Shown: positions 1 through 64,000 of the stretch, piece after piece
How positions within the stretch are numbered: the stretch's first letter is position 1
How the letters are laid out: each line of letters begins with the position of its first letter
NCBI GenBank assembly: GCA_965649825.1
Contig: OZ287699.1
Coordinates: forward strand, 1,332,477 to 1,396,476
Direction: 5' to 3'
DNA: 64,000 bases
DNA from: Penicillus capitatus
Taxonomy: Eukaryota; Plantae; Chlorophyta
Translations under genes and position numbers: made by a program
The notes under the pieces: model-generated
Told to the model about the DNA's origin: nothing
What the model saw: only the letters and a program-made list of their open reading frames with translations
Database searches by the model: none

Positions 1-669
1 GTAAATGGGCACAGATGATTCTCCCTCCCTTGTTAATGACGTCTTCAAATTGTTTATGTTTTTGATGCTCCTTCCACCAAACACGTTCCAATAGAGAAGA
101 AACGTGTTCCTCTAGTCTTCCTTGGAAGTTCCTCGAGACGGATTCTTTTATGCTTGTCAACATACTTCCAGCCATGTAATCGCCTGAACGAGCCGGGTAG
201 CTTTTCACGATGTCCTTCAAGGAATCCGGAAGGGCATAGTCTCGGAGAAAGCTGTCCAACAATGGATGTTTCAGTAGACTTTTTTTTCCGTTCTAATCCT
301 TTTCCAGAAATATGCGAAAACAATTGTTGGATGAATGTTCTTCGGAACAATAATTCGCATTCGGGGTCTTCGCTTGCTAATAGATTCAAAAAATAAACCG
401 GAGACATGCCGTAGAATACCAAGCGCCACTGAGTGGACCTCAATCGTCCGGAGAGCGTTATCAAGTTGCGTTTCGGGAATATCATCACGCACCACGGACT
501 GTAGACCAACCGTTACTGTCTTCTTTCGTATTTTGTATGCTTTCCATTTTCTGTGCTCAGCGAACTCTGCTAGTTTTCGAGTTACTGCAAATTTCGCTGT
601 TCTTCGATTTGTCGAATCGCTCTCCTCTTCGACGCCGAGGTCGGAATCGCAATCTGAATCAGTGTCCGG
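1..669 (-). mobile_element. Fanzor1-like (eukaryotic TnpB/OMEGA-type) gene, N-terminal WED/REC part; truncated by the window edge, with a frame break at 274-292
   Basis: Open minus frame 669-274 (...KAYKIRKKTVTVGLQSVVRDD...TIEVHSVALGILRHVSGLFF...), then an open frame from 280 to the edge (SLLKHPLLDSFLRDY...DYMAGSMLTSIKESVSRNFQGRLEEHV). The second segment matches in register the Fanzor1 REC motif I recall from SpuFz1 (NYLTVSMMTNLKVNVQEHFMQMLLRYI). The RuvC region lies outside the window. Confidence 0.6.
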
Positions 670-2443
670 TTAAATGGGCGAACCTACATCAGACGAACGT
701 TTTAATGCGTCCGTCGAAGGAAAGAAAAACCTGATCGTTTCATCGGAAAGACGCCGCCGCTCCAAAGCGAATACGTCAGACAACCCGTCGATCGAAGAAA
801 GCGAAAACGAATCTACTAAATGCGTCCACTCAGGCTGGACGCGGGTAATTCAAACAAGACTTACAGTGTGGCGCCGTCGTCTAGAGTGCGTCTGTCTCAG
901 CTCACGTTTTTCAGAATTCGAAGAATCTATAAGATTCGAGGTTTACGAGGCGTCGGTGACAGATTCGCTATGTCTCTTTCACGTCATTTCAAACCGTCGT
1001 GAGGCGAACAAGAGATTCGACCGACATGAACTGCTTTACATCTGGGAACACGTTCACAGTCCGCAAAGTAGACATGGCGTTCTTTTCGTCCTGTTCTAAC
1101 TCCTTCTGACGCTTGGCACATCGAATGACGTGCCTCCAGAATCTCTGAATCATATTGTACAACGTCGCGTTTTCCCAGGATTAATATCTATTTGTCGAAA
1201 GACATTCGTCTGAAGCGATTTTTACGTTGCGCGGATACGCACCGTGTTCATAACGACGCCATGTCGGCCACATTTTTCCTCAGCAAAATCGATCGCTTCG
1301 ATCTAGATCATGCCGCCCCTTAACCTGCATCAGCATACTGTCGTGCAAACCGTACACACTTCCTTTCTGATAGTGTCCAGTCATGTTCAGATCCTTTTCT
1401 TTCGAACTGTTTTTTCGCATTCTGATAAAAAAAGAAAATACTGCTAATGACATGGGCTGTTTTTCACGACGATATTAAAATCTCGCGATCTGTTTGTCGA
1501 AGTTGAAGGTTCTCTAACGTTCGCTGCCGTGTGAGATTGACAACTGACTACTTGATGACATCGTCGCTCATCCAGTCAACGCAATGCGACGATTCCATCC
1601 TTCAAAACACCATCGGTCCAATACGTTTCGTCTTTCCCGTCATGACTTGGCACCGACGCTAACAGATCTCGCAGGCGTCAGCACATCATCTCTTTCGTAT
1701 CTTGCACGGAGAGAAAGAAACGGTTCGTCGTCCACAAAGTCAACGTCAGAAGATGCCGACGCTGTGTAGAAGCCATCAACCGAAATGACTCGGATGCGTC
1801 TGCCATCGCGAGCCGCGGAAACGTAAATCAGTCCGAGAAACGGTGCAGCCAGCGGCAGTGCCGCCCCTCGTACTGTCGAGTCAACTATTAACCAACGAGC
1901 GGCTTCATGTCTTGACAGACAGTCGACCATCAATCACTTTCTACAATCGTTCCGATATGGACGGACGGACGCTCTCTGCTTTTCTCTAGCCCACAAAATA
2001 AAGATGCCGTCTGTTTGCGAACACGAGTGATGGTCCTTCTCCAGGACTATATCTCTTCTCCCAAGTCATCCTAAAAATCAACAATGTCGCTGTTTTCTTC
2101 CCCAGGCCATCAATGACCGCACAGGACCTTCAGCGTTTGCAGGGACGATTTCTAAGATTGTCGCGCGTCTACAATACCCCACATGTCCTTCCGTCACGTT
2201 GCGGGCAACTCCGATCTCGGCCTACCGCGTTGCCCGCCTACGTATTCAAAGCAGTCATTGTCCCAGAACCTTCCAGCCAAGACGCTTACGTTTGTTTTCA
2301 ACACTTATCCCTTTTCGGAAAAAGTCGCGACTGCCACGTTTCGTTGTACCGCATGCATACCGTCATCTAGCTTTTCTTTTAACGATTTTTTGTACCTGTC
2401 GTGCTGCTGAGTGTTTTAAGCCAACGAAGTGCTGAAAGGGTTT

Positions 2444-3482
2444 ATGTCTCGCCGACGCTTTATTGTCGATATCTGCGGAATGCGCTGTTTCGGACAACGT
2501 TCCAAAGTTCACACACGCTCCATAAACAGTCGCAAAAGGCTCTCTCGACGAAGGCTGCTCTCTCGTCGCGTTATGCCCACAGTCAAATGCATCGAAGACG
2601 TCGCCAAACTACTCACGGATGCCGGTCTAAGAAGATGCAGCCTCATTGTCGGAATCGATTTCACCGGAGCCAACGAAACGGGTTGCAGAACATCGTTCGC
2701 CGGTACCGTCTCGCTCTCTTCCGCACACGATACATTGAGTGCTCGATGCTGCAGGTCGAAATCTTCACGACCTTGGCGAAACTTCCAATCCTTTCCTCAT
2801 CGCTCTGAATACATTGCCACGCGTACTTGAAGGATTAGAAGATTCATGTCGCATGTTTTGTTACGGGTTTGGAGATACGACGACGAAAGAGCGTTCCGTT
2901 TTCGCTTTCTTCTCTGAGGATGCTATCGTGACCGAACACCGTAGTCTCGTGCAACGATACCGACAGATAGTGCCATTCATTGCCTTATCAGCGCCGACAT
3001 CGTGTGCACCATTAATTCGACAGGCCATGCGACGCGTGTATCAAAGTTGCATGCAGTTTCATTTGCTGCTGATTCTATTGGCAGGACCCATTTCGGCAAA
3101 CTGTCGAGCAGCCACAGCCGATGCCATTTTCCATGCCTCATATTTCCCCATCTCTATCGTAACAATCGGTATGGGCGATGGGCCATGGGATGAAATGCGT
3201 CGCTTTGAGGAGGAACTGCCTGATAGAAGATGGGAAAACTTCAGCTTTGTCGAATTTAAAGAATTTCGAAAACTCTCGAAGATGTCTGAAAAGGCCAGAG
3301 AGAAGGGCGAAGCCAAATTTGCGCTCCGGATCATGGAAGATCTTCCCTATCATTTCGAATGCATGAACGAATCTCGTGGCCCTGTCGATCAACAGAGTGT
3401 ATTCAACATCCTTTCCCGCATTCCAAATTCGATTCTGATGGGACCGCCTACAGATAACGATGAATCGAACATATGCTCTTGA
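2444..3482 (+). CDS. Copine/vWA-domain protein (RGLG-like, no RING), divergent paralog 1
   Basis: LIVGIDFTGAN, CYGFGD, PLSIV-like PISIVTIGMGDGPWDEM and WENFSFVEF motifs; 52-nt GT-AG intron 2703-2754 joins SFAG|RNLH. Confidence 0.85.
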
Positions 3483-4944
3483 TCCCCTACTAAGTCCATA
3501 GATAACGGATGCAGTGCTGCTGGAGTGTTAAAGCCAAGTACTGAATTTTGAATGTCCTGATTAACTCTTTCGAAATGACTGGAAAGAGTGATATGTCCCA
3601 TCTGGAAGTGACCATCAAGTATCGCATAGGGTGGATTCAGCATAGCCGTCATCAGTCAGACTAGAAAACCATCATCATTGTCATACGAATGAATTATGTA
3701 GGAACGCACATACAATCTTAAAGGCAGTAGATCCTCCTGCAAAGATGAAGTGCTTACACAAATAAATAGCAGATGTAAATGTAGTTGTAGAATGAGTTCG
3801 TTTCTTTTATTCACATCTTGGGACTGGCGGTTTGTACAAGAGCTTCTGCTATGATCGTCTTGCCAAATAAGGCGCAAGTGACGTTGTCGACTGGGAGATC
3901 TTGCTGAAACGGTGTAAAAAATCAAGTGTCATCTGCGCAGACACAATGTCTTCACGCACATGGCGCGATCGCGGACGCGATGAATGATCGAATTCACATG
4001 ACATAGATATTCGGCAGGAGGTTAAGACATCAACGACACACGCGTTTCTGCCAGAATGCGATTGGTCCACGATCTTCGAGAAATGCGATGATGAACACAA
4101 GACAGGTTTAGAAACACGCCAAGCTTTGGGGCCACACAGATGTTCACAGCAGAGATGTGCAAAAGCGATCTTATGATATTAACTAATCGAAAGTAATGCC
4201 GACATGCTCAAATAGAAGAGTGTGATCGTCAGAGAACGTTGGTATCCTGGAAAAGTACCAGTGATCGATATTGACGACCGTGGCAGTTTATCAGATTCAC
4301 AAACGGACACCGTTCATTTTACGAAGGATCGTTTTTAGTTCTGCTGCAAGTGGGGAATGGTAGATAAAGCGGATTGGAATACCGTTTTCAAATTTATGGA
4401 AAGAGCATATTGATATGTTTGCTGCTCAAGTATGGATCTTCAGTTCTAATGATTGTTTTATCGAACTTGAGCTCTTTCAGCTCGGCGTCTCGAAGGTCTG
4501 AAAAACAGCCTTGTGTCACGCATATCTGGTACCATCTGGCAACTTTATGATGAGTTTCTGCGAGTTCTTGCCAAGAAGCTAAAAGATAAGTTATTCATCG
4601 ATTCGGTCAGCATGCCCATCAACGAAGATTCGGACAGAAACAGCGGATGAAAAAGCAAAATACTATTAGTAAATTCAGCCAAAAGATGCACGTTCCCGGT
4701 ACTCTTCTGTTAATCATTTGCGTCATCTACACAGATTAGCAAGGCTGTGGCTCATTCATAAGTGCATAAACAGATTGGACGTTAGATTCGAAACTCTTGC
4801 CATGTATAAGGAAGAATCTTATAAATGCAGACAAGCTAACACTTCCTTCGGCACATTTCAAACGTATGCACGGGAACAGATTAAACGACTTTCTGGCGTC
4901 CATCCCCAGTATCGTTGTCATATCTGTTCAAGTCAAAGTGTGTT

Positions 4945-5930
4945 CTACGGCAAAGGCATGTTGAAATGCACTGGAGGATCGATCAGGATGGATGGTGGAA
5001 TCTCGGCGATGATCGGACGGACCCGATTCTGGGCGTTCGGGCCCATCATCTCCTCTGCGATTCTGTACTGATCCGGCAGCTCCATCAGTACCTGCAGTGC
5101 GAAACTGGCTTCCCTTCTCTCTTCTGTCACCAGGGAGGGGTTGCTCATGATCCTGTTGTACTCGACGAACTGAAAGTTATCAAACCTTCTCTGAGGGATC
5201 GCGTCGTCAAAGGTCCTCATCTCGTCCCACGGCCCGTCACCGACGCCGACCATCACGATGGAGAGTGGAAAGAATGAGGCGTCGTAGATCGCCTGCATCG
5301 TGGCAGCCTTCCAGGCACTCGATATCTGACCGTCCGCCAGAATGAGAAGCAGATGGAATCGCATGCCTGTGTAGTAGACGCGGCGCATCGCCTGGCGGAT
5401 CAGCGGCTCGAAGGAAGTAGGACCGGACAGATCCACCAGTGGAGCAATCTGCCTGTACTTTGCGAGGAGGACATCCAGTCCCCTGGGCGCGTCGTCGTTT
5501 GGGAAGAATGAGAAAACCGAGTGCTCCCGAGTGTTGACGTCTCCAAACCCGTAGCAAGGGATCAGATTGTCGTCATCAAACGAGCTCAGCGTCCTGGCGA
5601 TGAGGCTAAGTGAGACCTGATACGGATTTTGGGGCCCGGATACCGAATGGAGACACTGCCCTACAGGGGGAAGGAGGATCGTCTCCATGGCGGTTCGACT
5701 GGCGACAGGACTAACCCCCAAAAGAGCGTTCTCCTGTCCACTCGTTGGATTTTGTAAAGTCGATACCAACAAGAAGCTGACAGGATTCGAGACCGGCTTT
5801 CCTTAGTTCTCTGGTGACCTCGTCTATCGTCTCGTACTGGTCCGGTATTCTTCTGAAGGGTCGGACATTCTGCTGCGGTCTTCGTTGCCTTCTATTTTCT
5901 GCATGCGACGCTCGGCGAGAACCGTGCATC
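4945..5930 (-). CDS. Copine/vWA-domain protein (RGLG-like, no RING), paralog 2
   Basis: LLVGIDFTKSNEWTG, LIPCYGFGD, SGPTSFEPLI, ILADGQI, GVGDGPWDEM, FDNFQFV; 55-nt GT-AG intron; start codon uncertain. Confidence 0.9.
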
Positions 5931-7335
5931 AAATCTAACTGTAACCTCTGACACGAAGCTCTTCTGATATTACCTTTTCCGCGTGACGGATATTTCATCC
6001 ATATGCTGTCGTCTCGTCTCAGTTTTTACGTCCAATAGAAAGTACACAAACCACAACAATAAAGTACACCGGCTACAGGAGGTCGACAAAGCGGTTGTGC
6101 GAGACAAAGCATAACACAGATGATTTCCAAGGCTTCTTCTTCGATGCTCGCAATACAGATACGCATTTTGAACGACGATTGCTGTTTCGCAGATCCCGTT
6201 TATCGCCTTTTTAATCTTTTGATTTTCGTCAGTCTCTTTGCCACCCACACCATAAAAACATGCAGAAATGATAGCCGTCATATCGTTGCCCGAATCTCTC
6301 ACAACTGTGTGACATTCTATCCATTCCCTCCCGTCTCATCAAGCTCACCAATCAGCCAGATTTTCCAGAATGGCTAACGTGAGTGCAGCAGCATCCTGTG
6401 ACACTCGTGACAGTTATTTAAAAATAACTGGCGAGGGATTCAGTGTGTCACTGTGTCAATGTTTCCAGCCCTCTCACTCGGACCGATATGGAAAGCAGCA
6501 TTGAGGGGATGGAATGAATGCCAACACTTCTGCAATACCACCAAGGCGATTGCGGCGTTTTCTTGTTTAAGGCAGTAATAACAACGTTGAGATCTCCGAA
6601 GACTCTCGTCGACAAAGCCAAGATGCATCAGAGGCGTTACGGCGCTTGTTGATTGTTGGACGTATATCCAGACTTGGGATATTGTTGCCCTGAACAGCCA
6701 CTTGAAACCATCTCATCAAGTCGTACGGTCCCATGTAGATCACCACTCATGTATATCTCAACAAATCAGTTGTCCAACCAAACTGGAGAGTGTTTATCTT
6801 CGAGTAACAGATTACGGCGTTCTTTATATATACTTCATGCACAACAAACGATATAAGCCGTCAGATTAGAGTCAAAGTTAATAATGTCCGAAAGCCAAGA
6901 ACGACACAATCTGAACCAAACCATAATGCTATTATTGATCCTGCAGTCTGTATGGAGAATCCGGCGATCTTTATAAAGTTCAGTATGCAGATACGAACGA
7001 GAATCGACGCGGTACTGGTTAAACCAAACTACGAATACTATCTGCTAGCTACTTGTTTTATCTCTTTAACAGTGCATGTATCTGCACGCTGGGCATAAAC
7101 ATAAGCTTGAAAGAATGTCGTTATTGAAAAAGTCAGGTGGTTGTCTGATAAATGACGTTAATAATCCTCAATCGGCGGCCAAAAAATACAGCTGGAACCC
7201 ACCTTACCGCAGGACGGGGGACATTCAGTATCCGGAGACACATCTCAAATTCCTATATACCAGACTAGCAGCTATAAAAACAATTGACCACCTAGTTTGC
7301 AAGGTGGTTCAGTTTTACCGCTGTGCAAGTGTCTT

Positions 7336-8428
7336 CTACGGTAAAGGCATGTTGAAATGCACTGGAGGATCGATCAGGATGGATGGTGGAATCTCGGCGA
7401 TGATCGGACGGACCCGATTCTGCGCGTTCGGGCCCATCATCTCCTCTGCGATTCTGTACTGATCCGGCAGCTCCATCAGTGCCTGCAGTGCGAAACTGGC
7501 TTCCCTTCTCTCTTCTGTCACCAGGGAGGGGTTGCTCATGATCCTGTTGTACTCGACGAACTGAAAGTTATCAAACCTTCTCTGAGGGATCGCGTCGTCA
7601 AACGTCCTCATCTCGTCCCACGGCCCGTCACCGACGCCGACCATCACGATGGAGAGTGGAAAGAATGAGGCGTCGTAGATGGCCTGCATCGTAGCAGTCC
7701 TCCAGGCACTCGATATCTGACCGTCCGCCAGAATGAGAAGCAGATGGAATCGCATGCCGGTGTGGTAGACGTGTCGCATTGCCTGGCGGATCAGCGGCTC
7801 GAAGGACGTAGGACCGGACAGATCCACCAGTGGAGCAATCTGCCTGTACTTTGCGAGGAGGGCATCCAGTCCCCTGGCGGCATCGTTGTTCGGAAAAAAG
7901 GAGAAAACTGAGTGCTCCCGAGTGTTGACGTCTCCAAACCCGTAGCAAGGGATCAGATTGTCGTCATCGAACGAGCTCAGCGTTCTGGCGATGAGGCCAA
8001 GGGAGACCTGATAGGGATTGGGAGGCCCGGATACCGAGTGCAGACACTGTCCTACACGCGAAGGAGAATCGTCTTCTTGACGGTTCTGAGCAGCGTCAAT
8101 GCTTACCCCCAAAGGAACGTTCTCCTGTCCACTCGTTGGATTTTGTAAAGTCGATGCCAACAAGAAGCTGACAGGATTCAAGGCCGGCTTTCCTTAGTTC
8201 TCTGGTGACCTCGTCAATCGTCTCGTACTGGTCCGGTATTCTTCTGAAGGGTCGACCGTGCTGCTGCGCACCTCGGTCAGTAGCCGCTGGTACAGCTCGC
8301 GTTTCATTCTTTATGCGGTTTCGTTTTGGCTCTTTTGTCCGACCTAACGTTAGTCCTCGTGTCTTGTTCGAAGTTCGGGCAGGTACATTAACGCTTAAGC
8401 AGACGCCCATGAAAACTGCAGGCGACAC
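7336..8428 (-). CDS. Copine/vWA-domain protein (RGLG-like, no RING), paralog 3; tandem duplicate of paralog 2
   Basis: Same motifs; collinear with paralog 2 at offset 2391; 55-nt intron at the same position; start codon uncertain. Confidence 0.9.
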
Positions 8429-9922
8429 TTAATGAAGCGATGAGGTTAGTAGTGGCTGGCTTGTGAATGTCGGACCGATAGTTGTAATTTCGAAGAAAGA
8501 TGAAAGAGTGTTGTGTTATATGCAAAGAATGCAATGATCGGTACGGCCAAGTGTAGGAGAAGATGGAATCTTGTTGATGGTACATTCTATCCCTGTTTGA
8601 GAATAGCATTAAAAAACATAAACAGACATTAAGGAAAATGAGCCAAGCGAATGATATATAGAGTCGAGTGAATGATGACGATGTCGGGATGAAACAGTTT
8701 GCGAAAAACTGCTATAACAGCGTCGCAAAACGCGGCCAAACTTCGGAATTAATATGGGATTTTGATGAATGGAAGAATCTAAACCTTTGGAGTTCGTGTT
8801 CGTATGGCCCACACTACTTTGCATCTCCTCTCCAACCACACCGACTCTTTTAAATACACTGTTTTTCCCAAAAATAGACAGCGATTAAGATCGACTACCT
8901 TTGATGCGAAGACTGACTTGGAAGTAAGCCATCGTCACATGCGAGTCGCGTAGGAACTGCGTGGCAGTAGTAACTTTTAATTATGGACGCATACAACATA
9001 ATCTTCTTGTTGAAACACTCAGGAGTCCTACATATGCCACTTAAATGTCATCATTACGTCATCACAACAGCCTCTCGTCCATACGTCTTCTTAATGACGT
9101 CATGTCTCGTTCGAGACATGCATGCATCCAACGCCTCAACGAACCGTAGCGCTGTTCACATTAATGAGCTCTGATCTTGAACTCCGCATGAGTGGCACGT
9201 TTGCACAAACGAAAGCATGCAAAACTGCCAACGTTATTGCTATTATATTACTTCCAATGACAGTTGTGCCCTCAATCCCTGCCTTGAACAAAAAATACAT
9301 TGTACACAAACGGCATTTCAGTGGGAGGTTTTCCTTGCATAAGGCACCCGCCTATGCCTATGCCAATGGATCGAGCGATGACTGTTTTGCCTTTTGGAAA
9401 TGACTTTTATCGACTATTAGAAGAATCTTTTTGGCATCGGTAAAGCATTCCTAAGCTTCTCTTGATTCAGTGCAGTAAGTGAGTTTGTCAATGAAGGAGT
9501 CTTCGCGTCTAACACATGTTTATCCGAGATCAGGGAATCGCACATAACTCTTTGCTCGATGAATAAAGTGCGCTAAACGAAAGATCAAAAGTTTCGCGAC
9601 TGTCCTTTACGTACGTCGATGCCTACTGATATCATATCACACTTATCGATTGATCTCGATATTGTCTGTTAATCGAAGAGTGACAACCAATACTAGAACT
9701 ATATCGTGTCGCGGGTTCTTTTGTGTTCAGAATCGAGAATTGGCGTAAGTCGAGTTTTGGTACTCTCGAACGATTTTTGGGTCGTTCAGAGTAGTGTCGT
9801 ATCCGTTAAAAAGCTCTTGGAGTTCGAAGGGAACACGCAGATGTGTACGTCTGTTCATCACAAGATCACCAACAAACGTTCTGCTATTCAAAACCTGCAA
9901 ACGTCTTTTCATCGTTTCGGGA

Positions 9923-10880
9923 ATGAAGTGCATACAGCGCTCTGCAATTCGTGTCTCTCCTGTATGGCACCGTCCCGCCACCAATCGGTGGAAGCCGCCT
10001 CCATTAGAGGTGCGCTGCCTCTCAAAGAAAAGAAAGGAAGACGAGAAATCTTGGGCCGAAATCGCGGAAGGAGCAGTCGACATCGCAAAGTGAAATACTG
10101 CTCAATACTATTATCGACTCCCGGGACATCTTTCTGTGCAGAGCTGTCGTTAACAAGGTGATCAAAACAGGAGAGAACATTATCAAGACCCCCGACAAGA
10201 GAAACAGCGCCACGACCAAGAAAAGCAGAGAAGACAGTGGCAGCATGACCCGATCTGGAGGTGATGCATTGCCACTAGGGTTTCTTAAAACAGGTAGCGT
10301 CACACAGATCTTCTCTCGAGTTTGGTGGGACAGACGATGGGTCGATTGATGGGTAATGTCATTCGCGGACTGTCTGAACAGGTTCATAGATTCTGTCTCG
10401 TTTTTGGTGCGACGGGATTGATGTTATGCAGATAGCCGAGACACAGAGACAGTCAAAAGATGTATACTCCATCGCTACCGAACGTCTGCAGCGCGACAGT
10501 CAAATCCGTTCTGCGTATCGTCTTCAGATACTGCAGTGTACACAGGAAGATGCCCTGTAGCTTAGGAGGCGTGGTATCCTGTGGCATGCCTTACTCTCAA
10601 TCTTCGTCCAGTCAATCCATCAACGGTGTGACTTCCAAAAGAACAGTCCTCGAGTTTTCTCTCTCTGGATCGAGAAGCAATGCGACAGCACAAGTCGAAG
10701 CCATCGAAGACGCTTCGCGAAAACGAGATATCAAAATCAGGGTCTCCTTTCTCCAATCGCACGCCTGTGTTGTACAACATTGTGGATTAGGTCCGGCTGT
10801 CGTCCGGAGAGGAAATTCGTTTGGATCGAGATTCGAATGGCGGCGGTCGTACGATCGACGTGGAATGGAAAGATGTCTGA
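9923..10880 (+). CDS. Multi-exon uncharacterized protein with a predicted organelle transit peptide
   Basis: Exons joined by ~45-55 nt GT-AG introns give MKCIQRSAIRVSP...LVGQTMGRLMGNVIRGLSEQIAETQRQ...LGGVVSCGMPYSQSSSSQSING...GGGRTIDVEWKDV*. Confidence 0.6.
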
Positions 10881-11001
10881 GGCAGGCGATAAGAATACGA
10901 TCGTCAGTCATTGTTGTGCCAAACCCTCATGTGAAAAGCATTAATTGGAGATGTTGTTATCACGTCTGTTACGTCCGTTTGGTTTACCCACACGTGTGAT
11001 A

Positions 11002-13423
11002 TCACTTCTTCTCTCGTAACTGAGAGATGTGATCCTACAGATAGGCAGTGAGTAGATTAGCTGGACGATTGTGTGCGGAAACAATCGTACCCCCACAAAG
11101 CTGAATGCCGATTTGGAACCGCCTGTTGAATTGCGCCTCTCGATGTGCGCAGGCCCCAAGAAAGCGGCCAGCGGCACTTCACCACGATTCACTCCATCTT
11201 GGCCTACCGACACATTGTCGCATCAGACCCCCAATCTTCTCTGGGTGAGAGAGACCTCGTTGAGGGAACATTGGCGGTGGAAGCGTTGTCGACATAAAAT
11301 TTCCGTATGGTTGAGATAGAGGAATGGCTCCATAGCTCGGTTGATTCATCACGGGCTGCTGCTGTGTTGGATTGTTCATGAATGGCACTCCTCCTAGAAT
11401 CGCTCGAAGAGAATGTGTTTCTTGAACGCGCGATACCTGGCTGCGGATACTGCTGCATCATCGGCACCTGTCCCATATAGGCCATTTGTGGTGCACCATA
11501 CGGTGGCATCATTGCTGCAGGTGCTGAAGGATAAGAAACAGGGTGATTCTGTGGCGGAACCATCACTCCTGCTTTCAAAGGAGTCGTTGCCTCCGCTTTC
11601 AACGGAGTTGCTGCTTCCGGGAAGGGATCAGATGCAGGAGAAGGTGCCAAGAGAGCTGCCAGATGGACATTACTGCTTTTGGCAGGGGTCGACGTTTCAG
11701 ACAACGCCAATCCCGAGAACATATCTGACACCTGCGATCCACCACCTGTCACATCGGCACTCCCGACAGCAGCCGGAAGGGGTGAAGGAGGAACATCGGA
11801 TATGACATCTAATCCTTGAAACATAGAGGATTCAGGGGCGCCTGGTGGCTGTCCACTGGTGCTGGTCACATCACCATCTGCAATGCTCTCTGTATCACAT
11901 ACTTAACGAGATCGTCCCTTACCCAATAGATCCAGCACATCTGGAGGGTTGTCATGAGATTCTTCCATGACGCCATCGATGAGGGGAGGTCCATCTTCGC
12001 TGGGAACGGGATCTCTTGCATCATCATCGTCATGATGACCATCCACTTCGATGAAGATATTGAGAATTCGCTGCGCACGGTCTTGTACCGTCCGCTGCGG
12101 GTATTTCAGACAGTTGCGAATGATTTGCAGGTCGCTCTGTCAAGAACCTGGATTTCTGGTAGGGGTTGAAGAGATGATGATGCTATACCTGAAAATGTAC
12201 GCCGATCTCTCCACAACTGACACTACTGCCTTGAAGAATGACCATTTCAATGGCGCACAGTGCACGGAAGCACTCCTGCCAGTTAGGACTTTCGAGTTTC
12301 TTTTGCAGCTTGACAGCGATTTTTGGACCGCTCAGACTGCCAGCCGTATCGATGAACCGACGCAGATCCTCCGTGGAAGGGGCCGGACGAACACCCCCTT
12401 TAACAACACCCGATGCCACTTGAAGAGGTTGCTACACCTGACGCATGGTTTACCTGGTTGACAAATGCCGTCGACAAGCTGATCTTCATCACCCAGGACA
12501 CTGCCATATCCTCCAGTACTCTGTACGGGATTCTGCCCATTTTCCACATCCACCTGCATCTCCCTCTTTCATCAGATGCTGCTTGTGTGCAGAGAAGACT
12601 TTGGGTTGATCGCTCAGGAAGCTCGTGGTTTGTCGATCCTGTACAAAGTTTGTAGATGGCTGGACATATCCACCACGTACAGAGGATGTCTGGCTCTTCT
12701 CTCTCAGTGAAGCCTGATACTGTTCGTTTCCGAATCCGACCATCTTTGAACTCAGGTGTATCGGTTCTCCCATTGGCGGCGGAGCCGTCTGGCTTCCAAA
12801 TCCCTGAATTCGACTCTGACAGGTCACTCTTTCTCACTCTTTAGATCTCGTGCCAAAAAGGGAGACCTGTGCTGACGAGGACTGTGATGACGGTGCGTCT
12901 GCATTGAAGATTGCCGCCACCGTTTCCTTCGCCAATGTCCGGACGCGCTCATTCAGAGCATCGCCTTTCAGAGAATCGGTCACTCCTCTGTAAGTCTGCA
13001 TCTGCCTATGCATCACTCCAACTTCATCTCCCAGACTCCTGTCTTGTCAACCCAACCGAATAGGCGCTGCTGTGCGCTGCATAATACGCACGGCATCACG
13101 TGCACCTTTCTCTGCCAGGTACTTGCAAGCTCTCAGTGACTAAGATGTGAGGCTCTTCTCGAGACTGACCAAACACGAAGGTCATTTCACCTTCGCCTTC
13201 ACGACGGGACTTTTCGATTCGAGCTTTTTCACCAAGTGCTCCACGACATGCTGCGCGTCTTCTGGTGATGTCTTTGTTATGCTCACAAGTTCATCTAGGA
13301 GGTAGACTAAAGGGCTGTTTTAGAGGAAGCAATGCAGTAGCTGTGACAGAAACCGGGTGTTGGTTCATCTTTGGCTGCCGTCACTTCTTCGACCTTGCGA
13401 TAGCGCAGAAGGCCCGTTAGCAT
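11002..13423 (-). CDS. MTV1: Tepsin/MTV1-like ENTH-VHS protein (AP-4 accessory)
   Basis: ENTH: VYLLDEL...KLESKSPVVKAK|SLRACKYL...DSLKGDALNERVR; VHS-like KLQKKLESPNWQECFRAL; C-terminal AFSFVG|DHI motif. Confidence 0.85.
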
Positions 13424-14272
13424 GGCGTGCGAGTTCACAACGGAGTTCTAATCCAAGTACGTTGTCGATGACGATAATGAGGTGGATTTCATCTCGTGCA
13501 ACCCGTCACGTCATTCGCTCTATTCGACAAAGGCCGTTTCGTTGACCGTTCATTCTGAAGGGGGTCACTGTCTTGTCAGTGACTGGGCATTTCTCTCAGG
13601 CGAAGACGGTTGCGCATTCTAGACGCTGCTACGTTCTCTAGAAGATCCTACCGCGGGGGCGGGTCGACGCGGTCCACCACAAGACAGAGATAACAGGACT
13701 GGTCAAAAATTTGAGGACAAGAAGGACACCGTAACCTCTGCGATCGTAGGAGATTTTCATGAAGGACGCGAAAGAGCATTTGTGAAAAGGTAGACGGTCT
13801 GCATCTGAAAGTAATACATTGGGCAGACAAGTGTTTCAACACAAACCACGATTGCTAGATGTTCCACTCTATTCCTCGGTTTAACAACTTTCACGGCGTT
13901 ATCTTGGATTATGTGTGATGCGTGAATGGACATCCATCGCCTCGATAGTGACGTATCGTGCACGAGTGTTGGATGAAGAAATTACTCGATCGACTGGACA
14001 GCAATGTCCTGAACACTAGCAAGACTCGAGAGTCACTTACGGTGGAGATAGACTACACGTAGATGAAATGGCTAGCAACAGACTATTCTTACGTGCCAAG
14101 CAATCAAGTCAGCTAACATTGGTTATTCCTCAAAAGGGTGAAGATCCGATAACCCCTAAGGAAACAATATGATAAGAGGTTGACTGTATCTTTCAAACAG
14201 ATCAAGCTGATGGCGTTGTTCAGAAGAAGCTGGACGTTGACGAGACACGAACCGGTATCGTCCCTGCTCAGA

Positions 14273-16002
14273 TTAAACTGCTGTGTTTGGAGCATAGTTC
14301 TCCGAGCGCTTTGGACTGGTACCCGATGCAAGTTCGACGAATTCAATTGTCTCGCGGTGTTTCTTATGACGAACGTACAGCACAGCCATACCGATGAGGA
14401 CTCCCGCCGTCACTGTAAACAGTGTGATGCCTAGACTCCAGCCTCTAAAGCGCACACTCCTTATGACAAGATGTGATGTGTTGTGTGATCGTGACTTGGT
14501 ATTCCTCGAACCGCCATCCTTTGAGTTCTCTTTGGAGCACGAGGTCTTAAGGTATTCCATTGCCGTTGTCGGGCAATCTGTAAAGAAGCCATTCACAGCA
14601 ATTCCGTTCTCTGCATTCAGGTAGAAGTCCATTTCGGCCAATGGATCCGCTTGGAAGTCGATTGCCATGAACAACTCCTGCACACATGTGTTGCACAGCA
14701 ACGCAGGGCGTCTGTTGCCGAATGTGCACTTCGTTTCGGAAAGTGTAGGCGTGCAGTTCAAGGTCTGCATCCCTGGCCAATGCGATGAGAGGCGAGAGGA
14801 GTGCCGATCCATTCTCATGCTTCTTCAGACGCCCCGTGCATGTCCGATTGAGATCGGAATCAAACTCGAAACAGTGTTCTGTCTCCGGTCTGTTGCATTC
14901 CTTCACTCCACAGTCCATTTCTACCAACATCCTTTTATCCGGTCTATACAAAGATACAGCTGATAGAGGTATGGCTGCAAGTTTAGTTGCTACCCAAGAG
15001 TCGTTCCAAATTCTGCAAATCTCATGATCTTGCGTCGTGAAGGGTGAGAATCACTGCCTTCCAATAACCACGTCATAGGGACAGATGCATCTTCATGCAC
15101 CAACAGCTCATGCAACAGCTCGAGCGATTCCAGCGAGAACGATTGAAGATACACAGCGCCAGGGTCGTATAAAAGATCGCTCTGTTTTAATGACTCCACC
15201 AGAAGCGATTCCAGTGGCCTGGATACAGAAGGCAACAAACACTCTCCTTTACTGGCGAAAGGAGATCATGGGATGGCTCTGCCTCTCGTGTTCGTTGTGA
15301 AATGCCGGTGCTTTGGTTTCGATATAGACACCGACCTCATGTCCTCCGTCGCGTGCGTTCTTTACCAACTGCAACACTTCAGACAGCGTCGGTATCTAAC
15401 ACAACTGCCTCCATCTCGCATCCTGCCTTCGCATCTCCTCACTTCGAATCGATCATCGAATTCGTGATCTCGAAAAGCGAATGCCTGTCGTGCCTTCATT
15501 CTCTTGATCTCTTCGAACGTAAAGTCCACCACAAAGAACCCAGATACCTCCACGTTTTCTGCATCGGCGATTTTTCTATGTGCATGCATACAGGATGTGT
15601 TTAGAGAGATGACGATTTTTGCTTGGTCGTATTGCGATTCTTAAATGCTTCGATATCGACTACGTTGCTGGTACGATGCAAATTCAAATCGTGATGGGCA
15701 ATCAGAACGTGGTCTTTGGTCGATACAACGTCCAGTTCGATGAAATCCGCGCCTGCATCCATCGCATACTGCCACACACTCATACATGCAATCTCTTTGC
15801 CATAGCACCAAACCCGATATCCTTCAAGAGTCTCTTCCGGGTAACGACATGGACTGCCTCTATAGACAAACGCGACAAACGCGACGTCGTTACGGATACC
15901 TTACCGGTGCGCGATGACGGTAGGTCGACGTGCGGACGCGCACAAGATCGATGGAACCACCACGAGACATAACAGGGTCGTCCTATACGCGGAGCTCATC
16001 AT
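14273..16002 (-). CDS. Glycerophosphodiester phosphodiesterase with signal peptide and C-terminal TM helix
   Basis: PTVIAHR|GSPCRYPEETL, GADFIELDVVSTKDHVLIAHHD, LQSFS, VNGFFTDCP, then a hydrophobic TM segment. Confidence 0.9.
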
Positions 16003-16505
16003 CTGCTAATCGCGTACGGCGTCAGCGCTGTCTTGTCGTCTCGTTTGAGATCAGAGAAATTTGTTTTGCCTTTTATACAGCCATTTCTTTTGCAGACAAC
16101 TTCTGCCTTGTGTATTGGTATACTACTCTATTACTATTCTTTGTTCTCCTGTCGACGTCAAGCACCTTCGTTGTGGAGACAATTTGGCCGACATAGCGTC
16201 GAAACACGGTAAATTCCACATACGCGGTCGAACATGCATCCGCCTACCAATGCGGATTTGTTAACAATGATTCTTACTATGCGGCTCGTCGAGTGCTCGC
16301 CAGTCAGGGTCTCTCGGCGTTGTTCGTTTGTGCGTTTTGATGTGACAGCAGTTTAGCCTTGGTATCCTGCGTTTGCGGCGCAACGCTCACATATTTTCGT
16401 GAATTCTTCCTTCCCTGTTCTCGAGGCCGGTCGACCGACCAAACAGAGGGCCCTCTCGTGTCGCGTCATCTACAGAACCCCTTTCTGACATTGTGTGTTT
16501 CTTCG

Positions 16506-18074
16506 ATGCCTCCAAAGCGCGTGTCAGCCATCATGGAGCCAAACAACGTCGTCGACATTGGCTCCCCCGAATTCCAGACAGACGAATTCCGTATGTACAG
16601 TCTTAAGGTAGCGAGCGCATTGTGGTAACGAGGACCGAACGCGAAGATTTGCTTCGAGGTGATTGAATGCTCACGTCGGTACGCGCATAATTGGACACAA
16701 TGTCCTTTTGCACATCCCAACGAAAAGGCGAGACGGAGGGATCCCAGAAAATACGCGTACACAGGAGTGGCTTGCCCATTTGTCAAACAGGCACGTTTGT
16801 TCGATTAATATATGAAGGAGCATAACGTGACCGATCTGTCTGCAGAACAATCGCTGTCCTTACGGAGACCATTGCCCTTATGCACACAATCCGTTTGAAT
16901 ACTGGCTGCACCCATCAAGGCATCATTTGAATGCAGTAAAGGCGAAGGAAGAATACTGTGCTGCTGTAGGTACAGGACCCAGTTGTGCAATATAGCAGCG
17001 TCCTGTCACAGAACTGTTTGTTTTTTTGCACATACGATCGATGAACTCCGTGTCCCCGGTGCTGTCGGGCCTCCTGCCAACACGTTTTCGAACAATCCGT
17101 TGCAGACACATCCATCGCCGAACTGGAATCCTTTTGCTTCAAATTTTGTGGGACCCTCTGCGCTGTCGAACGTTGATCTCACCGCTGCCGCATCTCTTGA
17201 GCCGAGAGCAAGACACATCTTAAATCAGTTGACGGCTTCCCGTCAGATCACTGCCGAACTCCGCGCGACAGATTCACCGATGAATGACTTGAGTGAAATT
17301 CAAACCCTTATCTCACTGTTGCAGCAGCAACAGATATCGGCTGGTGTGTCTGATCGGAATCCAGACGTGCAAATGAATTTCCTCAACGCTATGTTCCACT
17401 CTCTGGCACACGTTATCGCCTCATCTGTGATGCTAAGCTCGGAAAAAGAGCGTTTGATGAAACTCATTCATTGGATGTACGTGCAACTGGTCCAAAACAA
17501 GCAATCCCTGTTCAGCAGTGTGGATTCCCTGAGCCTATTCATCCCTCAACAGAGGGAAGCACCGCAGATTCCACCCCTGCACCAACTGGGGGAAGGCATT
17601 CCATCCAGACACAGTCTTTCAAGCATTCCAGAGATGATGCAAGCCGAACAACGGCTCATGTCTCTACCCGCAGATCGATTCTCTTTTGCATCGCACTCTT
17701 CTGCTCCCAGTCTGGAACCACTTAATATACTGTCCGTTCCTGTCTCGAGGACCACCCCTGGTCTCGAGCATGGCTCTCGGAGCCTTGGAAGTCTCGGAAG
17801 CTTTGGATCGGAGATCAGACAGAGCGATGACAGTTCTGGAACACGGCTATCGGTGACGCGGACTTCTCGATCGTTTGGTTTTCAGCGATCCTCTGCTGAT
17901 TCAGAACCCTGTCCTAGATCATCCCGAAATATCGTTAGTCAAGAGAGTTCTCGGATGTCGTGGGAAGACCCTAGCATGCCATCAGAGTTTATCTTTCACG
18001 ATTGGCTTTCGCATACTTCTGGTCAACCCCCAGTTCCACCACCCCTGCCGCCATCTTCTGGTTATCAGCCCTGA
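16506..18074 (+). CDS. RR-TZF tandem CCCH zinc-finger protein
   Basis: [44 protein letters not shown]. Confidence 0.9.
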
Positions 18075-18821
18075 GCATGATACGATTCTTTTTTCTATTC
18101 ATGTTCTCAGAAAGGAATACCCTGACTGCAGCCTTTTACTACGTTTTCGGCACTGAACCACGTTTTTATCGTGTTTATGGCATATATGATGCAAATGCTG
18201 ATGATGCATCTTTTATACGAAAACCTCGTATCCTGCTGTTGGTATCTGCTGTATCTCGGTCAACTCGTTAGGCAACAACCGTATTGACAACATGACATAA
18301 CAACCCCATTTTCCCTTTTGCGAAATCCTTATCGGTCGAGTATTCGTTTGCGTGCTGATGTATTTTTTTCTTGTTTGTTGGTCATTCTTCATTTGACGAT
18401 CTTCCTGCCACGAACCAGTTGTTCTTGCCATGGTTAAGATGATAAACTACCGAGATGCCTCCTCTGTCCTCGTCTGGGCGATTTGTCTCTTTTTATAAAT
18501 GTCTGTCAGTGTTATGCTTTGTGCTGTAGTTCACTGCAACGTTCTGTTCTGTTTTGTTGGATTCTCTCAATGTATGTTTGCGCTATTGCACCATTTTTTA
18601 TAGTCATTGCTCTATCTATTGTTGAGGTATGCGTGGTATTCGACAGTTTTGTGACAGCAATTTTGGAAATGGGTGATGCGTACGTACGTTCCTGTTGTTT
18701 GTTTGTGTCTGTTGACGAAGGTAACGAGATCAATGACGAAGATGCACAACGAATAATAATTTTGGGTCATCTGGGGGGATTGCGGGTCATATCCACCGTC
18801 TGAGATTTAAGACAAGGGGAA

Positions 18822-20464
18822 ATGCGCTTCCTGGCTATTCAGAAATGTCGCTCTGCTTCCGCCACGCGACTCTTTGCCGCAAATGATCCTTCACGCAGGA
18901 CGCCATCTTCACCATCTCCATTCGATCTCCTGCGTCTCCTTACGCAACGCGGTCCACAGCTACGCGACTTCGTCGATGAGGCCGCGACGGTGTTGCGGAG
19001 CAACGGTCTCAACGGTGTACGGCGTTCGATCCAGGCAGCTGTCGCGACGGGGACACTGGTTAGCGATACCGTGACCACTGGCGTCGTCGAATCGCCCCCA
19101 GTCCTCCTCAGAAAACTCTTCGAGCGTCTTGGAGCCACCTATATCAAACTCGGCCAATTCATCGCCTCATCGCCCACTCTCTTTCCAGACGCGTACGTCT
19201 TGGAATTTCAGAAATGCCTGGACAAGACAGATCCGGTGCCATTCGAAGTGATCCGGAAGCGCATCGGAGAGGAATTGGGATTTCCACCCGATCGCGCCTT
19301 CGCCTCGATCGATCCTGTTCCGTTGGCGTCGGCATCGATCGCTCAAGTGCACCGCGCTGTACTTAAGTCCAGTCAGAAAGACGTAGTCATCAAAGTGCTG
19401 AAACCCGGAGTGGAGGAAGTGCTGACGACAGATCTGAGCTTCTTGTACTTAGCCTCGAAGTTCTTGGAGCTTCTCAATCCAGAGTTGGCACGGATGTCAC
19501 TGTCGGACATCGTTTCCGATATTCGCAGGACGATCTCCGAAGAGGTGGATTTCCGTAAAGAGGCGCAACACATTGAGCATTTTCAGACCTACTTGCAATC
19601 CACAGGGCTCGTCTCTGTCGCCAAAGCACCCTTTGTCTATTCGCAGTTCTCAACAAAAAAGTGTGTTTGTTCACTCTTATGACGGCGGAATTGATGGCGA
19701 CGTGGGAGTACTTAAGGATTCTGACGATGGAGAGACTGAACGGTGCAGCTCTGGTCGACTTGGACGCGATCCGATCGATCACGACAGTACAGCCAGAGAA
19801 CGTACTGATCTCGGCACTCAATACCTGGTTTGGCAGTCTCGTTGGCGCCGAGACATTCCATGCAGATGTACATGCAGGTGCAGTCATGCCCTCTTTTGCC
19901 ACTGACCCGCCAAACGATCATCTCTTAGGAAATTTGCTCGTTCTGCCGGATGGCAAGGTCGGATTCATCGATTTCGGAATCGTGGGCAGGATCTCTGCCT
20001 CGACCTGGAAAGCTATGGAAGCATTTCTCGTGTCCATTGGCAACGAAGACTTTGCCACAATGGCCAAGGCACTAGCAACCATGGGCGCCACCGCAGAAAA
20101 TGTCGACATCGTGGGACTCGAAGCCGATTTGCGCGAGCTCTTCAAAGGTTTCAGTCAATTGGATTCAAATGTGGTTCTCTCTGCCGATCCAGAACGTCTG
20201 CCCCTCTCTCTCCACGTTCTCCTGATCTGTATCCCTTCTGCAGAGGTACGAGTGCGGGCTGAGATGTTGGTGAATGATGATGAGATGAATGCATTGCTGC
20301 TGAAGATTGTCCGTGCCGGCGAAACGCATGGATTGCGCTTTCCGCGAGAATTTGGTCTCTTCTTAAAGCAGATCCTGTATTTTGATCGCTACGTCAAGAT
20401 CTTGGCACCAACCTTGCAGATCATGAACGATCGTCGCATTCGTTTGGGCGGATCCGATCTCTAA
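18822..20464 (+). CDS. ABC1K9: ABC1/UbiB atypical kinase, ABC1K9 (At5g05200)-like, probably plastidial
   Basis: ERLGATYIKLGQFIAS, ASASIAQVH, VVIKVLKPG, FHADVHAG|NL, GFIDFGIVGRIS, FPREFGLFLKQILYFDRY. Confidence 0.9.
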
Positions 20465-20578
20465 TGGTCATCGTTCATTGTACGAACACTTTTTCCAATC
20501 ACCTTTACGTCATCTCTCCTGTCACATCGCTTCCGCGGGCGTTTATAAAATAGAGAATCGATTTGGAGGAAGAGCAAG

Positions 20579-21653
20579 ATGATGATTTCGTCGGGGAGTG
20601 TGTCGTCGGATGCTCCCTCAGAGCCAACGTCGTGGCTCGACCGTGTCTTTCTGTATCTCGCCGTTAAGAATTGGCTGCGATTGTGTGCCCTTATCCTTCT
20701 GTTGGTCTCTATCATCATTGCCTTTGTCGTTTTCGATGCCGAACAGAAACTGGAAGACATCCTTGAATGGATAGACGATCATGAAGCACCAGGGTTCTTC
20801 ATTTTTGTCATGGTCTACTGTCTGGCAACAGGTCAGATATGCTCCATTTCCCCGCCGCCTCTCGTGGGACATCTTCATGACATGACAGTGCTCTTCATTC
20901 CTGGATCCCTTCTTTCCCTCGGAGCTGGTTTCGTATTCGGTATCTGGCTCGGCGCCCTCGCTGTCTGGTGTGGTGCCGTCATGGGTCAGTCCTCTGCATT
21001 TCGGCAGGGAATGAATTCTGTGGTCATTTGGGTGGAATCTAGGTCAGACGATCGCTTTCCTTGGCGGTCGGTATCTATTCCGCGAGTGGATTGCCTCGTA
21101 TGCTCAGCGATTCCGGTTGTGGAGGGGATTGGAGATCGCCAGTGAAGAGGAGGGATGGAAGATTGTGAGTCTACTCAGATTAGCACCTATCGTTCCGTAC
21201 AGTGCCCTCAACTACACCCTCGGTCTCACCGCTGTGAGCGTAAGCTTCCTTCCTTTTACACAAAAATGCATCTCGCATCGCTGATCCTTCAGTTTGTGGA
21301 GTACACGGCAGCCTCAGCAGTGTTTATCATTCCGGGAATATTTTTCTTCGTCTACCTGGGTGACTTGGCAGATGACATTCGGGAGCTGTCCTCTGGAGAT
21401 TCGCCGCTCGACGCGACCGTCACCATCATCATTGCCGTCATTTCAGGCGCGTTGGACACCGTTGATGATATGGATGATGATTCTCGATGCAGGTGTGGTT
21501 ATTGTGTTGGTGGTCGTGTTAACAAGCCGCTACGCAAGAAGAGCCATCAACAAGAGACTCATGATGGACGAAGACGGCAACATGCCATCGCAGGAGCGAT
21601 TGGAAGCGGCAGGCGATGAACCCGACGATGCATCTGAAGCATCTCCTGTGTGA
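20579..21653 (+). CDS. TVP38/TMEM64 (DedA/SNARE-associated) membrane protein
   Basis: Hydrophobic exons, LFIPGSLLSLGAGFVFG, IIPGIFFFVYLG. Confidence 0.8.
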
Positions 21654-22239
21654 CACACGCGTCGCATTTTCGCACGCGTGACAGCGAAGGAGACTTCGGA
21701 GTCGGTTGCATTTAAGAAATCCAGGAGCATCAGTTATCGATAGGGTCGTCGAGGATTGCGAACAGGGACATATCGTTTGACGGTTTGCTGGACTGAATGT
21801 CTTGAACTGTGCCAATGTCTTACTGTATCACCTCATCCTCTTGGTATTGCTCTATTGTGTGATCGCACTGTATCGACAATTTCAAATCTTCAACGCCCAA
21901 CGAGAGCTTCCCCTTTGCTGCTCTCTCGTTGGTTTTGAGCCAATCGTCTTGCTGAATGACTGTACAGGCTTTGTCTCCTGTCAAAGAGACGGCCTTAACG
22001 TCTGGAGTGACATTATTCGACAGAACGTGCCTAGCTTAGCTTCTCGGGCAAGAATCTTGTCAGGAAGATCTTCCGCGATGATGGATGCGTTGGTGGATGC
22101 GTTGCTGTGACATGAACTGCACAATGCCTCGGGATCGAGAAGCGGCCATCTCTTTGTCGACGCCGGTGACGAATTCAATCTCGTTTCGGCGTCCATCTGA
22201 CATGTCCCAGATAACGCCCAGCGCCTACACACGCCCATG

Positions 22240-24499
22240 TCATCGGCGAGAACATACGCACGTAAACTCGGCCGGAGAATGGAACCGTGTAAGATACACA
22301 GAAGGATCCGAGGGATGCAGATGAGCCGCAATTGCGTCTCTGTTTTCCATCGCCATCCTGTTTTCTGGATCATACCTGCGCCTTACGCCTGTTGAGAACA
22401 GGAGAATGCATTGTCGAGCATACCGGAGAGCGTTAAGGAAGTCGACCAAAGCCTCTTCGTATTGTTGCAGGCGTACATGTGCCGCTCCAGAACGACAACA
22501 GAGTTTGGCTTTAAGACGTGCGTCTTGTTTCCCTCTATGACAAAGGAATGCGTAGAGTAATGCCAAACGACTCTCACTTCATGTTCTCTTCCATCGCTGA
22601 CAGTACCCAACGACAATCTTCAATACAACATCTCCACTGCGCGAGCGCAAAGTAACAAGCGCTGCGGTTCATACGAAGCGAATAGTCCTCTCCGTTCAGT
22701 TCCAACGCTCGTTGGTAAGCGTTGAGCGCACTCCTGTGGCACGTCGCTGCATACGCTGTCTGCATTGAGCGACCATGTCGGACTTGTAGTCATGACGCGC
22801 GTAAAATGCTGCGGCCTTTTGTTTGAGGAAGATGGGGTGGCGTTCTTCGGTCGTCTGTGTACCATCTTCGGTAATGGCACGGTGATGCTGGCCTTTCAGC
22901 TGCCGTATCTCTTTTTCGCGCTGTTCACGCGCCGGCAGAAACGATGTCTCCAATTCCGTCAGATAGACGTTCACTGTCCCCGCTTTTCGGCGCGGTTTTG
23001 CGGCGCCTAGAGGGACCTTCGCGCTCTAACGGACAAATATCTCGCCATTTCAGAATTCTGCGTAAATTTGCTTGCACCTCCCCGCGTTCATCCTTGCACT
23101 CGGATGACAAATCATCGCGCCAATGACTGTCGTTTGCGCGCGATCTTTCTGCGGCAGATGGTTGGCCGTCACCCTGTTCATCTGCACCGTCATCTGGGTA
23201 TCCATGCCGCTCTTCAGCTAGACAGCACCAAACACCATTGTCAACTGCCATTCCCCCCTTTCGGCGCGATAAAGCGATCAACTGTCGAATATAGAGAAAC
23301 GTGACGCGGCAGACACCTACCATGAGCTTCAGACGACGGATTAACCGTCTCGTGGTTTCGATCGATTGTATCTCTCCATTTCTGCAGATGATCGCATTCG
23401 CGTCTACGCTCTTCGCTTTTTGCATGGCGAATCACGATTCTCTCGCTTTCTTGACGATGCCTTCGTCCATCGGCGATCGACCTGACGCACAAATGCACGA
23501 GAGAAGACAACAAGCGCCATGACTTTTCGATCAAATGACAGGCAGATGCTCTGTCTTTGGCTATTTGTTGCTCTCTAATATGAGACGCTTCAATAGATGC
23601 ATGTCGTCTTTTGAGGATGTCTTGTTTGTTTCCAGTGGCTCTGAGTCTTCCCCACAGGCGTGGATGCCTCTGCCAAACCACAAAGATTTTGGATCCGACG
23701 AAATGGATGTGCGTCATCATCATCGCCGTGATTTTTTCGACGCATGTTCTGCATGTTTGGCATTCGAGGTTTTGTTCACAATCGGTTTTGCTGAATATTT
23801 AACCACAAACGGGAACTGAAACGTCAAGTATCGGTCAGGTCACACAACGGGGTATGGCCAACTTAGTCCTTGCGTGTAAATATCTGCTCACGGCTTGACG
23901 CATCTTGACGGTGTATAGCGACGATGCATGCTTTATTTTTGCAGTACGTTTCCTGCACTGTGTTCGTTTGTTAGCGATCTTTACTGCGAACGTGACAAGG
24001 ATGTGTCTCTATAAACGCTTAACTCTGTCGCCTACGACGCCAACGCTGACGGCAAGAGACGCGGGGGATGGATGGTACAGCCAGCCGTCTCTACACCCGT
24101 ACGCGTCAGCGCTCTCACAAACGCGGCGGCTCGAGGACACCGGCACGGCGTATTGTTTCATGCATTTGTCGTTGTTTTTTTCACCTGGCGCTTGTCGGCG
24201 TCTTCGGCAAATGTCGCGCAAAGCATTTTATGTTAAATTCTTAGCTGATGCCGGTTAGAGGTCGTTTGTCGCACCTTCCGAAGATGTATCTTGACGCCAC
24301 CGTACGCCGTTTCCGTTTTTGCGCTCGCTGCGTCGACGTCTTCATAAAAGTCAACCACCAAGAGGAACGGTGGCACGTTGATCTTAAGCATCGCGTCAGT
24401 GACGCCAACATCTTTTCCTTGCACTGGTCTTCTCAGAGTGACACATACGTTTAGCGTTGTTTCCGTCTCCGTCCACTCGACTTTTGGACAGACTGGCAT
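22240..24499 (-). CDS. DNAAF4: Dynein axonemal assembly factor 4 (DYX1C1/PF23)
   Basis: N-terminal CS/p23 domain (MPVCPKVEWTET...KINVPPFLLVVDF), RHPRLWGRLRATG, C-terminal TPRs (NRSACYFAL, RSGAAHVRLQQYEEAL); 605-nt first intron; 3' end approximate. Confidence 0.85.
24036..24181 (+). ncRNA. Candidate structured small RNA (Pol III-like) nested antisense in DNAAF4 intron 1
   Basis: TATAAA 24010-24015; perfect stems 24044-24051/24104-24111 and 24055-24061/24086-24092; T7 run 24175-24181; family not recognised. Confidence 0.3.
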
Positions 24500-25009
24500 C
24501 TTTTGGCAAAACGACTCGCGTACGTTGACCTGGTCAGATACCACCCAAACGAAAACGTTAATGAAATCAATTTTTGGACAACGAACCTATCTCTGCGAAA
24601 GAAACTTGCACAACGGCCACCATCTCTTGCTTTATTGAAAGAGTTACTGACGGTTTCTTAAAGCAATGCGGGACATTACTGTTATGCCGACGTTTGCTTG
24701 CACAGTCCGAAGAATCGACGGGACGTAAAAACATTCCGTTTCGAACGAACCAACAGACGAGCGGGCGGGTGGCGGCAACGACCGAACAACGACATCTTTG
24801 TCCTCCTTGTTTAACGCGCGGATCTTTTGGTTAGGCGCGAACGTTTCCCAACAGCATCGCGCCGTGTGCTGTCGGTTTGACCCGCGTCTTGTATATGTTG
24901 TTGCAGTGATGTGTTCGCATAGTATGTCCGCACTGCGTTCCACCCCACGCGGGCAGTCATTAAAAAGTGCACGCTTGGGGAAAGGGCCGTTTTCTGTCGT
25001 TTAGTTGAG

Positions 25010-26678
25010 ATGTCGAAGAGACTTGAGATGAGCGAAACGACCGAACATTCTTTTCCGTCGTGCACGCAACCGTCTTGTCCGCAAAAGACGCGTTTGGAAG
25101 CAGAAGTGTGGCCGGAGAGCGAGAAACTGTGTCATGAACCCTGCGAAGCTGCCGTCGCTTGGGAACAAGCATTTGCCGTCAATCCCATTCCGATGCCAAC
25201 AGCGCCCGGTCTGCAACATTTCACTCCTTCCTATCCGTGACGGCAAGGGGACATGCGTCGTTAGATCGCGCTGGTGGGATATCCCTGCATCATGACGTGG
25301 ATTCTAGCGAATCCCAGCCGTCATGGCAATCGGTAACCATGTATCATCCAGTCATGGATCTTCCTTCAGGATACAGTGTTCATCCATCGCTGACACCCGC
25401 CGTCATTACTGGAGTACCACCACCCATGATTCCCGACATGCAGCTCTTGGGACCATCATCATCATCCTACATGACACAGAATAGCTGCCATGGCTACAAT
25501 ACGGTACGTGTTCTATCTGACGTGACGGTTTATTGGAGAGATACATGCGGCTCAGGAGATCAGTGTTCGAGATATGGGGAAGAAAACAAGATCATGCACG
25601 CCGCGTGTAAAGTATGGATTTGGTGCTTGGACGTGAATTGGTAGTCTTGGAGGACGTGCTCATCCTTTCAGGCCGTTGGCAAGAAGTTTTTTACGTCCTG
25701 TATCGACAGATACACGTGATGGTGTTGCGCGTCGAAGAGGCCGTCCACCAGGATCCGGCAACCGCAAACGCATGAATCCTCATAAGGATGGCCCCGACGG
25801 AGACAAGAAATTCAAAAGTCGTTCTATGTCATACACAGGTGTCTACAAGACACCAACCGGTCGCTGGAGAGCTCAAATCAGTCACGATGGCAAAGTCGTG
25901 CAGTTGGGAATGTACGAAAACGAAAGTGCAGCTGCCCATCATTGGGATATCGAAGCCATCCGTCTCAGGGGCAATTCAGCAAACCTCAATTTTCCGGAAC
26001 TGAAGTCTGCATACGTCTCCCTTGCAAGACAACCAGAAACGTTGCTTCCCCCACGAGCAAGCGGTGTTTTCTGTTTAGCTCACGAAGTTGTTGATGAGAA
26101 GCTGTGATGGTGGGATGCACGCGACCCTCTTGCTCAACGAAGATGTTATCTATCGCGAGATCCAAGAACCCTGCCGTGCCAACAGCGCTTCGACTTTTGG
26201 CAACGACTATCTTCAACTCTGCACCATCTCAAAGATCCTGTTGGTTTAGTGCCTAACCGTTCCAGCCCGCAGTTGGATGCACCAGTTGTGTCTTCCTATC
26301 CCATACATGCATCATCCACAATGCATGACACAGCTATGGTCGATTTCCACTATCCGTCTCTGGCAGAGTGCGCCCCAATGCCGACACTCCACCGCGAACT
26401 GTGGGGGCAGCCAGTGTCACAAATCCCATACACCACCACTACACTGAGAGATGAACACAAGAGACAGACGTTACAGGTTTCCTGCCATCGACGGCTCTTC
26501 TCTGTGTTATGTCCATGCATCACTGAAGGTTCCGATGAGCGAAACCGGCAAACATGACTTGCTTGTACCGAAGAACGCCGGAGAGCAGGCGCATGATGAA
26601 CAGCCCTTGTCGTCAGCGCCTGTGAAAGACATAGAGCAGCACCCTCTCGACACATCTCCCCCTTCCAATAATGTTTGA
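25010..26678 (+). CDS. AP2-domain transcription factor with AT-hook-like motif
   Basis: RRRGRPPG; YTGVYKTPTGRWRAQI...LGMYENESAAAHHWDIEAIRLRG...LNFP; N- and C-terminal exons approximate. Confidence 0.85.
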
Positions 26679-26841
26679 TGGCTTGCCGTGTCGAACGGAT
26701 CACATGCGTGTTCCACCGCATGACTGACATGATTGATTCTAAGGACACGATAACATCGTCTCCCAAATGATGGCCTTTCCTTCGGCACTGACTGAAGGAC
26801 GTTTCTTTTTATTGTAAACAGTCATGTATTGACCCATCCAA

Positions 26842-28800
<1,959 letters not shown>

Positions 28801-29082
28801 TATCTGTACGACACGTGAATGGACGTTAAAAGGATTCTGTCTGCATCGACAACGTCGTTACGGTTTTCGAGAGAGAAGGGTGAGAGATGAACTATCTGCG
28901 TGATGTCCTCGGTGTAAAGTGGAAAAGAGTTCCCGAGAGTCTCTTGCATCCGTTACCGATGCAGAATGCAAGTCTGGAACAACTGAGAGGACAGCAGAGA
29001 GCTCAGTGCGAGGTAAGAGAATCAGACACGAGGTGAGATCGAAGAGGACGTGCATGTGGAATAGGATAAATGCAGTGGGCGA

Positions 29083-32000
29083 GTGGGTGGTCTGGCGAAA
29101 GTGTTTTCGACAGACGATGATCAGATGTCGTCATCATTGGATGACGTGCCTCTGATGGCATGGTCGGATCGGAATTATGAGGGATGCGAGGTCAGTGCGT
29201 CGACGAGAGAAGATGAGAGTACTTTCGAAGAAAAGAGTGAGATGATATTGGAAGAAGGCGAAGGGATATGGCGACACGATGATGTTGTACAGAGCACGTG
29301 CTCTGCTGATGATATGACGGTCGAAATGGAAAGCACCGTGGACGAAGTTCCGATCGACTTGGGGGAAGAAGACGCAGTGACGATAAGCTCAGACGAAAGT
29401 GCCACAGACAGGGCAATAGATGCGCCTTCGTCACTTCAATCATCCGTGCAAGGGACAACCGTTCATCCGAGCGAACCGTCGTCTGTCAACGGCGTTGCGT
29501 CAGAGGTGGCATCTTGTGGGCATGCAGAGAATGAGAGTTTGCAGGACGGGGGAAATAAGGACACGAGCTCTGTTCCGATGCGAGACCTGGCCGAACAGAT
29601 ACTCGAAACAGAAGACGACGCTATCGAGGTTCGAGCTCGGCTACACCACAACGATGCTGGAGAAGCGGCTGCGCCTGTTACGGATGTCGAAAATGAAGCG
29701 ATCGATGCGTCTTGTGTCCAGGAGTCACTTCCTGGCATCGCGTTCGATTTAAGCATTGGCCCTGTGCAGCAGCATCAAGCAACGGAGGCGCTGTCAGTGA
29801 GTGATGCAGAAGATGCGCGTTTACAGAATGCGAACAAGGATGAGAACATTTCTGCACGGACGGTGGGCGGCAGCCCTCCAGAACAGATGACTGAAACGGA
29901 GTATGCCATCGAGATCCAGGCCTATACGGATCGAGAAGAGACCACCGATGAGTCTCCTTGCGATGGCTCACTGGCTGATGGACCGATCGAATGGAGCAAA
30001 CCGCAAGAACAGTCATGTACTACACCCGAGGCACAATTTTGCAGTCGTGCAGAGAATGGAAATCTGCGGAACAGGGAAGATGACGACAAAACCTCTGGAG
30101 AAATGATAGGCGTTGTCGAAGAGATACCACCTGAAAGGAAAGAATGCGTGACTGAGGATCAAAGCCATGCTGAGTCCGAAGATGATACAGAAACAGCTGA
30201 TCGAAAGATGAAGATCGGAGAGGATGTCACCGATGGGCCTGCAATCCCCACTTTACAGGACAGAGCACTGGTTCCACTCAGCACGACATTTGTGCTGCAG
30301 CGCGCTGTGTCAGAGACACAGTCTTCCAACCATGCAGAAGATGCGAGTTCACAGAACGAGGACAACGATGGAAACGCTTCTCCGTTGATGTTAGGTCCTG
30401 CCAAACAGATCCCTCAAGGAGAAGACGATGCAATTGAGGCCCGAACGTATTCTGCAGAAGAAGAGGAGACAAAAGCATCGGACCCCATCACAAATGTAGA
30501 AGATGTGACAGCATCCGAGACTTCTTCTTCACTCCATGTCTCGCTGGATGTGACAGCATCCGACGTCAACCATTCCTCTACACATCAGCACGTTGTTTCA
30601 GATGCGGCATCATCCAATGACGCAGAGGACGTATGTTTCCAGAAAGAGGACGATGATCAGGAAACTGCTGCTCTGGCGACTGGCCTTGCTAAACAGACAT
30701 CAGAAAACGAGGAATGCGTGACCGAGGTCCGAGACGATGCAGAAGCAGCTGATACTGATAAGGATGGAACCAATAAAGGACTGGAAGTTTATGCATCGCC
30801 GGAGGTGACAGCTTTGGATTCGACCAAGTCATCCATACAACAATGTGCTGCATCAGAGGCGCCTTTATCGGCTCAGAGAGAGCACGAACCGTTGCAGAAC
30901 CAAGACAACAACAATGACAGCTCTAAAGAAATGATGGATGTTGCAGAACAGACACTAGACGACAAGGAATGTGTGACCGAGGCCCAAGACTGTCCTCAGC
31001 AAGAAGAAGACGTAGGATCAGTGGGCTCTCTCGAGCATGCCGAAAATGATGTGACGGACGAGCCTTTGGCCAACGTCTTAATGGACAAAGACTCAATCGA
31101 TTTGAGCCATCTCTCTGCAGAGCAGAATCCTGCATTGGAGACAAACTCTGTTAACCACGCAGAAAAAGAGAGCTTGCAGGACGAGAGCAACGATGAGAGG
31201 ACTTCTCCTCCGATGACGGATCCTGCTGAGCAGATACCTGAAACGGAAGATGATGCAATCGAAGTCCAAACCTATCCTCATCAAGAAGAGCAGGCAGAAG
31301 GAGCAGGCTTTGTCGAGGATATCGAAGAGGAGGCCACAGATGCGTCTTCTGTTCATCACTCGCTTCCTGGCACAACTGTGGATCTGAGCAAACAGCAGAC
31401 ACAAAACAGTCACGCATCGGAGGCAGAATTCTTCAGCGACAGTGACGATCAACAAGAGCACCTGGTTGAAGAAGAGCTCAACATCAAACGAGATCGATGG
31501 CTTGATACACTGGCCTGCGTTGAGAGAGCAGAGAAATCAGAGTCGGAACACGAGCAAACAGAGCAGGCAGAGATCGAAACATCCGAAGAGAAAGAGCTGC
31601 ATCCCTTTACTCCGGAAGAAGACAATTCTCCACTGCCGGGAGCACTCGATCGCCACTCAAAGGAGCACGAGGGTTCTGATATGGATACCAATGCAAAAGC
31701 ACCGGACGAAGCAGACGCGAATCGGATCGACGCCGTTGTTGGGAAGGATGCAGAAGAGGACCTCCCGATAGAGAAACCAACAATACGTGCGTCGCACCTG
31801 CCCGCACAACAGGAAGAAACAGAAAAGGAGGAAGTGCCCGAGGCGGTATCAGATCACGCATCTCTTGAGAAAACCCATCAGGTATAGAGAACGCATGATG
31901 TGACTGTTCTGCCTTTTTTGTCTGTTCGATGCTGGAGTTTGCTTGTTATGGCTGCAGGCGGGAGATCAGTATACGGAGCAACTTGTGGAACTGCTCAAGG

Positions 32001-32439
32001 CATACCGATCTCAGGAGAGTGATGCAGCCTCCTTGCCAATCTCGCAATGGCCCGACAAGGACGTTCAGCATTTGACAGACCTCGTTCAGAAACTGAAGCA
32101 AAACGCAAAACAGATGCATGATCAACCACCACTTACCACAGAAGAGATCCATGAATTTGCCCGTTACTTAGGCACAGCCTTGTTCTTTCGTCTAAGCATG
32201 GATCATCCATCGCATGCGATCTAGGGATGGATGTTGAGAGAGATCAAGATCTGCTCTACATCGCTGAGTGGGCTATGACAGCTGCACTGCCATCAGAGTG
32301 GTCCGTACATCACGATACCGAAGGCAACGAGTACTTCTACGATTCGAAGACGAAGACATCACAGTATGAACATCCGATGGACCAAACCTATAGAGATCTT
32401 TACCAGAGACTCAAACAGATTTCTTCGCCATCCGATTAG
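29083..32439 (+). CDS. Large acidic repeat protein with a C-terminal CEP164-type WW module
   Basis: 934-aa D/E-rich ORF followed by exons PLTTEEIHEFARYLG|MD...LLYIAEWAMTAALPSEW...EYFYD...QYEHPMD; start uncertain. Confidence 0.7.
29520..31390 (+). repeat. About seven degenerate ~80-95 aa intragenic repeats
   Basis: Recurring HAE.ESLQ...D...S..M...AEQI.E.EDDAIEV / AEQT...ECVTE cores near 29590, 29880, 30115, 30400, 30690, 30945, 31225. Confidence 0.75.
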
Positions 32440-34567
32440 GAACGTTGTTTTTTCGCCAATGCTGTCAATTGTTCGATGAATGTCTCTGCAGAGATCATCT
32501 CTGTTGCCCCGTAGACTATTTGCTTTGCCTTGGACTGACTTGTCGCCCAGAGGTCAAGAGACTCCCTCTCCAGATAGTTTCCGCCGCCAACCATAAACAC
32601 CACTGCTTCTTTGGAAGCGACTGTCCCATCAGATGGTTTCCCTGGCGGCGCTTTGGGATCGAAGGTGCAAAATCGATCAACACCTGAACCGCTCTCGGAT
32701 TTGCCTTCCATCACTGCCTCCACAGCTGCCACCACTGGTGACCTCTTAGCACCAGAAAGCAGGTTCTTCACGCTTTTGGACACCGACGAGATCCCTTGTG
32801 AAAAATTCTTCTCGGCCCATGACAACAGATTGCCTTCTGAACTGCTGTGCATCACTTTGCTCAGCCCAGCAGAGGACTGCAATGTGCCTCCGGCCAGTTG
32901 ATTAACACAGAGCGTCCTGACATAAGAAAAGACCACGCCAGCCACTCCGCCACCGCCGCCAAGAGCCTGCAGAATAGACTGCAGTTCAGACTCCGGAGGC
33001 AAGGGATTGGCAGACAGCAGGTAGACGCAAGCAAGACGCAGTTTGTCCTGCATCGTTCCTTCGCTGCCTTCCAGAAGCTTCATCATCGAAGCGAGATCAA
33101 CCTTGCCCGACACCATGTCTTCTTCCAGGTTAAAGTACTGATCCAGCAGCCTGCACAACGCCAAGAGTGATTCTCGTGAGCAGCAGTGGTCATTGAGAAC
33201 CTTGCTTTGATGATGCTGAGCAATGCTGTTGCAATGCTCGTGTGCTTGTCCAGTACTTTCTTCTTTTCAGTCAGTTCTGGAAGAGAGGACACAGCAGCCA
33301 TGAGGTTTTGTGTTTCGATGGGTCCATCATCTGAGACCGATCCCTGTGCTGGCTGTTGCGCTGTTTTTTGATTGATCTCTTCGACGGCCTTCTTGTAGTT
33401 CTGCAGCTGAATCTCCACCTCCTCGGCAATCTGACAAGAAACAGATGCTGCGTTTGTCGGCCATTAATAACACAGAGTCACACTTTTGGAAAGGAATAGG
33501 CTCCGCATTTCTGCCAGAAGAAATCCTCTTCATCCACGTCGTAATGTGTGACGGTCTTCCCTGCAGAGCTCTCCGTTACGTGGTTACTCTTTTCCTCGAC
33601 CCGGACTCTGTTGAGATGGAGATGTAAGAGATCCTGGACCAACGGTTTGTAAGACCAGGAATGCTGAAGAGCTCCAGAGAGATCAAAGTTTCGATCGAAT
33701 ACAATCATCAGGGGCCGGGAAAGAGAGGACAGCAGACCAGACGTCGCCTCGGCAAAGACATTCTGTCTTGTCTTCAGTGCCGTACGAATTCTGTCATCCA
33801 GTGCCGAACAGATGTGCTCCGCTGCGCCTCCAGGTGGGCATTTGAGAAGAGGAATGGCCCCTAACGTGGCGAAGACGCAGAACAGGGCATCGACGATCTG
33901 TTCCACGACCACCTCAATGTCGGTGTCTCGCGCAGTGGGATCGTTCAATTGGGTGTACACTTCTGGAAGACCCAACGAGAACAGCCCCTTTTCCAGTGAG
34001 ATGAAGGACATGTACTGGTCCTCGACGCGCGCAATTTTCTGTACGGCATTGGCTTTGACGGTTCCTTGAGCCAGCGATTCCAAAAGCGGCCGAGAAATGC
34101 GCGAGATGAAGGTGAGATCGTATTGGCCGTAGAGATCGGCGGATAAATCTTTGATAATGGCGTCGACATTTTCAGCATTTCCTTGCACGAGATACACAGC
34201 AGGAACCTGCACGATGCACGTGGTCTCCCCCTCTCGTTTTTGATGTCTGTGCACCGCACCTCCTGAATGGGTTGACGTTCGGATTCGATCGCCAGGTGTA
34301 ATGTGACGCCCAATCCGCGCAGCTGATTGACTTTGAGGAGCGGAGCAACAAGATGGCGGCCGAATGCGTCCAGAATCAGAACTTTGTAAGATGTCGTCGT
34401 CTCGTTTTCCGTCATCCCCAAAGGGCGTCTCCCCGTCGCTTCCTTTCCCTCTGCTGACCCACATTGCTTCAGCAGTCGCGTCAGACATGCTACAGCACGA
34501 TGTCGATCTGGCTTCTTTGAGAAATCGGCCGAGGGAGACCTATTTGTCGAGCCTTGATATCGAGCAT
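32436..34567 (-). CDS. SLY1: Sec1/Munc18 family protein Sly1 (SCFD1)
   Basis: MLDIKARQI, YKVLILD...GVTLHL, PAVYLV, FDRNFDL...HSWSY.PLVQD, LDKHTSIAT, FMVGGGNYLE, YGATEMI. Confidence 0.93.
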
Positions 34568-34630
34568 GGTTGTGTGGAGTAATAATGATGGCGTTGTGTT
34601 ATGATGGAGGGCATTTGTCTCATCAAATAC

Positions 34631-37600
34631 ATGGAAAATGGAGGGCGAAGCTGCGCCGTTGACGATGCATTCTATCACGACGTCGCCATCGAGAGCGGTA
34701 CCGCCTGCGTGTCGACATTGCACGACATCGACATCCGCCGACATCCACAGGACGTCCCGTCATCCCGCGATCATTTCGTAGCGCTGGCCATGTCCGACGA
34801 GGGACGCGTCCCTGCGCGCAATATCCGTACTTCTGGACAATGGTCGATTTCGAGCGTACCGAGCAAGGGTAGTACAGCGAACGAACATACACTTTCCGTG
34901 CATGACTCCACGTGCGCTTAGGAGACTGGGATGTTTGGAAAAGACAGTTACGCAAGGCGATGGAAAAGACGTCGGTTCAGATGGGTCTGTTTCTGTTGCT
35001 GACCTACGTCCTCTTCGTCAACAACATCGCCACCATCGCTCGTGCCTCAGATGTCGCCATGACTCGGATCAATGTGACGCTGGTGGTCTCGTTTGTCTTG
35101 TTTTGTGGAGAAATGGTCATCAACTTCTCGATAGCTTCCAAACGCGATCTCCTCTATAACGCGATGGAAGTCATTGGAACGCTCTCTATATTGATGGAGG
35201 TATCATGGGTGACGGATTTCTTGGGATTGGACTACAATATAGAGACAGAGAACGTATCAAAAACGGCAATCATTACTTCCAGAGCAGGCAATGTGGCATT
35301 CTCCTTCTCTGCAGGAATGCCGTGTGTATGTGCACTAGGGAGAGTGACGCGAATGATCCGTTTGATTCGTTTTGTTCGAGCTTTGAAGATTTTCATCATG
35401 ATCCATCGCTTTTTTGCGAGAAGAATTGACGATGGTGGGAAGGAACGGTCCATTGCACCATCGACGATTGGTAACAGTCTGAACGACCGAATTTCTCTAT
35501 TGGTGAGTGATGGATGTGCTCCCGATTGGAGAAGCTGCACCGAAGCTGGCATTCTAGGCAGCGTTTCTGGTGATGATGACAATGATGCTGGTATCGTTAT
35601 TGAATGTCCATGACTCTGATGACACGAACAGAGCCTTCATGCTCATTCTCTCCCTCATCGACACACACCAACTCGACATTATGGTCTCACACATAAAGAC
35701 GTCGGTCACTCTTTTCTGATCCGCATTTCCTCACCCTCTCTGTTCTGTTCAGTTTTGTAGATCAAACTGACGGGGGAATGGTTTTGAGATGGATTCGAGT
35801 TGGGGCGTACGAACAGGAGTGGAGAGATCCTGGATGCTGTTCCATCGATCGAGACATGTAACGGCATTTCGTATGCAGTCCATCTCTCTGGTGAAAAAGT
35901 GTGACCACTGTATGCAGTGTACATCTGAAGAGGGATGGCACACCTGAGGTGCAGATCGAACTGGACATCTCAAAGCAGAACATCACGACTGCCTATTTGG
36001 AGATTCTTCTTGGACTGGCTGTGATTGTCGAACTTTTTGTCTTCGTGGCACTGCTGCAGCGCAACACGTCACGCATCTTGATTGCACCATTGGAGCGCAT
36101 TTTTACCACTATTCAGAAGAATGCTCACATGATTGTCAGCGCTCTGGATACTCCTGACCATCATGTAGGGTGTCACATCACACATCTCCTCTCTTTGATG
36201 TGCTCTCATGTTCCAGAACAATGAACCATCATCAGAGATCGATACCATCGAGGCAGCCATTAGTAAAATGAGTAAATTAGTGGCACATATAAGTGCTACA
36301 GGTCAAGGTGGATCGCTTCGTTGCTGTTTATGCATCGCAATGATCGATGATGTGTTGGTGGTCGTGTAGGGAATCATGTGCTAAACAACTATGTACAGGA
36401 TGAGCACACAAGTGCAGATACAAGAGCATGGCTCAATGACTTCACTCAAAGTGCCAAAGTGACGAGTTTCAAAAGAAGAGCCAAATCAACAGAAACGCCA
36501 TCCACTGTGAGATCCCTTTCCGGCGGCGTCATAAAAGGATCATTGCTTTCTGGCGATACAGAAACCGACATTGGACCGCTCTCTGACGCACATACAATCT
36601 GAAGACCAGCAAAAACGCCGACAGCATATCTCAAGGCTCATGTCAGCCATTGACAGAACCGCACTCTGTTCCTGGCACTTTGATGTCACACAGTACACGT
36701 TTGAGGTCTCGATCTGCCAACATGACCTGTGGATAACCGACGGCGCATGACTCAGGAACTCACTGCAGCAATCTGTCTGATGTTTGAAGATCTGAAGCTG
36801 GCTTCGTTTGCCGACGTCTTTGAACAGTCAGATGTTCTGGTTCCGTTTGAATGTCTCTGGGATTTTATTACGAGGGTCCTCCTCATTGCTCTCCATCAGG
36901 TGACGCCTTCTAAGGGACTGTCTGTTGCAGGTAAGAGGATTCTACCATAATGTTCCGTATCATAATTTCTTTCACTGCTGCGATGTGGCACACGCCACTT
37001 TCCGTTTTATTAAACTCACCGAAAAGCGCACGGGAATGTCATCGCTGGAGAGCTTTGCACTGATGATCGCATCTATTTGTCACGATATGGATCATCCCGG
37101 TAGGTTCCGTACAGATATCTCTTGGTCTGGCTCTCTGTGTGATCGGCCATTGTGTGCCAGGACTGCAAAATGCTTTCCTGATTGACACCCATCATCATCT
37201 GGCCACTATGTATAACGACCGTTCCGTTTTGGAGAATCGACACGTTTCGTGTGTCTACTCACTCGTTTCTGAACATCCGGAAGCAGACGTCTTTCAGTAT
37301 TTGGACAAGAGCAGTTGGAAAGACGTTCGCAAGATCATTATCGAATCTATACTGCATACGGATATGGGAAAGCATTTTGGAATGGTATCCAAGGCGGAGA
37401 TCTTTTACGAACTGCATGGGGCTGCGATCAATGCAGATAACGGCAATTCACTCTTTGATGACCCAGGAGATCGTCTTTTTCTTTTCTCACTCTTATTGCA
37501 CTGTGCAGATATCTCAAATCCTGTCCGTCCCCTCAACGTTGCCGAAAAGTGAGAAACGATGTGACATGTACGCGCTCACTCTTTGGAGGACTTTTCTTCA

Positions 37601-38027
37601 GATGGGCAGATAATGTGTTGGACGAATTCTTTCTCCAAGGAGACGAAGAACGAAAACGTGGAATGCCAATTTCTCATTTGTGTGACCGAAACGTCACATC
37701 ACGTCCCACATCTCAAATCGACTTTCTAGAGTACATCATTGCTCCTCTCTTCTACCATGTCTGTACACTACCACACGTCACATCGTTTCTCACTCATTGA
37801 TGAGCTCTCTCTCCACTTAGGTCGTGCGTATCTTTCCTGAACTGCGAATGACGCTTATGCACTTGGAAGAAAACCGCCGCTTCTGGGACAAGATATATCT
37901 AAGAGAGATCGAGGACAAGATACCCAACAGCAGCGAAGAAAAGAACAAAGCCAATAAACGCTTAGAGGCCTTTCTTTCAAAATACAGAGATCTTTTCGAT
38001 GTGCATCATCCCACTTCTACAGGGTAA
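34631..38027 (+). CDS. Voltage-sensor-like (S1-S4) plus two TM helices plus class I cyclic-nucleotide phosphodiesterase fusion
   Basis: Contiguous exon chain; S4 SRAG|RVTRMIRLIRFVRALK; PDE motifs YHNFFH, HDMDHPG, LENRH, LHTDM, HCADISNP, EFFLQGD, SQIDF; start codon uncertain (34601, 34631 or 34790). Confidence 0.85.
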
Positions 38028-38191
38028 GCAGCTTCGATCTGTCGCGTCATCTCTGATCCTCGTGCACAGCTTGATCGGCAAGCAGTTGTCACAAGAGTGA
38101 GGGTGAAACGCGTGTATGTCAGTTGATTCTTACACCACATTCTGAGTGTGCACCACGAATAAGAACAAGAAATCCACGTGTAATCTCTTCA

Positions 38192-39080
38192 TTAGACGCA
38201 GTTCTCCCCAGAGAAACAGATGATGAGGAACAGAATGAGGGCAATCATCAGAATGATGCCGAGAATCGTTGCTTTCATTTTGAAATTCTGCCACCACATT
38301 TTTGAACGTAATCTCTGTCCCTGGTGTTGAAACTGGGCTGCCTGTGGAGTGACAGGATCGTCAGAGAACAGACAGAGATGGATGTCACGCTTACATGGTT
38401 TCGCAAGTCATCAGTCTTGTCGACCAAAACCTCTATCTTCTCACCCCTCTTCAGCACTTCCTCGATGTTCTCGACCATGATGTTCTTGACCTCGTCCACC
38501 TCAAACGTCACATCACGCACATCTCACTCTTTTCAAGCTAAGGAAGGAGCACACTTTTTTCTGAACGGAGGCAATTTTGGAAATCTCTTCTGGATGTTCT
38601 TGGCAGTATTCCATGTGCGTCTTTAGCACCGGACTGTCCATCGAACACAGCGGCATTGACAGCAATGTGATGAGATGTATGGGATGGGATGATACCCAAA
38701 GACACGGTCCAAGGATCCCTCTGTCGCAGAGAGTGCCTTGGCACCGTGTTTCTTCTGGAAGTCCGATGCCACACGTTGCAGGAATCCAAATGGAATGGTC
38801 CGTCCATACGACTCTTCAGCCACCGCCAGGTAGACTGTAGGCCACACAAAGCAAGGGAACCTCGCTTTCCTTGTGTGCACGACATCAGGGGACGCTCACT
38901 AAAATCTCCATCGTTTAGGAAATTGAATGTATGGCGGTCGCAATTGATAGTGAATTTCGCTTCCGGGTTGGATACGTTTTGCAGACACTCTATCGCTACC
39001 GTCTTAAAGTTGCCAGAGTATGCTGTGTATTCGGCCAGGACGGTCGTCCCGCGAGCAACGAAGCTGTAAATCAGCGGCAT
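38192..39080 (-). CDS. VAMP7: Longin R-SNARE, VAMP7/VAMP72-like
   Basis: [61 protein letters not shown]-terminal TM. Confidence 0.95.
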
Positions 39081-39186
39081 GGCGTCTTCGCCGTTTGCGT
39101 TGTCGGATGTGGCGTGCGCGTTGAAATTCTTGTTCTTCTCGTACAAAGGGACGTGACGTGGCTGAGCAGGTGGCACTTGTGGTCTG

Positions 39187-40167
39187 ATGTGTGAGCCGAC
39201 TTCGAATGCCGAGGCAGTTCGTGTTGACGTGGCGCATGAGCGTGGAAATGGCAAAGAAACGACGAACGTCTCGTCGACGGTGGAGTACTGGCAAAGCGCA
39301 CTGCAAGAATTCTGCAAAAATTCGCCGACACCGCCACCACCGCCACCACAGCACGCCTATGTCGCCAATCCATTAACGGCAACGCCGCCTGCTTACGGTC
39401 TGTGGTCTGGCCAAATTCCGCCCGTAAGTCTGCTCTCCTGCACGACGCCGAAAATCGTTCGGAATGCTATCAGCCTCTGTTAACGCCTTACGGTCCCATG
39501 CCGTTCTTCGGCGGATTCTTTCCGGGAGCTTATCCGATACATCCAGCAGCGACGGTGCCGACGGTCTCGCTGCCAGCAGTGAAACCAGAAATGCACGAAG
39601 ACGGTGAGAAGGGAACACAAAGAAATGATCTACAGACGCCGAAACGCGTAAGGCGCTGCGAAATGTTGACACCCGACGATGTCTCAGCCCTATGTGCCAG
39701 CAGAGGAAGACGCCAACGTCAACAGCACCGCCGCCGCCACACTTCGTTCCTACACAGTCCCATCCATCGCCTCCTCTAAATCGACGTCTGGCATCGATCG
39801 ACCTACAACGGCTTCGATGGAGATGTGTACAGGGGAGGAGACACCGTGGCCCAAAATCGATGAAGAACTGAACCCGTCTGTTGTTCGAGTCTGTACATTA
39901 GTCACTCGATGCTTAAATACTAACCACTTTGTGATGTGACAGGACGATCGAGAACTGAAAAAAGAACGAAGAAAGCAGTCGAATCGCGAATCGGCGCGCC
40001 GATCTCGGCTTCGGAAGCAGCGTGAATGCGAAGCTCTTCAGAAACAGGTCCAAGACATCACGGCGCTCAATCAATGTCTTGAACAGGAAATCGCTCAACT
40101 CAAGCAGCGACTCGCCGAAGTGGAACGCGAAAATGAGCAACTCAAGGAAACGTGGTCGGCACACTAA
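39187..40167 (+). CDS. bZIP transcription factor, G-box binding factor-like
   Basis: Pro-rich N-terminus (PYGPMPFFGG..P.AYPIHP); DDRELKKERRKQSNRESARRSRLRKQ plus leucine zipper. Confidence 0.9.
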
Positions 40168-41212
40168 TCTGCCTCATCAATCTCTTCTCCAAGTCGTGGC
40201 TTTTTTGCGCAACGGATAAAGCTGCGTAAAATCCATTCTCTCTCAGCATGAGTCTGTTCGACAGATCCAAGTTTAATCTTGTATGGCTTCAACTCGAACC
40301 GTGGGCCCATCTGAAACAAAAGAGCCGTCACATCATTGTCATTCGGTGGATCGGAGGCCAACCTCCTGTAACTCGATTGAATCTGTGCCTTTCGGTTTCG
40401 TGTAACCGTGGTTTCGAACGGAAATGAATTCGTTTCGGTTGGCAAAAGTGACGATACGTTTGGACTCTGCCGGCGGAACAGGGAACAGGTACTTCAAGAT
40501 ATCTCTGAACCGCTGCCCCAATGGCGTCGTCAGATTATCGAAGATCAGATGCGGATAAACTGCCGACACGGTTCCAACAGCACTCTTGCTGCCGATGTCA
40601 TGTCGCATGACCTACGCGTCTCACTCTTTTTGATGTGACAGATGGGACGTACGTCACTCTACCGTGTTAAAAACGCCAAAGTAAGCCGTTGGGCCGTACG
40701 GCAGATGCGAAATCACCAGACCATCCGGTACACCGCTATGTTCATGAAGGATAATGAGATCGGTGACCTCGTGTTTCCGGCAACTCTCCACACACTCCTC
40801 CAAACTCATCGTCCCACGATTGATGCGCTGGGTGTTAGGTATCAGCAATGCCAACTCTTTGCCAAACTGCATCAGTTTTGAGGAGGCATCACGCGAAGTG
40901 GTCAGGCAGATCTTGGGATCGATCTCTCCTGCCCGACCGTACTCATCGTCCATATGTGTGCGTGGTATGGCTGTGTTGTCGTCTTCCAAGTCCAGTTTGT
41001 CCTTCAACTGTACTTCCGAACGCACCTCCGTTGGCAAAGCTTTGCCATCTGCACGTACACACGTCTCATATCTTTATCTCCCGACGATCCCGTCCTCGAC
41101 CGCGTAAGGCGTCTTGAATTTTGCGTTTCTTCTCGTATGTCTCTCTCTGTTTGCCTTCGAGACTCTTACGATACAGATACTCTCTTCGTCTTCGAATCGT
41201 GCGCCTCAGCAT
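40164..41212 (-). CDS. IMP4: U3 snoRNP protein IMP4 (Brix domain)
   Basis: MLRRTIRRRREYLYRKSLEGK, DPKICLTTSR, HEHSGVPDGLVISHLPYGPTAYF, YPHLIF, GPRFEL. Confidence 0.96.
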
Positions 41213-41381
41213 CCTTCATCGCCAACAAATGACGTGACGTGGCACGTCATCCTTATGCGTAGATAACGCATGCGTTGTTGCGTAGATAAACAAGGTGTTT
41301 TTCGCACTGATCTTCAAGACCATATTCATTCGTTGACTGTTGGGCCATTGATTCTTTGAACGAAAGCTGAAAGGCTTTGAC

Positions 41382-42358
41382 ATGAAGGCCTTTGGGATCG
41401 CTGTGTGGATTCTTTTTGTCTTTTTCGTTCAGTCGACTACGTCGACGTCGACATGTCCGCCGCCCGGATTTGATTCCGTGTCGCCCTTCAATGTCACGCA
41501 ATACATTGCCGCCTCGTGGTACATTCAGGAACAGGTATAGCTAATCGGCGTGGACTTCGACGCCAGAAGCTTCGTGGGATGTTTTGCAGAGGCCGCTCGT
41601 TTACCAGCCTGTCGACAACCTCTTCTGCGTCGTGGCGACCTATGAACTGCAGCGCCCAGATGACATCGCCGTAAGCTCGCTGTTACTGACAGCAATGCAG
41701 TAATGCCTTGTGCGCGTTAGGGAGGTCTGATGGTGATGAACTATGCAAACCAAGGCAAAGTCAACGGCGAATCGAGGGGCACATCAGGAAGCGGGTACGC
41801 GCTGGACGATCGATGTGCATCGATCGAGTGGATTGCTGTTGTCTAGCGACATGGATTCCGGAATGCTGAGGGCATCTATTCCAGACGTCAATGACCCGAG
41901 CAAGCTACTCGTCGGGCCACCAGCCCTCGAGAAATTCTCGTCGCTCTTCTACGGAGATTACTGGATCGTCGCTGTCGGTACGCCACCGCTCTTCTGTCCT
42001 CGCTGACCACAAGGCACGTGCGCTTCGATGCAGGGCGGAGCGAAGATCCCGTTATCGGTTATGATTGGGCGATCGTTAGTGGCGGGCCGCCGAAAGTAGA
42101 AACAGAAAACGGTTGCCGAACAGGTAGATCCTCCCCTAATGCCCTGAATGCGATGAAAGAGTCTGTTCTGTAGGTCGACGCTTTCTTTCACAGTTCCAGA
42201 CGAATGGCATTGGCTTATGGCTGTTCTCGAGAAAACCTGTCGATCCAGTGGGTACACAACAGATGCGATCCGTTGCACAAGATTTGGGATTTGATATCAC
42301 GGTCTTGCAAAAAGTAGAGCAAGACGGTTGCAAATACGAAGGAGCGATTCTGAAATAA
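41382..42358 (+). CDS. Secreted lipocalin-like protein, paralog 1
   Basis: Signal peptide, CPPPGFDSV, SWYIQEQ, YGDYWIVAV, YDWAIVSGGPP, LWLFSR, VEQDGCKY. Confidence 0.75.
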
Positions 42359-42539
42359 TCATTGGATAATCATGTGGGCTGACGTCGAGTAAAGCTTGTC
42401 ATCGAGCAATTTCACTGGAAACTCGTTCGTCCTTTCGATCCGCGTGCCGCGTCGCTTCAGAGATCGCGGATGACATAATCTTGACGCATCGGTCGGCTAT
42501 TTAAACGCCACTGCGTCATGGTGACGGCGTCGTCGCAAC

Positions 42540-43375
42540 ATGATTCGTGAATGGTGGTCGCTCTTCGTCTTCTTTCCTATCCTGGTGGCAGCGAAAGCTT
42601 GCCCTTCCAAATGTCCTCCTCGCGGCTTCGATTCCGTCAAGAACTTCAAACCCGATAAGTTCATCGAGCACTCCTGGTACGTACAGGAACAGGTATGGTC
42701 CACAACAGACGCATCTATCTCCTTCGGTCAATGTCATCACTCTAGACGATCATTGCTTTCCAGCCAATCAGCACCTTCTACTGCACTGTGGCGACATACG
42801 AACCCAAAGACAAGAAAGATATTACCGTACACTTTTCCTTTTCGTCTATCGCTGTGCCGAGTGCGAGAGTGTCTGCGTAGAAAGGCCTCATTGTTTACAA
42901 CTATGCCAATCGCGACAGAGTGAATGGACCTACCGTAGGGACATCCGGCTCTGGTGGCTCATCAGGGGTTTTCTCCGGCCTTGAAGCCATGATCCCTAAC
43001 GTGAAGGAACCAAGCAAACTCCTTGTCGGCCAATCGGTATTTCATCCGTTTTTGCCGCCCGGGATATTGGGTCTCCTCTATGGCGAGTATTGGATCGTCG
43101 CCGCTGCCGAAGATGACGAAGGTGGTTACCAATGGGCAATAGCGAGTGGCGGCGCACCCAAAGTGTCCACAGCCAAGGGATGCATGACAGGATTCGATTG
43201 GAAGAGGCCTTATCTGTTCAGTGGCGTTGGACTCTGGCTCTTCTCCCGCTATCCTGTCGATCCCGCCGCCACCAAAGAGATGCGATCCGTTGCGAAGGAC
43301 TTGGGATTCGACATCTCCAATCTCTATCCCGTTGAACAGCAAGACTGCAAGTACAAGAATGCTGTCCTCAAGTGA
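42540..43375 (+). CDS. Secreted lipocalin-like protein, paralog 2
   Basis: Signal peptide, CPPRGFDSV, SWYVQEQ, YGEYWIVAA, GLWLFSR, VEQQDCKY; first intron position shared with paralog 1. Confidence 0.75.
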
Positions 43376-43438
43376 ATTCAGATGAAACACTCCATTCCAT
43401 GCCTGTGTTTATGAAAATTTTGTATAAACCGACTGCTT

Positions 43439-44876
43439 TTAAATGCACGGTTTGGATCGTTGTGCGCGTTTCTTGTGGTATGAACTGCTCCAGGGGCCGC
43501 CGTCTCGTGCATAGTAATCCATAGGGTACTCGTGTGCGTCTTCCCAGAAACATGGGGCCACTTTCAAGGCCACCATCGCCTCGTATGGCGTCAGTACAGG
43601 TTTCTTAAATCCTTCGCCTAGATGCAAAGTGTGAGAAATGAGATGCATACAGTGGAAAAGAGTGAGACCCCAGTCAATCGAGAGACGAGGACATCCGACC
43701 TGCACCCAGGCATCGATTCCATCGATTCTTGCCACAGTGTGCGGCGAAATCTCGGACATCACAAAACTCAGCACCGTTTTGTTTGCTTCCGTGAGCAAGT
43801 TATGGATTCTTTGCACGACAGCTGGATTGCCTTGTCTGCCAAGAGACCCTCGAATGACACCCCATCGCTGAGCATCTTGCGCTCTCTCGATGGCACCCCT
43901 CCTCTGTTTCTGCATCTCCTCATGGTCGTACGTCTCTTCGGTGATCTGCGAAGTGTAAGGATCGTAGCGAAAGGCAGGCGTTGTGGGATTGGCCATCATA
44001 AGCGCTTCCAGATGAAAACGGCCATCTGCGACAAAGATAAGGGCATTCACGGATGGCGGCAGTGTAGGAGCTGTGCATCCCAGAACTTCGCCAGCAGACA
44101 ACGGCCGACTCTGTGGCACCACGATCTCCTGAAAAACATGCTGTAGCTGCTCCTTTGCTGCCTATAGCAGTGACGAGACAGGTATGGATATTGAGGAGAA
44201 TGTAGAGCGTTGGCGACTGACGTGAATGGCAGGACTGAATTGAATCGTTCCAGCTAAAGCAAGAGAGGAAGTTGATGGGAAGTTGTGCTGTACAGTTTTG
44301 CACAGATGCTCGATGTCGATCTCAATGGTGACAAAGACGTAGAGACATGGAATTTGTGTGACATCCACAGGTACGAGACAACTGTGCCCATAATGTACGA
44401 GGAAGTCACACTTTAGTGCCTGTGCCGTGAAATCATCCACACAACAGGCGCCATACGTCACATCACCCAACACAAAGCAATGCTCCAAATGGCCGAATCG
44501 CGTCAAAATGTCAGAGATGACGCAGGCGTACATGAGGAGACCTTCAGGAAACTGTAAGGCAACGCGATGCGCCTGTGCCTGACGCAGTCTCCATAACGTC
44601 TTCAGAATCTACTCAGGTCGAAGAAGCTCACACGAAGCTGATCGTCGTTCAAGAGATACCTCGAAATTGTAGTGACGTGGCAAGACCTCGATCGCTCGAC
44701 GCAACTCGACGTCCTCCAACAACTCCGACGGAATCTATGTTCGCTCTCGGTTTAGAGAGGCGACTGTTTGAGAGTAGTGTGACCGGGTTGTGGCGCCCCG
44801 TCGCCGACTGCGCTGTTTTCTGAATCGTCCCGCGAAAGCGACGGGGCTGCGCTGCTCCTTTAAAGGCGTCCGTCAT
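43439..44876 (-). CDS. DPH1: Diphthamide biosynthesis protein 1
   Basis: YNFE|[64 protein letters not shown]. Confidence 0.95.
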
Positions 44877-45021
44877 TGCAGTAATAGAGAAATGATGTGA
44901 CTAGTCGCCATCATCATTTCTTGCCGAATTGCACTAGGTTACACTTGGGTAAGCAGGAAAGGTCTATTTCACCAACTGTTCAGTGATCGCTGTGTGACAT
45001 TTCTTTGAAGTCAACGCGATC

Positions 45022-45606
45022 TCAATAGTTCCAAAAAATGCGTCGCAAGCTGTTCGGTTTCAGCCCCTTTCGACAGGACGGGCATTTCTTCGTTGTCTTC
45101 ATCACACGTGCCATGCACTCGATACACAATGCATGCCTGTCACATCAAACAGGTATTTATGGACGATCCATCTCTGCCTGGACGTCACATCACAGACAGA
45201 TGGATCTTACGCACCCACAGTCACCGCTGATTTGATCTTCTTTCACATCTAGGCAGACTGGACACTTGACTCCGGCTGGAACACGTATCATAACGATCTC
45301 TTTCTGCAGTTCTACCTCTGCCGAGGTCCCTTCGTCCATTGGCAGCGTCAAGTCGACGACTGAAGCTTCCTATCAGCACACCGTCTATTTGTGTGTCAGT
45401 CACACCATGAATGCTGTGACCTGTGCAGAACGTCGCTGTTTGGGTAGGGGAGAAACGAGGTCGATAACTTCGGAAATGTGAACATGCCCCGTCGTCTACC
45501 ACAACATTATCCGTCGAAATGCGGCATCGTGACGACAGAGAGGAGGATGTACAACTTGAGCAATTGGTATGGTATCGTCCAAAAGGTCGACGACCTCGTA
45601 GGACAT
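45022..45606 (-). CDS. Small SIM-containing C3HC4 RING protein (RNF4/STUbL-like); absent from the ORF track
   Basis: Four exons: MSYEVVDLLDD..., EVIDLV, SVVDLT, CPVC...CG|HALCIEC...CPSC...LRRIFWNY*. Confidence 0.85.
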
Positions 45607-45744
45607 TGACCTCGAACGCCGTCGTTTCCCTATGATGACTGTTTTGAAAGGAGAATAGCACAGCGTGGATAGCGTGGAGAAACAATGCGGAGCGTCGCCT
45701 GAATGATGTGACGGACGACAGATCGTCTGGAAGGACGAGAATGG

Positions 45745-48110
45745 CGATGATAATGTCGACGTTAACGATGGAGAACGGCGTGGAATCGAAAACGACGGCC
45801 ACGCAGAAACGCCGTCTGCGAAAGAAGAAGAATCGAGCAGAGCAACGACAACGACGCGACGACCAAACGAACAAAGAGGCGACAGGGAACGAGGAGGAAG
45901 AGGAGACAGCATCAAAGAACGGACTTCCTGTACGACGTGACAAAAATGAGTGTCACAGTGTGACTGGCTATGTTCAGGATGGTGTTGAAGTGAAGTACGT
46001 CTCGGCACCACGCGATTTCACGACGTTCTTTATCGATGATGGCGTGGGGGAGACGCCAAACGGTGCTGGTCCGTCGACGAAGCATAAGAGCGACAGTGAT
46101 ACGGAGATGGAAGAGAAGCCAAGAGGACGACGACGAAGACGTCCACGTTCGCGTAGTTCGTCGGAAGAACCGATCGATGGACTCGCCGCTGTCAATCAGG
46201 TGGGTGCAGAGATCCGACCGAGGGTACAACGAAGTGGGTGTGTCTGTTCAGGTCGAGTTGGAGAAGGAGTTCAATCGCATCTTCAACCGCTTTGTGACTC
46301 CAGAAGAGCTGACGCGATCGAAAGAAACGATGAACGAAAAAGAGACAACGAAAGTGCGATTCGCAAAAGTGCAAGAATTGGATTGACTGGAGGATGGAGC
46401 GCAGGTGGAGAAAGGAACGAAGAGCGATGCACCGATCAGCAGCGTGTTGCCGGATGATGATAACACAGACATGGACATGAGTGGTACACATGTGTGAGAT
46501 ATGAGTGACCATGTGCTGGATCTGTTTGTTTGTGCAGATGATGAGGTGAAGATGTCTAAGAAGAAGCGAAAGTTGCAGAACCAGATGAAAATTGGTGAAC
46601 TGAAGCAGGTCTGTCAGAAACCGGAAGTGGTAGAGGTGTGGGATGTGACAGCTGCTGATCCTCGTACCCTCGTCTTTCTGAAGGTCAACTTTCTCTTCCA
46701 ATGACTAATCTGACGCTCTCTACTCTTTCATCTAGTCTTACCGAAACGCCGTTCCTGTTCCACGTCATTGGTCACAGAAGCGAAAATATCTGCAAGGGAA
46801 GAGGGGAATTGAGAAGCCATCCTTTAAACTGCCGGAGTATATTGAAGCCACAGGTGATACCACTGTATTCCGTGCTGCAGTAGAGTGGGACTGTATTGCA
46901 GGAATCAGTTTGATGCGACAGACGTATCACGAAAAGGAAGAGTCGAAGAAGCTGAAGCAAAAGCAGAAAGACAAGATGCGCCCTCGTATGGGTCGATTAG
47001 ACATTGACTATCGGGTAAACACGCATCCGGCAGAGAAGCGGTGTTTTAGCACCATGGATGATTTAGATTCTGCATGATGCTTTCTTTAAGTATCAGACAA
47101 AACCGAACCTGTCGGGAATGGGAGAGCTATACTATGAGGGCAAGGAATACGAGGCGAAGGTCAAGAATATCAAACCAGGAATCCTTTCAGAAGAGCTGCG
47201 CAAAGCATTGGGAATGGCAGAGACATCTCCACCGCCTTGGCTCATCAACATGCAAAGGTCCGTTGCAGCGCCGCCATTCTCGCAACAAATCCATCGGGCG
47301 TTTTTTAGGTATGGACCTCCTCCGTCCTATCCCAGTTTGAAAGTGCCGGGTCTCAACGCACCCATTCCTCCCAATTCGACCTTTGGTTATCAGACTGGAG
47401 GATGGGGCAAGCCACCCGTCGATGAGCAAGGCAATCCAATTTACGGAGATGTCTTTGGCGAGAACGCGATCTACGAAGACTCCGATCTGGAGGTGGACAA
47501 AGTCACATCGTGGGGCGATCTGGATTCCGAAGCAGAAGAGACATCCGACGAGGAGGAGGAAGATGAAGAACTGCCGGAATTGCCTCCAGAGGAACCACCG
47601 GAGGAACCCGAAACGGAAGAAGAGACAGCCTCGATCGACGAAAGCGCTGTCACAGGAACCCTGTCCGTCGCTTCTGGTTTCGCTTCCAGTCTCCCTTCAG
47701 GTCTGGAGACGCCCGACGCTATCGATCTCCGCAAAGCATCCGACAAAGCTGTTAAGCAACTGTACACCGTTCTGGAACAGAAACACGCAGCGGTGGATCA
47801 TACGACGCTCATGGGATCCGATCATGTCTACGTGGTTCCTGACAAAGAGAAGTGGCCCGTGGGCGTGTCAGACCGAAAAAGAAACGAGGCACTGCAGAAG
47901 GTGGGTGGCAGCAGTGCTGATGTGGAGGTATCGATGGATCCTGCGGAGATCGAGGGCTTGGATGAGGATCAGATTCAGCAGCTCTATGCCGAAAAGCTCA
48001 AAGAGGCACGATCGGCTCGCCGGAAGGAAGACTGCTCGGATATGGTGGCGGCCAAGGCTGCACAGCAGAAGCGCAAAGTCGCAACAAAGAAAGACAATTT
48101 CAAGTTCTGA
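45745..48110 (+). CDS. SF3B2: Splicing factor 3B subunit 2 (SF3b145)
   Basis: KPEVVEVWDVTAADP, VPVPRHWSQKRKYLQGKRG, GELYYEGKE, PPWLINMQR.GPPPSYP, GWGKPPVD, SGLETPD, terminal FKF. Confidence 0.96.
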
Positions 48111-48118
48111 TGTGAGAA

Positions 48119-49468
48119 ATGTTGCCGTTCCCGAGATGCATCGCTGTAAGACATCGCGTTTCGTATGTTCGATTGCTGACGACGACGTTCGTCGATCCGT
48201 TCGGCGCAAAAGATCCTCAACGTGCCACCGTCGACGGGCGAGACCTGGGGGAATGGAATCGACTCGCGGGATACTCGAAAATGATCGGCGATCCGAAAAA
48301 GGGTCTGGCCGACGATACGAGGTGTCGTTCGCCTTCGGGCTTGGTCTTTGACAGAGGGTTCCTGTGATCAGCGTCCATCCCTTTGGAGATCTGCGCATCA
48401 ATTTCGCCCGTCTGAATTCACACAATCTATGTTTCTGGTGGGAGTATGATTTTACGGGCGGGAAGATTCTGAACAACGGACAGAATGCTTTGCTGTCGAA
48501 TGCGACAAAGAACAAGATATACACGCAGCACAAGCGCGATTCCAAAAGGTCCGTGCATCGTATGAAGCAAGCTTTAGATAATAGCAATGCTGCAGATGGA
48601 CAGTGGAGCGTCTGGCAGAGGTCTACAAGATCCGGCCGCAACGTGTGATGGCTATACTGAGTTTGAAGAGACTGGCAGAGCAAGAGATGAACATTTCAGA
48701 AGAGAGTGAAACGCCGCAGTCGGGTACGGCATCTCACACATCACTCTTTTGCCAGAAACGATGTTGGTGCGTACAGCAGATGCTCCGCCGGAGATCCATG
48801 TCTCTCTCGCGGAGAAAGATGAAGATCCAGAAAACGATGATGCAGAAGCCCCACCAGATCCAGAGGCATCTGCGGAGAAGCCATCGAAAGCGACCGTTTC
48901 CGATAAGGAATGGTATCAGTTGTGTGATTGGGCAGGTGTGCTTCGCCCTCTGCTGTACTTTGCTGAAAGATAGGGTTCGAGGGTAGAAGACCATGTGTTC
49001 GGGGCTACGGCGATCGAGGGATCCGGCGAACGGCATTTCGTCTCCGTTCCGACGTTTCCTAAATTTGAAGAGATCCCCTTGAGTGAAGCGTCCCAGTATA
49101 CCCAGACAGAATGGAGCATTTCTCGTGTGAATCGATTGTACACGGCGAAAGAAGATCGATTTCAGATTCGAGAATTTAAGGAGAGGTTGATGATGAATAC
49201 GGGCGAAGTGGGAAAATCCCTCGATTTCAAGACCGATCGAAAACAGATGCATCGTAGCCCGCCAAAGAATATCACTCCATTGGTTGTCACCTCTCTCGAT
49301 GAAGAGATGCATCGCCCTTATGTGGCCGAGGCAGATGGCAACCAGCGGAAACTGACAGAAGACGAGTTTCTCATATGGCGGCGCAGCCACAGAGAAGCTT
49401 TCACGAAGCTCGTGGGGCAACAGATTCGACGAGAAGGAAAACGAAAGCAACAGGACTCGGATCGTTAG
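48119..49468 (+). CDS. Probable mitochondrial ribosomal protein mS45-like (Bot1/MRPS35 family)
   Basis: Presequence-like MLPFPRCIAVRHRVSYVRLL; LSNATKNKIYTQH...WTVERLAEVYKIRPQRVMAILSLK; 50-nt first intron is in phase only for the 48119 start. Confidence 0.65.
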
Positions 49469-49525
49469 ACACAGTATTCAAACTGATGACGGCGTTTCTT
49501 TAATGAGATCGTATGAAGGATCGTA

Positions 49526-51305
49526 TCAAAATCCAGGCGGAGGTGGAGGGGTGGCAGGGTTCGATGCAGTAGGAACTGGCGATGGTGATGCTGCCGGCCG
49601 AACAGGGAGAGTTGCTGCCGTGCGCATCGCAGGGGCCATTCCTGGAGGAGGGGTGACAGTGGGTCGCGGTGGTGGCTGGTTTGCTATCGGCGTTGGACGA
49701 GGCTGACTGGCCAATCTACCAGCAGAACCTCGGGCAAGAGGGTGCGTTGTGCCAATGGGTGCTCCCCTAGCTCGAAATCCTCTTCCCTGATTACTGGGGT
49801 AATTCCAAGACGGTCTGAATGGCGGAAATCGTCCACGACCACCAAATCTCCCACCTCTGCCATGATACCGTCGCGGTCCATAACCACGTCGCATACCATA
49901 TCCAGAATAACCCATCTCTCTGAATCCATAAGGAATCATCTGCCCATTGCCTTAAGCAAGAGCGATATCGAGTTGAGTGGGATACCATGGATCTGATCTG
50001 CGGTTCCTGTCTGTCTGGATACATCTCCTTGGTGCGTTCGAACAGCTCGTTGATCATGCTCACTTGTTCTCCGTCCAATTCGAAGGAAAACTTACAGGTA
50101 CTCCTACAACAGCACCACAGGTACGGCATCTTTTTTTTTTGGGGAGGTGGGATGAAGTGAGAGCATAGACATTACCCGATGTAGTTATTCTTTCTTTCGA
50201 GGATGGGTCGGTATTCCTCCTCGGTAAGACAGGGATACGTATCCACCCTCTCCACCCGTATCTGGGCAGGAAACGCCGTTTCTGCACGGGATCCTGGACT
50301 CCATCCTGACGACACACACACTGCGCTTACCACACATGTCATTCGATGTCCGCAACATACCGCTGGGTTTTAGCTTCCAGTGAGCGGCCTCTATCGATTT
50401 GAAGACCCCGTGCAGAGAACGTCTGGTATAATTGAAGAGATAGAATGTCACTCTGACACGCACCATTTCTATCATATCTAGATCTTTGAGATCATACAGG
50501 ATCGTACCCTTCCTTGACATGCTGTAGATAGTCCCAGTGTTTTGCAGGTAATCCAAAAACGCCATCCGTAATACATTCATCTTTGGTATCATCTGTACAC
50601 CCTGATCACCAATACGGTATGATCATCACATCTCTTCGATGGCTTCGGAGACTTACCCATAATCACACCCGCCAGCTCATCCCCAAGCATCTTAAACATA
50701 TAGGCTGCCGGAATTGGAGGCCGAATGCTGAAAAACTCCTCTGCCATTTGTCCTCCCCTCATCGAATAGTCAAAGAACTCAGGTCTCTGGGGGTGTCCAG
50801 CCGCAACTGGAGTCTCGAGGACTTCGGTGGACGGCGGCGGTGGCGGCGGCCGAGGGGGAGGGGTTGCCAATGGATGCGTCATTGCCAATGGCGCTATCCC
50901 ACTTTCTGGACCCCCTTCGTCCGGAACTGTCGTCTCCGGCATCGTTGTCGCCACCAAATCATCCAATTCCTGTCCAGGTGGCACTTGCTGCTGCGCTCTT
51001 GGTTGAAAAACAGGAGGTCGTCCTCTCGGTGAGCCAATGCTCGGTCCTTCGGTTTCCGTCTCCGCCGCCAGAGCGAGCGATTCAATACGCGGCAGTTCAA
51101 GATTTGCTGCCACTTGGGGACGCGTTGCCGTATGCGACGGTGGTACGTTGATCGGACTGGCACCAGGTGGAAGACCCGATCGTCCCAACGGTACCGACGA
51201 CGCTGTCGTTACCACAACATTCGGCGACGCCACTTGGGCTTCTAAGACAGGAATGGGCGACATGCGTGGCGGCGTCGCCGTCGGCGTCGGTTCGCTCAAT
51301 TCCAT
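49526..51305 (-). CDS. DCD (development and cell death) domain protein with Pro-rich and RGG-rich tails
   Basis: LAGVIMG|CTDDTKDECI..VFGLP..H...FYLFNYTRRSLHGVF...FPAQIRV...KFSFEL. Confidence 0.85.
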
Positions 51306-51411
51306 CGTGCTTCAGTTTCGTCTTCGGGAAGAGCCGCGGATGATCGAAGTGTCCCATCGCTGATGCGTCTCTGCCGGACACCAGATATTATCTATGACGA
51401 CGCGCTCCGCC

Positions 51412-52458
51412 ATGCATCCTCTGCTCGACGTCGAGATCGTATTGATTCGCGTGTTTGCAAAACTGGAGAGCGGACAAGACATTGCCGCAGCCATAAGCGT
51501 CTGTCGCCGATGGCGTCAGATTTTCAAGACGCACGAACAAACATCCCTCGCTCAACAATACCGTCGACGTCTGGTCTGGATTCAGAGCCGCAAACGCCAA
51601 GAAGCTCTCGATTACTGCACCATTCTCGACGATAACGCCGCGCGTCGTGCTTGCATGCACGGTAAACGCCATGGAATTTTTTTTGGTGATTTTTAGAGGT
51701 CAAGCACTTACCTGTCGCTGTGCTGATGTGGAGGTCGCGTGTAAAGTACTGTTACGGCAGTTCGTCCATTCCGATTGTGCATTGTCGTCTTCTTTCTTCC
51801 CGTTCTTTCGCGTTTCTGCAGCTTCAACTGCCCTTCCCTCTTTTGTCTAGACATCAACAAGGGATACCTTCTTTTAGAGAAGCATCCTTCGTGTTTGTTT
51901 GCCATTCATCTTCGCCGTTTTCCAAACGTAAGGTTGTGAGGTCGGTCGACATGTCTATGCGTCCCAAGCGACCGATCAAGTTCCGCAGTTTGTTTAAAGA
52001 GGAAGCCACGGAGAAAGACATTCAGGTACGAAGGTTGCTTTGTGAAGATGCGTTTTGGAGAAGGTGCGTGATGGCGGTGTCTAGATGGATTTGCGTAAAA
52101 TGCAAGGTGCCCTACAGAAGATCAAGTTGCCTCGGACAGACAAAACGCAAACGGCCCGTGTGATTCGCGACGCCGTCCTCAACTATGTTGCCGAGTATCT
52201 TGCCTTGATTTCTATGCCACTTCGCTCTAACCGATGCTGCTGCGCGTGGCTTCGTAGGAATGCACGACATGTTTGTTCGTTCGCGCCTACTCGGCTGATC
52301 GTTAACAGCACGAGCAGCTAATGTTACCGTCTGGTGCTCGAAATAAGAGCGATTTCATTGAGCTTGGAGTCGACGGTCGTGTCCTGCGTTTACTGAACCA
52401 TCGATTCCGCTGCTGTCTCTCAAGAGACATAGACAATGTACTAAGAGATAATGTGTAA
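51412..52458 (+). CDS. F-box-like protein
   Basis: N-terminal LDVEIVLIRVFAKLES..DI.AAISVCRRWRQI; downstream exons and end are tentative. Confidence 0.5.
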
Positions 52459-52631
52459 TGTCACATTCTCATTGGAAATCACAGATCTCGTAAGAGCCAC
52501 CCGGCGCATTTGGATTTGTAAGGCGCACATGCTTCGTGGTTGGCAACCCAGACGACATTGAAATCGATAGAAACACGCATCGCATCAACTTATACCTCCC
52601 CATTGGACAGGTCGGGAGAGAGATTATGTAG

Positions 52632-52655
52632 ACAAACAAACAAACAAACAAACAA
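52632..52655. repeat. (ACAA)6 microsatellite
   Basis: acaaacaaacaaacaaacaaacaa. Confidence 0.9.
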
Positions 52656-52933
52656 GCCGACAAACCAACCAATCACTCACTGACTCACTGACTGACGCAT
52701 TGACTGAGACATTAAACCGCTCTCATAGCTTTGTCATTCGTCCAATGAGTAAAGTTTGCAATGAATAGCTCAAAAGGAGCGTTTGCAGAGAGACCCAGTA
52801 AAGACCGTACCCGTAATGAAGTGAAATATGTGTATGCATGATGCGTAGAAGCAGATGTCTGGCGATAATGAAACAGAAAAGAAAAGAGAGTGCGTAGACA
52901 TGATCGTCGTCATCGTTGTCGTCGTCGTGGTCG

Positions 52934-54658
52934 TTACTCAAAGAATCGTCGAACGTCTTTAACTGGATCACTCTTGAGCTTGTCGGTAATCTGATCCAGT
53001 TGATCCCTGACATCGGGAGGGAGTCGGTGATGTTTTGTCTTCTGACATATGAGAGCGGTCACACATCGTGTTTTATAATTTCCAGACTGAAGCCATTTCT
53101 GCAACTGCATGACAATGATGGACGATGTTTGTTTCTCCTGTTGATCGGCTAGTAACTGAACGATCTGCTCGGCTGCCGTTAATCGGACGCATGCCACACT
53201 GTCTTCACACAAATGAAATGCGTGGGGTAGTATGTACTCGCAGATGAGGTCGGAAGGGATCGAGGATGCCACTTGACACAATTGTTGTGCCAAAGAGGCT
53301 CTCAGCCGCCACCCTTTCGTGAAAAATGTGACATAGTGATGCTTCTCTAAATGATTTCGAGGATGCTGCTGATGATGCTGATTTCGATGACAAGCCATCA
53401 TCTCGCTCTGGCACAGACGCTCCATGTGAAACAGACACAGTTCCTGAAGTTCAGCGCGCAGACTGGATAGCAGAGATGCGAAATTTTGAACGATCCCGTA
53501 ACGAACGGCCAGCGATCCTCCATGCACCATCCTGCACAACAACCGTCCATCAACAGACATGATCCTCAAGGACAGGCCATCCCACTTGGAAAAGAATGGA
53601 AAGACGTCTTGCTGAAAGACATCTGGCGGTAAGAGTGATGCCAGCTCATGTAAAGAGCATGCAATGGAGGTGAGGACTTCGTCATCAGTGCTCTGTGTTA
53701 AGGTCACGAAGAGATCTCTCAACTGGCCCCAGTAACAAGATCCGAGCTTGACAGCGACGGCTGTGAAGGTCTGCGCACAGCTGCCGATCATGAGCTTCGC
53801 TGGTTCGTCTGCAGATTTTTTAGCGCAGTTCACAAAGGTGAGAACCATGTCTGTTGTCACGAGAGAGGCATCCAGATGTGCCAGGATTTCTCCAAAGGAT
53901 CTTTGGGCTGCTAGTCTAACTAGAGCTGTCGTGTCAGAAGCGAGAATCGTATAGAATTCCACCACCAGTGACTGAGCTTCTTTGAAGTGTTCCACATCCG
54001 AAACCGCTTCCAGCAGTCCATTCAACGATTCTGCTGCTGCCTTACGGATACTGCAAACCTTATCTTTAACAAGAAATCTGAAATGGGGCAAAGCTGTTTT
54101 CAAAATTGTGTCGTTAAGCAATGCCTTAAGAAAAGCTGGATACAAAGAAGCCAATTCCTATTCACACACAGAACGGGTGAGCACCGTGGTTTGCAGATCA
54201 GAGAAGTCACACACTTGTCGCACTTCTGCATCATCGTCGCAGAGCAATTGAGAAAGCCAGTTGACAAGATGTGCCTCACCTCCCAGTGCAGTACCTCGTT
54301 CGATGAGACTCACTAGGAGCAGCAGTCCACAGACACGATCCATTCGATCGTCTGATCCCAAAAGGTCTGTGATGACAGGCACGATCTCGTTCTCCTGATC
54401 AAAGGGCGTTAGAAAATTGGCTAATTCATCAAAGGCCACCAAAGCCGCCTCTCTAACATAGTTCGATGGATCTGAGAGCAACGTGGCAGCACATTGGACA
54501 AAGTGTACAATTCCTTCTCTCCCAACGTTTCCCTTGTTGTATAATATCTCAGCTGTCACACTATTGACGTCATTCTCACTCTTTTTGGAGAGGGATATTA
54601 CCAATGGAGGGTAGGTGACTGACGACTGCTGTTCGAACCTCATCATCGTTGTCTTCAT
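52934..54658 (-). CDS. HEAT-repeat protein, PP2A-A/PP4R1-like scaffold
   Basis: Repeated L..D....VR motifs (LLSDPSNYVREAA, LVKDKVCSIRKAAA, LCEDSVACVRLTAA, LKSDPVKDVR). Confidence 0.75.
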
Positions 54659-55094
54659 GGAGTTTTTTGATCAAAGGAATCAATCGTTCGTGGATCAAAG
54701 CGGTATTCTGTTGAACTTCCTCAAGCAAAAGACTCTGCAGCACGATGTTTCAAAAGTGTCAGCAAACAGGAGATAACTTTGATTTGTGGTATGTGTTGCT
54801 TATTCCATGATTTTGACGGCGAAAGAAAGAAAACATCGGTTTGTTCGAGATTCTCTTCTACCTAGATGGCCAAGATGTCAACAAGACGTGAAAAATAGAC
54901 GAGCTGACGGATGGGCGGTCCACGAAGTTTAGCGGAAATGTTTCGAGCTCAACAACGTCCGTGACGAAACTCATTTTTGGAGTCGACAGAACGGCGTCCT
55001 GAAGTTCTGTTAAGGTCTGTCTGTTAGTGAACGATGATGTGACCCGTGTGGATAAGTCAACGAATGCGGCGATCAGCACGACGGTTACAGTGAT

Positions 55095-56550
55095 CTAGAT
55101 CAGAGGTTTCAATTGGGGATTTTGTTTGTGGGTTCGGATCTGAGGATCATCCAAGTACTGCTTCGCAATGGAGGCATCTTCATGAATCTGCGTCTTCAGG
55201 TCCTCGAGCGTCGTGAAGTCGCTCTCTGGACGAAGATAACCGATCACAAGCAACCGCAATTCAACACCATAGAAGTCCTAGATATTAGGTTGCTCGAACT
55301 GTCAACAGGATGGCGGTTAGAGAGAGGAGCACTTCTGGAAAGGTATGAAGGAGCCAAGCCTCTGCCGTTTTTCTTTCATTCTTGAAAAAGGGATTCCATC
55401 CAATGCTCATTACCATCTTGTAAACGGTCGCATCTTCACCCACACTTGCCCAACCTCATCAGCACACAACCCCGTACTTAACCGTATCTTCACAAGAGTG
55501 ATATTGTGTGACCTGCATAAATGCCGGTTATGGCATTTGATAATGCGTTTGAAAGAGATGCCTCGTCGATGTTTGCTGTACGAATACCAAGCTCCTAGAA
55601 TGGCAGAAGAGGATCTTAACCCTCGGTGCACAGTGAGACAGACAGGTGGACCTTGGCGCCACGGCCGAATCCACGTACAACGGTACCCTTCAAAAAAATG
55701 ATTGGATTCATATGGACGATGCCATGCAACATGTCTGCAAACGGCGGAAGCTGGTAAGAAGCTGGATCAAAGTCCATGAGAGATTTGAGCACTTTGATCC
55801 CCTCCCCTTCCACCACTTCATCGTCCTTTTCGTAACTCGATGGCACCAACACCACGCGCATTCCCGCTCGCTTTGCTGCCTACAGGAATGGATGGCACTG
55901 TTGCTGTGGACTCGATCGACAGAGGAAAGAACTTTAGCGCCGACGGGGGCATCTTCGAAGACCAGGCATTCGGAAGGCGAGATCTGCATTCTCTCGGCTG
56001 CCAACAGGAAGATCTCGGGATCTGGTTTTCCTTCCTTCACTTCATCTCCCCCTACCAGACTCTGAAAAAAATCCAGAATGAATTCATTGCCTCGCAGCTT
56101 CATGCGAATGTTCTCTCGATACGTCCCTGTCGCCAAGATCATTGGAATCCGATGGAAACGAAAGTATTCCAGCAGACGCACCACACCAGGTAACAACGGC
56201 GCTCCAGAAAACCTACATAATCATCAACGATGTGACGTCGTGGAGACAGGAGTAGGACTTTTGGTTCAGAATATCTTGAGAGTATTGCAGAAGGTTCTCC
56301 GGTGTTTCTGGAAGGTCAAGATTTTTCGCAAGGTACGTGTAGATTTCAATGGGTCGTCGCCCTTTTGCAAATGCCGCGATTCCAGGAGGCAATTCCTTCC
56401 CATAACGTTTTACGACATCACGCGCTGCCTCAACGCACGGTGTCTCTACGCTGCTTCCATCCACGACGCATTTTATGTCTCCATTCAGCCCTCACCTGTA
56501 TCTACGATCGTTCCATCCAAATCCCAAATCGCGACGCTTATGGACGTCAT
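55095..56550 (-). CDS. Bifunctional HAD-type FMN phosphatase / riboflavin kinase (FMN/FHy)
   Basis: WDLDGTIVDT, GKPDPEIFL, CLVFEDA, GTVVRGFGRG, MSIGWNPFF, YLRPESDF. Confidence 0.93.
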
Positions 56551-56658
56551 ACGGCGGACAGAACACACGAACACCGACTGTCGTGCTGGTTAATAAACGT
56601 CGTCCGAGTCTAATGGCCTTGGATGGCGACATCGACATGAAATGCTTCGCAATCTGCC

Positions 56659-57973
56659 ATGGCGTCGACACGTTTGCATCTCCATCTCGTTGGCTTCGCC
56701 CACGTTTGTTTGTTCGTGGCTAATGCGTTGCCGCTCTTTATCCCATGTCCGACGGAACCCATCATCATTTACACCGCTGTTCTGGCGGTGTATATTGGCT
56801 CCTGGCGTTCTGTTAAGACGGGTGCTCCCGAAGAGAGCATGACCAAAAAAGTGAGCGCCTGGAAGGGAACAGTGTTTATGATATCGTCCTGCAGGATGCT
56901 ATGCGTTTTCCCTTTATTGGAAGTCTTTCGTTGGTGAGCCTCTTCATCATGTTCAAATTTTTCCCAGTCGATGCTGTGAATTTTGTCCTGAGCTTCTACT
57001 TTCTGCTCATTGGCTGCGTCGCTACCACAGCCACCGTATTGCCCCTTGTTGAAGGATACTTTCCAGAAACGCTGCGACAGAAGAGATTTGGGCCTTACAA
57101 ACCTCGCCTCTCCGATAGCCTCATTAACATCGTCCCTTCGGAAAGGCTCAGAGCTGAAATCCGAAGCGCCCAGGTCCTCCGCCCGCCATCCATCCATCCG
57201 TTTCGCAGATTCCTGTCTAGGAAGACCTGGAGCTGGCAGCCACCGTTCCCGAACTCATCGTCGGCGGACTGTGCTCGATGGCGTGTATGGTGTATATGGC
57301 AAGTGGTCATTGGTTCTTCAATAATCTCTTGGGACTCTCTCTTGCCATCGAAGGCATTGAATTCCTCACAATCACTTCAACACAGACGGGCATCTTGTTG
57401 TTTATTGGACTCTTCTTCTATGACATCTTCTGGGTGTTCTTCACTCCGGTGATGGTGGCGGTGGCAACATCGTTCAATGCACCCATCAAGATCGTCTATC
57501 CACATCCAGCTGCTATTGCCAAGGCAACAGCCAGACCGTTTGCTCTGCTGGGACTGGGAGATATCGTCATTCCTGGACTCGTCATATCGCTCGTTCTGAG
57601 ATATGATATGGCACACCATGCCGGTCGGCCTGTTTTCTTCACGAGGTATTCGGTGTCTTTGCTTCGAGGATTTGAGGTGTGTTTTTCAGTGCGATGACGG
57701 GATATACAGTCGCCCTGATTACGACCATTGTGGTGATGAACGTCTTCCAGGCAGCCCAGCCTGCTCTGCTGTACATTGTTCCTTCTGTTCTGGGATTCGT
57801 GACGGTGCACTCCATGATCAATGGAGAATTGAGCAAGGTGCCCATTCGACCTGACCCGCATGCAGCATTTTGAGTGCCTGTCACATCAGGTCTTTCACTA
57901 TTGTGAGATGAAGGAGCACCAAAAGAAAAACGGAGAGGCCACGGCAGAATTGGACGAGAGAAAAGATGAATAA
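56659..57973 (+). CDS. SPP: Signal peptide peptidase (GxGD intramembrane protease)
   Basis: DAMRFP, LFFYDIFWVF, LGLGDIVIPG, QPALLYIVP. Confidence 0.95.
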
Positions 57974-58079
57974 CGTGTGATTTCGAAAGTTAGCGGACGG
58001 CAGCCAGAGCTTGTTGTTTAAGTCCGCACACGCAAGAACAAATAAGGAATCACCATCTGTCCCATGTCTATGAAACAGA

Positions 58080-58839
58080 TTATCTCGATCGTTTCGGAAC
58101 GTACATGTCCTTGTAGCAATCCTATAAGGACACTCTGTTGCAGAAGTGTGACGAGGCGCAAAGTACCACACCATGGCGGATTTGACAACGGCGATCGCTT
58201 CCTGTGCGCCATGGATCTCATCGACGCGAACGCTCTTGTTCTCATTCTTCTTGTAGTCTTCAAAAAATCTGTACACTTCTTCAATGTCACACAAATATCA
58301 CACATTTCTTCGCACCTCTTGATTTCAAGAAGTCTGTGCGGAGCCAGTTCACTGATGTCTTCGAACTGACGAAATTCGGGATCGTCTACATGAACGGCAA
58401 TAATCTGCGGAGCACAAAAAAAGAGTGAGATAGAGTGAGAGATTCAATTCTAAATGACCTTATCATCTTGCTCTCCTTGATCCAACATGTGCATGACACC
58501 GATGGGCTTGACTCTCAAGAAGCACATGGGAACGACAGCTTCTTGCATCAGGACCAAGATGTCCAGCGGGTCGGAGTCATCGCAGTAGGTCTATGAACAA
58601 CTTGACACGCGAGGGTGCTTTTTGCAAACGTCGACCTGCGGGATGAAGCCATAGTTGTGCGGATAGACGACGGAGGAGTATAGTACACGGTCAACTTTGA
58701 GCAGTCCGGATGCTTTGTCCAGTTCATACTTCACTTTTGAGCCACGGGGAATTTCGATGACGGCATAGAAAAGCTCAGGAGCCTTGTCTCCAATGGGAAG
58801 ATCGTGCCATGGGTGTGATGCTGGATGACGGTAAGACAT
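58080..58839 (-). CDS. Soluble inorganic pyrophosphatase (family I)
   Basis: [60 protein letters not shown]. Confidence 0.96.
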
Positions 58840-58932
58840 CAGAAAAGACGAGGGAGAAGCGCCTGTTCACCTCTGGATGGTGAAGTGACAGCCATCCCAT
58901 CAATAGGTGCACCGCGATGTGCGTCCTGCAAA

Positions 58933-60536
58933 ATGGCGAGTCGATTCTCCGGCGTTGTCAAGCTTTCGAACGTCAGCGATTTCATTTCTGCATCGCAGGA
59001 CTGTGTCGTTGCTTCCAAGAACAGTGATCATGCATCCCGAATGCCAGAGAAGACGACACAGGAGCGAGTGCAAATCTCGCTACAGGATTGCTTGGCCTGT
59101 AGCGGCTGTGTAACTTCTGCCGAAACAGCTCTCTTGGAGAACCAGTCGTCTGATGAGTTTCTCAGAAAGCTTGCCGATAGAGAGGTCACGGTCGCTGTCA
59201 CGATCTCCAGTCAAGCACGGGCAGCCCTCTCTGTTGCCTTCGGCCTGTCCCCTCTTCGAGTGGGCACTGCTTTTGCTTGTGAAACATAAAATGCTTCCTG
59301 CAGCTCATGCGATGCCTCATCGGGTTCCTTCGTTCATTGGGTGTGGATTTTGTCTTCGATTTGAATGTCGCCGAGGATCTCACTCTCATTGCTGCTGCCA
59401 CGGAATTCCTGGATCGCTATCGAGCTGCCAAGAAAACAGAGACTTTGCCTTTGAACCTTCTGGCCTCCTCCTGTCCAGGCAGGCATCGACTCCACCGAGA
59501 CACCTCTCCCCCTGAACGGCCGTGAATACGTAGGGTGGATTTGTTATGTGGAAAAGACACATGGAGAATGGTGTTTGCCGTATCTGGCAAGGACACGCAG
59601 TGCTCAGGCCACAATGGGCACACTGATCAAGTCACACTGGTGTGAGAAACAAAGGCTGATCCCCCATAGACTGTATCATTGCACCATCATGTCCTGCTTC
59701 GACAAGAAACTCGAAGCTGCACGGCCTCAATTCCTCGCATCCGATGGCGTTACACCAGAGGTCAGTTGTCGCAGTGCCGCACTAAATAGCGTGGCGCTTT
59801 GTTGTTCGATAGATCGATGCATGTCTCACATCGACCGAGGTGGTATCGCTCGTTGAGGCATGTCTTTCCGAGGGAAAGAATTTGGAAGACTATGGCAAGA
59901 GAGATGACATCTATTTGGATAGGTTGGATGGAGGTCGAGATCCGTGTCATGTGCTCTATGGCGTTCCAGGAAGGTCAGGCGGTTTGATGGAGTACATATT
60001 CAGAAAAGCTGCCAAAGAGCTCTTTCAGAAGGAATTACCTCCTGGGCCACTTCCCACAAAAATGCGACGAAACAGAAACTATCAAGTATTTGTTCATTAC
60101 TGTTTTTATGGTTAGAACGGTTAAGGTTGTAGGAGATCGTGCTGGAAGGCGATGATGGAAAAGAGCCTTTGCGTTTTGCATCGGTGTATGGGTTTCGCAA
60201 CATTCAGGCACTTGTACAGAAGATGAAGCGTCAACAGTGTTCTTACGATTACATCGAAGTCATGGCCTGTCCTTCTGGGTGTCTTAACGGTGGCGGCCAG
60301 CCCAAGCAACGCCTTTTGGATGCAGCAGAACTCCTGCAACTTGTAGAAGAAGCGCATCAGCAGGTCCGTAAATTCACGAGGCAGGCAGTACAGAGAGAAG
60401 ATGGCTATTGCTTTAGGACGTCCTCATGAGAGAACCCGAGGCGAATCCGTGTCTTAATGGTCTCCCGTGCTTGCGGCTCGATACAGATTACAGAAAGATC
60501 GAGAAATCTATGAACAGTATGGTGACAGACTGGTGA
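58933..60536 (+). CDS. NAR1: Cytosolic Fe-S assembly factor NAR1/NARFL
   Basis: [23 protein letters not shown]|[33 protein letters not shown], terminal DW. Confidence 0.93.
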
Positions 60537-61965
60537 ACAGCATCGGTTTTATGTAGAAATATGCACAGGTGTGTGCCTGCATTGTATGTATTCTGCGATA
60601 TAGATCGGCTTCTAGGGACTTTACCTTTGTCTAAGATCTCCCTTTGCAACATCTGCCTTTAACGAAGCGCAGACATACATGCCATGGTTAATCAAACAGG
60701 AGGGTTCTTAGCACTTTGCTCTGGTGCCCTTACCTGCGTGATCTCGCCATATCAAAGCCCCGAGTGCTGTCCATACGTGTGCCCGATGCATCAGAGCAAT
60801 GGATCGTGCGTTTCTTGTCTGCTAGGTAGCGTGATCGCAGATACACCCAAGCATGTATGTATGCATCCGGCTATGACACTTGTTTGTTAAAAAGGCTCTG
60901 AGTACTAATAATAAGTCTTGACCATCCATCCATCAAGGTGTTTTCATATTAATGCATTGTCACATAATAATCATCAGAGAGAAATGGTGTCTGAGAACGT
61001 CAAGAAGTTTTTACACGTTTCTGTCTGACGCTGTTGACAGCATTCTTCAATCAATAACACAGATTCACTCATATTACATCACAACATTCCTGCTTGCACT
61101 TAATGAATGAGCAACGCATTGCCCCGTTCACAAGAAGCATATCGATAGAATCTCTGATAGTCGTTTTGTGGCTGTCCATGAAACGTTTTCTCAAAAACAA
61201 TGCGTGGCGAATCAATTGAGGCATTTCAAAGCATACGAAGGATGGAGCTACTAGAACTCTGTTCGTCCACTAAGAGACTCAAACATGCACGACCCGCAAA
61301 GAGAACATAGGTAGAGAACAAACATGTTCTGCCATTGCTGTTGGCAGATGGAAAGGAAGGGAGCAGTGGAATTGATTGAGGACTGGGGTAATATCAGGAC
61401 ATCTCATTCAATTCATCCACTGCATAGTGTGTTTCCTCTCTCTGCTCTGCAGCATCTGACACTTGATTCACCCGAATCTCGGACAGTCATCTTTTGGAGG
61501 AGGATCTTCACAAACTCGAAAACGCGATGGCCAAATCAAAAACAGACACAGTACCTCAGTCAGCCCGCACCGAAGTAGTCATTCTACTCATGAATTGGAT
61601 TCAAATTCACCACGAGTCTGAATAATCACAGGCCATCGGTTGTTGTGCACGTCAAAAGGGTTATCGAAGGCTCGGGCATAGATTTCATTCGAACCGACTA
61701 AAAAATCGTGACTAAAGAGAGATTCATGACAAAAGACCCCCTCCGATCTGAGATGCGCTAAATAAAGAAAGCAGTGCATACCTGCTCGCCTCCAACAAAA
61801 TTCAAATCCTTTAGATAGTGTTTAACTGTATTACTCCTACTTGTTTCTTTTATGCAACAGCTTTGACCGGGGAGTCAAAACTGGAGTAAGTGCTTATAAA
61901 TTGCACGAGTAAGAAAAGACGGTCAGGCACTTCGAGCATCAGATCGGGGCCTCCACGGTCCCAAT

Positions 61966-63304
61966 TCATGCACGATCGTCGGCGTTTGGGGTGTCTTGGA
62001 ATAACAAAGACCCAGGTGTTGGTCCGCCGCGGTGAATGACGCCATCCGACAAACTAGAGAACAAGACTGAATCTCCCGTCGCCGCATCTGCATTGATCAT
62101 CTGAGCCAAGTGCATCAAGTCCTGACTCAAACTGGCAGATGTCGAGTGATGATGCATGCCTTGCTGAAAAGCCCCGGCAGAAAGACTTTGACGTGGACTG
62201 ATGTAGTCACTGAAACTGCGGGGCGTTTGTGAAAGCTGCTGAGCATGTAGTCCATGAAAATATGTCAAGAGTTGTTCAGAGCCGCCAATTGGCTCCGCCG
62301 CCATGCGAGTAAATGGATCAAATGGTGTATGTGTCGTCGTTGCTGACCATGGTGTCGTTGGGGTCAGTGATCCAAGCGGAGAGACATCGCCAAATGGCGT
62401 CGTAGGAGTTGCGGATGTTGTGTTCGTCAACGCACTTAGTGCCGCCTGCAGCTCTGCAAAGTTGTTTGCAGAGTAGCGATTTTCGTCTGGTTGACGCGGG
62501 GTCCCCATCGAGTTGGAAAAGGCAGCGAGCCGTTGACGAGGAGAAGGAACTGGGCCACCACCATTTTGCAAAGACGAGAGAGCTGCAAGGGCAGCTGGAT
62601 CTCCATAGCTTGATGTGTGGCTGAGTGTCGCGGACTGCGTTCTCGGTCGTGTTGGCCAAGGGGAGGCGGGTATTGGATATCCTCGATCGCAAGATTCCGA
62701 AGCCGATAGGACGCTCTCTAGTCTGTGCTTGTTTCGGGCAGTTGTGGCAGAATCGATGAAAGGGCCCTGTTTGGTGAACACGACAGGTGGGGCCGTGCGA
62801 ATCTCTTCAGGGCGATGCGCAAAGAAGCAGATCTTTCTGCTGCATCCAGGTCCTTGTTTGCAGTACTCTGTCTTGTACCTGCACCAAAAACACGTGTCGG
62901 CAGGAGGGACTCAAAAATGAATGGGCAACACCTGGCAGGATGCAGCCAATATTCAAAGTCGTTATGAGCGTATTTACACGAATCTCCACGTGGACAAGGA
63001 TTTCCCTAAACGGCGACGACATTAGAACGATGGAAGTTAGGTAGATGCGGACGGACTCCTTTGCTCTCTGGACAGGGAATCGGTTTGTATAGATGCGGTT
63101 GTCTCCGTCGCGCGCTTTCTCCTGAATGCGCGTAGGGGCAACTTGTCCAGTCGTGTGCGTACTTTGTCGGGCAGGTCGTTATCTACACATCATTCATGGC
63201 GGTAGTTGCAGCTCGGGTTTAAAATAGGGGAAGCGGACCTTGTATATGTACATATAAAAATTCTCTACGTCTGCTGCGCTTTTTTGCGAAGAGTTTTCCC
63301 GCAT
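61966..63304 (-). CDS. Second RR-TZF tandem CCCH zinc-finger protein
   Basis: FYMYIYK|ITTCP...[48 protein letters not shown]. Confidence 0.88.
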
Positions 63305-63600
63305 TTTGCCACGGAGAGATTCTTGCCAATAAAATGCCTTTCAACGCTGAGCACTCGTCAAGAGGACGTAAAGGGCAGAAAAATTAAGCCCGCAATACGC
63401 TAACAAGAGAGCCTGTTCGAAGGTAAAGCAAGATGAGGAGACAAAACAATAAATGGCGGGCGTGCGCAAGAAGCTGGTCGTCACCGCGAACTATGAAGTT
63501 CTGTTTAAATCATAACATTTTCGCCCACATGCGCTATGACGTCAGCCTTGCCTCACTGGCAGTTGTACTCCAACAATCGGTACGGTTGTTAATGGGCATT

Positions 63601-63690
63601 GGGGAGGAGACCTTGGACTCCTAGCATCCCAACAACAGGTTTGATGGTTGGCGATGGGGACTTTGGACTTCAGGCATACCAACAACAGGA
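63601..63690. repeat. Two-copy imperfect ~34-bp direct repeat
   Basis: ggagaccttggactcctagcatcccaacaacagg and gggactttggacttcaggcataccaacaacagg. Confidence 0.6.
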
Positions 63691-64000
63691 TCGGTCGTTC
63701 GCGTGGGAGGCATTTTGGACACAAGCATATGAGACCTTTAAATGAGAGATGTCAACAGATGATCAAGAAAATCATCAACACACAAGCTTATAGCAAATTA
63801 AACTTGCATTCGTCGCTTGTAATAAGGAAGCACAGTTCAGTCAGTGTTGTTTCCGTTGCAAAAAGGGGCAGCTAGTAGAGATTAAAGAGAACAATGATTC
63901 CTATCTCCTGCTTGAACGGTTAGTATGATAGTCACAGTGAAAACCACCCATGATCCACAACGTTGTTCGCAATGTTTCGTTTGACTTTCTCTGCATAGAT

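What the first reader, a model, noticed from the sequence alone, without database searches (positions are those of the whole stretch)
1..669. Fanzor1-like RNA-guided nuclease gene entering from the left edge
Seen: two minus-strand open frames (669-274, and 280 to the edge) that the ORF track shows only in part. The translation aligns in order with the Fanzor1 N-terminal landmarks as I recall them from SpuFz1: TVTVGLQSVVRDD, IEVHSVA, LLDSFLRDY and especially DYMAGSMLTSIKESVSRNFQGRLEEHV versus NYLTVSMMTNLKVNVQEHFMQMLLRYI. Established: Fanzor1 proteins are transposon-borne, TnpB-derived eukaryotic endonucleases guided by an omegaRNA at the element 3' end. Inference: the RuvC domain, omegaRNA and transposon end lie just left of base 1, which would make this a candidate algal Fanzor locus.
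Basis: partly seen in the sequence, partly recalled or inferred. Interest (0 to 1): 0.8.

Follow-up and report, generated by a model that had tools for sequence, protein, structure and literature searches.

The report
Broken Fanzor1 nuclease gene fragment

Summary
The quoted peptides are on the minus strand of window 1-669, and the reading continues past base 1. The family call is right. Mended for frame, the window peptide is 40% identical (E 6e-37) to intact 886-938 aa proteins from brown algae. A confident AlphaFold model of one of these (pLDDT 88) matches only solved Fanzor1 structures at the top (PpFz, SpuFz, GtFz; E 1e-10 to 4e-9). The predicted motifs lie left of the window: VGVDPG, IDEYNTSKCC, and NRN in place of DRD.

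This copy is dead. Inside the window it uses three frames, not two: 669-391, 389-279 and 280-2. The frame changes are 1-nt slips in an A6 and a T8 run. Left of the window there are three in-frame stops (TAG, TGA, TAG) and another frameshift. A 4,771-bp LTR retrotransposon with identical LTRs sits in the coding sequence 355 nt left of base 1. It is absent from the allelic contig.

dN/dS of 0.14 between copies shows the lineage was functional until recently. No omegaRNA, terminal inverted repeats or transposase could be shown for this lineage. The host is an unidentified eukaryote with a fused DHFR-TS gene; 'algal' is unverified. Verdict: a new, degenerate member of a known kind, of low to moderate interest.

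The parts
391..669 (-). Fanzor1 pseudogene, N-terminal segment in frame A (PDTDSDCDSD...GILRHVSGLF). It covers the acidic stretch, the first beta strand (TVTVGLQSV) and the start of the helical REC-like domain.
   Evidence: Aligns to P0004 residues 30-100 and to P0001.
388..393 (.). A6 homopolymer (T6 on the gene strand) carrying one extra base compared with the allelic contig L002 (A5). This is a frameshift private to the window haplotype.
   Evidence: (extra base placed at window 393). L002 reads through in one frame (GLFLNLLASEDPE).
279..389 (-). Fanzor1 pseudogene, middle segment in a third frame (LNLLASEDPECELLFRRTFIQQLFSHISGKGLERKKK).
   Evidence: Continuous with P0001, P0003 and P0004 (RTFIQQLF is invariant across the family).
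280..287 (.). T8 run (A8 on the gene strand) where the reading slips by one base. This frameshift is shared by both haplotype contigs, L001 at 41x and L002 at 19x coverage.
   Evidence: L003 and L004 read MEKRRNLLKHP / IERRRNLLKHP in one frame.
2..280 (-). Fanzor1 pseudogene, segment in frame B (SLLKHPLLDSF...DYMAGSMLTSIKESVSRNFQGRLEEHV...GGRIICAHL). This is REC-like helical domain, and it continues beyond base 1.
   Evidence: P0002 (188 aa) continues it into the contig. Aligns to P0004 141-207 and to the REC regions of PpFz1 and SpuFz1 via the family profile.
670..672 (-). TAA stop in the Fanzor reading frame. The allelic contig has CAA (Gln) here. It lies upstream of the conserved acidic stretch, so it may be in the 5' leader rather than the coding sequence.
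   Evidence: (window 672 T versus C).
670..1051 (-). Conserved 5' region of the repeated unit, shared with copies L003 and L004 (65-94% identity). No copy has an in-frame ATG here. It is either non-coding (leader, promoter or element end) or an unresolved 5' exon. The true 5' boundary is unknown because both comparison contigs end here.

Best explanation
Window 1-669, with conserved upstream sequence to at least about 1051, is the 5' third of a decayed Fanzor1 gene. Fanzor1 is the eukaryotic branch of the TnpB/Cas12 RuvC nucleases. In intact members the roughly 890-aa protein would bind a guide RNA transcribed from the 3' end of the element and cut DNA next to a short motif. The catalytic triad is an Asp in RuvC-I, a 'rearranged' Glu in the D-E-[FY]-x-T-S box, and an Asp in RuvC-III. 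That mechanism is inferred from the family and was not shown here. The window encodes only the acidic N-terminus, the first beta strand and about half of the helical REC-like domain. This copy cannot make the protein. It carries two frameshifts in the window, three nonsense codons and another frameshift further on. Its RuvC-III box reads NRN instead of DRD. In this haplotype only, a young Ty3/gypsy-type LTR retrotransposon sits inside the coding sequence 355 nt left of base 1. Related copies in other contigs lie in unrelated flanks and have diverged under purifying selection. So the lineage was active and copied itself, or was copied, until recently. This locus is one of its corpses.
For: Homology of the window peptide: P0001 at E 6e-84; P0004 at 40% identity and E 6e-37; hhalign against the family profile at 99.1% probability.

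The continuation left of the window was fetched as L001 and L002. It contains VGVDPG, LIDEYNTSKCC and FINRNVNAAVNI. The spacing is D-212 aa-TS and TS-40 aa-R[D/N]. This fits the Bao & Jurka motif D-X(125,275)-[TS][TS]-X-X-C4-X(5,50)-RD (PMC3627910).

Pfam PF07282 (Cas12f1-like TNB) scores above its gathering threshold for the L003 C-terminus (32.4 bits) and for P0006 (31.4 bits).

A 58-sequence family profile searched against PDB sequences gives PpFz1 6.2e-9, SpuFz1 1.9e-7, GtFz1 2.3e-5 and mimivirus Fanzor2 5e-5.

The AlphaFold2 model of P0004 has pLDDT 88 and pTM 0.88. In Foldseek its top 7 hits are all Fanzor1, at E 7.6e-11 to 4.4e-9 and probability 1.00, over about 880-985 alignment columns. 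Cas12 follows at 1e-4 and Fanzor2 at 2.4e-3.

Rearranged RuvC-II: Gly occupies the canonical position (FFGNG / LFGKA), and Glu follows about 32 residues later in VDEF / IDEY. This matches the description in PMC10530073.

Lesions. LTR element: 151-nt LTRs 100% identical, TG..CA ends, GCAAC target duplication, absent from the allelic contig.

dN/dS is 0.14 over 583 codons between L002 and L004. The copies L002 and L003 share 3.1 kb at 71% identity, with unrelated flanks beyond 67 nt after the stop.
Against: No omegaRNA could be demonstrated. The 3' 216 nt fold no better than shuffled sequence (z -0.53), Rfam finds nothing, and only a small hairpin shows two compensatory changes between two sequences. 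No terminal inverted repeats or target-site duplication were found for the Fanzor unit. There is no transposase near it. No start codon or nuclear localisation signal was found in this lineage. Pairwise sequence searches of the window peptide alone against PDB and Pfam find nothing, so the Fanzor1 call for the window rests on transitive homology through intact relatives. Two of the frame changes lie in homopolymers, where long-read assemblies can err.
Confidence: 0.9

Rival explanations
1. The gene is intact and functional. The frame changes are short spliceosomal introns, as in many Fanzor1 genes, and the protein is made after splicing.
For: Fanzor genes in algae often carry introns (PMC3627910; PMC10530073). 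No in-frame ATG is visible, which could mean there is an upstream exon.
Against: At each frame change the protein alignment to homologues continues without missing residues. The slips are single bases in A6 and A8 runs. The three in-frame stops (TAG, TGA, TAG) replace sense codons (GAG/CAA-type, AGA, TGG) at aligned positions in L003 and L004. The nearest intact relatives are single uninterrupted ORFs. A 4.77-kb LTR retrotransposon lies inside the coding sequence.
Confidence: 0.03
2. The lesions are long-read assembly errors (homopolymer miscalls), and the real locus is an intact Fanzor1 gene.
For: Two frame changes in the window and one further on fall in or next to homopolymer or simple runs (A6, A8, the Cys-codon run). 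The two haplotype contigs differ by single-base indels at two such sites.
Against: The A8 frameshift, the three nonsense substitutions, the post-Cys-run frameshift and the D-to-N changes are shared by two separately assembled contigs at 41x and 19x coverage. Nonsense substitutions are not a homopolymer artefact. The LTR element has a clean 5-bp target duplication.
Confidence: 0.03
3. This is a host gene family derived from Fanzor1 (domesticated and no longer mobile), not a transposon passenger. The copies are paralogues or orthologues in related strains.
For: dN/dS is 0.14. No terminal inverted repeats, target-site duplication or transposase were found in this lineage. There is only one copy in the 64-kb window. 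Very few copies were retrieved from 5.8 billion proteins.
Against: Homology between L002 and L003 stops sharply 67 nt after the stop codon, and the flanks are unrelated. L004 is a mosaic of two sublineages, which implies that copies coexisted. All four copies seen carry disabling lesions, which is unexpected for a needed host gene. The nearest intact clade sits directly downstream of an IS4-type DDE transposase.
Confidence: 0.08
4. It is a TnpB-like nuclease of another branch (Fanzor2 / IS607-type, or prokaryotic TnpB/Cas12 contamination) rather than Fanzor1.
For: The Pfam hit is to the generic TNB zinc-ribbon domain shared by all of these. The pairwise sequence hit to GtFz1 is weak (E 0.058).
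Against: Fanzor1 structures outrank Cas12 by about 6 orders of magnitude and Fanzor2 by about 7 in Foldseek, with full-length alignments. The profile search ranks three Fanzor1 proteins first, including matches in the N-terminal half. The locus lies among eukaryotic genes (copines, Sec1, DHFR-TS).
Confidence: 0.02

Closest known systems
IS4-type / Fanzor1 elements of brown algae and Ectocarpus siliculosus virus 1 (ESvi-1B, ESv-2 = ISvEsV1_1; Bao & Jurka 2013, PMC3627910)
   Same: These are the nearest intact relatives found (P0004, P0006, P0012; 36-37% identity over 93% of the mended 937-aa reading). Their clusters include proteins named from Ectocarpus, Sphacelaria, Pylaiella and Scytosiphon. 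They have the same domain order, the same RuvC boxes and the same N-terminal REC-like motifs. Homology between copies ends a similar distance after the stop (about 59 nt versus 67 nt), with a small hairpin plus a GA.TTTTCYA motif in the tail.
   Different: The brown-alga copies are intact, intronless ORFs of 886-938 aa. They sit directly downstream of a same-strand IS4-type DDE transposase (PF01609). The window lineage has no transposase nearby, no recognisable start codon or nuclear localisation signal, and is broken. I did not verify that P0014 and its relatives are the very elements named in the 2013 paper.
Structurally solved Fanzor1 nucleases: SpuFz1 (8gkh, 9ceu-9cez), PpFz1 (9cf0-9cf3), GtFz1 (9cer-9cet)
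   Same: Overall fold is shared (Foldseek E 7.6e-11 to 4.4e-9, target-normalised TM up to 0.63). So are the RuvC-II/zinc-ribbon/RuvC-III block and part of the REC region at profile level. The rearranged RuvC-II glutamate is also shared.
   Different: Sequence identity is only about 11-12%. The family here is larger (about 890 aa against about 600-730 resolved residues). No guide RNA is known for it. The window copy is catalytically and translationally dead.
Prokaryotic TnpB (ISDra2) and Fanzor2 (mimivirus ApmFz2, 9b0l)
   Same: They share the RuvC-plus-zinc-ribbon core and the logic of a guide RNA encoded at the 3' end of the element.
   Different: The matches are much weaker (Fanzor2 E 2.4e-3 in Foldseek; TnpB E about 0.5 by profile). 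Those proteins are only about 400-520 aa. They are linked to IS200/605 or IS607, which is not seen here.

Membership tests
Fanzor1 | C-terminal motif D-X(125,275)-[TS][TS]-X-X-C4 zinc finger-X(5,50)-RD (Bao & Jurka 2013) | tested here: met
   Met in the intact relative P0004: D616, 205 aa, TS, CCCGCG...C...C, 38 aa to RD. The locus's own continuation left of the window has the same spacing (212 / 40 aa) but ends in RN (NRN) instead of RD. The motif lies outside the window itself.
Fanzor1 | Rearranged RuvC-II: inert residue at the canonical Glu position, and an alternative conserved Glu downstream (PMC10530073) | tested here: met
   Gly occupies the canonical strand (RVVFFGNGQF in P0004; RIVLFGKAEF in the locus). 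Glu follows about 32 residues later in VDEFRTS / IDEYNTS. The assignment of the canonical position is by eye, not by structural superposition.
Fanzor1 | Fold matches solved Fanzor1 better than other TnpB/Cas12 branches | tested here: met
   Model of P0004 with pLDDT 88. In Foldseek the top 7 hits are all Fanzor1, at E 1e-10 to 4e-9; Cas12 is at 1e-4 and Fanzor2 at 2.4e-3. This was tested on a 36%-identical intact relative, not on the window's own broken product.
Fanzor1 | The window-encoded N-terminal region is homologous to the Fanzor1 N-terminal (REC) region | tested here: met
   Window peptide against P0004 residues 30-207: 40% identity, E 6e-37. Family profile positions 36-286 against PpFz1: i-E 0.0016. 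Against SpuFz1 the alignment covers NYLTVSMMTNLKVNVQEHF but is weak (i-E 7.7).
Fanzor1 | Guide (omega) RNA encoded at the 3' end of the ORF and element | tested here: inconclusive
   A 67-nt tail after the stop is conserved between copies, and a small hairpin shows 2 compensatory pairs. A similar hairpin and motif occur in brown-alga copies. Against this, the MFE z-score is -0.53, the consensus fold is weak (-5.3 kcal/mol), and there is no Rfam hit. RNA data are needed.
Fanzor1 | Carried by a transposon (ends, target duplication, or linked transposase) | tested here: inconclusive
   The relatives sit downstream of an IS4-type DDE transposase. In the window lineage, copies lie in unrelated flanks. 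However, no terminal inverted repeats and no transposase were found, and the 5' end is not defined.
Fanzor1 | Able to encode an active nuclease (open frame, D/E/D triad) | tested here: not met
   The window haplotype has 3 frameshifts, 3 in-frame stops (plus a TAA at 672-670), NRN in place of DRD, and an LTR retrotransposon in the coding sequence. It is a family member by descent, but a pseudogene.
Fanzor2 / IS607-type TnpB | Closest similarity to Fanzor2/TnpB and IS607 (serine recombinase) linkage | tested here: not met
   Fanzor2 ranks 20th in Foldseek (E 2.4e-3) with only 289 aligned columns. No recombinase is nearby.

The most novel reading that the evidence does not exclude
The window lineage may be a transposase-less offshoot of the brown-alga IS4-linked Fanzor1 clade, living in an unidentified marine protist. 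It would have been kept under purifying selection (dN/dS 0.14), with recombination between copies. It has a conserved, roughly 380-nt, ATG-less 5' region that could be a new functional part, such as a spliced 5' exon, a promoter or an RNA. Intact, active copies may survive elsewhere in that genome.
Probability: 0.25. Interest if true: 0.4.

Novelty: new member of a known kind. Interest (0 to 1): 0.28.

Why it matters
The result has limited importance. It shows that a tool-less reader can correctly recognise a very divergent Fanzor1 N-terminus. It also adds one more eukaryotic lineage to the known spread of Fanzor1. The practical value lies in the relatives that were uncovered. They form a clade of large (886-938 aa), intact, intronless Fanzor1 ORFs linked to an IS4-type transposase in brown algae. 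They now have a confident structural model and could be tested as RNA-guided nucleases. The window copy itself is dead. It is useful only as a dated insertion-site polymorphism: an LTR element is present in one haplotype and absent in the other.

Tried and rejected
1. Window peptide alone against PDB sequences and against Pfam: nothing. The N-terminus is too divergent for direct detection.
2. A 7-sequence profile against PDB: no hits. Hits appeared only with the 58-sequence profile.
3. The first AlphaFold run, with a shallow 21-sequence alignment: pLDDT 52.6 and a disordered RuvC half. Its Foldseek result was uninformative. It was replaced by the deeper run.
4. Search for other copies of the gene, the LTR or its pol in the window: none.
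5. Search for terminal inverted repeats across L002 4300-8000: only chance-level pairs.
6. Search for an IS4 transposase near the window lineage by tblastn: none.
7. Rfam on the whole window and on the 3' region: nothing relevant.
8. RNA folding of the 3' region: not better than shuffles.
9. Three IMG/VR scans for viral carriage: negative. One call failed for lack of conserved columns.
10. The single JGI metagenome scan returned one short, distant contig.
11. A variant genetic code as an explanation for the in-frame stops: rejected, because all three stop codons occur and the host genes read normally.
12. Host identification through cluster names and sample accessions in the literature: nothing.
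13. My early impression that the 5' region is more conserved than synonymous sites: partly an artefact of L004 being a mosaic.

Full report
**1. Observation**

One runs 669-274 and the other from about 292 to base 1. Every quoted peptide is present. The sequence occurs once in the window.

A database search with the fused peptide returned a 302-aa protein, P0001, at E 6e-84 with 61% identity and 99% coverage. It also returned the window contig's own 188-aa ORF, P0002, which runs past base 1. So the signal is real.

P0001 also shows that the coding path in the window uses three frames:
- 669-391
- 389-279 (LNLLASEDPECELLFRRTFIQQLFSHISGKGLERKKK)
- 280-2

**2. What lies left of the window**

P0002 led to the source contig. 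It is ena:ERZ25074695:ctg340523_41x_l, 1.58 Mb, fetched as L001. Window position p corresponds to L001 position 10263-p. P0002 also led to a second contig of the same sample, L002, at 19x coverage. L002 is 99.5% identical to L001 and is evidently the other haplotype. P0001 gave L003, from another sample. P0003 gave L004, a 2.9-kb contig at 5x coverage from the same sample.

Downstream of the window-encoded part, L002 encodes ...IEVVGVDPGQKE......RIVLFGKAEF...VILIDEYNTSKCCCCCCCGK... and ...CSVNFINRNVNAAVNI.... L003 has IDRDVNGAVNI at the last of these. In the window haplotype they lie 5.9, 6.5 and 6.7 kb left of base 1. The stop codon is at 6.8 kb, and the end of inter-copy homology is at 6.87 kb.

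**3. Family assignment**

The frame-mended L002 reading is 937 aa. It retrieves intact proteins of 886-938 aa (P0004, P0005, P0006, P0009-P0012) at 36-37% identity over 93% of its length. Named members of their clusters come from the brown algae Ectocarpus, Sphacelaria, Pylaiella and Scytosiphon.

These proteins carry VVGLDPGQ, VDEFRTSKCCCGCG and IDRDTNGSVNI. The spacing fits the Fanzor/TnpB motif of Bao & Jurka (PMC3627910). Pfam PF07282 scores above its threshold for P0006 and for the L003 C-terminus.

An exhaustive profile search found 522 representative clusters at E <= 1e-3. The distant ones match only the RuvC half. That fits Fanzor1's conserved C-terminus and variable N-terminus.

A 58-sequence profile searched against PDB sequences ranks PpFz1 (6.2e-9), SpuFz1 (1.9e-7) and GtFz1 (2.3e-5) first, ahead of mimivirus Fanzor2, TnpB and Cas12. 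It aligns N-terminal regions too, including SpuFz1's NYLTVSMMTNLKVNVQEHFMQMLLRYI against the window's DYMAGSMLTSIKESVSRNFQGRLEEHV region.

With that alignment, AlphaFold2 models P0004 at pLDDT 88 and pTM 0.88. Foldseek's top seven hits are all Fanzor1 structures, at E 7.6e-11 to 4.4e-9 over nearly full length. Cas12 is at 1e-4 and Fanzor2 at 2.4e-3.

The window peptide aligns to P0004 residues 30-207 at 40% identity and E 6e-37. It matches the family profile at 99.1% probability. In the model those residues are the first beta strand and the first half of the helical bundle.

The canonical RuvC-II position is Gly, and a Glu follows about 32 residues later. This is the 'rearranged' site described for Fanzors (PMC10530073).

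**4. State of this copy**

Lesions of the window haplotype, compared with its allele and with L003 and L004:
- TAA at 672-670, where the allele has CAA.
- One extra base in the A6 run at 388-393, private to this haplotype.
- A one-base slip in the T8 run at 280-287, shared with the allele.
- Three in-frame stops, TAG, TGA and TAG, at codons that are sense in L003 and L004. All are shared with the allele.
- A frameshift just after the Cys-codon run, shared.
- NRN in place of the RuvC-III DRD, shared.
- A 4,771-bp insertion at L001 10617-15387, inside the coding sequence between ...EVDEKQ and PSIKF.... It is absent from the allele.

The insertion has 151-nt LTRs that are 100% identical, TG...CA ends, a GCAAC target duplication and one intact 1,503-aa ORF. 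The domain order of that ORF is protease, RT, RNase H, integrase, which is the Ty3/gypsy order.

L002 has its own private 1-nt deletion. L003 needs about seven frame changes, and L004 needs one.

All three stop codons occur, and neighbouring host genes read normally. A variant genetic code is therefore excluded. The shared lesions appear in two separately assembled contigs at 41x and 19x coverage, so they are unlikely to be assembly errors.

**5. History and mobility**

L002 and L003 are 71% identical over 3.1 kb. They lose all similarity 67 nt after the stop, and their flanks are unrelated.

L004 is a mosaic. It is 89-96% identical to L002 at both ends, but its middle is closer to L003.

dN/dS between L002 and L004 is 0.14 over 583 codons, and it is uniform along the gene. 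The lineage therefore evolved as a working gene, spread to different loci and recombined. The lesions at this locus are late.

In the nearest intact clade, the Fanzor ORF lies about 100 nt downstream of a same-strand IS4-type DDE transposase (PF01609). Inter-copy homology there ends about 59 nt after the Fanzor stop. This is the IS4/Fanzor1 arrangement that Bao & Jurka described for Ectocarpus and its virus EsV-1.

For the window lineage I found no transposase, no terminal inverted repeats and no defined 5' end. Homology runs to at least window position 1051, where both comparison contigs stop.

**6. Guide RNA**

The 67-nt tail after the stop is conserved. It contains a small hairpin with two compensatory changes. 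A similar hairpin, followed by GA.TTTTCYA, is present in brown-alga copies.

The region does not fold better than shuffled sequence (z -0.53). The five-sequence consensus fold is weak, and Rfam has no match. An omegaRNA is expected from the family but is not shown here.

**7. Host**

The window carries ordinary eukaryotic genes with introns:
- three copines
- an ABC1 kinase
- a bifunctional DHFR-TS
- Sec1
- a diphthamide synthesis protein
- a PSP-domain protein

From general knowledge, the DHFR-TS fusion points away from animals, fungi and Amoebozoa. No plastid or photosynthesis gene was seen in the ORFs sampled. No cluster names or papers identify the samples. 'Algal' is unverified.

**8. Verdict**

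The locus is a decayed Fanzor1 copy, so it is a new but dead member of a known kind. Interest is low to moderate.

Noticed in passing
L001 10617-15387 (355 to 5125 nt left of window base 1; outside the window): A young Ty3/gypsy-type LTR retrotransposon of 4,771 bp. It has 151-nt LTRs that are 100% identical, TG..CA ends, a GCAAC target duplication and one intact 1,503-aa gag-pol ORF. It is present in the 41x haplotype contig and absent from the 19x allelic contig L002, so it is a recent, probably still active element. The window holds no other LTR or pol copy.
   Followed up: yes
window 2739-3482 (+), 4945-5772 (-), 7336-8181 (-): Three copine (PF07002) genes lie within 6 kb of each other, forming a local gene cluster. 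The L001 gene table lists two 247-aa copine ORFs there.
   Followed up: partly
window 27135-28800 (-): A bifunctional DHFR-thymidylate synthase gene, with DHFR N-terminal and TS C-terminal, split over two overlapping ORFs (an intron or a frame change). It is useful as a coarse marker of the host's position among eukaryotes.
   Followed up: partly
window 29083-31887 (+): A 934-aa open frame encoding a very acidic, internally repetitive protein (recurring ...AEQIPETEDDAIEV... / ...HAE.ESLQ... units). It has no Pfam match and lies in the stretch with the strongest AT skew of the window (+0.26).
   Followed up: no
L004 1-2941 (ena:ERZ25074695:ctg148149_5x_l): A third Fanzor copy from the same sample, at 5x coverage. 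It is a mosaic: 89-96% identical to the window allele at both ends, but its central 1.2 kb is closer to L003 from another sample. Either the copies recombined or the short contig is chimeric.
   Followed up: partly
window 674-1099 (+): A 141-aa ORF antisense to the conserved 5' region of the Fanzor unit. It is shorter in the allele (108 aa) and broken in L004, so it is probably not a gene.
   Followed up: partly
L002 7706-7772; L003 3072-3138; L005 3299-3357; L006 3852-3911: The tail after the stop codon shares a short hairpin followed by GA.TTTTC[CT]A. The sharing is between the window lineage and brown-alga Fanzor1 copies whose proteins are only 36% identical. It could be part of the guide-RNA scaffold or of the element's right end.
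   Followed up: partly
L005 1-519, L006 2-997, L008 3-1037, L009 32-658: In the brown-alga / marine-metagenome relatives, an IS4-type DDE transposase ORF (PF01609 confirmed for the L005 and L006 ORFs) lies directly upstream of the Fanzor1 ORF on the same strand. The L009 ORF is near-identical to L005's. The L008 ORF was not scanned.
   Followed up: partly

Follow-up and report, generated by a model that had tools for sequence, protein, structure and literature searches.

A single gene in the window, by which the whole stretch of 64,000 nucleotides that was analysed is meant, encodes a protein with a Kv-type S1-S4 voltage-sensor domain (VSD), a TM5/TM6 hairpin that carries an extracellular alpha/beta domain, a helix-linker-helix segment and a class I cyclic-nucleotide phosphodiesterase (PDE). 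With a probability of roughly 0.6, this protein is a pore-less membrane enzyme made of one chain, in which the membrane voltage would set the rate of cyclic-nucleotide breakdown. Homology and conservation make voltage control of PDE catalysis the best-supported candidate mechanism.

The splice model joins 14 exons across 13 introns of 50-62 nt, twelve with GT-AG and one with GC-AG borders, into one uninterrupted open reading frame (ORF) of 891 codons (891 aa) that ends with the TAA at 38025-38027. The gene is laid out as follows:

34631 (or likely start 34790)..38027, + strand: coding sequence of the VSD-PDE gene, from the splice model, the comparison with locus L004 and full-length homologues
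34631-34868, 34922-35287, 35339-35502, 35558-35700, 35753-35857, + strand: exons 1-5
35918-36164, 36217-36307, 36370-36506, 36562-36705, 36756-36875, + strand: exons 6-10
36931-37099, 37161-37548, 37602-37758, 37821-38027, + strand: exons 11-14
34790..34792, + strand: alternative start codon (M54, MSDEGRV)
35288-35338, + strand: intron 2, 51 nt, in frame, GC-AG, splitting the codon of Gly202

The true start is probably the ATG at 34790 rather than that at 34631. In the close relative L004, an in-frame TGA interrupts the longer ORF at its codon 36, upstream of the ATG at 34790, the ORFs of the relatives P0002 and P0005 start at the position of this ATG, and the alignments of homologues with the window protein begin only at about residue 40-55. 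When the orthologous locus L004 is compared with the window, identity is 92.6% over the exons, where the alignment has 7 gap columns, and 80% over the introns, where it has 44, and the exon differences are distributed as 37/22/139 over the three codon positions. The seventh charge of S4 (R200) hinges on the removal of the in-frame, GC-donor intron 2. This splice is supported by three related genomes that have a frame-shifting intron at this very position (L001, with a GT donor; L002; and L004, with a GC-AG intron of 44 nt), and by the fact that the read-through ORF P0005 of a close relative terminates within the intron. Scans of the window for Rfam families and tRNA genes gave no match.

The fusion would be an artefact if the splice model had misjoined two adjacent genes, one for a small membrane protein with the VSD and another for a separate PDE, as the EukProt annotation might suggest by splitting the Ostreobium orthologue into P0001 and P0004. 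The NCBI model of the Ostreobium protein is nonetheless fused (915 aa), and only introns of 52-60 nt with splice consensus lie between the exons at the junction. Moreover, in the comparison with L004 the indels cluster and the conservation falls exactly at the predicted introns. Homologues are colinear with the window protein across residues about 40/85-878, and those derived from transcriptomes (P0008 and P0030 from MMETSP, and those of Pyramimonas, Chattonella and Oxyrrhis) carry both parts on single ORFs, as does P0010, an intronless homologue of 902 codons found on a metagenome contig that is compact and resembles eukaryotic DNA. The misjoining of two genes can be given almost no credence and has largely been refuted already. 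The original prediction, made from the letters of the sequence, of one spliced gene is borne out by the single ORF, by the conservation of exons and introns relative to L004 and by these homologues.

The membrane and juxtamembrane features of the protein are located as follows:

34972..35040, + strand: S1 helix, residues 97-119 (hydropathy, AF2 pLDDT above 90, column counts)
35071..35139, + strand: S2 helix with F140-C-G-E143, residues 130-152 (family-profile alignment to Kv1.2)
35152..35223, + strand: S3 helix with the acidic E162 and E172, residues 157-180 (Asp/Glu columns in relatives)
35275..35400, + strand, split by intron 2: S4 helix TSRAGRVTRMIRLIRFVRALKIFIM, residues 198-222 (Kv1.2 alignment, shuffles)
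35401..35481, + strand: cytosolic S4-TM5 linker, residues 223-249, basic and amphipathic, with a conserved 'APS.IG..L' (alignment A5)
35482..35605, + strand, across intron 3: TM5, residues 250-272 (hydropathy 2.49; long helix in the homologue model)
35606..35984, + strand, across introns 4 and 5: extracellular loop or domain of 89 aa, residues 273-361
35985..36059, + strand: TM6, residues 362-386 (hydropathy 2.65; P0008 model)
36060..36291, + strand, across intron 6: juxtamembrane helix RILIAPLERIF... (residues 387-416), short linker and helix SEIDTIEAAISKMSKLVAHI (residues 427-446)

Hydropathy and AF2 place four transmembrane helices at the N-terminus, and the fourth carries Arg or Lys at every third position (R200, R203, R206, R209, R212, R215 and K218). 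When the protein sequence was shuffled 20,000 times, no shuffle gave a run of seven basic residues with i+3 spacing, and the number of runs expected by chance is about 1.4e-4 per protein. The residues of the sensor are nearly invariant among 113 relatives from distant lineages, which holds for the S4 charges, for the Phe140 and Glu143 of S2 (found in 110 and 112 of the 113, respectively) and for the acidic columns of S3 (E162 and E172), each of which is Asp or Glu in 112. In S1, the column counts over the same relatives reveal that Asn114 of the window protein replaces the conserved Asp of the family. The four helices, the FCGE motif in S2, an acidic residue in S3 and the seven regularly spaced basic residues of S4 had all been predicted from the sequence and were recovered here, with R200 resting on the removal of intron 2.

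The homology of this N-terminal domain to the voltage sensors of channels is established through the profile of the family, and not through the window protein alone. Whether spliced or unspliced, the window protein does not match Pfam Ion_trans even at E<=10, it gives no match in the PDB with phmmer, and a two-species profile reaches only the S4 of Kv3.1 at E=1.2. By contrast, when a VSD-only alignment of 30 domains of the family, including that of the window (profile A8), was searched against the PDB, all of the matches listed (the best 60 of 61, at E<=1) were voltage-gated channels, including Kv1.2 (2e-6), Shaker (7e-6), Kv1.3 (2e-5), Cav1.x (about 5e-4), Nav DIV (about 0.01) and HCN1 (0.02). 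This alignment places F140 and E143 on the charge-transfer residues F233 and E236 of Kv1.2, and the S4 charges from R200 to K218 residue-for-residue on R294, R297, R300, R303, K306, R309 and K312. The acidic residue of S3 is offset by three residues (one helical turn) from D259 of Kv1.2, so that the equivalence of the two is tentative. Pfam Ion_trans is matched by 33 of 66 relatives; among ten VSD-PDE members scanned singly, six match and three exceed the gathering score (P0012, P0023 and P0014, with 36.4, 29.5 and 26.8 bits, respectively). The predicted identity of the domain as a voltage sensor is therefore well founded at the level of the family, given the Kv1.2 register of the profile and the near invariance of the sensor residues.

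The window VSD was modelled with AF2 from the unspliced exon translation, which includes 17 residues encoded by the intron, and this model of S1-S4 has a pLDDT of 76, with S1-S3 above 90. Its best plausible neighbours in Foldseek are the VSDs of Ci-VSP, Nav1.8, TPC1, Kv3.1 and CatSper, with TM-scores of 0.43-0.60 and a best E-value of 0.24, none being at or below 0.001. For Ci-VSP the probability is 0.60-0.72 and the TM-score 0.47-0.60.

Downstream of S4, the predicted fifth transmembrane helix, the loop (which had been put at ~100 aa and measures 89 aa), the sixth transmembrane helix and the helical segment are all present. The full-length structure model is that of the homologue P0008, which is 36% identical to the window protein. 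In this model the extracellular domain is made of two helices and four strands, with a pLDDT of about 80-90, and TM6 runs on into a helix of 60 residues. A proline and several motifs of the helix-linker-helix that follows are conserved (alignments A5 and A7), and this module is also found in relatives that bear a cyclase. The 'P-L-E-R' and 'E-I-x-x-I-E-A-A' helices had prompted the consideration of a HAMP domain for this segment, which was dropped. Pfam detects no HAMP in the segment of three species, and the family profile of the segment retrieves no HAMP protein from the PDB, its sole match there being a designed minibinder (E=0.74). The connector between the two helices is acidic and variable in length (A5), unlike the structured connector of fixed length in HAMP.

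A module composed of S5, pore helix, filter and S6 appears to be absent, since none is detectable in the sequence or in the model. Six transmembrane helices could also be read as a voltage-gated channel, or S1-S4 as a conducting domain similar to Hv1, fused to an enzyme so that the ion or the gating regulates the PDE, and this reading can draw on the relatives in which the VSD is fused to cyclases and on the precedent of alveolate channel/cyclase fusions, as described in PMC12414865. Nonetheless, the Ion_trans matches in all of the relatives scanned end at or before about position 118 of 241, that is, within S1-S4 and short of S5-P-S6. The TM5-loop-TM6 segment gives nothing in Pfam, and its profile (A9) yields only chance matches in the PDB (E above 0.2) and no channel, versus the 61 matches of the VSD profile. 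The loop is modelled as helices and a four-stranded sheet and not as a pore helix with a filter, and no GYG/GFG or T-x-E/D-x-W motif was seen on reading its sequence, in agreement with the earlier remark that no K-channel selectivity filter is present. Furthermore, the Asp that is replaced by Asn in S1 of the window protein is at a position used for selectivity in Hv1. A fusion of a conducting channel with an enzyme is for these reasons very unlikely.

The C-terminal part of the protein contains the enzyme:

36661..37991, + strand: class I PDE catalytic region (Pfam, PDE4D alignment, homologue model)
36958-37859, + strand: PDEase_I core (Pfam PF00233, E=2.4e-76), residues 595-836

The match to PDEase_I reaches 257 bits, versus a cut-off of 24.8, and covers profile positions 1-236 of 238. 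In the alignment with human PDE4D, which is also the nearest solved structure to this domain (E=3e-61), the motifs YHNFFH (595), HDMDHPG (636), HTDM and HCADISNP (755) are all found, and the invariant glutamine that clamps the purine is Q809, within SQIDF (from 808). Foldseek searches with the full-length P0008 model retrieve PDE catalytic domains only, with PDE9 and PDE4 at a TM-score of 0.9. As judged from these residues, the active site is intact, and the prediction of a class I PDE with all of its metal-binding motifs stands. The predicted substrate is cAMP or cGMP. PDEase_I is the only domain found by Pfam downstream of the VSD, with no PTEN-like phosphatase and C2 domain, and neither a class III cyclase nor a rhodopsin domain was found by Pfam in the window protein.

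The window protein belongs to a widespread VSD-PDE family of protists with about 700 representatives when clustered at 50%. Members with a named source are those of Ostreobium, Cymbomonas, Pyramimonas, Chattonella and Oxyrrhis, which span green algae, one raphidophyte and one dinoflagellate, and the closest named orthologue is that of Ostreobium quekettii, with about 50% identity. The database labels of these members are only 'hypothetical', 'unnamed' or 'Phosphodiesterase', which agrees with the original prediction that homologues would sit unannotated in algal proteomes. A search of the literature, with most subscription journals outside its coverage, returned no published description of a VSD-PDE protein, in keeping with the earlier statement that no functionally characterised fusion of this kind was known. 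In other protists, the chassis formed by the VSD, TM5-loop-TM6 and helix-linker-helix precedes class III cyclase domains, which are present in the sister proteins P0066, P0069, P0077 and P0079, of which P0069 is from Rhodelphis. The chassis is common to PDE and cyclase proteins, as expected of a signalling input module.

In the proposed mechanism, a change of voltage would shift the seven charges of S4 relative to the charge-transfer site formed by the Phe and Glu of S2, so that they pass it. The short linker that joins S4 to TM5 in the cytosol would hand this movement on to the TM5/TM6 hairpin. From there it would run down the long TM6-juxtamembrane helix and alter the arrangement of the PDE catalytic domains, which are probably dimeric as in other class I PDEs, and with it their activity. 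Through this relay of the S4 movement to the PDE domains, membrane voltage would set the rate of cyclic-nucleotide breakdown. Activation could come with either depolarisation or hyperpolarisation. Given that S4 is kept apart from the enzyme by TM5, by TM6, by the extracellular domain between these helices and by about 200 residues in the cytosol, the coupling cannot be 'direct' in the sense of the voltage-sensing phosphatases (VSPs), and the known coupling mechanisms are not directly applicable.

The extracellular domain could itself be the real input, or an additional one. The protein might then be a ligand-gated or constitutive membrane PDE in which the extracellular alpha/beta domain senses and a vestigial VSD serves only for anchoring or oligomerisation. 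The layout of two transmembrane helices, extracellular domain and juxtamembrane helix does resemble that of bacterial receptors with two transmembrane helices, the extracellular domain is folded in the homologue model, the TM5-loop-TM6/juxtamembrane module is conserved across the family, and the window protein has lost the conserved acidic residue of S1. However, the preservation of the S4 charges, of the S2 Phe/Glu and of the S3 acidic residues across the 113 relatives argues that S1-S4 is more than a mere anchor, the seven charges are in the exact register of Kv channels, and the extracellular domain has no match to a known ligand-binding family in Pfam or, through A9, in the PDB. A vestigial sensor is accordingly considered unlikely. 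A more speculative reading, with a rather low probability, makes the protein a coincidence detector with two inputs: PDE activity would respond, by way of the shared helical transducer, both to voltage acting on S1-S4 and to a ligand or ion that acts from outside on the folded domain between TM5 and TM6. As the chassis is joined to cyclases in other protists, many unicellular eukaryotes could on this reading turn electrical signals into changes of cyclic nucleotides in either direction, with neither Ca2+ nor channels in between.

Voltage control of the PDE can be placed beside several known systems. The K+ channels of the Kv1/Shaker type are the best matches of the family VSD profile, with the S2 Phe/Glu and the S4 charges R1-K7 in register, whereas the window protein lacks the S5-P-loop-S6 pore and the T1 domain and has a C-terminal enzyme. 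Ion-channel/adenylyl-cyclase fusions are described in Paramecium, Tetrahymena and Plasmodium (Schultz 1992 and Weber 2004, cited in PMC12414865). These protist proteins likewise join an S4-bearing, channel-like N-terminus to an enzyme of cyclic nucleotides, but they are reported to contain the pore of a K+ channel and to make cAMP, whereas the window protein shows no pore and is predicted to degrade cyclic nucleotides. The VSPs (Ci-VSP/TPTE) also combine a pore-less S1-S4 and a cytosolic enzyme on one chain, and Foldseek places the VSD of Ci-VSP near the top of the plausible neighbours of the window VSD model, with no significant E-value. Their effector is a PTEN-like phosphoinositide phosphatase connected to S4 by a short linker, in contrast with the class I PDE of the window protein and the two transmembrane helices, extracellular domain and about 200 residues that precede it. 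The RhoPDE of choanoflagellates consists of a rhodopsin with eight transmembrane helices, a helical linker and a class I PDE. It resembles the window protein in that a sensor in the membrane is connected by helices to a PDE of class I on the same chain, and a physical stimulus thereby controls (or, for the window protein, would control) cyclic-nucleotide hydrolysis, and differs in that its sensor is a light-absorbing rhodopsin instead of a voltage sensor followed by a hairpin of two transmembrane helices. In the sperm Na+/H+ exchanger SLC9C1, a VSD regulates an effector other than a channel within one polypeptide, although this effector is a transporter, with a cyclic-nucleotide-binding domain, no PDE and an unrelated domain order.

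Apart from the VSPs, no well-characterised enzyme is known to be gated by a voltage sensor, and the channel-cyclases of ciliates and apicomplexans are the only known link between voltage sensing and cyclic nucleotides. If the mechanism proposed here is true, the conserved and widespread VSD-PDE family, with its VSD-cyclase sisters, would mean that a direct link from membrane potential to cAMP/cGMP levels exists in many protists. The family would also provide a new system for the study of how S4 motion is relayed through a transmembrane hairpin to a soluble enzyme, and possibly a research tool in the form of a genetically encoded, voltage-controlled PDE. Finally, it would give a function to hundreds of proteins that are currently labelled only as 'hypothetical' or 'phosphodiesterase'.

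Between window positions 34400 and 38300 there is no single long open reading frame; instead, the region contains 14 exons and 13 introns of 50-62 nt, 12 of them with GT-AG boundaries and one with GC-AG. Once spliced, the exons give an uninterrupted frame of 891 codons, from the ATG at 34631 to the TAA at 38025-38027, which matches exactly the bounds of the original prediction, where one spliced gene (34631-38027) was proposed to encode a voltage-sensing cyclic-nucleotide phosphodiesterase (PDE). The voltage-sensor domain (VSD) and the PDE belong to a single gene. The introns at the junction of the membrane-half and enzyme-half exons have only 52-60 nt. In comparison with the orthologous locus of a close relative (L004), exon identity is 92.6% (7 gap columns over 2,676 nt) and intron identity 80% (44 gap columns over approximately 690 nt), and the exon differences number 37, 22 and 139 at codon positions 1, 2 and 3. 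A profile search of the S1-TM5 module against 1.84 billion representative proteins retrieved 700 relatives, many with 850-950 amino acids and colinear with the window model over residues ~40/85-878 (identity of 37% for homologue P0014 and 36% for P0008). Transcriptome data are the source of some homologues (P0008 and P0030 in MMETSP; Pyramimonas obovata, Chattonella subsalsa, Oxyrrhis marina), and P0010 is one ORF of 902 codons on a compact eukaryote-like metagenome contig. The orthologue on scf_627 of Ostreobium quekettii is divided in the EukProt EVM annotation into two models, P0001 (VSD only) and P0004 (TM6-PDE), as would be expected if separate genes encoded the membrane protein and the PDE, whereas in NCBI (CAD7698238.1, P0174) it is fused, with 915 amino acids. 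Given these several independent sources (introns, L004, transcriptomes, P0010 and the NCBI entry), two separate genes are effectively excluded. Surveys of domain architecture would miss the fusion where models are split in this way.

The true start codon may be the ATG at 34790, because codon 36 of the longer ORF is an in-frame TGA in L004 and conservation with other species starts near M54. The 159 nt upstream (34631-34789) may then not encode the N-terminus, and may instead belong to the 5' UTR or form a conserved upstream ORF. The DNA of this segment is strongly conserved with L004 despite the TGA.

The gene order of window 27135-39300 is shared with positions 2161-13721 of the 824-kb ENA contig that carries L004. 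The genes of this order, and a group of ORFs elsewhere in the window, are:

First in the conserved order, minus strand: bifunctional DHFR-TS
29083-31887, plus strand: very acidic repetitive protein of ~930-1050 amino acids
32436-34420, minus strand: Sec1-family gene, a neighbor kept also in the related loci L001 and L002
34631 (or 34790)-38027, plus strand: VSD-PDE gene, between the Sec1-family gene and the R-SNARE
~38200-39300, minus strand: longin/synaptobrevin R-SNARE
2739-3482 (plus), 4945-5772 (minus) and 7336-8181 (minus): three paralogous ORFs with the common motifs CYGFGD...HSVF.FF and FHLLLIL.DG.IS

These paralogous ORFs appear to represent a locally expanded gene family, possibly copine/vWA-like, and the two minus-strand copies are near-identical.

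The predicted S4 depends on the removal of intron 2 (35288-35338), which has 51 nt and a GC donor. This intron is in frame and stop-free and, therefore, a gene caller that relies on ORFs would miss it, adding 17 residues just before S4. The call of this intron alone is weak; at the level of sequence comparison, the splice is settled by related genomes. L001 (with a GT donor) and L002 have a frame-shifting intron at the identical point. The L004 intron is also GC-AG, the non-canonical donor being thus common to both, and with 44 nt it cannot be coding. P0005, the read-through ORF of the close relative, has a stop inside intron 2, and the Ostreobium orthologue reads ...ITSRAGRVTRLVRLVRFVRALK, all of which upholds the spliced S4.

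Hydropathy and inspection of the 891-codon translation give the following layout:

Residues 97-119: S1
Residues 130-152: S2, containing F140-C-G-E143
Residues 157-180: S3, with acidic E162 and E172
Residues 198-222: S4, TSRAGRVTRMIRLIRFVRALKIFIM
After S4: S4-TM5 linker, basic and cytosolic
Residues 250-272: TM5
Between TM5 and TM6: loop of 89 residues
Residues 362-386: TM6
After TM6: juxtamembrane helix, RILIAPLERIF...
Remainder of the helix-linker-helix: short His/acidic linker, then second helix SEIDTIEAAISKMSKLVAHI
Before the PDE: Ser/Thr/Lys-rich linker, poorly conserved
C-terminus: class I PDE

All the elements originally proposed are located, namely S1-S4 with the S2 FCGE, the S3 acid and a seven-charge S4, then TM5, a loop (89 residues versus the ~100 claimed), TM6 and a coiled segment, and this architecture is practically certain. 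In 20,000 shuffles of the protein, the run of seven basic residues at i+3 in S4 was never reached. Residues ~455-475 (window ~36385-36450), which follow the second helix and precede the disordered Ser/Thr/Lys-rich linker, hold a conserved D..T..WL, the Thr of which is near-invariant in 16 family members.

The C-terminal domain is a class I PDE (PDEase_I, Pfam E=2.4e-76), with human PDE4D as its closest solved relative (E=3e-61). The alignment with PDE4D contains YHNxxH, HDxDHPG, HTDM, HCADISNP and the invariant Gln, confirming that the metal-binding motifs are intact, and the model of P0008 superimposes on PDE9/PDE4 with TM ~0.9.

For the N-terminus, homology to voltage sensors is clear via family profiles, and not from the window protein alone, which matches neither Pfam Ion_trans nor any PDB sequence; a two-species profile gave a sole result, the S4 of Kv3.1 (E=1.2). 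A scan of 66 relatives found Ion_trans in 33 and PDEase_I in 26. Among 10 full-length relatives, all have the C-terminal PDE and six match Ion_trans (three above the gathering score). A profile restricted to the VSDs of 30 members, headed by the window sequence, matches in the PDB Kv1.2 (E=2e-6), Shaker (7e-6) and Kv1.3 (2e-5) and, more weakly, Cav1.x (~5e-4), Nav domain IV (~0.01) and HCN1 (0.02); of the 61 matches at E<=1, the 60 listed are all voltage-gated channels. This alignment places F140/E143 opposite Kv1.2 F233/E236, and R200, R203, R206, R209, R212, R215 and K218 opposite R294, R297, R300, R303, K306, R309 and K312, while the S3 acid and Kv1.2 D259 are one helical turn apart. The window protein deviates from the family in S1, where Asp is replaced by Asn. 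Structure comparison gave a weaker test: an AF2 model of its S1-S4, containing the 17 intron-encoded residues, has pLDDT >90 in S1-S3, and its plausible Foldseek neighbors are the VSDs of Ci-VSP, Nav1.8, TPC1, Kv3.1 and CatSper (TM 0.43-0.60, with E-values all non-significant).

The homology to channels ends with the sensor. In every relative scanned, Ion_trans matches stop at or before profile position 118 of 241 (the end of S4), no PDB channel is matched by a TM5-loop-TM6 profile, the loop has no Pfam match, and neither GYG/GFG nor T-x-E-x-W is found in the window protein, in agreement with the proposed lack of a K-channel selectivity filter. The helix-linker-helix was considered as a HAMP domain, which was rejected given negative Pfam and PDB profile searches, an acidic connector and variable length; for this reason it is named only a conserved helical transducer.

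Across 113 relatives, hardly any variation is seen at the S2 Phe and Glu, the two acidic positions of S3 and R1-R4. In the full-length model of P0008 (pLDDT 80.5), the TM5-TM6 loop folds as two helices and four beta strands (pLDDT ~80-90), and TM6 extends into the cytosol as a 60-residue helix. The main alternative, in which the VSD has a structural role and this extracellular domain receives the actual input, is considered unlikely; the two inputs might also combine in a dual-input sensor. Voltage-regulated hydrolysis of cyclic nucleotides is favored, with a probability of roughly 60%. S4 movement would be transmitted by the S4-TM5 linker to the TM5/TM6 hairpin and the long juxtamembrane helix, altering PDE activity, probably in a dimer.

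HMMs of the VSD, TM5-loop-TM6 and helix-linker-helix, built from PDE-bearing members alone, were searched against the retrieved family proteins. P0066, P0069 and P0077 have the three modules in that order with a class III cyclase as output; in P0079, another class III cyclase, which shares with P0069 its origin in Rhodelphis marinus, the VSD and helix-linker-helix models find a match and the TM5-loop-TM6 model does not. P0050, P0095 and P0135 carry the PDE N-terminal to the sensor, with VSD and TM5-loop-TM6 detected in each and helix-linker-helix in P0095 only. Among 84 retrieved proteins of at least 450 amino acids, the VSD is present in 83, the hairpin module in 67 and the helical module in 58. 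Such modularity is what would be expected of a signal-input device. In individual relatives, an RGS or GAF domain is present as well.

Full-text literature searches yielded no account of a VSD-PDE, and, as anticipated for algal proteomes, the homologues lack such an annotation, their labels in public records being 'hypothetical protein', 'unnamed protein product', 'Phosphodiesterase' or 'cAMP-specific phosphodiesterase 4'. The protein would act like a voltage-sensing phosphatase, to which it does not belong because it lacks the PTEN domain. The alveolate channel/cyclase fusions (PMC12414865) are similar, although the window protein has neither a pore nor a cyclase domain; it parallels rhodopsin-PDE, with a different sensor. 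It groups with the voltage-sensor/enzyme fusions and would be relevant to both ion-channel biophysics and cyclic-nucleotide signaling.
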